Part shown: positions 1-64,000 of the stretch, piece after piece
How the letters are laid out: each line of letters starts with the position of its first letter
How positions within the stretch are numbered: position 1 is the first letter of the stretch
Source: Thecamonas trahens ATCC 50062
Taxonomy: Eukaryota > Protista > Apusomonadida
Assembly: GCF_000142905.1 (NCBI RefSeq)
Contig: NW_013657657.1
Span: 124,001-188,000 of the forward strand
Direction of reading: 5' to 3'
Length of the DNA stretch: 64,000 bases
Translations under genes and position numbers: made by a program
Notes under the pieces: model-generated
Database searches by the model: none
What the model saw: the letters and a program-made list of their open reading frames with translations, nothing else
Told to the model about the DNA's origin: nothing

Positions 1-638
1 GGGCCGTGCGGCGGCGGGCCATGCGGCGGCGCAGGTGTGGGGATTGTCATTGGTGGAAGCTCTGGGTAAGCCGACGGTGGCGCAGGTCCCGGGGCCGGGG
101 CCGGGGCCGGGGCCGGGGCCGGGGCCGGGGCCGGGGCCGGGGCCGGGGACGGAGTAAACGGCGGCGGTGGGCCGGGAGCCGGCATCTGAGGCTGGGACGG
201 CGGCGGGACATCCGGCACAAAGTGGATGCGGAGGCAGATCTCGCCGGCGTCGTGGCAGGCGCCAGGATTGGGCGGAACAACCGGGTACCATCGCGTGGTG
301 GTCTCCATGCCGGCAAAGACCGGAAGATGGACGTTGCCGAGCGGATCGTCAGCAGACGCGGTGTCCTTGTCCCACAGCTCGACAACCAGATCCTCAAAGG
401 CGTTTGACTCGATGGTGAACTCCTCCTTCCACCGCCACATGGTGTCTGCGCCCGGCCGATCTGCGCTCCCGGCCTTGACCGTCGCCGTCTTGTGCTTGGT
501 CGGCGGATTGCCAGCCTTGACCACTGCGTACGCCTGCGGAGGGCCAACCAGGTCGGTCATGAGCAGCCCCTGTGCCGCTACCACACCCACCGTCAGCTTT
601 CCGGCCACTCCAGGCATGCCACTCTCCGTGCTCGTCAT
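1..638 (-). CDS. C2-domain protein with Pro-rich tail (runs off the window start; absent from the ORF track)
   Basis: Manual translation from ATG 638: MTSTESGMPGVAGKLTVGVVAAQGLL...AYAVVK...WKEEFTIE...LVVELWDKDTASADDPLGNVHLP...TRWYPV...GEICLRIHF, a C2 pattern, followed by PPPP and (PA)n. Confidence 0.85.
   Translation of the reverse strand, partial: MTSTESGMPGVAGKLTVGVVAAQGLLMTDLVGPPQAYAVVKAGNPPTKHKTATVKAGSADRPGADTMWRWKEEFTIESNAFEDLVVELWDKDTASADDPLGNVHLPVFAGMETTTRWYPVVPPNPGACHDAGEICLRIHFVPDVPPPSQPQMPAPGPPPPFTPSPAPAPAPAPAPAPAPAPAPGPAPPSAYPELPPMTIPTPAPPHGPPPHG
91..148 (+). repeat. (GGGGCC)9 hexanucleotide repeat, coding poly-Pro-Ala on the - strand
   Basis: Nine perfect copies at 91-144 plus GGGG. 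Confidence 0.95.
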
Positions 639-679
639 TGCTGCTGCTTCTCACTGCCGGAAAGTCGAGTGCGTTCACG

Positions 680-914
680 CCTGTCGCTTGCGCCGCCTGT
701 CGGTCGTTTGCGCCGCCAGTCGTTGGTTGCGCCGCCTGTTGGTTGCTTGCGCCGCCTATCGGTCGGTTGCTTGTGCCGCCAGTCGGTCGCTTGCGCCGGC
801 TATCGGTTGCTTGCGCCGCCTATCGGTTGGTTGCGCCGCCTGTCGGTTGCTTGCGCCGCCTATCGGTTGCTTGCGCCGCCTATCGGTTAGTTGCGCCGCC
901 TATCGGTCGCGCCG
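680..914. repeat. ~20-bp minisatellite, ~12 copies (consensus CTATCGGTTGCTTGCGCCGC)
   Basis: Tandem degenerate units read directly, in the divergent intergenic region. Confidence 0.9.
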
Positions 915-1254
915 ACGTCAGAGGGTGCCCGGGAGGGAGGGCCGGAGGGCCCATCGGACGGACTTCCGGCCAATGCTGGCAAATGCTGGCCAATGCCCAC
1001 CACCTGCTGGCTGGTGGCTGGTGCTTCGAGGGCTTTGATATCGGGGGCGGAGAGATCAGTACGATCATGGGGCTTTTGCCACAGATACCACATCCGTTCC
1101 GGTACCAGCAAGGGTACGCAACACCCCCCGCATCACCGCCACCTAAATCACACCACATCCAACACACATCTTCAAGCCCTTCCCTTATCCCCCCTCTCCA
1201 TCCCCTCGATCTCCAGCCCCAGCCCCAGCCCGAGCCTCAGCCCACACCACCCCA

Positions 1255-1256
<2 letters not shown>

Positions 1257-1338
<82 letters not shown>
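1257..1338. repeat. (CA)n microsatellite
   Basis: About 40 AC units immediately upstream of the ATG at 1384. Confidence 0.95.
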
Positions 1339-1339
<1 letters not shown>

Positions 1340-1383
1340 ACTCTACCCCCGCACCCCTCCCTTCCTACACATACACACGCAGT

Positions 1384-4300
1384 ATGTCCCGCGGAGAGGA
1401 CGGGGGCCTACGGCAGACCAACCAGTACCTCGCAGGCCGCCTGCCGGTCTCGGCCAATGCTGCCCGCTTCCACCTGCTGGAGCTGTCCGATGCTCTCCTG
1501 GTAGAGTCGAGCTCTCCGTCTGCTCTGGCCTCGGCTGGCGGTGTATCGGTGGGACACTCCCATGCGCAGGCTACCCTATCGTCTGCTCAGTCCTCGGTGG
1601 GGGGCAGTGATGCCGTGTCGTCTGCATCTCAGCTGGGCACGCTCGGTGCGGTGCCTGTTGCTGGTCTCGGACTCGCCCACGGCTCTGACCACGGACGAGG
1701 TGGTGGTGATGTTGACGGCGGCGGTACTGGCGAGGCCCAGGGAGGTGGAAAGGCTGATCGTGGAGAAATGACAGCTGGTGGGAGTTTGGCAGAGGTTGAT
1801 GCGTCGGGCGCCGATGCCGTGGCCGTTTCAGCCATTCCCATCGCTCTCGCGGACGACGAGGCGCTCAAGCGGCTTGGCTCGTCGAAGATCAACGCCGCGC
1901 TCAAGGGCGGGCTGATGTACCCGGAAATTGTGGTGGAGACGCCGCGGTTTGCCGCGGCGGTGGTGGCGGCTCTGGCGGCTGTGTCGGACAAAAAGGCACT
2001 CCGCGCCCTCTATGCGCTGCTGCCGCCGTTGGCTCGGCAGCTGAGCTCGATGCAGCTGCTGGCCTCGCTCATCCGCACTGCTGTTGCCGAGCTTGACGCG
2101 CCGAGTCTAACCCGCCGGCTGTGGGGCATCCGCATGACCACTTCGGTCCTGCGCTCGCTGCAGCGGCGGATTGAGATAGCAGACAATGCGTCGGCCCTTC
2201 TGGCATCGGCACTCGACGGCGTAGCACCCGATGACGCCGCACACTTTGCGGCCGAGCTGGAGGAGCTTGTCATCCTCGGCGCCCATGGCGGCCGACTGCC
2301 GATCTCTGCACGCTCCCGAGTCTCGGACTCGATGCGTGTCTTAGTCGAGGGCCATGCGCCGCAGTTCCTCTCGTGGCTTGTTGGCCTCGTTGGCTCGCTC
2401 GACGACCGGTCGCAGAAGAAGGGTTCCCGGCTACGGCACATGTTTGGGCGGTCGTCCAAGCTTGAGCCGGCACTGCTGCAGGCACATGCATTTACCGCTC
2501 TGGGCCTTGTCTTTCCGCGGGCCATCGAGGGCTACCCGCCGCTGGTTGCCGGCCTCGCCTCCGACTCGCCCGACGTCATCCGCGCTTCGCTGCACGCGCT
2601 CCGGCCGTTTGCCCAGAGCTCGCCTAGCGCGCTCCTTGGCTCCATGCAGCGGTTTCTGCAGGGTAAGATGCTTGCGCAGCCCGAGTCGCCGGGCGGCCCG
2701 CTGACGCGCCGAGCACTTGTCCGGCTGCTGCATCCTCTGCTGAGTGAGGTCGACGACCCCCACATGCCCGATGTCTTGCGGACGCTTCTGGTCCTGGCCG
2801 CCGATGCCGTGCCCATGGTTGCCGTTGCCGCTGTCGACGCGCTCGTCTCGCTGCCGCAAACCAGTCTTGCTGGGACCAAGGTGCTCCGCCCGCCTGAGCT
2901 CCCGGTCCCGACAAGCTCGAGCGATCCACTGCCTGCGCTGCGCGACGCCGTGGCGATTGTGAGCGACGCCGCTGCGGCCGGCCTTTCGCTTGACTCGTTT
3001 ATAGTCGAGCGGCTGGCGCTTCTCCTCGCCACCAACTGCCGGGTCCAGCAGCACCGTGTGCTGCGAGTAGTCGAGGCGACGGCACGGCGGCTGGAGAGCC
3101 CGACCGCAGTATCTGCGCTGACGTCGGTGGCGGCTCGGGTGCGGGCGCTAGCTGGCTCGCGCGCCGCTTTTGTATCTGCCGCCGCGCTCTCTGCACTGGT
3201 GTGGTGCGCGCCGGGTGCGTGCGAGGCCCGCCACGTTGTCCTTGCCTTTGAGGCCGCCTTGAGTGCGCGCGCGCTGAGCGCCCGCCTCCTGGCTAAGGTT
3301 TTTACCTCGCTGGCGTCACGGGTGCTCATTGCGCCGGCTCTTGCCGCGCCTGCGCTCGCGCTCATTGCCACCTGGGCTCGCGAGCTGCCGGAGAGTGTCG
3401 ATCCGGACATGATTGTCAACTTTTTGCGCAAACTCATCCGGGTCGGCGCCACCAAGGCGGCGCGGTCCGAGTACAAGGAGGCAGCTCTGAGCGCAGTGTT
3501 CGGTATGCTCGACCTCCCGCGTCGCAGCGGGCCGCGGGCTGGTGCCGCCCTCTGCAGGCTTCATGCTGCTCTCTTCTGGTGGCTTGGTGAGCACGCCAAC
3601 TACCTCATCGGCGAGCGGCAGGAGCAAACGGCCTCGCTCGACGCTGCGCTTCTCGACGAGGCACCGACGGCGACGTCGTCGCCTGCGATGCGCGCTGTGG
3701 TGGCCCGGCTCGAGCACGCGGTGGCCACCGCCGACCGCGAAGGTGCCCGCCTGGCGGCCCTGGCGCTGGCCAAGCTTGCGCTGCGGTCCGGCGACCCGCT
3801 ACGGATCCAGGTCTACGAGTTTCTGCACATGGCCAGTGCCGATCCAGGGCTCCGGCTGTACTGGCTCCTTGCGCCTGTGCTGAGTCTGCTCGACGAGGCG
3901 TACAGCGCTCGTGCCGAGCTTGCCAGGCGCCTTGATGCCGCAGGCGGCTTTGGCCTCTCACCGCGCGACCTTGCCTGGCTCCGCGAGCAGCATGCCACGC
4001 TGCTCGCCAAGTTTGGCGGCATTGCTTCGCTTCCTACCCAGTTCTACCCCATTGGCATCGCGTCGGCCCGGCTTCTTGGCGGCAGCACCCAGCGCAGATC
4101 GACCACCGCCGCCAGCGCTGCATCGTCCGACCACGGCGCCAGGCTCTCGGCCTCGCCCGACTTTGGCGTCCTCTCACTTGAGCTCGCGCCCGTTGCCCAA
4201 GCCGCGCCGCCGCCGCAAGCCGCAAGCCGCCCGAACAGCGGCCTTGCCGAGCTGGCGTCAGCATTCGGCAACATGGGCGCGGCCGAGCTGGCGTCGGCGT

Positions 4301-4737
4301 TTGCAGCGCCCGCGCCCGCGCCCCAGCCCGCACCTCTGCCCGACCTGCCTGCCCCGCGCCGCCCCGAGTTGGAACGGCTCGACGTCGAATCGCCGCGGCG
4401 CGGCTCGGTCGACGGCGGCGCGTCGTCGCTTGCCACCTCGATTCCCATCGACTCGTGGCCCAACTCGCGGACGCTCGACGAGTCGGACTCACAACTCCTT
4501 GCCACCGCTTGCAACTACTCGTCGTCCCCACCGTCGTCGTTCTGCCTCTCCGACTCGGATGGAGGCCTCAGCTCGGACAATGAGCTCACACCGCCATCAT
4601 CGCGGCCGTCGCCGTCGGTCTTTGCGCCCTCGCCGCTGCCAGACTCACAGCCAGCTTCCCAGCCAATGGGCGGTGTTGTTCAGATCGGCCATGTCGACCC
4701 GGCCTTTGCCACCAAGTTTGACGCCGCCTTTGGCTAA
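1384..4737 (+). CDS. TSET/TPLATE complex large subunit TSAUCER (TASH3-like), HEAT/ARM solenoid
   Basis: Motifs WLGEHANY, LALRSGDPLRIQVYEFLH, LLDEAYSA and FYPIG resemble plant TASH3 as I recall it (WFLGENANY, AIRSGEPFRLQIYEFLH, VLDEMY, YLPLGP); disordered tail without SH3. Confidence 0.75.
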   Translation: MSRGEDGGLRQTNQYLAGRLPVSANAARFHLLELSDALLVESSSPSALASAGGVSVGHSHAQATLSSAQSSVGGSDAVSSASQLGTLGAVPVAGLGLAHGSDHGRGGGDVDGGGTGEAQGGGKADRGEMTAGGSLAEVDASGADAVAVSAIPIALADDEALKRLGSSKINAALKGGLMYPEIVVETPRFAAAVVAALAAVSDKKALRALYALLPPLARQLSSMQLLASLIRTAVAELDAPSLTRRLWGIRMTTSVLRSLQRRIEIADNASALLASALDGVAPDDAAHFAAELEELVILGAHGGRLPISARSRVSDSMRVLVEGHAPQFLSWLVGLVGSLDDRSQKKGSRLRHMFGRSSKLEPALLQAHAFTALGLVFPRAIEGYPPLVAGLASDSPDVIRASLHALRPFAQSSPSALLGSMQRFLQGKMLAQPESPGGPLTRRALVRLLHPLLSEVDDPHMPDVLRTLLVLAADAVPMVAVAAVDALVSLPQTSLAGTKVLRPPELPVPTSSSDPLPALRDAVAIVSDAAAAGLSLDSFIVERLALLLATNCRVQQHRVLRVVEATARRLESPTAVSALTSVAARVRALAGSRAAFVSAAALSALVWCAPGACEARHVVLAFEAALSARALSARLLAKVFTSLASRVLIAPALAAPALALIATWARELPESVDPDMIVNFLRKLIRVGATKAARSEYKEAALSAVFGMLDLPRRSGPRAGAALCRLHAALFWWLGEHANYLIGERQEQTASLDAALLDEAPTATSSPAMRAVVARLEHAVATADREGARLAALALAKLALRSGDPLRIQVYEFLHMASADPGLRLYWLLAPVLSLLDEAYSARAELARRLDAAGGFGLSPRDLAWLREQHATLLAKFGGIASLPTQFYPIGIASARLLGGSTQRRSTTAASAASSDHGARLSASPDFGVLSLELAPVAQAAPPPQAASRPNSGLAELASAFGNMGAAELASAFAAPAPAPQPAPLPDLPAPRRPELERLDVESPRRGSVDGGASSLATSIPIDSWPNSRTLDESDSQLLATACNYSSSPPSSFCLSDSDGGLSSDNELTPPSSRPSPSVFAPSPLPDSQPASQPMGGVVQIGHVDPAFATKFDAAFG

Positions 4738-4973
4738 TGAGAGCTCTGCGCGCCTGCTCCTCCTCCGCTAGCCATGCCATGGCCGCCATTAGCCATCACA
4801 TCCATCCACACCCGGTATCCAACACACGCTATCTACGTCCGCCACCAGCAATCCCCATCCCCCTCTCTCCCCTTTTCCACTCCGATACGCCTCGGCCTGA
4901 CCACCGCCACCTCCCTGCCGCACAGCCCGCCGCACAGCCCGCCTCTGCTAGCATTTCTCTCGGTCGACGGTGA

Positions 4974-6322
4974 ATGGGCGACACGGTGGAGCACGACGGG
5001 CTGCGGCCGGTGTGCGAGTCGTGCGAGGCTGCTGCTGCCTGTGTGGTGTGCGGCTCGTGTGGTGGCGCGCTCTGCCTCGCCTGCGACTCGGCCCTGCACC
5101 CGCCGTCATCGCGGCTGATGACTGCCCATGTGCGGACAGCCATTCCCGGACTCAAACCTGGCGGTGGGGGCCGATGGACAAGACAGAGAGCTCGAGCGGT
5201 GGCCCGGCAGGGGGATCATCGGTGGCGGCGGCAATGGCGGCGGTGATGGGAGTGGCGGCAGGGGCGGCTACAGGCGATGGCTCCGGCCCGTGTCCGGCTC
5301 ATCCGCACCTTGATGGCACCTACTACTGCATGAGCTGTCCATCGCAGACTGCGGTCTGCTCCGAGTGTGTGGTGCATGGCGTTCATGCGGCGCACGCTGT
5401 GGCGCTCGTTGCCGACGCTGCTGCTGCCATTCGCCCGCAGATCGATGCTTCTGCTGCCTCCATCCGCCTTGCTCTCGGCGGTGGCCAGTCGCTAGTCGAT
5501 GGCCTCCGCGCGAGGGCCACTGATCATGCGAGTGCTTTTGAACAGGCCGAGGCCGAGCTTGCGGCTGGCTTTGATCGGCTTCGTGCCGCGGTTGACAAGG
5601 CGCAGGCGGCAGCGCTGAACCGGCTCGCCGGCGCCCGCGCCGAGCACCTAGCCTCGCTAGAGGTGCTCGCTGAAGAAGTGGCAGGCAAGATGGAGGATCT
5701 ACGGGAGCTTGACGCCGAGATCGCGGCAGCTTCTGAAGCCCCTGGTCCGCATCGGGTGCTGGCGCTGTACGGCAGCGATGTGGCCGGGCGGGCCGAGGAT
5801 CTCAAGGCGTACCTGTGTGAGCTGGCCGAGGACGCAGGCGACGCATGCCACGGTGGATCGACGGCGGCACTGAACGCCACGTTGGACGACATGAGCGTCG
5901 ACGTGTCGAGCGTCGAGGCGTTCATCACCGCGCTCGGCACAGATGGCACCAGTAGTGGGAGGACAATGGCTGCTTCCGGCCTCGGCACCTCGCCGCGGCG
6001 TCGCGGGCGGCGGCTGTCGGTGACGTCGAGCCCGCCGCCGCGGCCACAGGAGCCGCGAGCGTCGCCATTGGCAACGGTGCGGGCGCGGCGGGCAGTGGCG
6101 CTCGGCTCGCCGCCACGAGAAGCACACGAGCTATCGCCAGCGGCCGCGCCGGTCCTCTCGCCTGCGCTCGCCCGGGCGGACGCCAACACCCAGCGGTTCC
6201 GGCGGCTGCTCGATGGCTACGAGTCGCAGCATCGCGGGCGGATGCGAGAGCGGCGCGCGGCACGGCGTGCGGCGGCAATGCATGCCGCGCACTCGCCGAA
6301 CAAGCTGCTGTTCAAGGGCTGA
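4974..6322 (+). CDS. Tandem B-box zinc finger + coiled-coil protein (RING-less TRIM-like); frameshift near 5166-5170
   Basis: B-box1 (CESC...CGSC...LCLACDSALH...H) in ORF 4974; B-box2 (CPAH...YYCMSC...VCSECVVHGVH..H) and coiled coil in ORF 4970. One extra G in the G5 run joins them. Confidence 0.75.
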
Positions 6323-6353
6323 AGTCTGGAAGGGGGAGAGGAGAGGGGGTCGT

Positions 6354-7737
6354 TTAACCGCCGATGGTGAGGCCGATGCCAAACTTGAAGACCTGCTTCT
6401 TGTGGTCGACGATGCCACAGAGCTGGAGCATGATGCCAAAGATGAGCGACTCCTGGACGCACATGCCGATCTTGCCGGCCGAGTCGACCTGGCCGCGGAA
6501 CTTGCCGGACTGCAGCAGGTACTCGTAGCCGACCTTGAACGACGAGTCGCGCGAGTTGGCGTTAAAGTCGAGCTGGGTGGCCATGGAGAACGAGTCGTTG
6601 ACCTTGTGCATGTAGTTGACGGTAAGGGCGTTGTCCGAGTTGGCCTTGGCGGTGGCGACCCAATTCATGGTGGCGTAGCGGGCGGCGATCGAGATGATCG
6701 AGTGCATGCGGGCGCGGTAGTAGTCGAGCTGCGCGCCAAAGGCGAGCTCGGGAGTAACCTTCTGCATGTAGTTGAAGAACAGCGCCTGGTCGTTGACGAG
6801 CTTAAACTGCGCGGCGTAGTCGTCACCCTTGTGGTCGAGATCGATGTTGAGGACCGTCTCACCCGGCGTGGACGACACGCGGCCCTGGATCTTGGACACA
6901 AAGGCCGGCGACCACTGCTTGATGATGTGTGCGCGGAGAATGCCCATAGTATCCATCTTGGAGATGAGCGCCATCGACCCGTCCTGCGACACGTACGACG
7001 CCCCAAACATGTACTGCTCCGAACCGTCCTCGGCCCCGCCGCCGGTCGTCTGACCCATGACCACCGTGTGCGAGGTCACAAACTGCGGCGCCATGTTGAT
7101 CGGCTTCTTCAGCTCCAGCCGCGCGCCGTCAAACAGCTCCGCCATCGGGAAGATCCCTACACACCGCCCGAGCACATAGTGGTACAGCCACACAATGTCC
7201 GCACCCATGCCCATCCCCGTCAGTCACTGGCTCGCCAGCGCGTCGCCCTCACCCTCCTGGGATGCCCATCCATCCCGCCGGTCCACCCGCACCCACTACG
7301 GCCTCCCACACACGGACGCAACCACCCACGATGCCCATACTCGGCACACGCCTTGAACATCTCCCACCGCACCTCTACACTGCTACTCGTCTCTGTCATG
7401 AACATGGTGCGTTGGTGGGGGGGCAAGAAGAAGGTGCGCTTCATGACGATTTTTGGCCGGCCGGTGGTGGCATGGTCACGGCGACGGAGAGCGAGGCGAC
7501 GGAGGAGATGAAGGCGATGGGGAAGAGAGGGGGGAGGAGGAGGGAGGGGAAGGGGGGACACGTACGCATGGCCTCGCGGGAGTACTCTTCAAACCCGCCG
7601 CAGTGCGGGAGAGGGTCGACATATGCCTCGGGTGCCTGCTCGGGAGTAGCAGCAGGCGCAGCAGCGGCAGCCTCGGTCGGTGCCGGAGCAGCCGAAGCAG
7701 CAGCAGCGGGAGCGGGTGAGGGCGCTGAGTCGGACAT
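6354..7737 (-). CDS. TOM40: Mitochondrial import channel Tom40; exons 7737-7566 and 7156-6354
   Basis: Porin_3 beta-barrel pattern (FDGARLELKK, FVTSHTVVMG, FRGQVDSAG, KFGIGLTIG). Intron GTACGT(7565)...TAG(7157) gives in-frame EEYSREAMR/IFP. Confidence 0.9.
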
Positions 7738-8048
7738 CCGCGACAGGTGGTGCCGTCTGTCGAACGGCGACGACTGTCAACAGACCCTGCCGTCAGCCAC
7801 GGGCTGTGGGTGAGAGGTACAAGGATGGTGCAGGGGGAATGGGTAGCAATCACATTGTAGTTGGTAGGGGGGGTAGGGGAGGGGGGGGGGGGTATGACGA
7901 GGTGATGGCGGTGGTGGTGGTGGGAGGGCGGGGGAGGGGGGGAGGGGGGGGGGTCCGATCAGGACGAGTTGCCGGCTACCGAGGCAATGGAAGCCTGCAT
8001 CTCCACGCTCGGACGGCATCACTCGACTCGACACATCGGCCGGCGGTC

Positions 8049-9158
8049 ATGGCCGACGTCCGATGCGAGGTGCAAGCGAGTGGCGGAAGCGAAAGAGCGG
8101 CGCCTCCTCCTCCTCCTCCTCCTCTGCCTATGGAAGGATCTGGGGTGCCGCGGCGGCAGGTTGTGGCGGCGCGAGCCAGCGGCGAGGAGCTGTGGCGGGT
8201 GCCGGTCGGCGAGGAGGGCCAGGCGGTGGCGATCGGAGATGGGGAGCTGGCGTGGGAGCAAGTCGATGGCTGGCGAGTGTCGGAGGAGGGGTCTGGAGGG
8301 GTGGTGTTTGTTGGCTTTGGCGGCGACGGCGTGGCAGTGGTCAAGGCGAGCGGATCGGTGGCGGCCGATGCGGTGGCGGCCAAGATTGGCGAGATGGTCG
8401 GCCTTAATGCGCCCGCGACGAGACTCGTGGCGCTGCATGTCGATGCCGAGCGAGCTCAGCTGGCGGCAGCGCTCAAGCGGACTGACGCCAACACAAGTGT
8501 CGGCATGCCATCGTCAAGTGTGGTACGCCTCCTCCGTCACCCGATGCTGACCCTGGCCGAGTACGTGGTGCCGACGACATCGGGCGTCGCCGATGTGCTG
8601 CAGAGAAGCCCTGACGCCGTCGCCGACCTTGGCGCCATACTCATGTTCGACGTGCTTGTTCGCAACGCCGACCGAAGCCCACTTCTGATGGATCACGGCG
8701 GAAACGCCGGGAACATGCTCGTCGGCACTGGAGACCGGCTGGTCGCCATCGACAACAGCATGAGCTCACTCGAGCCCGGCACGCCCGAGGCGGTGCTGTA
8801 TCTGGATCGGGTGCGTGCGCTACTTGGTGAGCTTGCTGCTGTCAACGGCGGGGCCGGCCTCGACGTTGCGCCCGAGCTGCGGCGGGTCTTTGTCTGGCTC
8901 GACGCGGCGTACGGAGCCAAGTGCGACGGGGCGCTGGTGGCGGGAGTGGCGGCGGCGATGGAGGCTGCCCGAGAGACGGCGGTCGCGGTCTTGGCAGCAA
9001 AAGAAGTGCACGCGATCGTCGACGCCATGAACAGCCGCGTCGACTTCATGCTGCAGGCCATGACCTGGGGTATGGACAGCCGTGGCCGGTATGGGTTGGC
9101 GCGAGTCTCGGCACAGTTTGTGGACGAGGTGCTGGCGGTCTTTGCCGGCGCGGCCTGA
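8049..9158 (+). CDS. Actin-fragmin kinase-like (atypical PI3/4K-fold) kinase
   Basis: SEEGSGGVVFV...VVKAS; LGAILMFDVLVRNADR; GNAGNML; LVAIDNS. Confidence 0.75.
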   Translation: MADVRCEVQASGGSERAAPPPPPPPLPMEGSGVPRRQVVAARASGEELWRVPVGEEGQAVAIGDGELAWEQVDGWRVSEEGSGGVVFVGFGGDGVAVVKASGSVAADAVAAKIGEMVGLNAPATRLVALHVDAERAQLAAALKRTDANTSVGMPSSSVVRLLRHPMLTLAEYVVPTTSGVADVLQRSPDAVADLGAILMFDVLVRNADRSPLLMDHGGNAGNMLVGTGDRLVAIDNSMSSLEPGTPEAVLYLDRVRALLGELAAVNGGAGLDVAPELRRVFVWLDAAYGAKCDGALVAGVAAAMEAARETAVAVLAAKEVHAIVDAMNSRVDFMLQAMTWGMDSRGRYGLARVSAQFVDEVLAVFAGAA

Positions 9159-9163
9159 AGAAG

Positions 9164-10342
9164 TCAGGCCGGTGACTTGGCGCGGGCAAAGCCAACGCGG
9201 GCGCCATCGACATCAAACTGGGTGTAAAAGGCACGCATAAAAGTGCAGCCCAGGGTCCAGTCGATGGCCATGCCGGGGGCCTGGCCGTCGATGCCGCGCT
9301 GGCACTCGCCATTGACTTGGACGATGTAGTCGTGCGGACTCAGGGCGAACGAGTGGCCGCCGAGGGTAAAGACAAGGTCCGGCTTGCTCGCGTAGTCAAT
9401 GCGCGAGCAGTTTGCGTCGATGTACCCGATGGCCGCCACAATGTGGCCGCCAATGTCATAGGGGACAAGGAGCATCGAGGTGCCCGAGTCGACGATGGCT
9501 GACGTCTTCCCGGTGGTGTAGACGGTCGACGTGCCGGTGGCGGAGATGATGGCAAACGAGTCGACGGCAATCTGCCAGTATGTTTGCGCCTCTAGTGGGA
9601 CGTAGAAGAGCGGCGCAACAAAGAGGGCGTTGTTGACGCCGCCGAGAGTCAGCTCGCCTTGGGTGCCCTCGCTTGAGATGTAAAACGCAAACGAGTTGGC
9701 GTCGAGCGCGTGCGAGGCCGCCAGCGTCTCGAGGAAGGTCGGCACACGACCTGCGGCGAGAGCGGGAAAGCCCATGCCGATGAGGCCGTTCATGGTCGTC
9801 GAGCTAAAGCCCATGGCGGCCGAGACAGCCAGAAACGGCACGTCGTCGGCAGTCACCGAACCCCAAGAGTAACGTCGTCGTAGACCACAGCGCCAACGAC
9901 CGAGCCCGAGCCGTAGTCGATGACCAGAGTAGCATCAGCATAGCCCGGAGACGGATGTATTGGCGCAGGCTTCCCGCCGCCCACCGGATAGTAGACCGAC
10001 GGCACGTCGGGATCGCGGCAGTCCGGGCACGCCGCCGACATCAGCCACATGTTGGACGAGCCGGTATCAAAGATGACCTCGAAGCTCCGCCCGGCCACCT
10101 GGATCTTGCCAGTGTAGTACAGATCGTAGTCATTGATGAGCGGAATGTTCGCCTCACGAGGGCTGATGGCTGATCCGTCTGCTGTCGCCCACGGGAGTGC
10201 CGTCCGCCGGTTGCTGCCGTGACTGCTGCCTGCCGCCGCTGCTGCGGTCGACAGGCTGACCGAGACGGGGGCCGCAGCAGCGAAGGTAGCCGAGAGGAGG
10301 AGGAGGAGGAGGAGGAGGGAGGGGGTGGGGGTGAGGCTGCAT
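9164..10342 (-). CDS. Secreted pepsin/cathepsin D-like aspartic protease (A1); frameshifts near 9861-9864 and probably near 10326
   Basis: Catalytic motifs VIFDTGSSNMW and AIVDSGTS, flap YGSG, GLIGMG, WTLG..FMRAFYTQFD; poly-Leu signal peptide; two ORFs joined by one extra base. Confidence 0.88.
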
Positions 10343-10602
10343 GATGGAGGAGGGGGGAGGGGGGGGTGAGGGTGGGAGGACCTGTAGCCTTGGCTCGGCC
10401 GACTCGCGAGGGTGACAGCGGCTCGGCGAGTTCGCTTGGTCACGGCTCGGGCAGACTGGATCGGCAGGTGGTGGATGGTGATGGGGGGCTTGATGGGTGC
10501 TATGGGCGTGTGTTTTACAACAAATAATGCCGATTCCGCAAAGGCGCCAAGGCTCCAAAGCCCCCAGACACAAAGGAGGAGTGGGGGGAGGAGGGAGGGA
10601 GC

Positions 10603-11910
10603 TTAGTAGCGGTAGTTCGGGCCCTTGGTCGGGCCCTCCTTCTCCATGCCGAGGTACTCGTACTGGGCATCCGAGAGGACAGCCAGCTTGCCGCCGAGAG
10701 CCTCAACGTGAACGCGGGCAACCTCCTCGTCGAGGATCTTGGGGATGAGGAAGACGCCGACCTCGTACTTGCCGGGGTTCGACCAGAGCTCGATCTGGGC
10801 GAGGACCTGGTTCGAGAACGAGCAGGACATGACAAAGGACGGGTGGCCAGTGCCGCAGCCGAGGTTGACAAGGCGGCCGTCGGCAAGGATGATGACGTGC
10901 TTGCCCGACTTGAGGAGGTAGCGGTCGACCTGCGGCTTGATGTTGACGTGCGAGACAGCCTCCTTCTTGACGTAGGCGACGTCGATCTCGAGGTCAAAGT
11001 GGCCGATGTTGCAAACAATGGCGTCCTCGCGCATGCGCTCAAAGTGCTCGCCGGTGATGACGTCGCGGCAGCCGGTGGCGGTCACAAAGATGTGGCCCTC
11101 CTCGACGGCGTCGTCCATGGTGGCGACCTCGAAGCCCTCCATCATCGCCTGCAGGGCGCAGATGGGGTCGATCTCGACAACGATGACGCGAGCACCGTTG
11201 ACCTTGAGGGCGGCGGCGCAGCCCTTGCCGACGTCACCGTAGCCGGCGACGACGCCAACCTTGCCCGACACCATAACATCGGTGGCGCGCTTGATGCCGT
11301 CAATGAGCGACTCGCGGCAGCCGTAGAGGTTGTCGAACTTGGACTTGGTGACCGAGTCGTTGACGTTGAAGGCCGGAACCTTAAGCTTGCCAGCCTTGAG
11401 CATCTTCTCGAGGTTGTGGACGCCCGTGGTGGTCTCCTCCGAGAGGCCGCGGATGCCCTCAAGCAGCTGCGGGTACTTCTCGTGGACAATGTTGGTGAGG
11501 TCACCACCGTCGTCGAGGATCATGTTGAGCGGCTGGCCGTCGGCGAAGAACAGGGTCTGCTCGATGCACCACACGTACTCCTCCTCGGTCTCGCCCTTCC
11601 ACGCGTACACCGGGACGCCGGTCTCGGCAATGGCAGCAGCGGCCTGGTCCTGGGTCGAGTAGATGTTGCACGACGACCACTGGACCTCGGCACCGAGGGC
11701 AGTCAGCGTCTCGATGAGGACGGCAGTCTGGATGGTCATGTGCAGGCAGCCAGCAATGCGCGAGCCAGCGAGCGGCTTGTCAGCGCCGTACTTCTCACGG
11801 AGCGCCATGAGGCCGGGCATCTCGTTCTCAGCCATCTCGATCTCCTTGCGGCCCCAGGCAGCAAGGGAGATGTCGGCGACCTTGTACGGGAGCTTGTCGT
11901 TCGAAGCCAT
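10603..11910 (-). CDS. AHCY: S-adenosylhomocysteine hydrolase
   Basis: [56 protein letters not shown]-terminal YRY. Confidence 0.98.
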
Positions 11911-12478
11911 GTTGATGTGTTGGGTGTCTGTGATAATACAGTCAGGGGGTGTCTCCCGTCGTGGGGCGAAGTGGATGTGGATGGATGGCTCATTTTATGC
12001 CCTGCCATCCCTACTCAACGCGACTCGCCAACTCTGCTCAACGCCGCCACTGCTCATCATGTCCACGTCAGCACTCGCACTCCGCCACCTGGCTGTGATT
12101 GGCCTTTCATTGATTGCCTGGCAGTGGCTCAATCGTGCCATGCTTTGGCATGACTTGCTGACATCATCCTACCACTCGTCATCCTTGGCCATCGTGGCCT
12201 CCACCATCATCGCCATCCTCACCGTCACCGCCATCATTTGACCGATCGACTCCTACTGGCGCCGCCGTCATGCATGTCCATACTCTCAGACATCGCATCA
12301 TCGGTAGGCGCTGATGTGGCGGCGGTGGAGGTGGCTGCCGCCTCGATCGAGCTCTGGCGGTGCCTGTCACCGACGACCAGGCGCCGCCTGGTCGTTGCTG
12401 GGCTTGGCATGGGTGGTTGGCCTGGGCATCGGCCACACGTGTCCTCGTCACTCGTTCCGCACCGAGCGAAGGCCAGCC

Positions 12479-14089
12479 ATGACCGACTTTATGGTCGGAG
12501 CCATCCACCGAGTCCATGTCCCTCCGCGTCGAGTCCACGACCTGCTCCATGACCCACACGCCGACTTGGGCCACCTCGCCCATCAGCTTGGCGAGGCCTG
12601 GCCCGACGCCCTCACTCTCATCTTTCCGCACTTTGATCCGGCGCTCTTGCCGGCGATCCTCGGTGAGGATGGAGATGGCGATGGCGATGGTCCGACCGCT
12701 GCGGCTGGGCCGAGCCTTGGCCGTCTCGCTCGCCGAGACTCGCCTGCTCTCGCCCTCCTCCGCGCTGCGATCAACGAGCCGCTGCTGCCGGCCGCCGGCT
12801 GGCTGCTGCCCGAGGCACGTCCGGCAGCACGGCGCAGGATCGACGCTGCCCGAGCCCGCACCCTCGCGCCGGCTGCTCGTCTGCCGGTTGCGCTGTGGAT
12901 CGCTGCTCGCGATCTTGGACGTGCCGTGTCGGGTGACGGCGACGACGACGACGTGGTGTGGGACCACTTTGCGCTGCATCCGCTCATGGACGAACGTTAC
13001 TCGCCGGTCTTGGTCGCGCACGCGCTTGCGCTTGCCTTTCAAGCCGGTCTCGCCGCCTTTACCGCCCGCCAAGTGCTGGTTGAGCAGCGGTCGTTCCGCA
13101 TGCTCTCATCGGAACCCTCGCCGTTTATCGCGTGGGTCGCTGCGCTCTGGAGCCTCGTGTTGGGCTCGATCGTCGCCTCGCCCGCCACGATCGTCGCCCA
13201 CACCACGCGGTGGGTAGCCGTTGCTGTCGCCGCTGCCGACATGCTCGCCTTTGGTGTTATGGGCCCGATTCTGGCCTCACTTCACGACGCCTCGATTGCC
13301 ACCCTGGTGCGCGCTGTTCTGCCGTCCATCCCGGGCTATGCCCGCCTCAGCGAGCTAGTCGGTCCGTCGGGCTCGCGCCGGCTCCGCGCTGCGCTGCGCA
13401 TGCCAGACTCGCTGGCTATCGCCTCGTCACTGCGGATACTCAATCGGCGGCTCCTGGCGCCCTGGCCAATCGTAGACGGTGGCAATGCCGGCTGCCAGGA
13501 GTCGAAGCCATGCCTCCTACTGGAGCTTCCGGCCGAGCTGCGTGTCGCGATTTTGCAGCTTCTCGACGCGCGGTCGATGCTGGCAGTGGCGGCGACGTGT
13601 TCGGAGCTTTCGGCAGCTGTCGATGCCATCACCCTGCCCAAGGGCATATTTCGGCAGCTGGTCGATGTCGGCGTCGAGTCCGAGCGCGCCGCCAAAGCTG
13701 CAGCAGTTGCTCGCGAGATGATGGATGCCGGCGAATCAAGGCGGGACGCCGTCGATGCCGGCATCTGGCAGGCGCTTGGCACGCTGCCGTGCTACGGCCT
13801 CGTTATGCGCGACCTGCTGTTTGTGCTAGACACTGCGGCAGGTGTGATCAACACCGCTGCCGAGACACTCGACTTTGATCAGGCTGGCAACGCTGTGGCG
13901 TGCCTCTCTATCTTTGCGCGTGCGCTTTCGCTCCCGCTGATGACGCCCGCTGTCGCCACCGCTCTCAAGGCGGCGCCAGCCGACGAGTCGCTCGATAGCG
14001 GCGGGACGAGATCGGCTGTCGCAACGCCGCTTGTCAGGCCCAGCACGGACGCGGTGTTTATGCGAGCGCGGGCTATCTCACGCCAGTGA
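12479..14089 (+). CDS. F-box domain protein with hydrophobic mid-region
   Basis: F-box LLELPAELRVAILQLLDARSMLAVAATCSEL at ~13513-13620. Confidence 0.65.
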   Translation: MTDFMVGAIHRVHVPPRRVHDLLHDPHADLGHLAHQLGEAWPDALTLIFPHFDPALLPAILGEDGDGDGDGPTAAAGPSLGRLARRDSPALALLRAAINEPLLPAAGWLLPEARPAARRRIDAARARTLAPAARLPVALWIAARDLGRAVSGDGDDDDVVWDHFALHPLMDERYSPVLVAHALALAFQAGLAAFTARQVLVEQRSFRMLSSEPSPFIAWVAALWSLVLGSIVASPATIVAHTTRWVAVAVAAADMLAFGVMGPILASLHDASIATLVRAVLPSIPGYARLSELVGPSGSRRLRAALRMPDSLAIASSLRILNRRLLAPWPIVDGGNAGCQESKPCLLLELPAELRVAILQLLDARSMLAVAATCSELSAAVDAITLPKGIFRQLVDVGVESERAAKAAAVAREMMDAGESRRDAVDAGIWQALGTLPCYGLVMRDLLFVLDTAAGVINTAAETLDFDQAGNAVACLSIFARALSLPLMTPAVATALKAAPADESLDSGGTRSAVATPLVRPSTDAVFMRARAISRQ

Positions 14090-14097
14090 ATGGCCGT

Positions 14098-15413
14098 TCA
14101 TGCTCCAGCTTCGGCTCCAGCTTGGTGTGGCCTCTCGCCGACGTCTGCCGCTGCAGCTGGTGTCTCTGTTGGAGCGGGCGCATTCCGTGAGCTCTTCAGG
14201 TACTCTTTCGCGAGACGCAGCAGGTGCTTGCGATTGACACAGCCGACAGTGGGCAGGAACTTGTCGTTAAACCCAGAGGGCATGGCCGCCCGCGGTAGTT
14301 TCGTCACGCCAGACGCGATGCGTTCGGCGTGTTGCTGAAAGTAGCTGCGGACGGCCAAGTCGGTGCTCTTGCCGGCAAACCGAAAGTTCCGGATCTGGTG
14401 CTTGCGAATCATCTTCTGAACGGGCTTGATGATCTCGGAGCCATGGTAGTGGTTTTGGAGAAAGTTGCGGTAGTACTCGTCGGTGTTGGCCAGAATGTCC
14501 TGGATGTCGGCGCTGCTGAGCGACCACGTCCTCTCGCGCTTGAGTAGTCTAGCAGAGACGATGACAGCTCGGGTCGCAGCATTAAACTCTCTCTGCGACG
14601 GCCGCAGCCGCCGACCGTCCTTGGTCTTCTGAGTCGCTCGGTGCTCGGCCGGGCTCGGCCTTTCATCGGGCTTTCATCGGGCATTGAGGCAAGCGGCTTT
14701 GTCTCGAGCGGTGAAGCACTCGGAGGCAGAGGCGTGTAGCCCACATGCGCCGTCGATGCTTCCGTTGCTGCTGCCGCCGCTGCCCTGGTTGTCATGAGCA
14801 GCGATCCATAGCCTTGACAAAGACATGTTGCCTTCCATGCGAGCCTCAGTGACTCGATGGTCCGCTTGGTCGACTCCCGTGCGACAACGCTGGCCGCCCA
14901 TGTGTCGATGTCCTCCATCTCCGGCTCGTCCATCTGCAACAGATCTCCCAGCGCTGCCCGCCAAATCGCGGTATCGTGTCGAATCTGCTGGACCGGGATG
15001 GCCTCCGCGACAGGCGCTGCGGTTGCCGCAGCTGCTGCGGTTCTGCCAGGCGCCGAGGCTCCATCGACAGGGGCGCCCAGTCGGACCGATCCGTCCAGGG
15101 CCTTTGACCGCTTCTCCCCTCCGCGCACCTCAGCCTCTTCATCCGCCTTGCGCTTTCCTGTCGCAACTCGAGTTGCATGTGGTTCTCCGTGTGTGTCCGC
15201 TGATGTAGCCGAGCCCACCGCTACCTCTGTCGCAACCGCACTTGCCGCAGCGACCTCATGTGCGCGACCTGCGCCCAGCGAGGGCATCACAAAGGCCATG
15301 TCCTCTGCCAATGGAGTGCGTGGATCGGTGGTTGTACCCGATGCGAGTGGTGTTGCAAAGGCGAGAGCAGTGCTTCTCACCTTGAGCTCAGCAAAGTGTG
15401 CCGCTTGGCGCAT
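14098..15413 (-). CDS. Hypothetical protein; probable frameshift at 14672-14674 joining ORFs 15431-14409 and 14412-14098
   Basis: The frame of ORF 14098 stays open upstream to ~14672 (KPDERPSPAEH...DEYYRNFLQNHYHGSEIIKPVQKMIRKHQ); one added A links it to the upstream ORF. Confidence 0.5.
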
Positions 15414-15548
15414 TCCGTTCAAAATCGCCACGGCGGACCGAGTCGCACTGCTGCGACCTACTTTTGTGTGCCCTCGCCACGGGGAGAGAGAGAAAAAGGC
15501 TGGGGCTGAGACGGGGGGGGGGTATTCACCAAGTGGGCTACAGTAGAC

Positions 15549-16460
15549 TCAGGTGGAGAAGGGCTGCGGAGGCATCGGAGAGAGGCGCTGCGGCGACATC
15601 GGCGGGTTTGACGCCTCGATGAGCTCCGCTGCTGGCTGGATCCGGTCCTGCTTGGGCGAGCGAGATTGGACTTTGCGGATACGATCCGGACGAAGCTTGT
15701 GGGTGGCAAAGGCAACATTGCCGAGCCAGGCGATGGTGCGCGGGTCGTCGATGACGTTCTCCATTTCGAGGAGATAGGCTTTCATGCCGATGGTGATCCG
15801 CTCGCGGCCGCCCTCGGCCACATGCGCGCCAAGCGCATTGGTGGTGACGTGAAAGGTCCGGATCTCGTTCGCAGTCACATCCGAGTCGGGATTGGCAGCC
15901 TTGATCCAGCGCAGCGTCTTGGCGGCAAGTTCGTCCAGAGTATTTGCGTCGGGCGGCAAAGCCGAGGGTGGCGCGAGGACGCCAGCGCCAAGGATGTCGG
16001 CCATCGAGCTGTTGCGCACGCCCTTCATCAACTGTGGCGAGCTCGGCACGGTGAACTGCATCACGTCATCTGCATGAAGCTCGTCCTCGCCCTCGCTGTT
16101 GCTGCTCGGCTGTGCCCTTGCCGATGCGTCCAGCAGCTGCTGCCGCTTAGCCGGGGGCGCGTCCTCGGTCCCAACCTCGCTCCTGGCCCGCTTGATGCTG
16201 GGTACACGGGTCTCCAAGCGCGAAGCCAGCACTCTTGCACCTCTTACATTCTTTTCCAACGTATTGAGAGTGTTGACCATTACTGGCGGCGTGGCCTCAG
16301 TCGTCTGCGTCTTGATGGCCTCGATCAGGGTTATGCTCTCCTCCAACGAGCTCGTCAGCTCCTGCATTGTCCCGTCGAGTTGGTCGCCATTCTCTCCGCC
16401 GCCACCTCCAATCACAACTCTGCCGAGGCTCAAAGAGCAATGCTCGGTCGCATCTGCCAT
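15549..16460 (-). CDS. Hypothetical protein (N-terminal coiled coil, basic NLS-like motifs)
   Basis: ~300-aa ORF from ATG 16460 with protein-like composition; no family recognised. Confidence 0.55.
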   Translation of the reverse strand: MADATEHCSLSLGRVVIGGGGGENGDQLDGTMQELTSSLEESITLIEAIKTQTTEATPPVMVNTLNTLEKNVRGARVLASRLETRVPSIKRARSEVGTEDAPPAKRQQLLDASARAQPSSNSEGEDELHADDVMQFTVPSSPQLMKGVRNSSMADILGAGVLAPPSALPPDANTLDELAAKTLRWIKAANPDSDVTANEIRTFHVTTNALGAHVAEGGRERITIGMKAYLLEMENVIDDPRTIAWLGNVAFATHKLRPDRIRKVQSRSPKQDRIQPAAELIEASNPPMSPQRLSPMPPQPFST

Positions 16461-17065
16461 CTGATATTGGGCAGTGTATGTCAACGTCAAGTGCTTCTGT
16501 GTCCGTGCCTGTGTCGCGGTCGCGTGCGGAGAGACGACCTTGACTTGAGTCGCCTTCCAATTGAAACTGGTGAGGGCACACTCCGAGAGCCGCATAAAGG
16601 TGCATTCAAAGTGCTGCAGCCCGGAGGGGGGGGAGGGCACGTTCCGCAGCAGGCCACCGCACGGGAATCGATCTTGACTGTGTGTGGCCATGCGCATGCG
16701 CACCAAAGTGGTATCGATCAAGGACTCTGGCGTATGTCCATGCAGAGGTGGGTGATGGCTCGATTAGCAGGAGCTCGATCACGCCATGACAAAGACCAAG
16801 GACAGTGTAGATCAAGGTATTCCAAGCTGATCAACACATGACCAGGCGCTACACATGCCATGGCTCTCTTCTGTGCACATCTCAAGTCTCCCCGCCCCGC
16901 CAGTGGCCCAAAGAGAATACTCGCGGCCTCTCGAACCCAAGCCGCCGCCTCCGCCGCCGCCGACCAACGGCCACCACGCCACCACATCCACAAGCAGAAC
17001 CACACCACTACATACACACACATACACACAGACGCACACGTACATACACACAAGTGCTTCTAGCC

Positions 17066-18910
17066 ATGTACAGCTCTCGACCAAACAGGTCGTCGGCAAG
17101 CAGAGAACGGACCCGGCAGGCTGTGCTGGCGCGGACACTGCGGCGTGAGGGTTCAGGCCGGAGGGGCAGCTCGGGGTCAAGCATGAGAGCGATGTCCGAC
17201 TCGGGGTCGTCGTCCGACGACGCTGCGCTGGCAGACAATCCATTTGCATTGCCGGATGATGTCGGGGTGTTCACGCTGGCGCAGGTGAAGCGGGCGGACA
17301 AGATCGCGGCGCTGCGAGCGGCGGAGCAGGCCAAGGAGAGGGCGCGGGTGCGGCAGGAACGGCGCGAGGCGGCAGAAAAGGCGGCGCTGAGGGCGCAAGA
17401 AGAGGTTGAGGTACAGGCCAAGTCAACCCGCGACATTGTGGCCAAGGCGTCGGCGTCGATCCGCAAGCAGGCCGGCAAGGAGAACTTGCGGGAGATGATC
17501 CGCAACAAGCGCGAGATGTTTCTCATCGAGTTCTCGCTCGGCGTCAAGCGCGACGAGATGCGCAAGCTAGAGGAGCACGCCCATGCTGCTGACTCGCGGA
17601 TTGAGCACGAGCGCAAAATGCTTGCACTCGAGGCTCAAAAGTGGGAAGAGTACACCACGTACTCGACCGAGCGGGTGAAGGCTGTCCAGCGGCAGGAGGC
17701 CGAGACGCTCAAACTTGTCGAGTCCAAGGAGGCCCAGCTGCGGACAGTCGACGAGGAGATCAAGGACTTTACGTCTCGGATTCAGGATCAAGACGAGGTC
17801 ATTGCCAAGTACCAGGTCTTGAAAGAGTTTCTCATCTCGCTCGCGCCGCCCGAGTGGGTGGCTGCGCAGTACGCGGCCAAGCGGGAGCGCCAGCAGCGGA
17901 GGCGCGAGGCCAAACGCGAGGCGCGTCAGGCACGTGCCGCCCGGCGCGCCGCCCGCAAGGAAGCCGCCGCCGCCGCCCGCAAGCAGGCAACGTCGACGAT
18001 CCAGGGCCGGTCGCGAGCCAACACGCTCTCGCTCGTTCTCGCGCCCGGTTTTGACTCTGCCGGCTCAGGCTCCGGCTCCGGCCCGGACTCGGGCCTCGCG
18101 CTCGACGACTCGGACTCGGGCTCGGACTCGGGCTCGTCTTCTGACTCGGCTTCTTCGTCAGGCCTGGAAATCCCGATGTACTTTGAGTCGCCGGAGCAGC
18201 TGCTGGTTGTCTTCCACGAGCTGGAAAAGTCAAACCTCTCGCTGGTCAACAACTCGCAGGAGATCGAGGAGGCGCTCGAGCACCTGCGCTCCAAGTACTC
18301 GTCGGTCCGTGACGGTCTGGCCGGTGAGATCAACCAGCTCGCCAGCCGCATCGCCGCGCTCGACTCGGACCTCGGTCGCGAGCGCGCCCGCATCGCCGCC
18401 ATCCAGTCGCGCAAGGCCCACTTTGAGCGGTCAGCGCTCCAGATCGACACCGCTGCCGGAGAGTCGGCCGACCAGCAGCTTCAGCGTCTTGAGTCGCGTG
18501 TCCGTGAGCTCTACACCAAGTGCTGCCGCGAGCCCGACGAGAAGGGTGGCGGCCCGGCTGAGCTCCACCTCCGCACTGTCGACATGCTCACCAACTTTGA
18601 GCGCAGCCTCCGTGCGCTCATGGACGAGATCCGCGAGCTCGACCCCAAGCTCGTCAATACGCGAGAAAAGGAGATGAAAAAGGTGCGCAAGAAGGCCAAC
18701 CGCAACCGCAACATGGCTGATCTTGAGCAGCTGTGGGAGGCCCGCCGCGCCAAGCACCAGGACCGCGTCCAGCGCGAGTCCGGCAAGCGCAAGATCGGCC
18801 GTAAGCTCATGCGCCGCTCCGACCCGATCATCAAGCGCTCGCGGGCCAAGGACGAGGAGGACAAGAAGGCTGATCGCGACTTTTTCAACCGCTACTTTTT
18901 CCAAGAGTGA
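17066..18910 (+). CDS. CFAP100: Cilia/flagella-associated protein 100 (CCDC37/DUF4200 family)
   Basis: KENLREMIRNKREMFLIEFSLGVKRDEMRKLEE; MYFESPEQLLVVFHELEKSNLSL; GRKLMRRS; long coiled coils. Confidence 0.85.
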   Translation: MYSSRPNRSSASRERTRQAVLARTLRREGSGRRGSSGSSMRAMSDSGSSSDDAALADNPFALPDDVGVFTLAQVKRADKIAALRAAEQAKERARVRQERREAAEKAALRAQEEVEVQAKSTRDIVAKASASIRKQAGKENLREMIRNKREMFLIEFSLGVKRDEMRKLEEHAHAADSRIEHERKMLALEAQKWEEYTTYSTERVKAVQRQEAETLKLVESKEAQLRTVDEEIKDFTSRIQDQDEVIAKYQVLKEFLISLAPPEWVAAQYAAKRERQQRRREAKREARQARAARRAARKEAAAAARKQATSTIQGRSRANTLSLVLAPGFDSAGSGSGSGPDSGLALDDSDSGSDSGSSSDSASSSGLEIPMYFESPEQLLVVFHELEKSNLSLVNNSQEIEEALEHLRSKYSSVRDGLAGEINQLASRIAALDSDLGRERARIAAIQSRKAHFERSALQIDTAAGESADQQLQRLESRVRELYTKCCREPDEKGGGPAELHLRTVDMLTNFERSLRALMDEIRELDPKLVNTREKEMKKVRKKANRNRNMADLEQLWEARRAKHQDRVQRESGKRKIGRKLMRRSDPIIKRSRAKDEEDKKADRDFFNRYFFQE

Positions 18911-18931
18911 TTCCCAGCTTCTTACGCGTCG

Positions 18932-19035
18932 TAGCTGCCGCCCAGCTGCCGCCCAGCTGCCGCCAGCTGCCGCCCAAGCTATCAACAGCTGCCGCTCAAG
19001 CTGCCGCCCAGCTGCCGCTCAAGCTGCCACCCAAG
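18932..19035. repeat. ~11-bp minisatellite (AGCTGCCGCCC-like), ~8 copies
   Basis: Tandem units between the CFAP100 stop and the next gene. Confidence 0.8.
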
Positions 19036-19287
19036 TTCTCGCGCCACACCCTCTCACACATGCACCATCAACCTCAGCCCATCATCAGCTACCATCCCCA
19101 CTACTCTGACAGCAATCAAGTCACATATCAAGCCCCTTGTTCCCTCCCCCCCCCCCCCCCAACAACAACAACAACACCAACAAACCGACCAACCAATGTT
19201 AGCCAAACCCGCAACCGACCACAAACTCACACACACACAGCCACTGCTCCCACCCTCCGCCACAAGGACCACATCCTTCCCTCTCAT

Positions 19288-20559
19288 ATGCCCCGGCAGC
19301 GACAGAAGAGGCGGCGCGGGTCGACGACAGCGTCGGTGTCTGCGGCGGCGCAGGCTGTGCCTGTCGAGCCGTTCCTGTCCCCGACACAGGAGGCCACCCG
19401 AGAGGCCATTGCCGCACAGCTGACCAACCCGTCCAAGTGGCGGCTGTCAGGCCAGCTGTGTGGCAACCGATGCATCGAGCTGGTGGTGGAGGCACTGGGC
19501 GAGGAGGACAACCAGCCGGTGGTTATCAACGTGGCCAAGAACAGGCTCAAGCCTGAGGATATGGCAGCGTTGGCCGCCGCCCTCGTCGGCAACAACTCGG
19601 TGACCAAGCTTGACTGCTCGTGGAACAAGATCGGGAAGCGCGGCCTCGCGGCTCTGGCCAAGCTGCTGCAGCACAACTCATCGATCGGCATGCTCGATCT
19701 TGGCGGGTCAGGCATCAGCGCCCAGGGCATGGCCAGGTTTGCGGCGTCGCTCGTCAGCCACAACACAACCCTGCACTCGCTCTGCCTCGCCCGCAATCCG
19801 ATCACCGGGCCTGCCGGCGCAGACGCCCTTGCCGATCTCATCTCGCGCTCGCCGTCGCTCGCCCTTCTCAACCTTTCGACGTGCGAAATCCAGGCATCCG
19901 ACGCCACGGTCGTCCTGGCCGCGCTCTCGGACTCGACTGCGCTCTCGTCGTTTAACTTTGAGGGCAACGCCATCGACCCCGAGGGCGCCGGCAAGCTCGC
20001 CGATTACCTTGCCTCGCCGAGCTGCCGGCTCTCGTACTGCAACATCAACTCGAACGGGCTCGGCCCGCACGGCGGGGCGCTACTTGGCCATGCCGTTGCC
20101 GCCAACTCGTCGCTCTCGGCCATCTCGCTGGCGTGGAACTTGATCGGGACCGACGGCGGCATGGCATTTGCCGCCGCGCTCCGCGCCAACGTCTCGCTCT
20201 TTACCCTCGATCTCCGCTCCAACGGGCTCAAGTACGAGGTCGGCAGCGAGCTCTTTGCCGCCCTCGCCTACAACTCCAGCCTCCGCTCCATCGACCTGTG
20301 GGACAACAACTTTGGGCCCGAGAACGCGCCCGCCTTTGTCAACGTCGTTCACACCACCACCTCGCTCCGGTGTATCCATGTTGCCGGTTTTGACATCGGC
20401 CCGTGCGGTCAGGCCCTTCTCGCTGCGCTCCACGCCAATGATGTTGTCGCTGAGTGCAGCTACGAGCATCCTGCTGATGGCCCCGATGTCACCGACGCCA
20501 TCCGCGCTGCTCTCGAGAGCAACCGCTCCGAGTTCAACTCGTCTGCCATCTTCGACTGA
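19288..20559 (+). CDS. RNI-like leucine-rich repeat protein (28-aa LRRs)
   Basis: Repeats such as LVGNNSVTKLDCSWNKIG, HNTTLHSLCLARNPI, ANVSLFTLDLRSNGL; N-terminal basic RQKRRR. Confidence 0.85.
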   Translation: MPRQRQKRRRGSTTASVSAAAQAVPVEPFLSPTQEATREAIAAQLTNPSKWRLSGQLCGNRCIELVVEALGEEDNQPVVINVAKNRLKPEDMAALAAALVGNNSVTKLDCSWNKIGKRGLAALAKLLQHNSSIGMLDLGGSGISAQGMARFAASLVSHNTTLHSLCLARNPITGPAGADALADLISRSPSLALLNLSTCEIQASDATVVLAALSDSTALSSFNFEGNAIDPEGAGKLADYLASPSCRLSYCNINSNGLGPHGGALLGHAVAANSSLSAISLAWNLIGTDGGMAFAAALRANVSLFTLDLRSNGLKYEVGSELFAALAYNSSLRSIDLWDNNFGPENAPAFVNVVHTTTSLRCIHVAGFDIGPCGQALLAALHANDVVAECSYEHPADGPDVTDAIRAALESNRSEFNSSAIFD

Positions 20560-20870
20560 TGCCTACAACCCGCGTACTCTCTCTCTCTCTCTCTCTCTCT
20601 GTCTGTCTCTCACACACACGCACCCGCCCATCGCCAGGCTTGATGCGAAGACCTGTCGAAACTTGTAACACCGCCATCCGTTCCTTGATTCATGCCGAGT
20701 CCGATCGCCTGAATGCGCCACACCCACGCCCAGCCCGCCCCACACACCAGCCACACCCACACGAGCACACCGCACTTCACAGCTCCACCTCACCCACCCC
20801 AACTCCACCACTATCATCATCACCACCACTCCGCTCCTCCCCTCAGCCTCCCGCATCGCCGCTCCTGGTT

Positions 20871-22847
20871 ATGCGCTGGCGAGTGGCCGGTGAGGCCGGC
20901 CAAGTACGACCTTTTCCGGACGGCCTCCTCCTCCTCCCGCTGACCATGGCCGGTGCCGATGCTGCGGGTTGTCTCACGCTTGTCCACGCCACCACACACA
21001 CACTGGCTGTATGCGCCGGTGATGGCGAGACGTTGCTGCTGTGCACCCTCCCGTCAGGCTGCATGCTGCGGGCGTGGGCGTGGATCCGGTCTCCGTCGCC
21101 GCCGTATCGCGTCGCGCTCCTTGTCGCCACATCCGCCGATCCTCGCACCCTCGTTTTGCGGACTCTGATTGTGCCGCACAAGCGATCAAAGGCCAAGACT
21201 ATGGTGAAGAAGCTGGCGGCGGCTGCGGCGGCGGCTGTTGTCGCGCCGAGCGCCAGCTCGGGCAGCTCGCCGCGGACGCCGATCAAGCGGCCGCTCATGC
21301 GGCTGTCGCAGCCAGAGTCGGAGCTCGGCGACTCACTGCTAACGAAGCGACAGCGAGCGGTGACTGGCGGTGTTGCCGGGCGGGCTGGACCGAGCGAACC
21401 CGCCGAGCGGGGCGTGGTGCCGAGCGAGTGGCTGCCGCCCGACGAGCTCGTGTGCGAGCTGGGCAGCTACGAGGCTGCGCCGCACTGGGTCAGCGCTGGG
21501 CATATCGTTTGCGACAGCAGCAGCTCGACCGGGCCTTTGGCACTTGTCTGGATGGAGCGCACAGAGGCAGTGGTAGTCATCGGCCCGCAGTGGATGGCTG
21601 TGGTAGCTGTCCGTGGTGGGCGATCGAGCGAGGTCGGGCCTCTCATGCCAGCGGCTCTGTTGCCGCTTCCAGACGAGCTTGCAGGCTGCCCAGTGGCAGA
21701 GGCAGAGGCGGCGCTCATCTTTGCGCCGACTCGCGGCGGGCTGGTGACAGTCGCGCTGGGCGATATCACTGCACATGCTGATCCGGAAGTGGCGGCCGCG
21801 TCGCTGGTGGGCGCGCTGGCGAGCGGCGTCGAGCGCCGCAGCCCGGTAGTTGGAAGCCATGCCCCGTGCTCGCGCCCGTTTGTGGCAATGGTGCCGCGTG
21901 TCAAGGTTGCGTGCGGCGATGGCACTGCCTCGCTGGGCTCGCTGGCCCTCACTGCGGATGGCCTCGGGTGCGTCGCGTTCGACTCGGGCGCGGTTGTCCA
22001 CGGCAGCCTCGGGCTTGATGACGAGGCAAGTGGTGTGGCAGCGGTTGTGGCGCTGGCGCCGACCGCGGGCGCGGTGGTGGTGATGACCGGCAACGGCGCG
22101 GTCTTTGTCGTGCGGATGACGCTGGCCGAAGACGGACGAGTGGTGGTCTTTGACTTGCGCACCGATGCGGTGCTCTCGGCGATGGTCTGTGGCGTTGCTC
22201 CGCGCCGGGCCCTTGCACCGGTGTGTGGCGGTGGAGGCAAGCTGCGAATTGTGGCTGTGACTGGTGTGCCGGGTTTCGAGCCGCTGGTGCGGCTGCAAGT
22301 GCTCGAGGCTGATGCCGACGTAGCCGACGATAAGGAGTCGGCGAACGTGGCGCCGGCGCAGCAGATGCGCATTGCGCTCGGCCTGCTCTCTGCGCAAAGC
22401 TCGGCGTACGAGGCGGTCAAGGCGGCACGGCATGCGGCGCAAGCAAAACTGGGTGCGCTTGTGGCGGCGGCAAGCAGCAGAGACAGCGCAGCTGCGGAAA
22501 ACTGGCGGGTGGAGCTCTTGCCGACTGCCGACGGATCGGGCGGCGTCCTCCAGATCGCGGGGCCTGCGGTGTACGCCGGATCGATGGCCGCAGTCCGCAC
22601 AGTATACCAAAGCATAGTCGTCGAGGTGCCGGCCAACGGCTGTCTCCGCCTTGCGGCGCACCGGCTTGTCACCCGCAGCACCCGGGCCATCACCGTCACA
22701 GTGCTCATGGCCGGGAACGAGAGCGAGCTACACCCAATCGCTGCGGCGCAGCTCGAGCTCGACGCCGCCGTTGTTGCCGACGTAGTCCCCGACCACCATC
22801 ACGAGCTCGACGCTCTTCTGTCGCGGCTGAATCCTCACCTAATGTAG
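20871..22847 (+). CDS. Hypothetical protein (beta-rich region, coiled coil, short beta domain)
   Basis: ~658-aa ORF from ATG 20871 with host-like codon use; no confident family. Confidence 0.6.
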   Translation: MRWRVAGEAGQVRPFPDGLLLLPLTMAGADAAGCLTLVHATTHTLAVCAGDGETLLLCTLPSGCMLRAWAWIRSPSPPYRVALLVATSADPRTLVLRTLIVPHKRSKAKTMVKKLAAAAAAAVVAPSASSGSSPRTPIKRPLMRLSQPESELGDSLLTKRQRAVTGGVAGRAGPSEPAERGVVPSEWLPPDELVCELGSYEAAPHWVSAGHIVCDSSSSTGPLALVWMERTEAVVVIGPQWMAVVAVRGGRSSEVGPLMPAALLPLPDELAGCPVAEAEAALIFAPTRGGLVTVALGDITAHADPEVAAASLVGALASGVERRSPVVGSHAPCSRPFVAMVPRVKVACGDGTASLGSLALTADGLGCVAFDSGAVVHGSLGLDDEASGVAAVVALAPTAGAVVVMTGNGAVFVVRMTLAEDGRVVVFDLRTDAVLSAMVCGVAPRRALAPVCGGGGKLRIVAVTGVPGFEPLVRLQVLEADADVADDKESANVAPAQQMRIALGLLSAQSSAYEAVKAARHAAQAKLGALVAAASSRDSAAAENWRVELLPTADGSGGVLQIAGPAVYAGSMAAVRTVYQSIVVEVPANGCLRLAAHRLVTRSTRAITVTVLMAGNESELHPIAAAQLELDAAVVADVVPDHHHELDALLSRLNPHLM

Positions 22848-23497
22848 TGTGTATGTGTGCTCAGAAGAGAAGAGCGAAAGTTTGGCCCTGCAGGGTTCGG
22901 CCGGGCGGGGCATGCGGTTCGGGCGAAGATGCCACCCCCCCCCCCTTGCTGCTCTCAGGACCACCCCACCACCACACGTCTCGGGAAGGGCAGCAGGAGC
23001 AAGAGAGCAGAGCGCATCTCCCCGAGCACGGCATCCCTACGAGGCAAGGCAAGAGCACCGGCACGAGAGCAGGCGTTTTCACAACAAGCCCGTCTCGTCC
23101 ATCCCCCCTCCCCCCCCCCCCCCCCCTCCACCTCCTCTCCGACGTCGATTGGCACCTGTTGTCGCCGACCAAAGTCTGAAGGGCATTTTTTTGACTGGAA
23201 GACAGTCAGCCTCGACCGGTGCAGACAAGTTCGAAGAAGGGAGAAGACAGAGAGTGTCCAGAGAGAGAGAGAGGCCCAAGTTGGAGGTGTACACCCAAGT
23301 GGTTTTGGTACAGCCCTCTTCTCTAGCCTCCTTCGGTTCGTTGACCTGTGGGCTCTGGGCAAATCCGCCAGGGCAAATCCGCCAGCTGATACTCGCTTTG
23401 GTGGCTTTTTGACTTGACCACCAGCTGACCTCGCAAGCCTTGCACACGCTGGCTGGAACGGTACACGGCTTGGTCGACGGTAGAGATTGGAGTCAAC

Positions 23498-25614
23498 ATG
23501 GACGACGAGGTATACGCGTCGGCAACGGGCGTGGCCCTGCTTACAAACAAGCTGTCCAAGGCTGCACTGGCGCGGCCACCGGTGTCAGCCGAGCTCAAGG
23601 CTGCGGCGATCCAGCTGCGGCCGGACATGGCGGGCGTGGTGGCGCTCCTGCAGCAGCAGATTGCCAACCGCTCGAATCCGCCTGCAGGCGTGGGCGCCGA
23701 CTCTATTCCGACCGATGAGCTGGCTGGGCTGCGCAACGCAGTGTCGGTCATGGTCTCGCAGGGCGAGGCCGTCATTGTGGCGTCGATCAAGACAGCCAAG
23801 GGCGAGCCGTCGGCATCGACGGCGCTAGCTGCGCGACTCAACACGTTTACTGGCACACTCAAGGGTGTGCTAGATGCACAAGCACAGTTTGATCGCATCA
23901 AGGGAAAGGGCAAGGCCGTGCTAGCGGCGACGATCAAGGTTCGCGACGGGACCGGTCAGTTTGTGAAGAACGCGGTCGAGTTGACCAACGCATCGCTCGA
24001 GCTGACGCGGCTGGTCGAGAAGCGGGTGTGCGCCTTTGTGACCTCGCCATCGGCCCAGAGCCGTGCGCTCGACCTGGCCAAAAAGGTGCGGCTTGCGGCC
24101 AAGGCGCTGATTGTGGCGGGCAAGACCCTGATGCGCGACCCGAGTGCCGACACTCAGCCGCGAACCCAAGCTGCGTCCGAGTTGGGCGCTTCGATTTCCG
24201 AGCTGCTCAAGCTGCTTAAGGACCCGCCTGTGGGCACTGGCGCGAGTGCGGCCGACTCGAGCGCAGGAGGCAGTGGAGCGGTTGCGGGCGGAGCAGTCGT
24301 TGGCGGAGCAGTCATGGGCGGCGTCGCCGTTGGCGCAGCCGCAGCTGCTGTCGCTGCCAGCGGCGGCGAGGCCAGTCCTGCGCCGAGCCCTGTACCGAGC
24401 CCTGTGGCCGAGCCGAGTCCTGAGACCGAGCCGAGCCGCGAGGACGAGGCGAGTTCTCCAGTTGACCCGCGGTCGCGGCCGCAGCCTGTGCCCGAGCCCG
24501 AGCCCGAGCCCGAGCCTCAGACTGAACCTCAGCCTCAGGCTCTGCCGACACCAGAGCTTGAGCCCCAGCCTCAGGCTCAGCCGCAGCCCGAACCGGTGGT
24601 GGCGACGCCCGCGCCTGGAGTGGCGGCGGCCCTGTTGGCCAGGACATGGTGGCCAAGTTTGCGTTTTTTGCCGAGTCGAGCGACGAGCTGACGTTCCCTG
24701 CTGGCGCACGAATCACGGATGTGGTTGCGACGGCCAATCCGGCGTGGATGCGTGGGATGTATGATGGCAAGACCGGAATCTTTCCGTCGAACTGGGTCGA
24801 GGCTGTAGAGGCTGGGGCCGGGAGCCAGGCCGGCGGCGGCGCGGTTACCGGCGCCGCCAACGGCGGTGCCGGGGCGTCGGCAGCGGCATCGTCGTCGGGA
24901 AGCGCTTCCGCTGCTGGGAGTGAGCCTGCGCCGAAGCGTAAGGTCAAGGCCAAGTTCATGTTTGTGGCCGAGGCTGCGGACGAGCTCACGTTTGACCAGG
25001 GCGACATCATCGACGACGTTGTAGAGATCGACTCGGAGTGGATGGAGGGGACGTTCAAGGGTAAGCGCGGCATCTTCCCGCAAGCGTTTGTGGAGGATGT
25101 ACCGGTGGAGGCGCCGGCGCCGGCCAAGCCGGCGGTGCCCGAGTCAAACGTGCGGGCGCGGGCGCTGTTCAACTTTACAGCCCAGGCCGCAGACGAGCTT
25201 GCGTTCTACAAGGGCGACGTGATCGAAAACGTGCTTACTACCGACGACGAGCAGTGGTGGTTCGGCAAGTGCGGGCGGAACGACGGCATCTTCCCCGCCG
25301 GCTTTGTCGAACTCCTACCGGAAGAGTCTGAAGACGCGGCGAGCTCGTCGATCGGCAAGGCCAAGCACAAGATCGGCGCCAAGGGCTCGGGCAACGCGCG
25401 CGGTGTGGCACTCTACGACTTTGAGGCCGAGTCGCCGGACGAGGTCTCGTTCAAGGCCGGCGCTGTGATCACCAACATTGCGTTTACGCGGTCGGAGGAG
25501 TGGTGGCGCGGGATCGTCAACGGTCGTGAGGGCCTCTTCCCGTCCGACTTTGTCGAGCTCACCGAGGACGATGCGGCGGACATGCCGGCGTACGTCAAGA
25601 GGCTTGTGGGGTGA
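23498..25614 (+). CDS. Talin/vinculin-like helical bundles + PE/PQ linker + four SH3 domains; frameshift between 24562 and 24645
   Basis: Four SH3 repeats (xALxxF...DELxF..G...WW.G...GIFP..FVE) in ORF 24646; Ala-rich amphipathic helices in overlapping ORF 23498. Confidence 0.75.
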
Positions 25615-25630
25615 GGTGGTAAAGACTACG

Positions 25631-26940
25631 CTACAGCGGTGGGCGCTTGAGAGCAGCAGCCTCGGAGCGGTAGGCCTCGATCTCGCGGGCGAGCGCGGCT
25701 TCGCGGAGGTAGTAGGCGTACATGCCGCCAACAATGAGGACTATGCCGCCCAGGACACCGAGTGCGATGAGGCTGCCGAGCAGGGCCGGGGCCATCTCGC
25801 CGTCGTCTGTCGGTCCGACGGTGCGCTCCTTGACGTCGATGATGAGCGGGGCGACCGACTGGAGCGACGAGGCGACAAAGCCGTCGACGTCGTCGCCGCG
25901 GGTGCGGAGCTCGGTGTAGAGCCTGCCGCCTGCGTAGTAGGCGGGCGGGATGTCGGCAATAGTGAGGCGGAAGCCGAGGGTGACGTTGCCGATGGAAGCC
26001 AGCGGAGCAATAGCCGCAAGCTGCAGCTGGGCGCTGGCGGCGAGCCGGTTAAGGTTGTACACCTTGTGCTCGAGGACAAGCGAGGCCCAGGGCAAGCTCG
26101 CCGGCTGGGCCCAGATGACCACGGTAGTGTTTGGCGCTTCGCCCGGTCCGTCGGTGACAAGGACCGAGTAGTTGAACGCGGCGAGGAGAGTATTGTTGAC
26201 CTCCAAGGGGCCGTCCAGAAACGCGCACTCGACCCGGGCCTCGACATCGAGTACGGTCTCTACCGAGAACGACGCGCACACCGGATCGTCGGACACGCGC
26301 AGCGCCGCAAGCTCCGGCGACGGCGGGACGCACGCCAGGAGCGGATTGAGCCGCTCGACGCTGCAGCCCCAGGGACGGTCCTCAGCGCAAGTGACACCGG
26401 TCCTGAAAGGAGCGCAGTTGCACTCTACTTCATCGTTGTCGTCGGCGCCGTCGGCAGTCGAGTTTCGCGGCGGCTGAGGCACCACAAAGCCGGCGGACGA
26501 GCACTCTCGATCGTAGTTGCCAGCTGCCGGCGAGTCCGAGACGACCGCAAACTGTGCATCGGCGGCGAGGGCATTCTCAGCGCCGGCAACACTGCCTAGG
26601 GGGCGGCCGACTTGCAACCCGGCAGCGGAGGCACGGACATACACATCGTCAGCCATCGGCCGGGTGAGCAGCACGGGCGAGGCCGGTGGAGGCGGGGCTC
26701 TCGGAGGAGAAGGCGATGGCGAGACTGGCCGGGAGTCTGCCGGCAGCGTCCATGGCTGCGGCGAGGAGAGAACGCGCGAAGCGGCAGCGTATGCGGCAGA
26801 GATCTCGGTCATGTACGGCCGGGAGGCCATGGCCCAGGCCTCGGCCACCGCATGTGCTGCGTGTTCCATGGGCGAGTGCGGGCTGCGGCCGGCAGCCGGG
26901 CAGGCCAGGAGGAGGATGGCCAGGAGGAGGATGGTAGTGA
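25631..26940 (-). CDS. Type I single-pass membrane protein with Cys-rich (EGF-like) segment; start codon not seen, probably in or near the gap
   Basis: In-frame signal-like TILLLAILLLACPAAG upstream of ATG 26869; ECNCAPFRTGVTC; C-terminal TM ALLGSLIALGVLGGIVLIVGGMYAYY. Confidence 0.65.
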
Positions 26941-27018
26941 GGTGGGGGGCAGTGGTGGGTGGGGTGGGGGGAGGTGGGGGGGAGGTGGAGTGTTGGATGT
27001 GGGTGGAGTGGAGGGGGG

Positions 27019-27309
27019 NNNNNNNNNNNNNNNNNNNNNNNNNNNNNNNNNNNNNNNNNNNNNNNNNNNNNNNNNNNNNNNNNNNNNNNNNNNNNNNNNN
27101 NNNNNNNNNNNNNNNNNNNNNNNNNNNNNNNNNNNNNNNNNNNNNNNNNNNNNNNNNNNNNNNNNNNNNNNNNNNNNNNNNNNNNNNNNNNNNNNNNNNN
27201 NNNNNNNNNNNNNNNNNNNNNNNNNNNNNNNNNNNNNNNNNNNNNNNNNNNNNNNNNNNNNNNNNNNNNNNNNNNNNNNNNNNNNNNNNNNNNNNNNNNN
27301 NNNNNNNNN
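27019..27309. other. Assembly gap
   Basis: N run. Confidence 1.
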
Positions 27310-27371
27310 GGGGGGGGACTCAGCGTCGCTAGGGCCCACAGCAGTCACGGTTGGGCGAGAGTACAAAGGCC

Positions 27372-27599
27372 TCAGCTGGGCTTGTCGCCATGACGAGTAT
27401 CGAGAGTGGCGAGGGCAGTCGCGCGGCGGGCGGCGAGGGCATCGAGATCGGCGGTGGAGGCGGCCTTGGCGGCGGCGGCGGCGGCCTGGGCGTCGGCGGC
27501 GCGTGCATTGACCGAGCGGAGCCGGAGGGCAAGGGCGCCGGTAAAGGCCACGAGCAGCGCGGTCTGTACCGCCCGGCGCTGAGTCATGGTCAGCGGCAT
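27372..27599 (-). CDS. Small (75-aa) single-TM protein
   Basis: MPLTMTQRRAVQTALLVAFTGALALRL... preceded by the C-rich leader seen before other genes in this window. Confidence 0.45.
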   Translation of the reverse strand: MPLTMTQRRAVQTALLVAFTGALALRLRSVNARAADAQAAAAAAKAASTADLDALAARRATALATLDTRHGDKPS

Positions 27600-27916
27600 G
27601 GTGGCAGAGATGGGAGGGTGCAGAGGAGTGGGGTTGAAGGGGGGGGAGGGGGCGGGGGAGTGGAATACGACGTGTTGTGGTTGAGCTGACGCGCAGCCGT
27701 CAGTGGACAGGGACGATGACTGGGAGAGTGGCAGACAGAGTAAGAAGCAGGTCAAGATTAGGGATGATGTATTCATCAGGAAGGAGAGGCAAGCACAGGA
27801 AGAGAGTTGTGGTTGCGGCCAGAGTGGTATCGCGACTCTGTTGTGCGAGAGTCGTGCGAGCGATGCTAGGAGATGTAGCAATGGAACAGTGCGATCTCGA
27901 TCACAGCAAACGTGCG

Positions 27917-28624
27917 CTATGTGCGCGAGAGCGGCCTTTGTCGCTTCATCGGTCGAGGCGATGAGCTCGCGGGAGCGTCGGGGAACCACGGCAGCGAGTT
28001 CGAGGGCAAATGTGCACGGCGCTTGCGCGAGAGCGGCACGACTGCGGACGGCAGTCGTGAGCGCGCATCGATGAGAAGCGCTGGGTCGAGATCGGGCTCG
28101 GGCGAGCCGAGCGAGAGCGAGAAGACCGGCGAGAGGGCAGGCGGGGCGGGCGAGATGGGGATCGGGTTCGGGTGGAAGACCAAGGGCAGGGATCGGGTGG
28201 TGATGGCACTCAGATCGACGTAGAGATTATAGTTGAGGCGCTGGAGGACCTCCAGCTCGAGGGCGCCAAGCTCCTTGAGCGTGATTCCTGTCAGTGCGGC
28301 CCAATACGCGTTGTTGGGCGGTACGTCGAGCGAGTACTTTGCGGCGAGGAGGAGCGACACGACGACCAGCCGATGGCCGGTCCCCAGAAGGGCCAGGTTG
28401 CTCATTTGCTGGCTCTTGCGCAACTGGGCATCGAGGCGGGCAAGGTATTCGTCGGCGATGGTGACAATGTCCGAGTGAAGACCGACGCGGGCGACCAGCA
28501 TGGCCGTGAACGGGCCAATCGAAGCCGACGTGACCGAAAGTGAGTTGCAATTGATAGCAGCTCGTGCCGTCGATGCACGGGAGCTCGTGCGTGCCACATC
28601 GAGAACAGGGAGATTGATCGGCAT
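27917..28624 (-). CDS. PHO80/P-U-type cyclin
   Basis: EYLARL...HRLVVVSLLLAAKYSLD...NAYWA...GITLKELGALELEVLQRLNYNLYV. Confidence 0.85.
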   Translation of the reverse strand: MPINLPVLDVARTSSRASTARAAINCNSLSVTSASIGPFTAMLVARVGLHSDIVTIADEYLARLDAQLRKSQQMSNLALLGTGHRLVVVSLLLAAKYSLDVPPNNAYWAALTGITLKELGALELEVLQRLNYNLYVDLSAITTRSLPLVFHPNPIPISPAPPALSPVFSLSLGSPEPDLDPALLIDARSRLPSAVVPLSRKRRAHLPSNSLPWFPDAPASSSPRPMKRQRPLSRT

Positions 28625-28898
28625 GTTAAGAACAGGAGGGGGGAGGGTACAGGACGTGGGTGTTACACAAGTGCCTCAATGGTGAGAGCGTCAAGTGTGC
28701 GTCGTACCCCACGGTTCCGTGCCCTTGGTGCGGCTGTTCCCTCTATCATCGGCTTACACACCTTTTGTCCCTCGTCTGGTCACTCTAATCCTCAAAATTG
28801 GCCGCCCAAACGTTTTCGCCCCGAAAGATGGGTCAGGTTCAGCCGGATAGCAGGCGCACAGTCAACGAGTTCAACGGCAAAGCCAGCTCGCCACACTC

Positions 28899-29873
28899 AT
28901 GGCTGAGCCACTTCCGTTACACGGCCTTGCCCTGCGGGCATGTGCACAACTCGAAACCGCATGCTACATTGCCACGCACCAGCAGGAGGCGCTCCGCGGA
29001 TTGTCGCCGACCTTGAGGGCCATGCTCTTGACCAGCTGGACAAACAAACGGGTGTACGGGTCGAGCGCGCGTGCCGACTCTCTGCCAGGCCGCACCCTTG
29101 TCCGCCTCCTCCTGGCAGGTGGAGCCGCCGCCGAAATCGACGCTCTCCTGCTCGGCCAGCCGGAAATCCGGGCTCCCAGCGAACTCGTGCTCATCCTTCT
29201 CACCCAGTGTCTGGCTGCCACTGTCGTTGACCTGGCATACGCTTGCCTACCCACTGCGGATGAGTTTTGCAATGGCCTCACTCCAACCAATATACCGCTT
29301 ACCTGTCCCGCAACCGACCGTGCCACGCCCGCACATGCCACATCCGCACACTGCGCAAACGCTTGCGTCCCAACTGGTGAGCGCCTGCCGCAGCCGCTCG
29401 ATCGGCTCGTCCTCGATTTCACCGGCGCGGCACTCACCGGTGAACTTCTGCTTGAGCTTGCACAACAATTTCGGGTGGTTCGCGGTATGTCGATCCGAGG
29501 CGGGCGGTGGCTGTACCCAGATGACCTGGCGGCAGTGTTTGCAGCGCTCGAGCCGAACACTCTCGAGTGGCTGAACGCCGAGTGGGTGAGCCGACTCGAC
29601 GACAAAGCGTTCTGCGCCCTGGTGGCGAGCCACGGCGCATCGCTGCGCATCGTCGACGTCTCGCACGCAACGCGACTGACCGACGCCGCGCTTGACGCGC
29701 TCATCGCCCATGTGCCGAACCTCGAGTACATTGGGCTCCGTGGGCTTACCAGGCTCACCCTCGACGGCCTCCGGCGGCTGACGGCGGCGTTCCCCAACCT
29801 CGACGCGCCCACCGGCCAAGGATGCGGCAACCACATTCGGCCGGCGGCTGCGGGGCACTGGCGCCTGCAATGA
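28899..29873 (+). CDS. FBXL/AMN1-type LRR protein
   Basis: LEWLNAEWVSRLDD, LRIVDVSHATRLTDAAL, PNLEYIGLRGLTRLTLDGL. Confidence 0.65.
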   Translation: MAEPLPLHGLALRACAQLETACYIATHQQEALRGLSPTLRAMLLTSWTNKRVYGSSARADSLPGRTLVRLLLAGGAAAEIDALLLGQPEIRAPSELVLILLTQCLAATVVDLAYACLPTADEFCNGLTPTNIPLTCPATDRATPAHATSAHCANACVPTGERLPQPLDRLVLDFTGAALTGELLLELAQQFRVVRGMSIRGGRWLYPDDLAAVFAALEPNTLEWLNAEWVSRLDDKAFCALVASHGASLRIVDVSHATRLTDAALDALIAHVPNLEYIGLRGLTRLTLDGLRRLTAAFPNLDAPTGQGCGNHIRPAAAGHWRLQ

Positions 29874-29918
29874 ACTTTTCAAATACCTATGCGAATTTCC
29901 CAACTCGCAGTAACGTTA

Positions 29919-30000
29919 GTCGACGTGGCCGAGTGGTTAAGGCGATCGACTGCTAATTGGTTGTGCTCTGCACGCGCGTGTTCGAATCACGTCGTCGACG
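29919..30000 (+). tRNA. tRNA-Ser (anticodon GCT at 29952-29954)
   Basis: Acceptor stem GTCGACG/CGTCGAC, D-arm TGGCCGAGTGGTTAAGG, long variable arm, T-loop TTCGAAT, 82 nt. Confidence 0.95.
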
Positions 30001-30004
30001 ACGA

Positions 30005-30011
30005 TTTTTTT
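30005..30011 (+). terminator. RNA polymerase III oligo-T terminator
   Basis: T7 run 5 nt after the tRNA. Confidence 0.8.
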
Positions 30012-30472
30012 GCTCCGCTTACGACCCTCCCTCCCTTCCCCCTCCTTATCAACACTACCACCACACTTATAACCTGATAAAGAACCGTTGCTTCCTTCCT
30101 TGCCACAACAATCCAACCACTCGCCCCTCCCACCTCCCCCATCCCCGGTTTGCTCTCAACTCCACATGCACAGATCAACAGTAGACGTCCCATGGAACAT
30201 GATCTTCATCTTTCCCCGATCTTCCACTCTGGCCATATCCAGCCTCCTGTCCCCACCCGCTCTCATGCTCCCCTTCCCTTCCTCCCGCCGGCCCCGGTGA
30301 TCACAGCCACTTCAACCTCAAACTTCCCCCCTCCCCTTCATTCCTCATCTCCCATCCTCACCCCTGCCCATCCACGACCGTATGCTCCAAGACACACCAG
30401 CGGCAACTTGTTGTTGTTCGTTTAGCACACCCGTCGCCAAATTTTATTCAAACTTTTGATACTTTGCGCGCC

Positions 30473-33400
30473 ATGACCCGCCTTCGACTTCCCTCGGCGA
30501 CGACGACCAAGGCCAAGGCTAAGACGGCGGAGACTGCTGGGAACGCCGTGCTGAACGACTCGACGACGTCAACGGCGTCGGCGGCGTCGGTGCGGTCGAC
30601 GACGTCATCGTCGGCGGCGCCCCGGCGGCGTCGGCCCAAGACGTCGTCAGGCCGCCCGCGGACGGCGCCGGCGCGCGACAGCGGCGCGAGCAGCAACGCG
30701 GCGCGGGCCAACATCCAGGTCGCCGTCCGTTGCCGGCCGTTCTCGCAGGACGAGCTGACCAAGTCGGACACACCGATCCTCAAGTTTACCTCGCCCAACT
30801 CGCTCCTCCTCCGTCAGTCCAAGACCAAGGGCTCGAAGCAGTACACCTTTGACCACGTGTTCGATCCGGAGACCGACCAGGCCGCCGTCTACGAGGCCGT
30901 TGTTGCCCCGTCGGTTGAGCAGGCGCTCTGCGGCTACAACTGCACCATCTTTGCCTACGGCCAGACCGGAACCGGCAAGACGTTCACCATGGAGGGCCGC
31001 CGCGACCCCGAGTCTGGCTCGTTCGAGGGCTGCGCCCAGGCCGGCATCATCCCGCGGACCATCTCGTCCATCTTTGACGTCCTTGAGTCGTCCAACACCG
31101 AGTACTCGGTCCGTGTCTCATACCTCGAGATCTACAATGAGGAGCTCCACGACCTGCTCGGCATGACCGTCCCGCCGCCGCCTCTGCGCATCTTCGAGGA
31201 CCCCAAGGCATCGACGCCCGGCTCGATGACCGTCCATAATCTGGAGGAGGTGCCTGTCACTTCGGCCGCCGACATCTATCCTATCCTCGCCCGCGGCCAG
31301 GCCAAGCGCCAGGTCGCCGCCACCAAGATGAACGCCTCATCGTCACGCTCGCACGCTATCTTCTCCATCACCCTCCACATCAAGGAGTCCAACGCAGAGG
31401 GCGAGGACCTGCTCAAGGTCGGCAAGCTCAACCTCGTCGATCTCGCCGGTTCCGAGAACATTGCCCGCTCCGGCGCCCAGTCCAAGCGCGCTCGCGAGGC
31501 TGGTCTCATCAACCAGTCGCTCCTCACCCTCGGCCGCGTCATTAATGCCCTCATCGAGCGCCGCCCGCACATCCCCTATCGCGAGTCCAAGCTCACCCGC
31601 ATCCTGCAGGACTCACTCGGCGGAACGACCAAGACCTGCGTCATCGCCACCGTCTCGCCGTCCGAGCTCAACTTTGAAGAGACGCTCTCCACCCTCGACT
31701 ACGCTTCGCGCGCAAAGACCATCGTCAACACCCCCGTCGCCAACCAGCGCATGACCAAGCGCGTCGTCCTCACACAGTACATCAAGGAGATCGAGTCGCT
31801 TAAGAACCAGCTCCAGGCTGCTCGCGAGGCCTCAGGCGTCTACCTCCCGCTCGACCAGTACGAGGCCCTCAACTCGCGCATTGAGGAGCTCGAGGAGGAG
31901 CTTGCCACCGCCACCCAGGCCGTTGAGGATGGATCGGCCAAGATCACCGAGCTGGAGGGCTCGCTCGCTACCACCTCCGCCAAGGTTGCCTCGCTCGAGG
32001 CTTCGCTCGCCGCCACCCTCGCCGACCTAGCGTCGACGCAGTCCGAGCTTGCCGCCACCGCTGCCGACCTCTCCGCTACCACCGCCAAGCTCGACGATGA
32101 GACTCAGTGGTCGGCCACACTTGCCACCCACGGCAATCACCTCGTCTCGCGTGGCGAGGCGCTCCGCACCACTCTCACCGGCTCGCTCGGTGACCTCGCA
32201 GGCACCCACACCAAGATCGAAGCCTTTGCCGCCTCGGCCACCGCCAACGCTGCTGCTCTCGCCTCGTTTCAATCCTCCGCCGCAACGGCCTCCTCCGACT
32301 TTGCTGCCGTCCTCGCCTCGGTCAAGGCCGACTCGACCTCGCGCTTTGACGCTCTCGCCTCGTCTATCGCTGCCGTCCGCGACGCATCTACCGCCTCGCA
32401 CGCGACTGCCTCCTCCTCGCTCGCGGCCATCGCGTCTACTCTTGCCTCGTCGACCGCAGACTCGCTCGCCATTGTCGCCGCACAGCAGGCCTCCATCACT
32501 GCTGCTGTAGACTCGGCCTCCGGCTCGGCCACTGACGCACACACCGCCGCCACTGACGCCCTTGACACCGTCACCGCACGACTCGAGTCCAACCAGGAGA
32601 CGATGGCGGCGCTCCTCGCTGCACAGTCCGCCTCGCAGTCGGCCATGGCCTCGCTTCATGCCAACCTCATTGCCTCGGTCTCGTCAGCTCTTACTTCGTT
32701 CGAGTCCTCGCTCGAGTCCTCGCTCACCAGCCTCTCTGCATCCGTCACCTCGTCCATTGACTCCCTCACTGGCCGCGTCGCCTCGCAGGACGCCGCGCTC
32801 GACGATCTGCAGTCCCACCTCCAGAGCCAGATCGAGGCCCAGACCAAGGACGCGCTTGCCTCGTTCACTTCGGTCCTCAACGCTGCCGCTTCCTCGCTGG
32901 CTGCTGACCTTGCGTCCAAGACCACCGCGCTGCGTGCCACCCACGCCGACACCGCCTCGGCCATCGTCGAGACCCGCGAGACCCTGACTGCGGACATTGC
33001 TGTCGTCTCGGACCTTGCCGCAGACCTCTCGCACAACGTCACTGCCGGCATGGTTGGCGACGCTGCCACCGCCGCCTCGGATGCCGCTGCAGATGCTGCC
33101 GCAGACGCCGCCGCCGCTTCGACCGCAGGCCTCGAGACCGCCACCGCCGATATGGCCACCGACCTCGACAGGCTGCGCGCTTCGCTCGAAGCGGGCGCCT
33201 CCGATGTCGCCACCGCCATCACCGCCGCCACTCCGTGCCTTGACGACGTCGTGGCTGCGGTCGAGTCCACCGCGGCTACCGCAACCGACGCGCTGGCTGC
33301 GGCCCGCGCCGACCTCGACACCGCTGTCGACCACCAGGACAAGATGTGGAATGAGCTCTCGGTCGAGCCCGCCCAGGCTGCAGCCGAGGATGCCGTGGCC

Positions 33401-33874
33401 GCCACCGTGAGCCACGCCGATGACCTCGCCACCGCCATCGCCGACTTTGCCTACAACCCGCTCGCTCCCACCGGCGCGACTCCAGCCAAGGCTGACATGG
33501 CCAACTGGGCCATCGGCTCGCCGATGACTCCGATGCCGCGCCGTACCCCGGCTCACTCCGACCTCGCCGCGTCACCGTCCGCCCCGGTCCCGGCTCATAC
33601 CCCGGTCGCCTCGCTTGCGCCTGCGTCCGCTCCGGCCTCGCCCGCCACTGCCCAGGACCCCACCGTCGCTGACAAGGAGAACCCGCCCGCCACGCCCGCC
33701 GCCAAGCTCGCGACCGATGCCGATGTCGATGCCGATGCCGATGCTGATGCTGAGCTCTCTACCGACGCTAACGCCGAGTCGGACGCGGACGACGCTGTTG
33801 CTCGCAAGGCTCTCGCGCCTGCCGACACCAACTCACCGCGGCCGCGCCGCACCCGCCGCTCGGCGCGAACCTGA
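30473..33874 (+). CDS. KIF11: Kinesin-5 (BimC/Eg5)
   Basis: NIQVAVRCRP, GQTGTGKT, SSRSH, KVGKLNLVDLAGSE, RAREAGLINQSLLTLGRVI; BimC box PTGATP; KEN box. Confidence 0.93.
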   Translation: MTRLRLPSATTTKAKAKTAETAGNAVLNDSTTSTASAASVRSTTSSSAAPRRRRPKTSSGRPRTAPARDSGASSNAARANIQVAVRCRPFSQDELTKSDTPILKFTSPNSLLLRQSKTKGSKQYTFDHVFDPETDQAAVYEAVVAPSVEQALCGYNCTIFAYGQTGTGKTFTMEGRRDPESGSFEGCAQAGIIPRTISSIFDVLESSNTEYSVRVSYLEIYNEELHDLLGMTVPPPPLRIFEDPKASTPGSMTVHNLEEVPVTSAADIYPILARGQAKRQVAATKMNASSSRSHAIFSITLHIKESNAEGEDLLKVGKLNLVDLAGSENIARSGAQSKRAREAGLINQSLLTLGRVINALIERRPHIPYRESKLTRILQDSLGGTTKTCVIATVSPSELNFEETLSTLDYASRAKTIVNTPVANQRMTKRVVLTQYIKEIESLKNQLQAAREASGVYLPLDQYEALNSRIEELEEELATATQAVEDGSAKITELEGSLATTSAKVASLEASLAATLADLASTQSELAATAADLSATTAKLDDETQWSATLATHGNHLVSRGEALRTTLTGSLGDLAGTHTKIEAFAASATANAAALASFQSSAATASSDFAAVLASVKADSTSRFDALASSIAAVRDASTASHATASSSLAAIASTLASSTADSLAIVAAQQASITAAVDSASGSATDAHTAATDALDTVTARLESNQETMAALLAAQSASQSAMASLHANLIASVSSALTSFESSLESSLTSLSASVTSSIDSLTGRVASQDAALDDLQSHLQSQIEAQTKDALASFTSVLNAAASSLAADLASKTTALRATHADTASAIVETRETLTADIAVVSDLAADLSHNVTAGMVGDAATAASDAAADAAADAAAASTAGLETATADMATDLDRLRASLEAGASDVATAITAATPCLDDVVAAVESTAATATDALAAARADLDTAVDHQDKMWNELSVEPAQAAAEDAVAATVSHADDLATAIADFAYNPLAPTGATPAKADMANWAIGSPMTPMPRRTPAHSDLAASPSAPVPAHTPVASLAPASAPASPATAQDPTVADKENPPATPAAKLATDADVDADADADAELSTDANAESDADDAVARKALAPADTNSPRPRRTRRSART

Positions 33875-34116
33875 GCCTCACTCACCTCGCCTCGCCTCGC
33901 CTCACCCCCACCTCGTCACGTATCCAAATAATAATCTGTACCCTCGACTTGACCAAAGCCAACAACAACCGATCACAATCGATGTACCGATGCCGGAGAA
34001 CGGTGCGAGGATAAGGTGGTCTCGCCCAGCGGCATCCGGTTGTCACCGCTAGCTTACCTCTTTCCGAGCCCAAATCATTCGAGACTGACTCAATTGTCAC
34101 CACTTGACTGCACACA

Positions 34117-35585
34117 ATGGGTGACGAGTACGACATTCCGGACGAGGAGAAGCTCGAGATTGTTACGGGCTTTCTCCTGGACGCACCTCCTGGCGAGTTC
34201 AACGAGGTGGTCACTGACGTCCGCACCCTCCTGGGCAACGACGATCTTCTCAACCAGAAGTTCGCCGCTACCGCTCAGGCATACAACACCAGCCACATGG
34301 TTGCCGTCGACCTGCCTGACGCCGACCACAAGGTACGCATAATCATTGCCTCTCATTCGATTAATCATGTTCACCCCCTCCCCTGTTCACCATTGCCGTC
34401 TGCCATGTTCCTTCCACCGTCTGCCACACAGCAAGCCCTTCCCCTTCCCCCTTCCCTCTCCCTCCCTCCCCCCCCCCTCCCTCCCTCCCCCTTCTCCTCC
34501 CTCCCCCTTCCCTCTCCCTTGTCCTTCCACAGCCCCATCCCCTTGCCTGTCCCCGCCCCCTCTGGCCATGTCCACAGGTCGAATTTTTTTGGGCCGCCAC
34601 CGTTGCATCGGCCACCGCCACCTCGGTTCCTATGCCCGCGCCCCCCCCTCCCCCTCTGAAGGCAACCCCGCATGCTGTGAGCTAGTCTGCCTTCCACTCC
34701 CCCCCCCCCCCTCCCCATCCACCCGCCAGTATGTTTACACAGCAAGGTGTACATTCCCGCTTCACCGACTCCACGCGTGCTCCTCCCCTTCGCTAGCGCT
34801 AGGCTGTCCGTGGTGGGCGGGTGGTGGGTGGTGGGGGCAAATTCGGAAGAACAGCCAAAGGGCGGCAAAGACGCATGCGGTCGAGTAGGCGTGCGTGAGG
34901 GCGGATGAGAAGCCGGCAAGCAATGACTCACAAGGAGATGTCGTGGATGGCTGTGTAGGTGCTGCTGACCAAGTACGGTGAGATCAGCCCGTCCGAGTAT
35001 CTTGATCCGCGGTCGGCCCAGGTCGTGACGGTCGACCACGCTAAGCTCGAGGTGACCGGGACCGCGCCTGCGCCTGCGCCTGGCGCCAACGAGGACACCC
35101 GCGCCGCCGTCGACGCCGCCATGGTTGCCTACGTCGCCGAGTTCTACCCCAACGGACAGGTCGCCACCTACGCCACCGAGACCGGCCTCGTCATCTGCAT
35201 CTCGGCCGCCAAGTTCTCGCCCGGCAACTTCTGGAACGGCCGCTGGCGCTCGGTCTGGACCGTCACCATCAACGGCGAGGACGTGACCTTTGAGGGTAAG
35301 TTCAACCTGCTTGTCCACTACTACGAGGACGGCAACGTTCAGCTCAACTCGGAGTTCACCACCTCGACCGAGGTCACCGCCGCCACTCCGGAGGAGATTG
35401 CCGAGGCCGCTGCCGCCGAGATCGCCCGTGAGGAGTCGTCCTACCAGAGCGCCGTCGGCGAGTCCTACGCTGTCATGTCGGAGCGCACCTTCAAGGGCCT
35501 CCGCCGCAAGCTCCCGGTCACCCGCCACCTCATGGACTGGGAGAAGACCGCTGGCTACAACCTGGCTCGCGAGATGGGCTCGTGA
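34117..35585 (+). CDS. CAPZA: F-actin capping protein alpha; exons 34117-34332 and 34959-35585
   Basis: APPGEFNEVVTDVRTLL; NFWNGRWRS; VHYYEDGNVQL; TFKGLRRKLPVTR; intron GTACGC...TAG in phase 0. Confidence 0.95.
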
Positions 35586-35834
35586 ATACATCCTTCCCTT
35601 CCCCTCTCTGCACACCACCCTGCACACCCCTTTCCCTGCCCTTCCCAGCTTCTTGTATTTGGGTCGACCCCCGACCCGTTGTCGTGCCCCCTCCCCCCCC
35701 CACCCCCTCCCTCCGCTGCTGACCTAATGCCCCTGCCGAGTCGCACAGCACGCGCACCCCACTCCCCCCCCCCCACTCCCCCCCACTTCCCCCCCCTCCA
35801 CCCACCCTCCACCCACCCTCCACACGCCGCGACC

Positions 35835-38800
35835 ATGGCAGGCTTCTACTCGCCATTGGACCAGGCGTCGATGACGGTGCTCAGCTTTGACGAGCTCGGT
35901 GCCACGTTCTGGACCACGTACTTCCCCGGGGTGAAGACGCACGCGAGTGTCGAGCTCGGTGGCCTCTTTGCCGCCCTCGCCGTCTCGCTCGAGACCGAGA
36001 TGACGAGCGGGGACAAGCGGGCGCTGGGTCTCATTCTTGACCCGCATGGCTCGGGCTCGACTTCGATTAACGACTTTGCCTGTCTCCTCCGTTGGTTCGG
36101 TCCCTTTCCCAAGCTCATCGCCTCGCTCCGCGGCCTGCTCACCGATGACTACGGCGCCTCCTTCTTCTTTGGCCACCTGCCGGGGCCAGAAGCCCTTGGC
36201 CTCGTGGCTGCCAGCCAGCCTGGTACCTTTCTTGTTCGTTTCTCACAATCGGATGCCTACCATGGCGGCCTGGCGGTGACCGTCGTCGGCGCAGATCGCA
36301 ACGTCCGCCACTGGAAGGGCATCCGCGCCGTCCCCGGTGTCGGCATTGTCTCGGTCGACCCGGCCACAAACTCCCCGATTGTTTACGCCACCCTCATCGA
36401 GTTTGTCAGAAAGGGCCTTGCCGCCATGGCTGCCCCGCTGGAGCTCCACCCGGCTCCCGGCTCACCCTTTGTCGACATCTACCGCTCTCTGCCCGCTTCG
36501 CCACCGCCGCCCGTTCCTCCCAGCGTCGTTTACCACTCATCGCTCGACGAGGCCTTCAGCTCACTGCCGACACAAAGCTCGCCTGCATCGCGCTCTACTG
36601 TGGAGCCGGTCCGCAGTCCGAGCACCAGCTCGTGGGCGCCGCCAACACCACCCACTACCTCGCCATCGCCGCCGGCCCAACCCGTGCCCCCATCCACTAG
36701 CCCGACCGATGGATACACCGGGTGGGCACCGGGTAGCACAGCACCGGTCGCTTCCTCAGATCCGCCGCCGCGCCGGCGCTCTGTCTCACCGTTTGTTGCC
36801 CCGGCGAACAACTCCGAACCGTCACCGTTTGCCACCCCCCGGAGCCGCGGCGTACACCTAATGCCTCGCTCGCTCCGCCCCAGCCATCGCCGCTTGCAAC
36901 TGCTGCAGAAGCATCGGGCTATGCCAAGCTTCCGCCGCTCTCGCGCATCTCGCCGCCGCCCGAGTACGGCTCGTGGTCACCGCCGGGCGCATTCAGCTCG
37001 CCGCCGGTGGTGGCCGGCCAATCAGCCAGCGGCGACGGCTACGAGCATGACATTTCTGCCAGCTCTATGGTGCCTTTGCCTGCGCCCGGCGTCTCGGCAT
37101 ACGACGCGTACCAGCGATACACACCGTCGGCCGCGCCCGGCTCGATCCCGGTTGTCGGCGGCGTGCTCCACTTTCCAGGAGCAGGCGGGAGCCAGCCGCA
37201 GCCGATCCAGCGCCAGCCCAAGTCGCCGCACTACGACATACCACAGGACCTTGGTCCCGTCGCGCCGCCGGTCCTCTCGACCTCGCCGGTCAGACCAAGC
37301 TTTGCCGACATGCAGGCAAACCGCCAAGTCGAGCAAGCAGCGCTACCGCAGTCCAAGGAGACAACGCTCACCTCACGGCGCAAGGCTCGCAAGGACCGCT
37401 TCGCCGTCCTCCCCACCCTTGCGCTCGAGCCTGCAGGTAGCGCAGATGCATCATCGAGCTCAGCCGCACACACCGCGGTCGATGTGTACAGCTGGCGGCT
37501 GGGCGGTCACAGCAGCGGTAACTCGCCCAAGCCGAGCCGCATCCATCTGCCGGGCGCCGCCGCCCAGCACCCGTCTTGGCTGGCTGCCGGCCAGGGTCAC
37601 ACTGTTGTGCTCACCGGGACCGAGACGGGCTGGGGCTGGGGCTCAAACAGCTACGGGCAGGCATGTATCGCTGGTCCGCGCACCGACTTTGCTGAAGCGC
37701 CGCTCCCGCTAGAGACTGCAGGCGCGCTGGATGATGGCGAAGTCATTGTTGCCGCCGATGCCGGTGACGCGCACACGATGCTTCTCACCTCGCGCGGCCG
37801 GGCGCTCGCTGTCGGCCACGGCGCTGATGGTCGTCTTGGCACCGGCTCCAACAAGCTGGCCCGCAAGCCAACGCCTGTCGCTGCGCCTACCGCTGACATT
37901 GCTGCTGTTGCCGCCGCCGGTGGGTGCTCGGGCGCGCTCACTAGCTCGGGCACTGCCCTGGTGTGGGGCGACAATCGCTACGGCCAGCTTGGGCTTGGCG
38001 CCGACGTGCCGACCGCCGTGGGCGCGCCGACGACGCCACCGGGTCTCGAGAGCGTCAAGGTTGTCAAGCTCTGCTTTGGGCGGACGCACGCAATGTTTCT
38101 CAGCAGTGACGGCTCACTCTGGGTGGCTGGCACCGGCTACTCGGGCCAGCTCGGTCTCGGCACCCATCGCCGCGCAGATGTGCCGATCCAGGTCCCGGCA
38201 ACCGCCTTTGCGTCCACCGCCGGCGATCGCACCGAGCTTGTCGACATTGCTGCCGGTGACGGCCACGCGCTCGCGCTCACGGTCGACGGACGCGTCTTTG
38301 TCTGGGGCACGGGCTCGGGCCTCGACGGCGTGGCCGCACCGACATCGCCAGCCTTGTATGCGCCGGCGGCGCTCGACGGCGTCCGGGTCCTGAGCATTGC
38401 TGCCAAGTTTGGCACCTCACTTTTGGTCACTGATGCTGGCGTTTGGAACGGGCGCCAGCTGCTGTTTGCGTCGCCGTCTACGGTGGTGCTGTCGGTGGCG
38501 GTGAGCGAGGAGGTTGCTGTCGCGCTTGTGACGCAGCTGCAGATTGCGGCGAGTGCAGGGGCTTCATCAACGAGCGCGGGCCTGCTCCCTGACGCCGAGT
38601 CGTACTGGGCGACCGGCGAGCTGCCTTGCAGTACTTGCTTGGCCGAGCTTGCGCGAGGCGGCGCGGTCTTTGCTGACGCAAACCCAGCAAGCGCCGAGTA
38701 CGCACTGGTGGTGGATCTTGCGAGCGACAAGGAGCTGCTGGCACTCGGGCGTGCCGCCAAGCGCGCGCACCATGCATCAGTCTCGGCGTCGTCGGCGGTC

Positions 38801-40039
38801 GCACTGCGCAAGGTTGCCCGCGAGACCGTGCGCCGGCTAGCGCTGATGGCGTCGGACGCACTCGGCGGAGCCGAGCTCTCCGGAGCCCAGACGCCTGGCG
38901 CTGGCCTCTGCGGCCAGGTCCTGCTTGGCTCACTGAAGACCGGCGGGATGCGTGCGCGGACTCTGCTGTTCAAGGTGCTGGCCGACTTTGCAGGCGTGCC
39001 GTGTGCCCTCCTCCGCGGTGTCGGCGAGCAATGTTGGAACGTGGCGTCGCTTCCAGGCGGCGACGTCGTTGTTGACGTCCTTGTCGACGTTGCCTCGATA
39101 TACCCGGTCGGCTCGAGCGAGGCGACAGCATACTGTGTGGGTGAGATGCGCGAGTTCCACGCGGCTTTGCGGGCGTCACGGACTGGGCCGGCGCCCGCGC
39201 ATCTCGGCTTTGACGTCAGCTCCGTGACGATGCGAGTCCCGGTGGGCCGCGGCGGGTTTGGTCTCGTCGAGCGCGGGGTGTGGCGTGGCATGGCAGTAGC
39301 CATCAAGACGCTCGACGCATCGCTGGCTTCGGATCCGCATGCTGCGGCCGAGTTTGAGGACGAAGTCTGGCTGCTCTCGCAGGCGCAGCACCCCAATGTG
39401 GTGCGGTTTGTGGGCGCGTGCGCCGAGCGGCTGGTTCTGGTCACCGAGTTTTGCGGCCGCGGCTCGCTCTGGGACGTGCTCCACGAGCAGCCGATATCGC
39501 TCTCGTGGGGCTACCGCCTGTTGTTTGCCGCTGGCGCCGCTGCCGGCATCCTCTACCTCCACGACCATGCCTCGCCGCGGATCATCCACCGCGACGTCAA
39601 GTCGCTCAACCTTCTCGTCACCGACAAGTGGTGCATCAAAGTCGCCGACTTTGGCCTGGCGCGAGTCAAGACCCGCCACGCCGTCCTCACAGGGCGGCGC
39701 ATCGGCTCGTTCCAGTGGATGGCGCCCGAGCTATTTGAGGCAGGCACGCCCTACACCGAGGCTGTCGACGTCTACGGCTTTGGTGTCGTGCTGTGGGAGC
39801 TCGCCACACGGCACATCCCGTTTGAGGGCCTCGCTCCCATCGACGCTATTGAGCTCATCGTCTCGGGCGCCCGTCCGCCCCTCGACCCGCAGGCCTCGGC
39901 CTACTGGCCGCCGGGCCTTGCTGACCTCATCGCCCTCTGCTGGCACCCGGATCCGGCGTCGCGTCCGCGCATGGCTGTCGTCTTTACCGAGCTCCAGCGA
40001 ATTCGCGAGGCCATCCAGTCGCGACCCGACACACTCTGA
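35835..40039 (+). CDS. EF-hand/SH2 - Pro/Tyr-rich linker - RCC1 repeats - EDR1/CTR1 domain - Raf-like TKL kinase; frameshift at the C6 run 36835-36840
   Basis: FFGHL...PGTFLVRFS (SH2); WGSNSYGQ, WGDNRYGQLGLG, IAAGDGHAL (RCC1); RTLLFKVLAD..GVPCALLRG (EDR1); GRGGFG, VAIK, HRDVKSLN, DFG, GSFQWMAPE. Confidence 0.85.
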
Positions 40040-40293
40040 CCATAGCTGCTGTCATAACACACGCCCTTCACCGACCGCAGTAGACCGCCAAAGAGCGCAG
40101 TGCTGTCCTTGGATTTTCGATCGCGCAAGGCCGACCCGATCTCGCGCGACTCGTAGTCGCGCCGTGCCGGCTCGGCTGCCCACTGAGCGACAGCGATTCG
40201 ACAATCGACTTGGCCGCCCACCCCACCCCACCCCACCCCGCCCCACCCGAACCCCACCCACCACCTCTGCACACCGTCCCTCACCTCTCCCTC

Positions 40294-42738
40294 ATGATTC
40301 GCAAGGGTGCCAACCTGGGCAGGCGGCCCAAGGCCCGCACCAAGATCACCATCAAGCCGTTCAAGGGTACGTAGCCATGCGGGAAGGGGAAGAGGGAAAA
40401 GGTCGTAGAATGCTTGCCGACTGCGGCGGCGGTGATCATGATCGCGGCCGCGGTGACGGTGTTTTTCGCGAGCTCGGCGGCGGCAGCGTGTGTGTGGCCT
40501 GCTGTGAGAGCGAGAGGGGAGGACTCATGGGAGAGGAGGACCTGTGGCGTGTTTGCCTGGGTGCGGGGCGTGTGGCACGGGCGGTGGGATAGTCAAGCCG
40601 ACGCTGCCGGCCAACTACTTTGACGAGTCGTGGAACAAGCTCCGGACGGCGGTAGCGTCTATCTACGGCAACTCGGGCGCTGGCGGGTCGTCGTTGGAGG
40701 AGCTGTACTCGCTTGTGGACAATCTGTGCTCGTACAAGCATGCCGCGGAGCTGCACACCAAGCTGATGGCGGAGCTGGAGTCAATCCACGTGCGGATGGG
40801 CGCCGAGCTTGCCGCGCGAGCGCGCGAGCTGGACGGCCCGCGGCTGCTGTCGGCCATGGACGGGGTGTATACACAGGCTGCGGAGCATCTGCTGCTTGTG
40901 CGGCAGGTCTTCCTGGTGCTGGACCGATCGTATGTCATTGCGACGCCGCGGCTGACGTCGCTGTGGGCATCAGGCCTGGCGCTCATCCGCAAGCACGTTC
41001 TTGCCGCCCACCCGGCGCTGCTGTCTGGGGTGGTCGGAGCCCTGGTCGACGGCATCACGGCGGAGCGGTCGGGGCATGCTGTCGACAGCGAGATTGTGGT
41101 GCGGCTGGTGCAGATGCTGGTGGCGCTGCAGCTGTACGAGGATCACGTTGAGGCCAAGTTTGTCGACGCGACGGCGGCGTTCTACGCGCAGGAGGGCGGG
41201 GTCAAGCTGGCGCAGCTTGGCCTGCCGAGCTATCTGGCGCATGTGCAGGCGCGTATTACTGAGGAGAGTGAGCGGCTGACGCGGTACGGGACGGTGGCGT
41301 TGTCTGGAGAGCGTGTGCTGGCGCTTGTGGACGAGCATCTGATCCGAGCCAACGTGGAGGTTGTGCTGGAGCAGGGTGGGCTGAGCGAGCTGCTCAACGC
41401 GAGCATGCATGAGCCACTGGCGACTCTGTACGGCCTGCTGGGGCGGGTGAGCGCACTGCCTGCGCTCTGCACCGCGATCCGCGGGTATGTCGAGAGTACC
41501 GGGACGGCGATTGTGTCGGATCCGGCCAAGGACAAGGGCATGGTCGATGCGCTCATCGAGCTGCACACGCGGGTGCTTGCGGTCGTCGAGGGGCCGTTTC
41601 AGAACAACCCCGACATCGGTTACGCGCTCAAGGATGCGTTTGAAAAGTTCATCAATGTGCGGCAGAACCGCCCGGCGGAGCTCATTGCAAAGTACATGGA
41701 CAAGCTGCTCAAGTCGTCGGCGGGCAAGGGCTCGGACGAAGACGTGTTGCTGGGCAAGCTCGATGCTGGCCTCGCGCTTTTCCGATTTGTCTCGGGCAAG
41801 GATGTGTTCGAGGCGTTTTACAAGAAGGACCTGGCCAAGCGCCTGCTGCTGGGCAAGTCTGCGTCGGCCGACGCCGAAAAGGCCATGGTGGCGCGGCTGC
41901 GCGACGAGTGCGGCTCGACCTTTGCCAACAAGCTCGAGGGCATGATGAAGGACATCGAGCTCTCGCGCGAGCTCAACGCGTCGTGGAGCGAGGGCGGGAG
42001 CGCGGCGTCGGTTGCTATGTTTGCGCACGTCCTCACCATGGGCTTCTGGCCGACGTACCCCGAGCACACGGTCCTTCTCCCGCCGGATATGGCTGGCCAC
42101 GTCGACGACTTTGAGGCCTTTTACAAGACCAAGCACTCGGGCCGCAAGCTCAAGTGGCAGCACTCGCTGGCGACGGTCTCGCTCGGCGCCGTCTTTCCGT
42201 CGGCCGGCAAAAGGTGCTGGCCGTCTCGCTCTTCCAGGCCCTTGTCCTGCTGCTGTTCAACGACAGCGACTCGCTGCCTTTTGCCGACATCAAGAAGGCG
42301 ACCCAACTGGACGACAAGGAACTGGTGCGAACGTTGCTCTCACTGTGTGCAGGCAAGCCCAAGACCCGCGTCCTGCTCAAGAGCCCCAAGGGCAAGTCTA
42401 TCGGCCGCGACGACGTCTTCTCCTTCAACGCCGCCTTTGCCAACCCGCTGTTCAAGATCAAGATCAACCAGATCCAGATCCGCGAGACCAAGGCCGAGGC
42501 CGCGTCGACCAAGGCCCGCGTCTTCCAGGACCGCCAGTACCTCATCGACGCAGCCATTGTCCGCGTCATGAAGTCGCGCAAACGCCTCACCCACCCGCTA
42601 CTCAACGTTGAGGTTCTCAAGCAGCTCCGCTTTGACGTCTCCTCGGGCGACTTTAAGAAGCGCGTCGAGTCGCTCATCGACCGCGCCTACCTTGCCCGCG
42701 ACGAAGCCGATCGCACCACCTACGTGTATCTCGCCTGA
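40294..42738 (+). CDS. CUL4: Cullin-4; exon 1 at 40294-40366, intron 40367-40592, frameshift at A4 42209-42212
   Basis: KITIKPFK/VKPTLPANY; RPAELIAKYMD; GKDVFEAFYKKDLAKRLL; DRQYLIDAAIVRVMKSRK neddylation motif. Confidence 0.93.
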
Positions 42739-42774
42739 GCGGACGCGAAATGAAAGCAGGCCAACCGGTTGTCC

Positions 42775-44430
42775 TCATTCACTCGGCAGCTTGGTGAGGA
42801 CAAACGAGTCGATGACGGCGCGCGAGTCGGCGGCGACAAACTCGAAGCGGAGCGAGGCCGGGCTCGCGTCGGGCGCCGAAAGCCACATCCGAGCGTAGCC
42901 GTAGACGGTGCCGTTGCGCGCGGCGGAAAAGGGAAGTGGCGGTGAGACAAAGGTCGGGGCGTGGCCCTCGATGTTGCCGGCCGCTCCGTTGACAATGTAC
43001 ACGGTGGCGTTGGGCGAGGCGTACGAGGTCGAGACAAGCTTGCCGTCGAGCGACGGATACGACCGCTCGTAAGCGTGCTGGTGCGACTGGAGAGCGAGAT
43101 CGACACCCGCGGCGTGCATGGCGGGCTCAAGCCACTCGCGGTAGAGCGGGGCGTGGCCAAAGCAGTCGGCCCAGTCGCCGTTGGAGGTCGACGAGCAGAG
43201 GAACGGCCGATGGCCGAGGGTGAAGCGCCAGGCGGCGGCGGCCGCAGCCGGTGAGGCCAGGTCGGCCTCAATCCATGCGTGCTGCGGCGTACCGGGCGCA
43301 AAGCCAAAGGTGCCGTCGGGCCAGATCGGGTCGTTGTTCGGGTAGTCGGTGGCGAGAACGGTGATGTGCAGGAAACCAAGATCGAGCGAGTAGTAAAGCG
43401 GCGGCTCGCCGGGCCCGTCAAAGGGAAAGACTTTGAGGTACGGCTCAAACTTGTACGGGCAATCGTGGTTGCCTGGCGAGTACACCGCCGGCAGATATGC
43501 CAAAACGCGCTCCATGCGCCGCAGATACTCGTCGAGCAGCGGCAGCGAGCCGTCCATGTAGCTGATGTCGCCGTTGAACAGCAACGCGTCCCACTCACCG
43601 GTGGCCACCTCGTCGGCCAGCGCCGCCATGGTAGGCGCCGAGTGCAGGATGCCCATGTCGCCGATAAACAGCAGTGCCATTCCTCGGGCCGTCGCGCTGC
43701 GCGCGCCCGGCACCCGAAAGTGAAAGACCGGCGAGAAGCGGCCGGGCGCGCCGACCTTGTAGTACACCCGAGCCCCGGGCGGGAGATGGGCCATGACGCC
43801 GGTGTACAACCAGCCCTTCCACCCGCCAGAGCTATGCGTGTAGCGGGTGGCAGACACTGTGGAGCCGAGATCGGCTGGCGAGAGACCCCAGGCAATGACA
43901 GCGGCATCGATGGGCGGCAAGGTGGCCCAGGTGGCGCGGATGCCCATGGCGCCGCTGCCGTTGTGCAGCGGCTGCAGGCTGAGATGGACCTGCTCCGGAA
44001 GGCCTCCCGGCTGGCAGCACGCATACTCGCAGACCTTGACTTCTGCGCAGATGACGGTGGCAAACGAGGCCTCGTTGGCCCATCCCCAGATCGCGCCATC
44101 GAGGGCGGCAGCCAGATCGTCGCAAAGTCTGTGGAGCTCGCCTAGGAGCTTGCCGCAGAGTGCGTCGAGCTCGCGAGTGGCGTCATCACGGGTGGCGTTG
44201 TCCAGCAGGCGAGCGGCAAAGGTGTCGACCAGCGCCAGACACACATCACACTCGCTCGACGTGTTCGACGCCTGCTGCGCGCCAATGGACGAGTCGATGC
44301 CGCCCAGGGCCAACCGGAGCGCGTCGTCGGCCGGCACGACAACGGGAGCAGCGGCGAGGAGTGGAGCGAGGACAGAGAGGGCGACGGCCATGGCAATAGT
44401 AGCCAAGGCCAGCATAGATGTCCGCAACAT
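42775..44430 (-). CDS. Secreted saposin-B + purple acid phosphatase fusion
   Basis: Signal peptide; six-Cys saposin (CDVC...LC...LC...IC..VKVC); FN3-like PAP N-domain (PEQVHLSL); metal motifs GDMG, GDISY, GNHD, GH, SHQHAYER. Confidence 0.88.
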   Translation of the reverse strand: MLRTSMLALATIAMAVALSVLAPLLAAAPVVVPADDALRLALGGIDSSIGAQQASNTSSECDVCLALVDTFAARLLDNATRDDATRELDALCGKLLGELHRLCDDLAAALDGAIWGWANEASFATVICAEVKVCEYACCQPGGLPEQVHLSLQPLHNGSGAMGIRATWATLPPIDAAVIAWGLSPADLGSTVSATRYTHSSGGWKGWLYTGVMAHLPPGARVYYKVGAPGRFSPVFHFRVPGARSATARGMALLFIGDMGILHSAPTMAALADEVATGEWDALLFNGDISYMDGSLPLLDEYLRRMERVLAYLPAVYSPGNHDCPYKFEPYLKVFPFDGPGEPPLYYSLDLGFLHITVLATDYPNNDPIWPDGTFGFAPGTPQHAWIEADLASPAAAAAAWRFTLGHRPFLCSSTSNGDWADCFGHAPLYREWLEPAMHAAGVDLALQSHQHAYERSYPSLDGKLVSTSYASPNATVYIVNGAAGNIEGHAPTFVSPPLPFSAARNGTVYGYARMWLSAPDASPASLRFEFVAADSRAVIDSFVLTKLPSE

Positions 44431-44780
44431 TGGAGGTGGGAAAGGGGGGAGAGGGATTGGCCATGTTGTGACTGACTTTGCTGTGTGGCGGCGGCATGCG
44501 GCGGGCTGGCCAATTTGGTGGGTGGTGGTTGGCACTGCCACCTCGACCAGGTTGGGAGTCCTTGAGGGGAGGGGGGGAGGGAGGGACTGCTTGGCCACCG
44601 CCAGCCACCAATTGGCAGAAAAAGGACCAACCTCTGCCACGGCTACGACCAGGCGACGGCCACCACTCGGACGACGACAACGGCGACCTGGGTAGACCTC
44701 ACCCCACACCTCACCCCACCCCCACCCCACCCCACTCCATCCCCCCCCCCCCCCCCCCCCCCCTCCCATACACACATACC

Positions 44781-45024
44781 ATGGGAGGCTCTGCGTCTGT
44801 GATTGCGCCCGAGCAGGTGGCCGAGCTGAAGGAGGCGACGGGCTTCTCGCAGAAAGAGATCAAGCGGCTGCACAAGCGGTTCAAGAAGCTCGACCGGAAC
44901 GATGACGGACGGATCAACGTGGACGAGTTCAAGCGCATTCCCGAGCTGCAGACCAACCCGCTGCTCGAACGCATTGTCGAGCTGTTTGACGTCGATGAGG
45001 ACGCATACGTCAACTTTGATGACT
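44781..45024 (+). CDS. Calcineurin B-like EF-hand protein (3' part lost in gap)
   Basis: MGGSAS myristoylation site; FSQKEIKRLHKRFKKLDRNDDG; IPELQTNPLLERIVELFDVD. Confidence 0.88.
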
Positions 45025-45480
45025 NNNNNNNNNNNNNNNNNNNNNNNNNNNNNNNNNNNNNNNNNNNNNNNNNNNNNNNNNNNNNNNNNNNNNNNNNNNN
45101 NNNNNNNNNNNNNNNNNNNNNNNNNNNNNNNNNNNNNNNNNNNNNNNNNNNNNNNNNNNNNNNNNNNNNNNNNNNNNNNNNNNNNNNNNNNNNNNNNNNN
45201 NNNNNNNNNNNNNNNNNNNNNNNNNNNNNNNNNNNNNNNNNNNNNNNNNNNNNNNNNNNNNNNNNNNNNNNNNNNNNNNNNNNNNNNNNNNNNNNNNNNN
45301 NNNNNNNNNNNNNNNNNNNNNNNNNNNNNNNNNNNNNNNNNNNNNNNNNNNNNNNNNNNNNNNNNNNNNNNNNNNNNNNNNNNNNNNNNNNNNNNNNNNN
45401 NNNNNNNNNNNNNNNNNNNNNNNNNNNNNNNNNNNNNNNNNNNNNNNNNNNNNNNNNNNNNNNNNNNNNNNNNNNNNNNN
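45025..45480. other. Assembly gap
   Basis: N run. Confidence 1.
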
Positions 45481-45528
45481 ACCACCCCCACCCAACCCCC
45501 CACCCCACCCCACCCCCCACCCCCACCC

Positions 45529-48500
45529 ATGTTGCTCTCCCTTTCAGCTACAGGTGGTGAGAGCACTGAGCTCGCCCTACCATTGTGCGCGTACTCGGGC
45601 ATGCCGCGGTCGCCAGGAGCCCGGCCCGTGACGCTCGAGCCGCCCGGGCTGCTCTGCGGCGTATGCCGGACCGATCTCATCACAGGCGGTCCGCAGTCGA
45701 CACTGGAGGAGTTGGAGCGGCCGCCGTGCTCGTGCTCGCGCTGGTCGTCGGCATACGCTGTCTTGCTCGACACTCCGCCCAAGTATGCCGCCCTTCCAAC
45801 AGGCATCCTCGAGTCGCTGCCACGGCTGACTACCCTCGCCCTGGCTGGCCTCCATCTGGCAGAGATCCCGGCGTCCATCGCCTCGTGTCCGAACCTCATC
45901 CATCTCGACGTTTCACGCAACGCCCTCACCACTCTTCCGCCCGAAATCATCACCTTGACAAAGCTCCTCGTCCTGCGCGCAGACGCCAACGATCTTAGCG
46001 AGCTGCCGGCTGGCCTCGGAACCTTGACCTCGCTGCTGGAACTCTCGCTCTCCGACAACCGCTTTGCCCGAGTCCCGCCGCAAATTCGCGCCCTCACCTC
46101 GCTGCGCAAGCTCAATCTGGCCCAGAACACCATCGAGTTGCCGCTTCTACCCGATGATGACGACGCGCTTGCCGCGCAGGTCGAGCTCGACGTCGCCGCT
46201 GCGCTCGCGGCTGCAGCTGACGAGGCAGCCGCGAGCTCGGGGCTAGATCCGCCAACCGAGGCCCTCTTTCCGCCGTCGCTCGAGGTCCTGGACCTCTCGC
46301 TCAACAACATCTCGGTCGTCCGCCTCTCAACCCCCTGGGCCGACGCCCTGCCTGCGCTCCTCAAGCTCAACCTCTCGCACAACGTCGGCATCGAGACCGT
46401 GGCGCCGCTCTTCCCGCCACCGCCGCAGCTCAGCATCCTTCTTCTCGCCGGCACGTCCATCCCATGGTTTCCCGGCCAGCTCGCGTGCGCACTGCCCAAT
46501 CTCCGTGCTCTTGACCTGGCCAAGACCCCGCTCACGATCTTGCCTCGCGCCGCGCTGGCTCTCATCTCACTCAAAGAGCTCTCGTTCCAGGACGTCATGC
46601 TCCACACCTCGGGCGAGGTCTCGCTCGACTTTAGCATGATCTTCCTGTTCCAGGCCACCGCCGCCTGCCCGCATCCGCTTCTTGTCAGCGCCCTTCTCGA
46701 GTTCTGCGTCTTTGCACGCGATCAGCTCCACTTTAATGTTGTCCGTGCCGGTGTTGGGCCTGCTCTTGTGGCCATTCTGCACACCGCCGCCGAGAATGAC
46801 GCCGCCACACCGCAGACTGTCATCGCAAGGACGCTCGAGCTGGTCCTCTCGCTCGTAGATAAGGAGACGTCCAAGGTCCAGCTACTGCACGATGGCCTCG
46901 CCGGTGCCCTCCTCGCCGTCCTCCTCGCTTCCAAGCCGTCATCACAGCTCGTCTCACTCGTTGGCATAACTGCCGCCCGAATCGCCGAAACCTCTGCGCC
47001 GCTGACCCGCCACACCCTCCTCTCGGCCAAGTACGGCGGTCCGCAGCTGCTGCGCGCACTCGAAAGCCGAGAGGCCACCGCGACCTGGGCCCACGAGCTC
47101 AACGCCTCGCTCACTACGCCGGTCATCGAGGCCGGCGTTCTCCTCGTTCAGCCAGTCAAGGCCATGCAGATATCCGGCTCCAATGGGTCGCGGCCGTACG
47201 CGCCTTACGTCTGGCTCAAGGTCTTTGAGGCTGCGGTCTCGTCAAAGTCCGATTACACCGGCGGACACAACCCGTCATGGAAGCCGCCGTCTTCGGGCTT
47301 CCGCTTCGGCATCGCCGTTACCGTCCCTCACGCCGCCACACTCCAAGTTCGCATGTACGACTACCGCCTGGCTTCGCGCGACATTCCGCTCGGCATTGGC
47401 TTTGTTGAGCTTGGCCCACTGCTCTCGGGCGAGCCGGCCGAGGTATGGATCAAGCTCGTGTCGGGTACCGCGCCGCCAGACCTGGAACAAGTCCGTGCTG
47501 CTGCCGCCGCATCCACAGCCGCGAGCTCGACGGCTGCCGTAGGCGCTGGCGGCGAGTCAGGCGAAGCTGACGAGCGCGCCACGTCGCCGGTCAACACCAC
47601 TACGGCCTCGCTCGGCGCGGCGACGCCTGTCTCGGACCGGCTCCCGCCGGCGCCGTCGATGCACTCGCTCGTCGATGGCGTGGCCCACTCGTCGCCGCCG
47701 CTGTACTCTTCTGCAGCAGCGGCGCAGGTGACGCCGTCCAAGCTCAAGCTCATTGTTCAGTTTGTGCCTCTCTCCCGCGCTGCGCTCGATGCGCTGCCGA
47801 CAAAGGATAAGCCCAAGCCGAGCGCCGGCGCCTGGAAGCTGCATCCGGTGCCGAAACGCGCCGAGATCGCGGCTCTGGTTGAAGCTGAGACCGCAGCGGC
47901 AAGCGCAGGTGCCGACGCGGCGGGCGCGGTCCCTGCGTCGCCAGCCCAACCACTTTTTGGACGCTTTCCCTCTCTCGGCGACGCGCTCGGCGGCGACGTG
48001 CGGATGTATGACAAGATCTACCTGGCGCTTGACGCCGCCAATGCGGTGTACTACGGCGACTCGGCCGATCGATTCATCCACCAGGACATGCTCCATGCGG
48101 TTCAGTTTTCAACGAGGGCGTCGTCGCAGCGGTACGCGCTCGTCGATACGGTACTTGCCGGCGAGCGGATGCTAGTGGTCGCCTTTATGGGCACGTACTC
48201 GCCGGCCGACGTTGTGGCTGATCTCGATCTTGGCGCCGCGCCACTGCTTCACGGCCGAGTCCATCGCGGCATCTTCCGCCGGGCATGCTCCATTCCACTC
48301 CTCAACCTCGCAGCGCTGCTTCGGCAGCGACTGCGGCTGCGGCACCGCCGGGTGGTGCTCACCGGGCACTCGCTCGGCGGCGGCGTCGCCGTCCTCACCT
48401 TTCTTCGACTCGCCACCGAGGCGGGGCTTACCAAGGCCGAGCTCGAGCGAGTCTCAGTCGTTACCTTTGGCCAGCCGCTGGTTGGCGACTCTGCGCTGGC

Positions 48501-51156
48501 GGATTGGATGCGTGAGACAGGGCTGGCGGCGCGGGTGACTGCAGTTGTCAACGCCGGTGACCTTGTGGCATCGATCACGCTCGCGTCTCCGCAAGTCGCC
48601 GCTGAGTATCTGCTGGCGTCAACGGCGGCGCAGCTCAAGGCCAAGGACGCATCAGAGGCGCTGGTGGATTCGATGGTCTCGTCGCTCTCGGCGCGGTTGG
48701 CACCGGCGTTTGTCGAGTTTGCGCCGGTCGGGACGTACTACGTCGTCGCGCCCGACGCGGTTGAAGCGCTCGTGGACCCGCGGGCAATCGAAGATGCGCT
48801 TGCGCTCCCCTCGCATCTCACCCGCCACCATCTCGACCAGCACGGCCTGCCGCAATACTTTGACACGCTGTTTGCGCTCCGCGGCGGTGTCGATCCGGCG
48901 GTGTCGACCTCGCGCGCGATGCGGTGGGTCACCTTTGACGCTGCCCGCGGATCGGGCTCACCGCTCTCGCCCGGGCCAGTTGGCACAGCCACACAGCGCG
49001 ACGGAGCAGGGGCACCTGCTGCGACGCCTACAGCCGCGGCAGTCGACCACAGCGCCGGCGGCTTTGAGTCGCTCATTGACGCCGAGTTTGTGGACGTCGA
49101 CATCGACGGAGCGACGAAGCGCAAGTCAGGCGGCGCGAGTGCCAGCAAGAACAGCACGGCGTCTGCCGTTGCACGCGACGCGATGGACGCGCCGTTTGCG
49201 CCCACAATTTTCAAGGTCCGGACCAAGTTTGACGTCTTTGCGCGTGTCATCGAGGTCCAACTGGTCGGCAGCCGGCTCTCGGGCCTGACCAAAGTCAAGT
49301 TCCGCGGGGCGGGGCTCGAGTACCCGCTGCTGGCGTGTAGCGAGACCCATGCGCGGTTCCGAATTGCAACGGTGCCCGAGGTGCCGTCGGCCAACTGGGC
49401 GGCGCTGACGCTGCGTGCCATCTCGCACTTTGGCGAAGCGCGGGCGCGGCTTGCGCTCGGCGCGTACGTCAACTCGATGTTCTACGCAGCAGACCTTGCG
49501 GCACGCGAACCGCGGCCGCAGCTCCACAATCGGGTGGGCGACGGCCGTGAGCTTCCAGGCATTTCGCTCGCAGTGTCTGCCGAGGGCGTGCGGCGAGCCG
49601 TTCATGCGCTTGTGGCGGCGCTCGAAGATCGCGATGTGTTTGAAGGCCTTGTGCGGTCGTACGTGTTCTCGGACATGTTCCAAGAGCAGCTGGCCGAAGC
49701 ATCGGACATTGAGATGCTCCCGTCGATTGTCAATGTGGCGGCGGTGACCCTGCCTCGGCCGAGGGTGGAGCTCGACGCGGAGCGCAATGTGGTCCGGGTC
49801 GGGTTTGGCGGCATCAACATCAAGCTCGAAGTCGGCTTTGCGCGGCTCAAGCTCTCGCAGTATCTCGAGTATGCCGAGGTTGGAGCCGAGATCGAGCTGG
49901 TTAACCTCCACGGCTCATTCTCGCTGGCGGTTGGGGCCGGCGCCGACGGCCGACAGGCGTCTGCAGCAGCGTACACGGTCGACCTCGACGACCTGGAGGT
50001 CAAGCTTGGAGCCGAGCTGTTTGGCAGCGACGGGCAGCAACTAACGTTCAAGGAGAAGTGGGGCTACTCGGCGTCACTCTTCCGGCTCTTTACCGGCTCG
50101 ATGCGCGGGCTGTTCTTGTGGATCCTCGGCGGCGCCTCGCTCAAGTCGTTCCTCAAGTCGGAGCTAGAAAACGTGCTAGTCGATTCGTCGACGGCGCGGA
50201 TGCAGTACGGTGACTCACACGCGCTGCTGGTGGATTACTCTTTGACAGCGCCGCCCGAGCTGCTGCCTGACATGGGCGAGAGCGAGGGACAGGCGGCCAA
50301 GTTTGCGACGGCGCACGCCGGACGCATTGTGCTTGAGGGTTTTGAGGCTGACGCCGCGTACGATGCCGTTGCTGCGCCGCTGCCGTTTGATGGCATGCTG
50401 GCACGGGTGCATACACACGACGTGATTGTCTGCATTTCGCCGTACATGCTCAACACGGCGCTAGTCTCGGCCTACCTTGCCGGCTGGCTCGGAGTCCGAG
50501 TCCTCGAGCACGAGGTTCCGCCTGAGCTGCGGCAGCTACTCGCAGCCGATCTCGGCGAAGGCGTGCCATTTTGGCTGCGAATTACTGCGACGGCGCCGCC
50601 TACAATAGTACTCTCGCGCGGGCTGGTCAAGCTTGTGGCGTCATCGCGGCTAGAGGTGCACGTGGACGAGTCGGGCGCCGCCGTGCGCGAGGCCGACATC
50701 CCGTTTGCGGCGGCGGTCGATGTCAGCTCGCTGAGCGTGAGTGCGTCGGGTCTGGAGGGACTCGATGCACTCAACCTTGTCGACGCCCAGGGCAAGGGCT
50801 TTGCCAAGGCGCTGGCGGCGGTTTCTGCCGAGTGGGCTAGCGGGCTTCGTGAGGTCTACGCCGCCAAGGTGGTGCCTGCGTTCTCGCGGACGCTGGCATC
50901 GTCTGGCGTCGGATCGCTCAAGGTTGTGCAGAGTCTGCCGCGGACCGAAGGCCGCGTCTATGTCGACGAGACGTGCGTGTGCGTCACGTTTGAGGTCCCG
51001 GACTTTGTACTCGACGAGGCGCAGATCACAGAGCTCAAGACGTACCTCAAGGCGCAGACTGCGGCGATTGACTCGGGCGCGGCGGTCGATACCGGCCTCA
51101 ATTGGCTCGAGTCGCACGTGCTTTCGTTCATGCGGCGGCCGCCGGTGGGAGAGTGA
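45529..51156 (+). CDS. LRR - ARM - C2 - class 3 lipase - BPI/LBP-like multidomain protein
   Basis: LRRs ~45790-46600; C2 ~47130-47460; lipase motifs VAFMGT, VHRGIF, TGHSLGG, TFGQPLVGD, NAGDLV; BPI/LBP-like PGISLAVSAEG, VDYSLTAPP, ISPYMLNTA. Confidence 0.8.
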   Translation: MLLSLSATGGESTELALPLCAYSGMPRSPGARPVTLEPPGLLCGVCRTDLITGGPQSTLEELERPPCSCSRWSSAYAVLLDTPPKYAALPTGILESLPRLTTLALAGLHLAEIPASIASCPNLIHLDVSRNALTTLPPEIITLTKLLVLRADANDLSELPAGLGTLTSLLELSLSDNRFARVPPQIRALTSLRKLNLAQNTIELPLLPDDDDALAAQVELDVAAALAAAADEAAASSGLDPPTEALFPPSLEVLDLSLNNISVVRLSTPWADALPALLKLNLSHNVGIETVAPLFPPPPQLSILLLAGTSIPWFPGQLACALPNLRALDLAKTPLTILPRAALALISLKELSFQDVMLHTSGEVSLDFSMIFLFQATAACPHPLLVSALLEFCVFARDQLHFNVVRAGVGPALVAILHTAAENDAATPQTVIARTLELVLSLVDKETSKVQLLHDGLAGALLAVLLASKPSSQLVSLVGITAARIAETSAPLTRHTLLSAKYGGPQLLRALESREATATWAHELNASLTTPVIEAGVLLVQPVKAMQISGSNGSRPYAPYVWLKVFEAAVSSKSDYTGGHNPSWKPPSSGFRFGIAVTVPHAATLQVRMYDYRLASRDIPLGIGFVELGPLLSGEPAEVWIKLVSGTAPPDLEQVRAAAAASTAASSTAAVGAGGESGEADERATSPVNTTTASLGAATPVSDRLPPAPSMHSLVDGVAHSSPPLYSSAAAAQVTPSKLKLIVQFVPLSRAALDALPTKDKPKPSAGAWKLHPVPKRAEIAALVEAETAAASAGADAAGAVPASPAQPLFGRFPSLGDALGGDVRMYDKIYLALDAANAVYYGDSADRFIHQDMLHAVQFSTRASSQRYALVDTVLAGERMLVVAFMGTYSPADVVADLDLGAAPLLHGRVHRGIFRRACSIPLLNLAALLRQRLRLRHRRVVLTGHSLGGGVAVLTFLRLATEAGLTKAELERVSVVTFGQPLVGDSALADWMRETGLAARVTAVVNAGDLVASITLASPQVAAEYLLASTAAQLKAKDASEALVDSMVSSLSARLAPAFVEFAPVGTYYVVAPDAVEALVDPRAIEDALALPSHLTRHHLDQHGLPQYFDTLFALRGGVDPAVSTSRAMRWVTFDAARGSGSPLSPGPVGTATQRDGAGAPAATPTAAAVDHSAGGFESLIDAEFVDVDIDGATKRKSGGASASKNSTASAVARDAMDAPFAPTIFKVRTKFDVFARVIEVQLVGSRLSGLTKVKFRGAGLEYPLLACSETHARFRIATVPEVPSANWAALTLRAISHFGEARARLALGAYVNSMFYAADLAAREPRPQLHNRVGDGRELPGISLAVSAEGVRRAVHALVAALEDRDVFEGLVRSYVFSDMFQEQLAEASDIEMLPSIVNVAAVTLPRPRVELDAERNVVRVGFGGINIKLEVGFARLKLSQYLEYAEVGAEIELVNLHGSFSLAVGAGADGRQASAAAYTVDLDDLEVKLGAELFGSDGQQLTFKEKWGYSASLFRLFTGSMRGLFLWILGGASLKSFLKSELENVLVDSSTARMQYGDSHALLVDYSLTAPPELLPDMGESEGQAAKFATAHAGRIVLEGFEADAAYDAVAAPLPFDGMLARVHTHDVIVCISPYMLNTALVSAYLAGWLGVRVLEHEVPPELRQLLAADLGEGVPFWLRITATAPPTIVLSRGLVKLVASSRLEVHVDESGAAVREADIPFAAAVDVSSLSVSASGLEGLDALNLVDAQGKGFAKALAAVSAEWASGLREVYAAKVVPAFSRTLASSGVGSLKVVQSLPRTEGRVYVDETCVCVTFEVPDFVLDEAQITELKTYLKAQTAAIDSGAAVDTGLNWLESHVLSFMRRPPVGE

Positions 51157-51258
51157 AACATCGAACGACCATGACCTTGCACAAGTACATTTGTTGTGGC
51201 ACACAGGGTAGGGTAGAGTAGGGTAGGGTAGCTAGGTAGGTAGTTAGAAGAGACCTCA

Positions 51259-53314
51259 TCAGTTTTGATCCATGAGGATGCCACGCGAGGGCGAGCCGAC
51301 GGGCGAGCCGGCGGAGTTGTTGAAGGCCTTGGAGGCAGCAGCGCGGAGCGAGGACGAGAAGACCAGGGTGTCGTCATCGTCTTCAGCACCAAACTCGGGC
51401 TCTGGTGCGGGCGCAACGTCCATGTCGCAGACGGCCGACGTGGAGATGGAGGCGGCCGGGCGGATGCTTGCGGCTGACGCCGGGTAGCTGTTCTCGCCAT
51501 CCGAGTCGTCCGAGTCGTCCGAGTCGTCGTCAAAGGCGCGGATGGCAGCAAACTTGCGGCGGAGGGCGAGGGAGATGATGTCGGCCTGGGTGACGGGCGG
51601 CTCCGAGTCTGAGCGCGGACGGGTCTTCGGCGTGCCACCAGGCGAACGGTCACCGACGCGGCGGAGCGAGGCGGCCTTGGACGAGAGCTCTGACTTGATG
51701 CGGTCCATGAGTGAGGCGCCAGTGTTGGAGCGGCGGCGCTTGGACGACGGCGCAAGGTCGGCAAGCTCCGAGGCATCGGCGACCGGATCGCGCATGTGCT
51801 TGCGGGTGCGGGCGCGGGTGATGGGGCCGGATGGCATGGGCGGCGGCGGCGGGGGGGCCGAGGTCGGGGCGGGCGCGGAAGTGGAAGACGGGGCCGGCGG
51901 AAGCGGCGGCGGCGGCGGCGGGTAGGTTGTCGGGCGAGCCGACGGGCCGGCGTCGGCCGAGGCCGGGACAAGCGGCGGCGGAAGGACCGACGAGGCTGCG
52001 GCGGACGAGTCGTCGATGAGCGACGGAATGAGAGCGGCACCCTCCATGGCCGAGGCCATGGCCGAGGACAGCGACGCCAGCTGAGCCTCCAGAGCATTCA
52101 TCTGGTCCTGCGACGGTGGCGGCGGCGGCGGCGGGAGCGGCGTCGACGGGCCCGAGGTGGCCTGCGACGCGACCGGCGACGCCGGAGCCGACGCCGATGC
52201 CTCTAGCGGCGGCGGCGGCGGCGGGAGCGGAACCGGCAGAGCACGGATAAAGGTGTGGGTCTGCTGGTGATGGCGCTGGTACACGCCACCACCGGGCGCG
52301 AACGAGCCCGGCACAGCCTTGGGCGTGGGTGGAAGCGGCAGAGCCGACCGCCCAGCGCGCCTTGCCTCGTTGGCCTCGTTGACAGCAGCCTGAATGGCCT
52401 GCGCCCGCGGATGCGGGTTGCCTCCGCCAAACAGCAAGGTCTCGGAGACGAGCGGCGGAATGGCGGCAGAGAGGACGTGTCGGAAGCCGGCGTATGACGG
52501 AAACGGATCAAACGAGTGCATGGTGGCCGTGGCGTCGGTGGAAAAGGCCGACGAGAGCGCTGTCCGGAGCGAGGCCATCGACTCGGTCGACTCGATCCAG
52601 TGCGGCGGAAGCCCGAGCTTGGCCCCGAGCCTGCGGAGGAAGTTGCGCTGCCGGATTTCCTTCTGTAGTCGGGAATAGGAGAGGGAGGGAGGGCGGTGAG
52701 GGAGGCGGTGAGGGCGGTGAGGGCGGAGAGGGAGGCGGAGAAGGAGGCGCCAAAGTGAAAGTGCGAAAATTCAAAATTTAAGATTCGGCGCGCCCACGCC
52801 ACAACCTTCCCACCTGGCGAGGGCATGCGGGGGCATACGGGAGAGGGGGAGGGGGGGAGNNNNNNNNNNNNNNNNNNNNNNNNNNNNNNNNNNNNNNNNN
52901 NNNNNNNNNNNNNNNNNNNNNNNNNNNNNNNNNNNNNNNNNNNNNNNNNNNNNNNNNNNNNNNNNNNNNNNNNNNNNNNNNNNNNNNNNNNNNNNNNNNN
53001 NNNNNNNNNNNNNNNNNNNNNNNNNNNNNNNNNNNNNNNNNNNNNNNNNNNNNNNNNNNNNNNNNNNNNNNNNNNNNNNNNNNNNNNNNNNNNNNNNNNN
53101 NNNNGCCAGAAGGGGGGTTGTGTGGGGGGGGGGGGGAGGGAAGGAGGCGTACCCGGCGGACCATCTCCCTCACGCGGCGCGACATGGGCTTCTCGCCCTC
53201 GATGCGCAGGGCCTGGAGGGAGTGGACGAGGGAGACGAGCTGTGTGATTTTGCGCTCTGTGAAGATCTTTGCCTGCGCTGCATACTCTAGCAGCGACATG
53301 GTGAGCTGGTACAT
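51259..53314 (-). CDS. MTFR1/PRR11-like Pro-rich protein; exons 53314-53153 and 52662-51259
   Basis: Intron GTACGC...CAG joins in frame (the intron spans a gap); RNFLRRLGAKL, coiled coil MNALEAQLASL, poly-Pro, LRRVGDRSPGGTP, IISLALRRKFA. Confidence 0.65.
52860..53103. other. Assembly gap
   Basis: N run. Confidence 1.
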
Positions 53315-53428
53315 CGAGGTCCCCAACCCACGGCTGGTGGCGGTTGGGCAGGTGAAGGGGCGGAAGAAAGGTGGGGAGGCCGAACGAAAGGAGGGGGGAG
53401 GGGAGGGACGGGGGGGGAGGGGGGGGGG

Positions 53429-53596
53429 ACGAACAAACGATTGGGGGAACGATTGAGGGAACGATTGAACGAACGAACGATTGAGGGAACGATTGAACGA
53501 ACGAACGATTGAGGGAACGATTAAATGAACGATTGAACGAGCGAACGATTGAGGGAACGATTAAATGAACGATTAAACGAACGATTGAACGGATTG
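53429..53596. repeat. GAACGATT-core minisatellite (~12-bp period, ~13 cores)
   Basis: Relatively AT-rich tandem array in the divergent intergenic region. Confidence 0.9.
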
Positions 53597-53800
53597 GGCA
53601 CCTGGACGGGCTCGCTCCCTCTGCTCCACACCACCACCACACAGACCCCACACGGCCCGACACGGCTTGACAAGACACAACACGACACACGACACAACAC
53701 ACTCACCTCATAACCACTCTGCTGCGGCAGTGACAGAGACTCCCCCTCCCCCCTCACCCTCACCCTCGTCCTCCTCCTCCCCCTCCCCCGCCCCCTACCC

Positions 53801-55987
53801 ATGCGGTCAGAACGGGTGGCAGAGGCCGCCTTCCTCGCCGTCACCAACCCGGCCCACTGGTCGGAGCCGACCGTCCACACCCTCGCCCCGCACTCCCCGC
53901 GGTGGACAGGGACTGCAAAGGCTGCTGCAGCCTTTTGCTTTGCCGACACCGCCGATACCGCACTCGCCTGCCTCGCGCCCCGTGCCCGCCACTCGGCCTC
54001 CCCCTCGGCTGCCCGCTCGCAGCTGCAGATGCAGCCGGCGGCTCCCACAGGCCTCGCCGCTCCCGGAGCCGATGCCTCTGCCGCAGGCACAGGCTCGACC
54101 AGTTTGTGGACCCGGCTTCATGGCTTTGTCTTTGTGCTGACCACCGGTGATGGCGATCGGCTCTACGGACACGTCCGCCGCTTTGCCGGGCCGTCGGACA
54201 CTGTGTACGCCGTGTGCATGCTCTCATATCACCCCACGGTCGCCCTCTTCCGCAAGGTCCTCAAGCTGGCCGAGCGGGTAAAGGGCCATGCTGCACCGAG
54301 CGCAGGCAACTGTCCCGCGCTCGGATCGCTCTTTGACCAGGTCCTTGCTGCCCGCATCACCTCGCCCTCGCTCAAGCTCACTGTCGGCTCGTCGAGCTAC
54401 ACTCTGCGGCTACCGCGAGCGACGCCCGGGGCCGCGCCGCGGTTTGAGCCATCAGTCGGTGCCCGGCTGGCGTTGCTTGCCGCCCTCGACGCCGACGCCA
54501 TTGCCGGCGTCCTGCTCGCTCTCGCCACCGAGCGCCGCATCCTGGTCACAGCCCAGGCGCTGGCCACGCTCTCGTCGTCAATCCTGACCCTCAACGCCTT
54601 GCTCGACCCGCTGCAGTGGCAGCACGTCTTCATCCCGGTCCTGCCACCGTCGCTCTTTGACTACGCCTGCGCACCCATGCCGTGGCTCATGGGCGTCCCC
54701 ACGTCGGAGCTCGAGACTATCGCCAAGTACCCGCTAGACGACGTCGTCGTTGTCTACCTCGACCACTCGAGCGTTGTCGACACCGCGGCTGAGCGGGCCG
54801 AGCGCGCCAGCACGTCCAGCTTTGGCGACGACCTCGCTGCTGCCGGTGGCGTCGCACTGCCGAACAAGCCGGCCGCCGCGCTGCGCAAAACATGGTCGGC
54901 GCTCCGCAAGGAGCTTGACGCCGTGGTTCCTGAATCGGCGCAGCGCGAGCTCGCCAATCGGGTCTCGAACGCGTTTATGGCCTTTTGGGTCTCACTCCTC
55001 GGCCCGTTCCGCTCGTGCCTCTTTGTCGACGAGTCGGCCGTCTCCACCGGTCGCCACGCGTCGTCGGCTGTCGTGTTTGACTCTGAGGCGCTCATCGCAC
55101 AACACGAAGAGTCCAAGTCGACCGTCGCCTTTCTTCGCGCTCTTCAGCGGACCCAGATGTTCGAGGAGTTTGGCCGCGAAATCGCAGACCGCGCGGCATC
55201 GCGCCGTCCGCCCAATGCCTTTGAAATCGCCGCCTTTTCCTACAAGCGCGTCTCGCGGTCCAAGCTCGGCAAGGTCTTCTCTGCCCTCCGCCGCGGCGGC
55301 GGCTCGTCGACTTCGGCCCCGGGCTCGCCAGCCGACTCTCCCGCCACGCCGCGGACGCCGACTGGAACCGGTGGCGGTGTCGGCGGAAGCCTTGGCAGCG
55401 GCGGGGGCTTATTCGGCGAGCTCGCCTCGCCGGTTCTCGCGCCCAACCGGGTCACCCGTCGGGTCCGCCTCGACAACCGGGTCAACTGGGACGGCGTCGA
55501 CTTTGCCGACATCCACGCCTCATTTGCTCCCCCCGATGCGCCCGACGCGCCCGACCCCGCGCTTGTCAGCCCAGCCCAGCCACACCCGGAGGCAGAGCCC
55601 CTCGCCACCTCTGCTCCGCTCATCGACTTTGCTGCAAGCACTGAGCCTGTGGCAGAGCCCAAGCCGGAACTCCCCAAGCCAGCTCGTCCGCAGGCTGCTG
55701 CCGATCCGTTTGCTATTTTCGGATCAGAGCTCGCCGCTGCACCCGCACTCGCCGCCGCATCCGCCGCAGCTCCTACCACCGTGCCGGCCGCCACCGCTGA
55801 TCCGTTTGCTATGTTTGCAGCCGGACCGTCAGTCTCGGGCAGCCTCGTGCAAGACACGCCGTCGCTGCTCTCGATGTTCGACCCGCTCCACAACGGCGAT
55901 AGTGGCAGCGCGACCAAGCCTGGCGCCGCCGCCAATGCGGACGTGCTGGCCAGCAGTGGTGCGAGCACGCCAAGCTTGCTCGACTGA
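53801..55987 (+). CDS. DENN-domain Rab GEF (DENND1/connecdenn-like)
   Basis: FVFVLTTGDGDRLYG; LATERRILV; PLQWQHVFIPVLP...CAPMPWLMGV; TQMFEEF; tail with DPF and LIDF motifs. Confidence 0.88.
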   Translation: MRSERVAEAAFLAVTNPAHWSEPTVHTLAPHSPRWTGTAKAAAAFCFADTADTALACLAPRARHSASPSAARSQLQMQPAAPTGLAAPGADASAAGTGSTSLWTRLHGFVFVLTTGDGDRLYGHVRRFAGPSDTVYAVCMLSYHPTVALFRKVLKLAERVKGHAAPSAGNCPALGSLFDQVLAARITSPSLKLTVGSSSYTLRLPRATPGAAPRFEPSVGARLALLAALDADAIAGVLLALATERRILVTAQALATLSSSILTLNALLDPLQWQHVFIPVLPPSLFDYACAPMPWLMGVPTSELETIAKYPLDDVVVVYLDHSSVVDTAAERAERASTSSFGDDLAAAGGVALPNKPAAALRKTWSALRKELDAVVPESAQRELANRVSNAFMAFWVSLLGPFRSCLFVDESAVSTGRHASSAVVFDSEALIAQHEESKSTVAFLRALQRTQMFEEFGREIADRAASRRPPNAFEIAAFSYKRVSRSKLGKVFSALRRGGGSSTSAPGSPADSPATPRTPTGTGGGVGGSLGSGGGLFGELASPVLAPNRVTRRVRLDNRVNWDGVDFADIHASFAPPDAPDAPDPALVSPAQPHPEAEPLATSAPLIDFAASTEPVAEPKPELPKPARPQAAADPFAIFGSELAAAPALAAASAAAPTTVPAATADPFAMFAAGPSVSGSLVQDTPSLLSMFDPLHNGDSGSATKPGAAANADVLASSGASTPSLLD

Positions 55988-56025
55988 CGCTTGTACGGCC
56001 ATCGTTTACAGCTGCAGCGGCGGAG

Positions 56026-57702
56026 CTAGCCCTTGATGCAGCAAATAGGGGTGAGCTTGACAGCCTTGCGGCCGATACCCTTCTGGTGGCAGGTCTCGAT
56101 GACCGCGTCGATGTCCTTATACGACGAGGTGCACTCCTCGGCAATGAGCTTGGGCGAGGCCACGCGAATGGAGACGTTCTTGGCCGCAAGCTCGTCGAGA
56201 ACAGACTCGTACTTGACCTCGCGGCGGGCCTTGGAGCGTGAGCAGCGGCGGCCGGCGCCGTGGCAGGTCGACCCAAACGTCTCGTCCATGCCCTTTTGTG
56301 TCCCAAGCAGAATGTACGAGGCCGAGCCCATCGAGCCGCCGATGAGGATGGGCTGCCCGATGTAGGTGTAGTCGACCGGGAGCATCGGGTGGCCCGGCGG
56401 GAAGGCACGGGTCGAGCCCTTGCGGTGGACAAGCAGCGTCTTGGGCGTGCCGTCGACAAGGTGCTCCTCCACCTTGGCAATGTTGTGTGAGACGTCGTAA
56501 ATGAGCGACATGTCAAGCTCCTGCGGCGACTTGCCAAACACGCTTGCAAAGGCCTGGCGGACGAGGAATGTCATCGACTGGCGGTTGACAAAGGCGTAGT
56601 TGGAGGCGCACGCCATGGCGGCGAGGTAGTCCTGCCCAGCTTGCGAGCCGATGCGAGCGCACGAGAGCTGCTTGTCGTTGACATCGATGCCGTCGTCGCG
56701 CATGGCCTGCTCCATCTCGATCAGCGCGTCAGTCGCCACCTGATGGCCGAGCCCGCGCGAGCCCGAGTGGACCATGACCACGATCTGACCCACGGCGTCA
56801 ATGCCCATCTTGGCCGCCCCATCGACGTCGTAGATTTCCTCCACCTTTTGCACCTCCAGGTAGTGGTTGCCGGCGCCGAGCGTCCCGAGCTGCGGCAGAC
56901 CGCGCTTCTTGGCCCGCCGCGAGACCTTGGACGGGTCCGCCGCAAGCAGCCGGCCGTACTCCTCGCAGTGCTCCTTGTCCTCGGGCCAGGCGTAGCCCTC
57001 GCGGAGTGACCAGTCGAGGCCCATCTCCAGAACCTCCTCCAGATCGGCCATGGTCATGGGGATGACGCCCTTGGAGCCGACACCGACCGGGATATGGTTG
57101 AACAGCGCTTGCGCTAGCTCTTCTTGGATCGGCCGCACATCCTCCTCACGCAAGTTGGTGCGGATGACCCGAACGCCGCAGTTGATGTCAAAGCCGACGC
57201 CTCCCGGCGAGACCACAGCCTCGGGATCGTCCATGTCAAACGCCGCCACACCGCCGATCGGAAAGCCGTAGCCGGAATGAACGTCTGGCATGGCAAACGA
57301 GTACCGCACGATTCCCGGCAGCTGCGCCACGTTGGCGATCTAGAACAAGAGGTGGCATTGGGGGGGGGAGGGGAGGGGGAGGTGGTGAGGAGGTGAGCTG
57401 GGGTGGGGATGGGGGATTGTGTGAGGGGGGGGGGGGGAGAGAGAGAGAGAGAGAGAGATCATGCGTACCTGCTTGAGGGCGGGCACAAAGCCGCCGACAC
57501 CCTTGGCCGAGGTGTACTGGCGTAGCTCGTCGCCCATGAGCTCACGCAGCTCGTCGTTGACATAGAACCGTCCGGGCACCCGCATGCCCGGCACAAAGCC
57601 CTTGGCAATCTCATACGTGTTGGCGTCGAGCTTCTTGATGTACCCCTCCTGCTCCTCCAGCGAGTACTCGGCAGTCTCATCCATAACCCTTGTGTCCGCC
57701 AT
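56026..57702 (-). CDS. RTCB: tRNA-splicing ligase RtcB; exons 57702-57469 and 57339-56026
   Basis: [51 protein letters not shown]; intron GTACGC...TAG. Confidence 0.97.
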
Positions 57703-58496
57703 GGTCACTTGGGTGAGGTGTTACCCTCTCCCGTGTGGTCGGCTGTGTGTGGGGGGGGGGGGTCGACTCGGAGGGAGGATTGGAAGCCTCCCAGAGACGG
57801 TCCGACTTCTTCTGTCTCGGCAAGCCAATCGCACATGGCTGTGGGTGCTACACTGGTGGGAGTTTGATGGAACGGTATGATCTTGCTGCTTGGGAAGCTG
57901 GGAGGGGGAAGGGGGCGGTCTGCGCTTGGTTGCGGGTCTCGATGGGGAGGGGGAGGAGAAGGGGGGTGGAGGAGATGGGGGGGAGACCGGGCAGCGGGGG
58001 GGGGAGATATCGGATCCGATGGCCTATCTTGGCATATGTACACCACGCGCATAGAGTGGCCTCTATTCAGCAGCTCCTGGCCTAATGTCTGGTTGCCGGG
58101 CGGCAGGCGACGGCGCGATGGTCATGGTGATCAGGACAGCGGGGCAGGGGTGGTGGTGGAGGAAAGGGGCTGACGCCATGCCGTCCGTGCAACATGGCCT
58201 GCACTGCGGGATCGTGGGTAGCAATGAAGCGATGGAACGGTCTGATGCGATATGTAGTTGAGGGAGTTGCGAGAGCGTGGCTACTTACAGTCGAAGCGAA
58301 GAAGGAGTTTGGAACGAATGTCCCCAGGTGGGGAGAGGGGGGGTTGGGGCGAGTGGAGCGAGAGCGGAGACGCCACGGGAGCGACCCGCAGAAGAAAGGA
58401 CGGCGGCTGGGTAGGAGCGGGCACAAGGGGGGGGGGGGAGGGGGGGGGGAGGGGGTCTTCGGTAAGTGGAGAAGCACCACTCAACTCTCACTGTAG

Positions 58497-59625
<1,129 letters not shown>

Positions 59626-59875
59626 TCTGCGAGCGGGCGCTGCGCAGCAACCAATTACATACTGTGACCCATGAGTGCGTGGTCGCCACGAACATTGTTT
59701 TCGTGTTGACAGGAGAAGAGGAGGGAAAGCTGGTGACCGCCATGGCCCGTCTCCGATTCGGCCAGTGGGTGAGCGGACATTGCCCATTGCCCATCTTTCG
59801 GCCATCCACGGGCGGCGGCCGAGTGGCCAGTGGCAGCGGGTAGCGGCAACACACGACTAGCGTTGCAGAGGGCTG

Positions 59876-61558
59876 ATGGCAGACTTCTTCATCGAGGTTG
59901 GCAACCGGCGCCGGGGAGGGCGGTCTGTTGCGGCCAAGCTGAAGGATCCCCGGAAGCGGAAGCGTGAGGGCGAGGGCTCGGGTGAGGCCCGTAGCCGCGG
60001 CGGACGGAGCAGGTCATCTGGCGGGCCATCCCGGGGCGGACGGGGCCGGAGCCAGCGGGGTGAGGGGCGCCGCGGGCGGCATGCGGCGGAAGACGAGGCT
60101 GTGGAGTCTCTTTCGGGTGACGAGGAGGGCGGTGGGCGAGGCGGCGACGAGGCCGAGCTGAGCTACTCGGACGACCTGGAGAAGCTAGAGACGCCGGCCC
60201 AGAAGCGGGCCCGGCTCGCCCGGCAGTACATCGAAGCCATGGCCGGGTCCGACGACGACGACGGGAGCGGAAGCGGGAGCGGCGACGATGGGAGCGGAAG
60301 CAGAGGCGGGCGCCGCCACGAGGCTGTGGGCGACAAGCTGTATGAAGCCGCGCTCCGGGCCTCGCATCGGTACCGCCAGGAGGTGGCTGACACGCTTGGC
60401 TCCGGTGGCCTGCCCGATGGCCGCGCCGTCTCGGCCTCGCACGGCAAGCACCGCCTGCCGGTCACCGCCGTCGCTGTGGCCGCCGACGAGAGCGTGGTGT
60501 ACTCGGGCTCCAAAGACGGGGCCATTGTGGCCTGGGATCTCGAGTCGGACACCAAGTGGGTGGCGGTGCCTGCGGCCCGGGCGCCACCCAAGGGCCGCAG
60601 CCTCGCGCCGCCGACTGAGCTCGGCGACGGGCACGCTGGCGCGGTGCTCGCGCTTGCCGTGGCGGACAATCCGGCGGTGCTGGCGTCGACGGGGGAGGAC
60701 GGAACGATCCGGATCTGGGACACGCGGGCGCCGCCGCGAACGCTGCTGCCTGCGCTCTCCAACGCGCCGCGGGCACACAAGGGCCCTGTGTATGGCCTCG
60801 CCTTCCGCCATGCGACAGACCAGCTGTTTTCCGGCGGCGTCGACCGTGTGGTCAAGGTCTGGGCCGGGAGCGAGGCAGCGTTTGTCGAGTCGCTCTTTGG
60901 GCACGAGGCCGCTGTTCACGACATGGACTCGCTCGTCCGTGAGCGGGCCATCTCGGGCTCTGCCGACGGCTCGATCCGAGTGTGGAAGGTGCTCGAGCAG
61001 TCGCAGCTTCTCTTCCGTGCACCCGGCGGTGGCTCGCCGGTCGAGCGCGTCTCGCTCATCAACGAGAACAACTTTGCAGTGGCCACGGTCGACGGCTCGC
61101 TCTCGCTGTTCTCCGTCCACAAGCGACGGGCGCTGACGGTGGTGAAGCATGCGCACGGCGCGCCGCCGTGCAGCCAGCTTCCCGAGTCGCCGCTTCTCCC
61201 GCCGGGCGAGGTGACGCAGCGGTCGACGTGCAACTGGGCGACTGCGCTCGAGTCGGCCAAGTTTACCGATGTCATCGCCTCGGGCTCGGCCACGGGGACG
61301 ATCAAGTTCTGGAAGGTCGGCAACCACTGCAAGTCGCTGACGCCTGTTGCCGAGGTTGACACGCCCGGCTTTGTCAACGACCTCGCATGGGCCAGGTCGG
61401 GCAAGTTTGTCGTCGCCGCTGTGGGACGCGAGCACCGCCTCGGCCGCTGGTGGCGCCTGCCCGGCGGCGAGGGCGGCGCGCGCAACCGCGTCTCGCTCAT
61501 CCGCGTCGGCATCGACCTCGACGCCGTCACGGTCGGCGAGGAGGAGCCCCTGAACTAA
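59876..61558 (+). CDS. RRP9: U3 snoRNP WD40 protein RRP9/U3-55K
   Basis: ETPAQKRARLARQYI; FVESLFGH; RERAIS; AVGREHRLGRWW. Confidence 0.9.
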   Translation: MADFFIEVGNRRRGGRSVAAKLKDPRKRKREGEGSGEARSRGGRSRSSGGPSRGGRGRSQRGEGRRGRHAAEDEAVESLSGDEEGGGRGGDEAELSYSDDLEKLETPAQKRARLARQYIEAMAGSDDDDGSGSGSGDDGSGSRGGRRHEAVGDKLYEAALRASHRYRQEVADTLGSGGLPDGRAVSASHGKHRLPVTAVAVAADESVVYSGSKDGAIVAWDLESDTKWVAVPAARAPPKGRSLAPPTELGDGHAGAVLALAVADNPAVLASTGEDGTIRIWDTRAPPRTLLPALSNAPRAHKGPVYGLAFRHATDQLFSGGVDRVVKVWAGSEAAFVESLFGHEAAVHDMDSLVRERAISGSADGSIRVWKVLEQSQLLFRAPGGGSPVERVSLINENNFAVATVDGSLSLFSVHKRRALTVVKHAHGAPPCSQLPESPLLPPGEVTQRSTCNWATALESAKFTDVIASGSATGTIKFWKVGNHCKSLTPVAEVDTPGFVNDLAWARSGKFVVAAVGREHRLGRWWRLPGGEGGARNRVSLIRVGIDLDAVTVGEEEPLN

Positions 61559-62430
61559 ACGTACGCGTACTCGTACTCGGCAGAAGACGACGAGGCGGCC
61601 GAGGCGGCTGACGACGAAAGCGAGGACGAGGCTCGCCGCCGACGCCGCGTCGGAAGCGAGTCGACGCAAAGCGACTCGCGCAGCAGCGCGTCGCCCTCTA
61701 GCACATCAGTCCGCTTGGCAAGGTCCGCCAGCCGCCGCCGCACAAGGTCGTCGAGGTCCAGCAGCCGGTGGGCGATGTCGCGCTCCAACGCGCGCATCCG
61801 CGACGCCAGCATGGACACCATCCGCACTACGTCCTCCAGCGGATCGTCTGACTCATAGTACCCGCCGAACTCGTCGCCGTACTCGTCGCCGTACTCGTAG
61901 CCTCTGTACTCGTAGTCGTCGTACACTGCAGGAGCCGCCTGAGGCCTTGATTTGCTCTTGGCCTTGCCCCTGCCCTTGCCCTTGGACTTGGCCGCATTGC
62001 CACTGTTCGAGGCATTACTGCTGCTGTCCGAGCCATCATGGCGGGTCTTGGCCTTGGTCTTGGTCTTGCTCTTGGCCTTTCCCCTTCCCTTGCCCTTGGC
62101 CTTGCCCCTTCCCTTGCCCTTGGCCTTGGCCTTAGATTTGGCCTTTGCCCTGCCCTTGCCCTTGGACTTGGCCGCATTGCCGCTGTTCGAGGCATCACTG
62201 CTGCTGTCCGAGCCATCATGGCGGGTCTTGGCCTTGGCCTTGGCCTTGGCCTTGCTCTTGGCCTTGCCCCTGCCCTTGCCCTTGGACTTTGCATCATCAC
62301 TGCTGTCCGAGGCATCACCACCGGCGGTACCCCTTCGACGGCCCTTCCCCTTGCCGCCCGCCCTGCTCCTGTCCTTCCCCTTACCCTCTGCCCTGCTCCT
62401 GTCCTTCCCCTTGCCCTTGCCCTTGCCCAT
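61555..62430 (-). CDS. Lys/Gly/Ala-rich basic repeat protein with Tyr/acidic segment and coiled coil
   Basis: ATG 62430 MGKGKGKGK...; internal 180-bp duplication; YEYGDEYGDEF; LRRL-type heptads. Confidence 0.6.
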   Translation of the reverse strand: MGKGKGKGKDRSRAEGKGKDRSRAGGKGKGRRRGTAGGDASDSSDDAKSKGKGRGKAKSKAKAKAKAKTRHDGSDSSSDASNSGNAAKSKGKGRAKAKSKAKAKGKGRGKAKGKGRGKAKSKTKTKAKTRHDGSDSSSNASNSGNAAKSKGKGRGKAKSKSRPQAAPAVYDDYEYRGYEYGDEYGDEFGGYYESDDPLEDVVRMVSMLASRMRALERDIAHRLLDLDDLVRRRLADLAKRTDVLEGDALLRESLCVDSLPTRRRRRASSSLSSSAASAASSSSAEYEYAYV

Positions 62431-62584
62431 CCACACGCCCTCCTCCTCACACCAACCCAGTGCAGTGTACCAGTGTGCCCCCCCCACCCCTCCCCTCCCC
62501 TCCCCCCTCCCCTGCCCCCTCCCCCCCCCTCCCCCCGCCACCGGCCCCATTCGCCCGCTCCCTGACACGCCACCCAGCCGTTGG

Positions 62585-62680
62585 CCACCACCACCACCAC
62601 CACCACCACCACCACTACCACTACCACAGACACCACCACACCACACCACTCCACACACACACACACACACACACACCACT
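62585..62680. repeat. (CCA)n and (CA)n microsatellites
   Basis: Read directly. Confidence 0.9.
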
Positions 62681-62735
62681 CCACAAACTACCACCTCTGC
62701 CACTGCCACCCCCACATCTGTCACCATACCCCCCC

Positions 62736-64000
62736 ATGGACCCGCACACCTTGCGCAATGGCCGCCACCACCAACCCGCTCACGGCACCCCGCCTCCACG
62801 CTCCTCGGCTGGTCCGGCTACCTCGACGACGTCAACTACTCCCTCGGCAACACCCTCGGCCACGGCAGGCTCGGACTATCCCTACCCGTCGTCGTACTCG
62901 GCTAGGTACGGAGTGGCGCAGGCGGAGAGTGGCAGCCAGGCCAGGCTAGCGAGCAGTTACACCCTCGCCCACAACCCGCCGCTGCCCCACTCGGCTTCCT
63001 CGGCCAGCGCACATCGCGCCCAGCCGCAATCGCCTGCGGTTGCCTCGTGGTCGGCTCTCCCGGGCTACGTCTCGCCATATGCCACTCGGACTACGCCCGG
63101 CTTGCACATCGGCGGAAGCTATCGTCCCGGCGAGATCCAGGGCCCCACCGCAGCTGGCGCGGGTGCTGGCGCTGGCGCTGGCGACTCGTACCGGGTCCGC
63201 GGCACCGCGCCGGGCTCACAGCAGCCACTACATCCATCGCCGCTGAAGGAGACTATGCCCAAGCCGTCGCCGTATGCATCGTACTTGGCCAGAAACTACG
63301 GCGGTGGCCAGTCGCTGACGGCCTCGCAGATCGGCGGGGAGCCCATGCGCGACGCTACCGCCGACCAGGCACCGTCCAGTCCTGTGGCCAAGGCTCCGCA
63401 GCACACTCCGTTCTACACCTCGCACGCCGGCGAGTGGTCGTCGGCGCCGCCGGCCAAACCGCAGCAGCCGCGCGCCTCCGACGCCATGCTCCGGCCGACA
63501 CGCAACTATGGCGAGTCGAACACCGCCATGCCGCTCTCGGCCTCGGCTCTCGGCGGACCGGCCCTCGCCGTCCGCGACAGCGACGACAGTCCGGCCCCGG
63601 CTAGCCTGGACAAGATCCAGGCAGAGTCGCGGGCGCGAGCAGCGACTGCTAGCCCTGGGCTAGTCGCTTCGCCCGCTGACGTCGATCATACCCGTCGCGA
63701 GCGCTCGCCGTCGCCGATCCGGGCCGAGCCAACGTCCCCGGGCTCGCCCGGCGTCGACGCGTCGTCAGTGGTCGACGGCGATGGGCGTCAGTCGAACCTG
63801 CCGCCGCTGTTTGGCGCCTCCTTCCTCGACGCCGACATGTACGGCCACCCGGAGAAGGTCATTCCGGGCGTGCCCAAGCCGGCCAAGAAGCGCGGCATGC
63901 TCGCACGGCTGCTCAAGCCCAAGCCCAAGCAGCTGCTCGCGCCAGACGAGAAGATTTTGGTCAAGGCGCAGCCGGACCATGCCGAGTTTCCAGACTTCAC
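62736..64000 (+). CDS. Protein with long disordered S/P/A/Y-rich N-terminus, open to the window end (absent from the ORF track)
   Basis: Manual translation gives 421 codons with no stop: MDPHTLRNG...KKRGMLARLLKPKPKQLLAPDEKILVKAQPDHAEFPDF. Confidence 0.7.
   Translation, partial: MDPHTLRNGRHHQPAHGTPPPRSSAGPATSTTSTTPSATPSATAGSDYPYPSSYSARYGVAQAESGSQARLASSYTLAHNPPLPHSASSASAHRAQPQSPAVASWSALPGYVSPYATRTTPGLHIGGSYRPGEIQGPTAAGAGAGAGAGDSYRVRGTAPGSQQPLHPSPLKETMPKPSPYASYLARNYGGGQSLTASQIGGEPMRDATADQAPSSPVAKAPQHTPFYTSHAGEWSSAPPAKPQQPRASDAMLRPTRNYGESNTAMPLSASALGGPALAVRDSDDSPAPASLDKIQAESRARAATASPGLVASPADVDHTRRERSPSPIRAEPTSPGSPGVDASSVVDGDGRQSNLPPLFGASFLDADMYGHPEKVIPGVPKPAKKRGMLARLLKPKPKQLLAPDEKILVKAQPDHAEFPDF

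Follow-up and report, generated by a model that had tools for sequence, protein, structure and literature searches.

A Thecamonas trahens protein combining leucine-rich repeats, a C2 domain, a class 3 lipase and a BPI/CETP-like double-TULIP module

The bacteria-eating flagellate Thecamonas trahens encodes a protein in which leucine-rich repeats (LRRs), an ARM-like helical region, a C2 domain, a disordered linker, a class 3 lipase domain, an Ig-like domain and a BPI/CETP-like double-TULIP module follow one another in this order. The combination of LRRs, C2 domain, class 3 lipase and a complete BPI/CETP-like module in one chain is undescribed. As the original prediction had supposed, we found no paper on a protein of this architecture, which is neither widespread nor characterised. 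Judging from the sequence, we consider it probable that AMSG_05413 is a real eukaryotic gene for a soluble multidomain lipase of the cytosolic type and, as part of the same explanation, that its product unites a hydrolase for lipids with a module for their transfer and would act as a lipase docked on a membrane with a lipid carrier of its own.

The reading frame and its gene model

The window, that is, the whole stretch of 64,000 nucleotides analysed, contains the reading frame and its upstream surroundings as follows.

44781..45024, + strand: upstream EF-hand gene of the N-myristoylation type (MGGSAS), cut by the gap
45025..45480, no strand: scaffold gap of 456 N, ending 48 nt upstream of the ATG
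45475..45528, + strand: C-rich tract directly 5' of the ATG
45529..51156, + strand: whole ORF, with 99% identity to aa 73-1937 of the public model AMSG_05413 (Thecamonas trahens)

The frame was indeed uninterrupted over the predicted length of ~1,875 aa, comprising 1,875 codons plus a stop codon with zero internal stops. All seven motifs that had been named for it, from GHSLGG to ITATAPPTI, were found where they had been placed. The upstream EF-hand gene continues into the scaffold gap, which conceals its 3' part as well as the intergenic region. Because the start codon lies so close to this gap, the true N-terminus is uncertain. The public model splices the EF-hand exon onto the long ORF across the gap, so that the junction falls midway in EF-hand loop 2. 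An EF-hand is absent from both the T. trahens paralogue and the Rhodelphis protein described below. The EF-hand exon of AMSG_05413 is probably a false join. Elsewhere in the window, too, genes have a similar C-rich tract at the 5' end, two examples lying before 44781 and 53801. The neighbouring genes are of eukaryotic type (cullin, kinesin, DENN, RCC1-kinase); a bacterial source of the window was considered and rejected.

It is very improbable that the frame is open by chance in a genome of 65% GC or that a mis-assembly has fused two or more genes. At such a GC content, long ORFs often arise spuriously, and the window holds many overlapping ORFs as well as assembly gaps, one of them directly upstream; moreover, a probable false join has already been identified in the public model. 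Against this, all domains lie in one frame, along the entire length of which the third-position GC pattern is uniform, and the interior of the ORF is free of gaps. In addition, the domain order recurs in a paralogue on another contig and in Rhodelphis, whose protein carries an identifier that looks transcript-derived.

Relatives and distribution

When 1.84 billion proteins were searched exhaustively, three relatives came to light apart from short fragments. Among these, the paralogue AMSG_04138 and Rhodelphis marinus EP00736_P002324 share the same LRR-C2-lipase-BPI order; by sequence comparison, the whole architecture is conserved in both. The archaeal Ig-domain protein P0024 (E 7e-8) was taken as a chance match of the repeat/Ig type and not as a relative. 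JGI metagenome contigs were also scanned for the two peptide motifs of highest conservation; none of the 469 pattern matches was confirmed. Word-index protein searches returned only self or LRR-only matches and missed the known relatives, and are thus uninformative on distribution. So far, the LRR-C2-lipase-BPI combination has been found in only a few phagotrophic protists. Its patchy spread over an apusomonad, Rhodelphis and environmental sequences of unidentified origin is relevant to the early evolution of TULIP proteins in eukaryotes, and the family adds to the settings in which the BPI fold is known.

The N-terminal half: LRRs, helical region, C2 domain and linker

The following features precede the lipase domain.

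45808..46614, + strand: leucine-rich repeats, aa ~94-362 (Pfam covers aa 94-262; further repeats from the family alignment)
46621..47133, + strand: conserved helical region, aa 365-535, with the ARM-like motif F-[ND]-V-V-R-A-G-x-x-P-A-L
47140..47457, + strand: C2 domain (Pfam PF00168), aa 538-643
47458..48120, + strand: Ala/Ser/Pro-rich linker, variable in length among homologues

The predicted LRRs were recognised by several Pfam families within aa 94-262, all above cut-off (LRR_4, 54.4 bits; LRR_8, 53.4 bits; LRR_14, 48.4 bits). In the Rhodelphis homologue, the best matches of the LRR region were LRRD1, Leptospira LRR proteins and plant receptor-kinase LRRs, followed by SHOC2 and RSU1.

The proposal of helical ARM-like repeats was only weakly supported. 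A conserved helical region does exist, with ARM-like motifs recognisable by eye in the family alignment, but Pfam gave no match to ARM or HEAT repeats in AMSG_05413, and the language-model leads to ARM reached 0.86-0.87. The assignment of aa 365-535 to the ARM type is therefore weak.

The C2 domain, likewise predicted, exceeded its cut-off of 22 bits when searched in isolation (23.6 bits) and reached 18.1 bits in a scan of the whole protein. In the homologues, the corresponding values were 42.8 bits (T. trahens paralogue) and 25.7 bits (Rhodelphis). In the family alignment, inspected by eye, loop 1 reads SNGSRPYAPY where D-x-x-G-x-S-D-P-Y is expected, and loop 3 reads YDYRLASRD, so that about two of the five acidic Ca2+-ligand positions appear to be retained. 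Since most of the canonical Asp ligands seem to be replaced, the C2 domain is probably Ca2+-independent.

The class 3 lipase domain

The lipase domain and its presumptive catalytic residues are located as follows.

48121..48903, + strand: class 3 lipase domain, aa ~865-1125
48370-48372, + strand: Ser948, in GHSLGG (aa 946-951, from nt 48364)
48559-48561, + strand: Asp1011, in NAGD (aa 1008-1011)
48841-48843, + strand: candidate His1105, in QHGL (aa 1104-1107)

Pfam Lipase_3 (PF01764) matched aa 883-1017 with 68.7 bits, well above the cut-off of 22. Comparison with solved Rhizomucor-type lipases (E 1.7e-10 to 3.7e-10) took in both GHSLGG and the Asp of VN-x-x-D, and the nucleophile motif aligned with the GHSLGG of these enzymes, as expected from the assignment of a class 3 lipase with an intact nucleophile. 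Likewise, VNAGDLV aligned with VNERDIV, whose Asp we take to be the catalytic one of the fungal enzyme. This Asp, too, is invariant (position D182 of A5). GHSLG and QH-x-L-x-x-YF are invariant in all three full-length members. The latter motif falls outside the alignments to solved lipases, and the environmental fragment P0019 has a Gly at the corresponding His position. On the basis of conservation and motif context, His1105 is a candidate catalytic His. With Ser and Asp intact and the candidate His conserved, the lipase is apparently active.

The C-terminal part

Three features follow the lipase domain.

49201..49470, + strand: Ig-like/E-set beta-sandwich, aa 1225-1314, pLDDT about 80
49549..51006, + strand: BPI/LBP/CETP-like double-TULIP module, aa 1341-1826, with motifs starting at aa 1343 (PGISLAVSAEG), aa 1568 (VDYSLTAPP), aa 1636 (ISPYMLNTA) and aa 1685 (ITATAPPTI)
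51007..51153, + strand: C-terminal helical tail with a conserved W (LNWLESHVL)

The Ig-like domain, which the original prediction did not contain, gave structural matches with Z 7-9.6 and an rmsd of 2.2-2.8 over 71-85 residues.

The BPI/LBP/CETP-like character of the C-terminal ~480 aa had been marked beforehand as one of the points at which the prediction could fail, and it was sustained by profile homology, an AF2 model and Foldseek. Single Pfam profiles gave little: PF02886 (LBP_BPI_CETP_C) reached 13.9 bits (E 0.037), below its gathering score of 23, and 18.6 bits in the relative P0019, while the N-terminal BPI domain PF01273 had no match in AMSG_05413 up to E 10. A search of the PDB with the single C-terminal sequence (phmmer) gave no meaningful match (ribosomal uL3, E 0.065). 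The family profile, however, matched human BPI as the only PDB entry, colinear at both barrel starts (E 0.043), and hhalign aligned it over 380 columns with two Pfam-positive BPI-like proteins of T. trahens (91.3%, E 9.7e-7). By profile comparison, the C-terminal module is homologous to canonical BPI-like proteins. Its language-model neighbours were all PF02886/PF01273 clusters (0.92-0.94). The conserved BPI disulfide was dropped as a feature of membership, as the canonical BPI-like proteins of T. trahens also lack it.

AlphaFold on the single C-terminal sequence yielded an unusable model (pLDDT 33). The AF2 model built from the family-only alignment had a pLDDT of 61.9, with parts of the C-terminal barrel below 50. 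With this model, Foldseek returned CETP (E 1e-17) and BPI (E 1e-16), the whole CETP/BPI/LBP range extending from 1e-17 to 6e-12. VIA gave Z 16.2 to BPI (1EWF; 356 residues aligned, rmsd 6.1, BPI 1-456), 14.7 to LBP and 13.1 to CETP; the TM-scores of this middling-confidence model to BPI/CETP were 0.44-0.49. Thus, the C-terminus models as a full double-TULIP BPI/CETP fold.

SMP domains were also among the structural matches of the C-terminus (Z 5.7-6.8), which touches on a different reading, namely, that AMSG_05413 is a lipid-transfer protein of membrane contact sites. It would be a tether resembling E-Syts and tricalbins, in which transfer is the main function and the lipase merely remodels or regulates. 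The pairing of C2 and TULIP follows the E-Syt logic, and a long protein with disordered linkers would suit a tether. We nevertheless regard this reading as unlikely: no anchor for a second membrane is present, the TULIP module is clearly of the BPI/CETP type (Z 13-16 versus at most 7 for SMP), and the conservation of the lipase residues in all three full-length members argues that hydrolysis matters.

Cell compartment and proposed mechanism

A signal peptide or transmembrane helix is not apparent in AMSG_05413, as no 19-residue window is hydrophobic enough, whereas the canonical BPI-like proteins of the T. trahens genome begin with hydrophobic stretches. The protein fits the cytosolic type, in agreement with the expectation that it lacks a clear signal peptide. 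The phagosome-facing orientation that had been offered as an option fits less well, since the lumen of a phagosome is not directly accessible to a cytosolic protein.

This point also weighs on the possibility that AMSG_05413 is an immune-like sensor. Its BPI-like module would bind LPS, lipid A or lipoprotein that arrives from prey in the cytosol or in a damaged phagosome, recognition would be assisted by the LRRs, and the lipase would deacylate the ligand or signal in the manner of the EDS1/PAD4 lipase-like domains. Thecamonas and Rhodelphis are both phagotrophic predators, animals use BPI, LBP and LRRs in immunity, and EDS1/PAD4 are among the matches of the lipase domain (E 8e-9 to 1e-4). The LRR type, however, is not telling, because the homologue's LRRs match the cytosolic LRR proteins LRRD1, SHOC2 and RSU1 and plant receptor-kinase LRRs alike. 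All four members have an acidic N-terminal barrel (net charge -2 to -21), in contrast to the cationic LPS-binding half of human BPI. Furthermore, the catalytic residues are retained although EDS1-type signalling does not need them, and T. trahens has only two paralogues, which give no sign of diversification. We therefore give this possibility little weight, and a sensing or deacylation of prey lipids by AMSG_05413 is speculation.

For the membrane-docked lipase with a built-in lipid carrier, we infer the following mechanism, in which the hand-over of substrate between the modules is purely conjectural. The C2 domain would dock the protein on a membrane, probably independently of Ca2+. The double-TULIP module would then pull the acyl chains of a lipid from the bilayer and either present the lipid to the adjoining lipase or carry the products off, while the lipase would cut the ester bond of a glycerolipid. 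The N-terminal LRR/ARM part might bind a protein partner that sets the place or time of lipase action. If the modules cooperate in this way, the protein would show, in one natural chain, a lipid-transfer domain at work for a lipid hydrolase. A bolder version, which we put forward only tentatively and hold to be rather doubtful, is that AMSG_05413 represents the first BPI/CETP-type double-TULIP carrier that acts in the cytosol and is covalently coupled to a lipid hydrolase. Its tube would feed membrane lipid, such as that of the phagosome or plasma membrane, directly to the active site of the lipase under the control of the LRR/ARM partner. If true, such tube feeding would be a new way for a soluble lipase to reach bilayer lipids.

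Comparison with known systems

The fungal class 3 lipases, such as Rhizomucor miehei lipase (PDB 3TGL/4TGL), share with AMSG_05413 the Lipase_3 domain, the nucleophile elbow, the aligned Asp and possibly a later His-x(3,4)-YF context. They are, however, small secreted enzymes, whereas the AMSG_05413 lipase is embedded in a multidomain protein of the cytosolic type and carries an insertion of ~90 aa between the Asp and the candidate His, which grows to several hundred residues in Rhodelphis. Cytosolic phospholipase A2 alpha shares the logic of a C2 domain that brings a soluble lipid hydrolase to the membrane. Its catalytic fold is unrelated, it has no lipid-carrier module, and its C2 domain binds Ca2+, whereas the ligands in the AMSG_05413 C2 domain appear, by eye, to be mostly replaced.

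Extended synaptotagmins and tricalbins resemble AMSG_05413 as cytosolic proteins that join a TULIP lipid carrier to one or more C2 domains. E-Syts, however, possess a single dimerising SMP TULIP and a membrane anchor but no hydrolase, whereas AMSG_05413 combines a double barrel of the BPI type with a lipase.

The likeness to BPI/LBP/CETP (PF01273 + PF02886; PDB 1EWF, 4M4D, 2OBD) lies in the full-length double-TULIP fold of the predicted model, colinear over BPI 1-456, and in the profile homology to canonical members of the same genome. The AMSG_05413 module differs in remaining below both Pfam cut-offs and in its acidic N-terminal barrel. According to a review, all BPI/LBP/CETP proteins are extracellular (PMC5507252). 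In contrast to this family, whose members are reported to be secreted proteins that bind and carry lipids, the module of AMSG_05413 terminates a 1,875-aa protein that has domains of the cytosolic type and no signal peptide. Intracellular BPI-related TULIP domains have been described near the C-terminus of 500-1,200-aa proteins of the SPAC32A11.02c type (S. pombe; fungi, protists) (PMC5507252); these contain one TULIP, whereas AMSG_05413 has two. Finally, PfTUPA also fuses a TULIP-like domain to a second lipid-handling module, facing the lumen of the digestive vacuole (bioRxiv 10.64898/2026.09.11.750981). Its partner is a PqiA membrane domain, whereas that in AMSG_05413 is a class 3 lipase.

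The open frame and its 5' end

Positions 45529-51156 (+) of the window form a single open frame, 1,875 codons long before its stop. Its codon-position GC pattern is uniform in each 600-nt block, with position 3 at ~0.75 and position 2 lowest, consistent with a single uninterrupted coding region. All motifs quoted in the original prediction lie where it had placed them, e.g., GHSLGG at nt 48364. The assembly (131 contigs, 28.7 Mb) was searched as an intron-containing genome. The ORF aligned with aa 73-1937 of AMSG_05413 (uncharacterized protein, Thecamonas trahens ATCC 50062), 1,862 of the 1,865 aligned residues being identical, and the adjacent ORFs encode a cullin, a kinesin, a DENN-domain protein, and an RCC1-kinase. 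From this match and these neighbours we conclude that the owner of AMSG_05413 is a eukaryote, a bacterivorous flagellate, and not a bacterium. The 1,010-aa ORF at 37007-40036 (+) ends in a protein kinase domain, ahead of which lie RCC1 repeats (164 bits for the RCC1-like domain) and an EDR1/CTR1/ARMC3 peptidase-like domain; its product is a Raf/CTR1-like kinase carrying an N-terminal RCC1 propeller.

Features at the 5' end of the ORF and related features of the window
44781-45024, +, N-myristoylation-type (MGGSAS) EF-hand gene, interrupted by the gap (EF-hand pair by Pfam)
45025-45480, scaffold gap, 456 N
27019-27309 and 52860-53104, other scaffold gaps
44692-44785, 45475-45543, 53737-53809, and 35665-35733, +, C-rich tracts (coding strand)
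52671-52749 and 57343-57458, tracts seen as G-rich, for minus-strand genes

The first ATG of the ORF lies just 48 nt downstream of the 456-N gap. The public model AMSG_05413 (1,937 aa; UniProt name 'EF-hand domain-containing protein') starts with 76 residues of the upstream EF-hand gene (ATG 44781), from which a predicted intron crosses the gap to ORF residue 15. This junction splits the second EF-hand loop, joining DVDEDAY to LALPLC, where the genomic continuation is DVDEDAYVNFDD. Moreover, the EF-hand is absent from both the T. trahens paralogue AMSG_04138 and the Rhodelphis marinus homologue, and a C-rich tract abuts the ATG at 45529, with like tracts 5' of the EF-hand gene and of the gene starting at 53801. 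The cut loop, the homologues, and the tract argue that the EF-hand gene is separate and that the join across the gap is probably an annotation artefact. With the gap adjoining, the N-terminus placed here at 45529 is provisional. The EF-hand gene itself resembles calcineurin B or CHP. The tracts, CCCCA-type repeats and poly-C of 40-100 nt, occur immediately at the 5' ends of many window genes, which suggests a promoter or 5'-UTR element that is common in the T. trahens genome.

A predicted BPI-like module at the C-terminus

Domains of the 1,875-aa ORF product
aa 94-262, LRR families (Pfam, 48-54 bits)
aa 538-643, C2 (Pfam, 23.6 bits versus a cut-off of 22, scanned alone)
aa 883-1017, Lipase_3 (Pfam, 68.7 bits versus a cut-off of 22)
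aa 1225-1314, Ig-like / E-set sandwich, confidently modelled, the first 90 residues of the AlphaFold model (Z 7-9.6, rmsd 2.2-2.8)
aa 1341-1826, nt 49549-51006, +, BPI/CETP-like double-TULIP module (VIA-align of the AlphaFold model)

In Pfam, LBP_BPI_CETP_C reached only 13.9 bits in AMSG_05413, and the N-terminal BPI domain gave no match. The profile of A2, a seven-sequence alignment of the C-terminal regions of the AMSG_05413 family, was compared with all PDB sequences and retrieved human BPI as the sole match (E 0.043). The main stretch aligns with the start of the BPI C-terminal barrel; in a second, weak one, PGISLAVS falls on NPGVVVRIS at BPI residue 2, which makes the two matches colinear. 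The T. trahens genome also encodes canonical BPI-like proteins that pass both Pfam models; against these, hhalign of A2 yielded 91.3% probability (E 9.7e-7) over 380 columns spanning both barrels. The nearest ESM-Atlas clusters were all LBP_BPI_CETP (0.92-0.94, 178-190 shared features).

The AlphaFold model was computed from A2 alone, i.e., from seven sequences of which none is a canonical BPI, and had a pLDDT of 61.9 and a pTM of 0.50. Foldseek against the PDB ranked CETP (E 1.1e-17), BPI (1.2e-16), and LBP (5.9e-12) at the top, followed at lower ranks by the other TULIP proteins OrfX/P47, SPLUNC1, Mmm1, TMEM24, and JHBP. VIA-align superimposed 356 residues on BPI 1EWF (Z 16.2, rmsd 6.1), with Z 14.7 for LBP, 13.1 for CETP, and a drop to about 7 for the next TULIPs. 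Model residues 117-602 cover BPI 1-456, which sets the module span at aa 1341-1826. The weak points of the model are a C-terminal barrel partly below pLDDT 50 and TM-scores of 0.44-0.49. Profile match, hhalign, ESM-Atlas, and Foldseek/VIA-align agree, and the key claim of the original prediction, a BPI/LBP/CETP-like C-terminus, is borne out by a TULIP fold in the predicted structure.

Lipase, repeat region, and C2 domain

The lipase domain aligned with Rhizomucor-type lipases (E 1.7e-10 to 3.7e-10) via GHSLGG and VNAGDLV / VNERDIV, which puts Ser948 at the nucleophile position and Asp1011 at the acid position of the solved lipases. The aligned Ser and Asp of the fungal enzyme are its catalytic nucleophile and acid. 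The motif QH-x-L-x-x-YF, similar to the surroundings of the His in class 3 lipases, is invariant in 3/3 full-length family members, making His1105 a candidate catalytic residue. The proposed Ser and Asp agree with the alignment to the solved lipases, and the His is a candidate by family conservation and motif context.

In the family alignment, the LRRs extend to about aa 362 and are followed by a helical region that is conserved and bears ARM-like motifs. Pfam detected no ARM repeat in this region, and its language-model neighbours scored only 0.86-0.87, so the ARM-like motifs are leads only; of the proposed repeat scaffold, the LRRs hold and the ARM part is unproven. Judged by eye, the C2 domains of AMSG_05413 and its homologues appear to lack most of the canonical Ca2+-binding aspartates. 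No 19-residue window of the ORF product reached a Kyte-Doolittle mean of 1.8, indicating that it has no signal-anchor or TM helix, in line with the predicted lack of a clear signal peptide.

Relatives and distribution

An exhaustive phmmer search with the C-terminal 616 aa against 1.84 billion cluster representatives (E up to 0.001) returned eight proteins, among them AMSG_05413 itself, the paralogue AMSG_04138 (1,914 aa, on another contig), R. marinus EP00736_P002324 (2,295 aa), the environmental P0019 (1,009 aa, beginning within the lipase region), and three short fragments. Word-index protein searches and a metagenome scan added no relatives, which is not evidence of absence. AMSG_04138 and the Rhodelphis protein carry LRR, C2, and Lipase_3 in the order of AMSG_05413 and align with it over the full length. 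Thecamonas is an apusomonad and Rhodelphis a red-algal relative. Given the same domain order and whole-length alignment, the architecture is conserved between the two lineages. The identifier Rmarinus@m.28720 looks like that of a transcriptome-derived model; if so, the whole chain would lie on one transcript in R. marinus.

At its locus (G000:C17:50000-59999), AMSG_04138 is divided between at least two reading frames (ORFs 1330-4509 and 4571-8404). Its lipase-BPI part is one 1,344-aa open frame, to which the LRR-C2 part is presumably joined from upstream by an intron, whereas the window gene is intron-free. P0019 (ENA ERZ23487347 scaffold_17220, 4,089 bp) has an in-frame stop at contig codon 4 and Gly at the position of the candidate catalytic His; it represents a gene truncated or split by an intron, or else a variant lacking the lipase.

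Stand-alone canonical BPI/LBP/CETP loci of T. trahens
L012, G000:C49:263391-263969
L013, G000:C54:51530-52108
L014, G000:C10:142730-143404

L012 (543 aa) and L014 (510 aa), the two inspected closely, begin with hydrophobic stretches and clear the cut-offs of both Pfam domains. Scores for the copies on C49 and C54 are nearly identical, which may reflect a recent duplication or one introduced by the assembly.

Possible function and comparison with known systems

Overall, the proposed LRR-ARM-C2-lipase-BPI/LBP architecture is supported, corrected by a eukaryotic owner, an extra Ig-like domain, the unproven ARM repeats, and a gap-adjoining start with a probable mis-join. AMSG_05413 displays this domain order, keeps the lipase Ser and Asp together with a candidate His, lacks secretion signals, and is conserved along the whole chain. 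In the most likely mode of action, the C2 domain would bring the soluble protein onto a membrane, where the double-TULIP would extract a bilayer lipid and either present it to the lipase or take the products away. The lipase would cut an acyl ester, and the LRR/ARM part might engage a partner governing place or time. That AMSG_05413 senses prey lipids is speculation, and two properties speak against it: the protein is cytosolic-type, and its N-terminal barrel, like that of the other members, has a net acidic charge (-2 to -21, 4/4 members), whereas human BPI binds LPS via its cationic N-terminal half.

None of the papers searched names AMSG_05413 or pairs Lipase_3 with LBP_BPI_CETP. We conclude that AMSG_05413 combines known parts in a new domain architecture, which is undescribed and rare in current databases. 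According to a review, BPI/LBP/CETP proteins are all extracellular, and their closest intracellular relatives carry a single TULIP close to the C-terminus; the review mentions no lipase (PMC5507252). According to a 2026 preprint, TULIP-like and PqiA membrane domains form a recurrent partnership; these PqiA-TULIP proteins are alike in having a TULIP fused to a lipid-handling module, but the partner there is not a lipase (10.64898/2026.09.11.750981).
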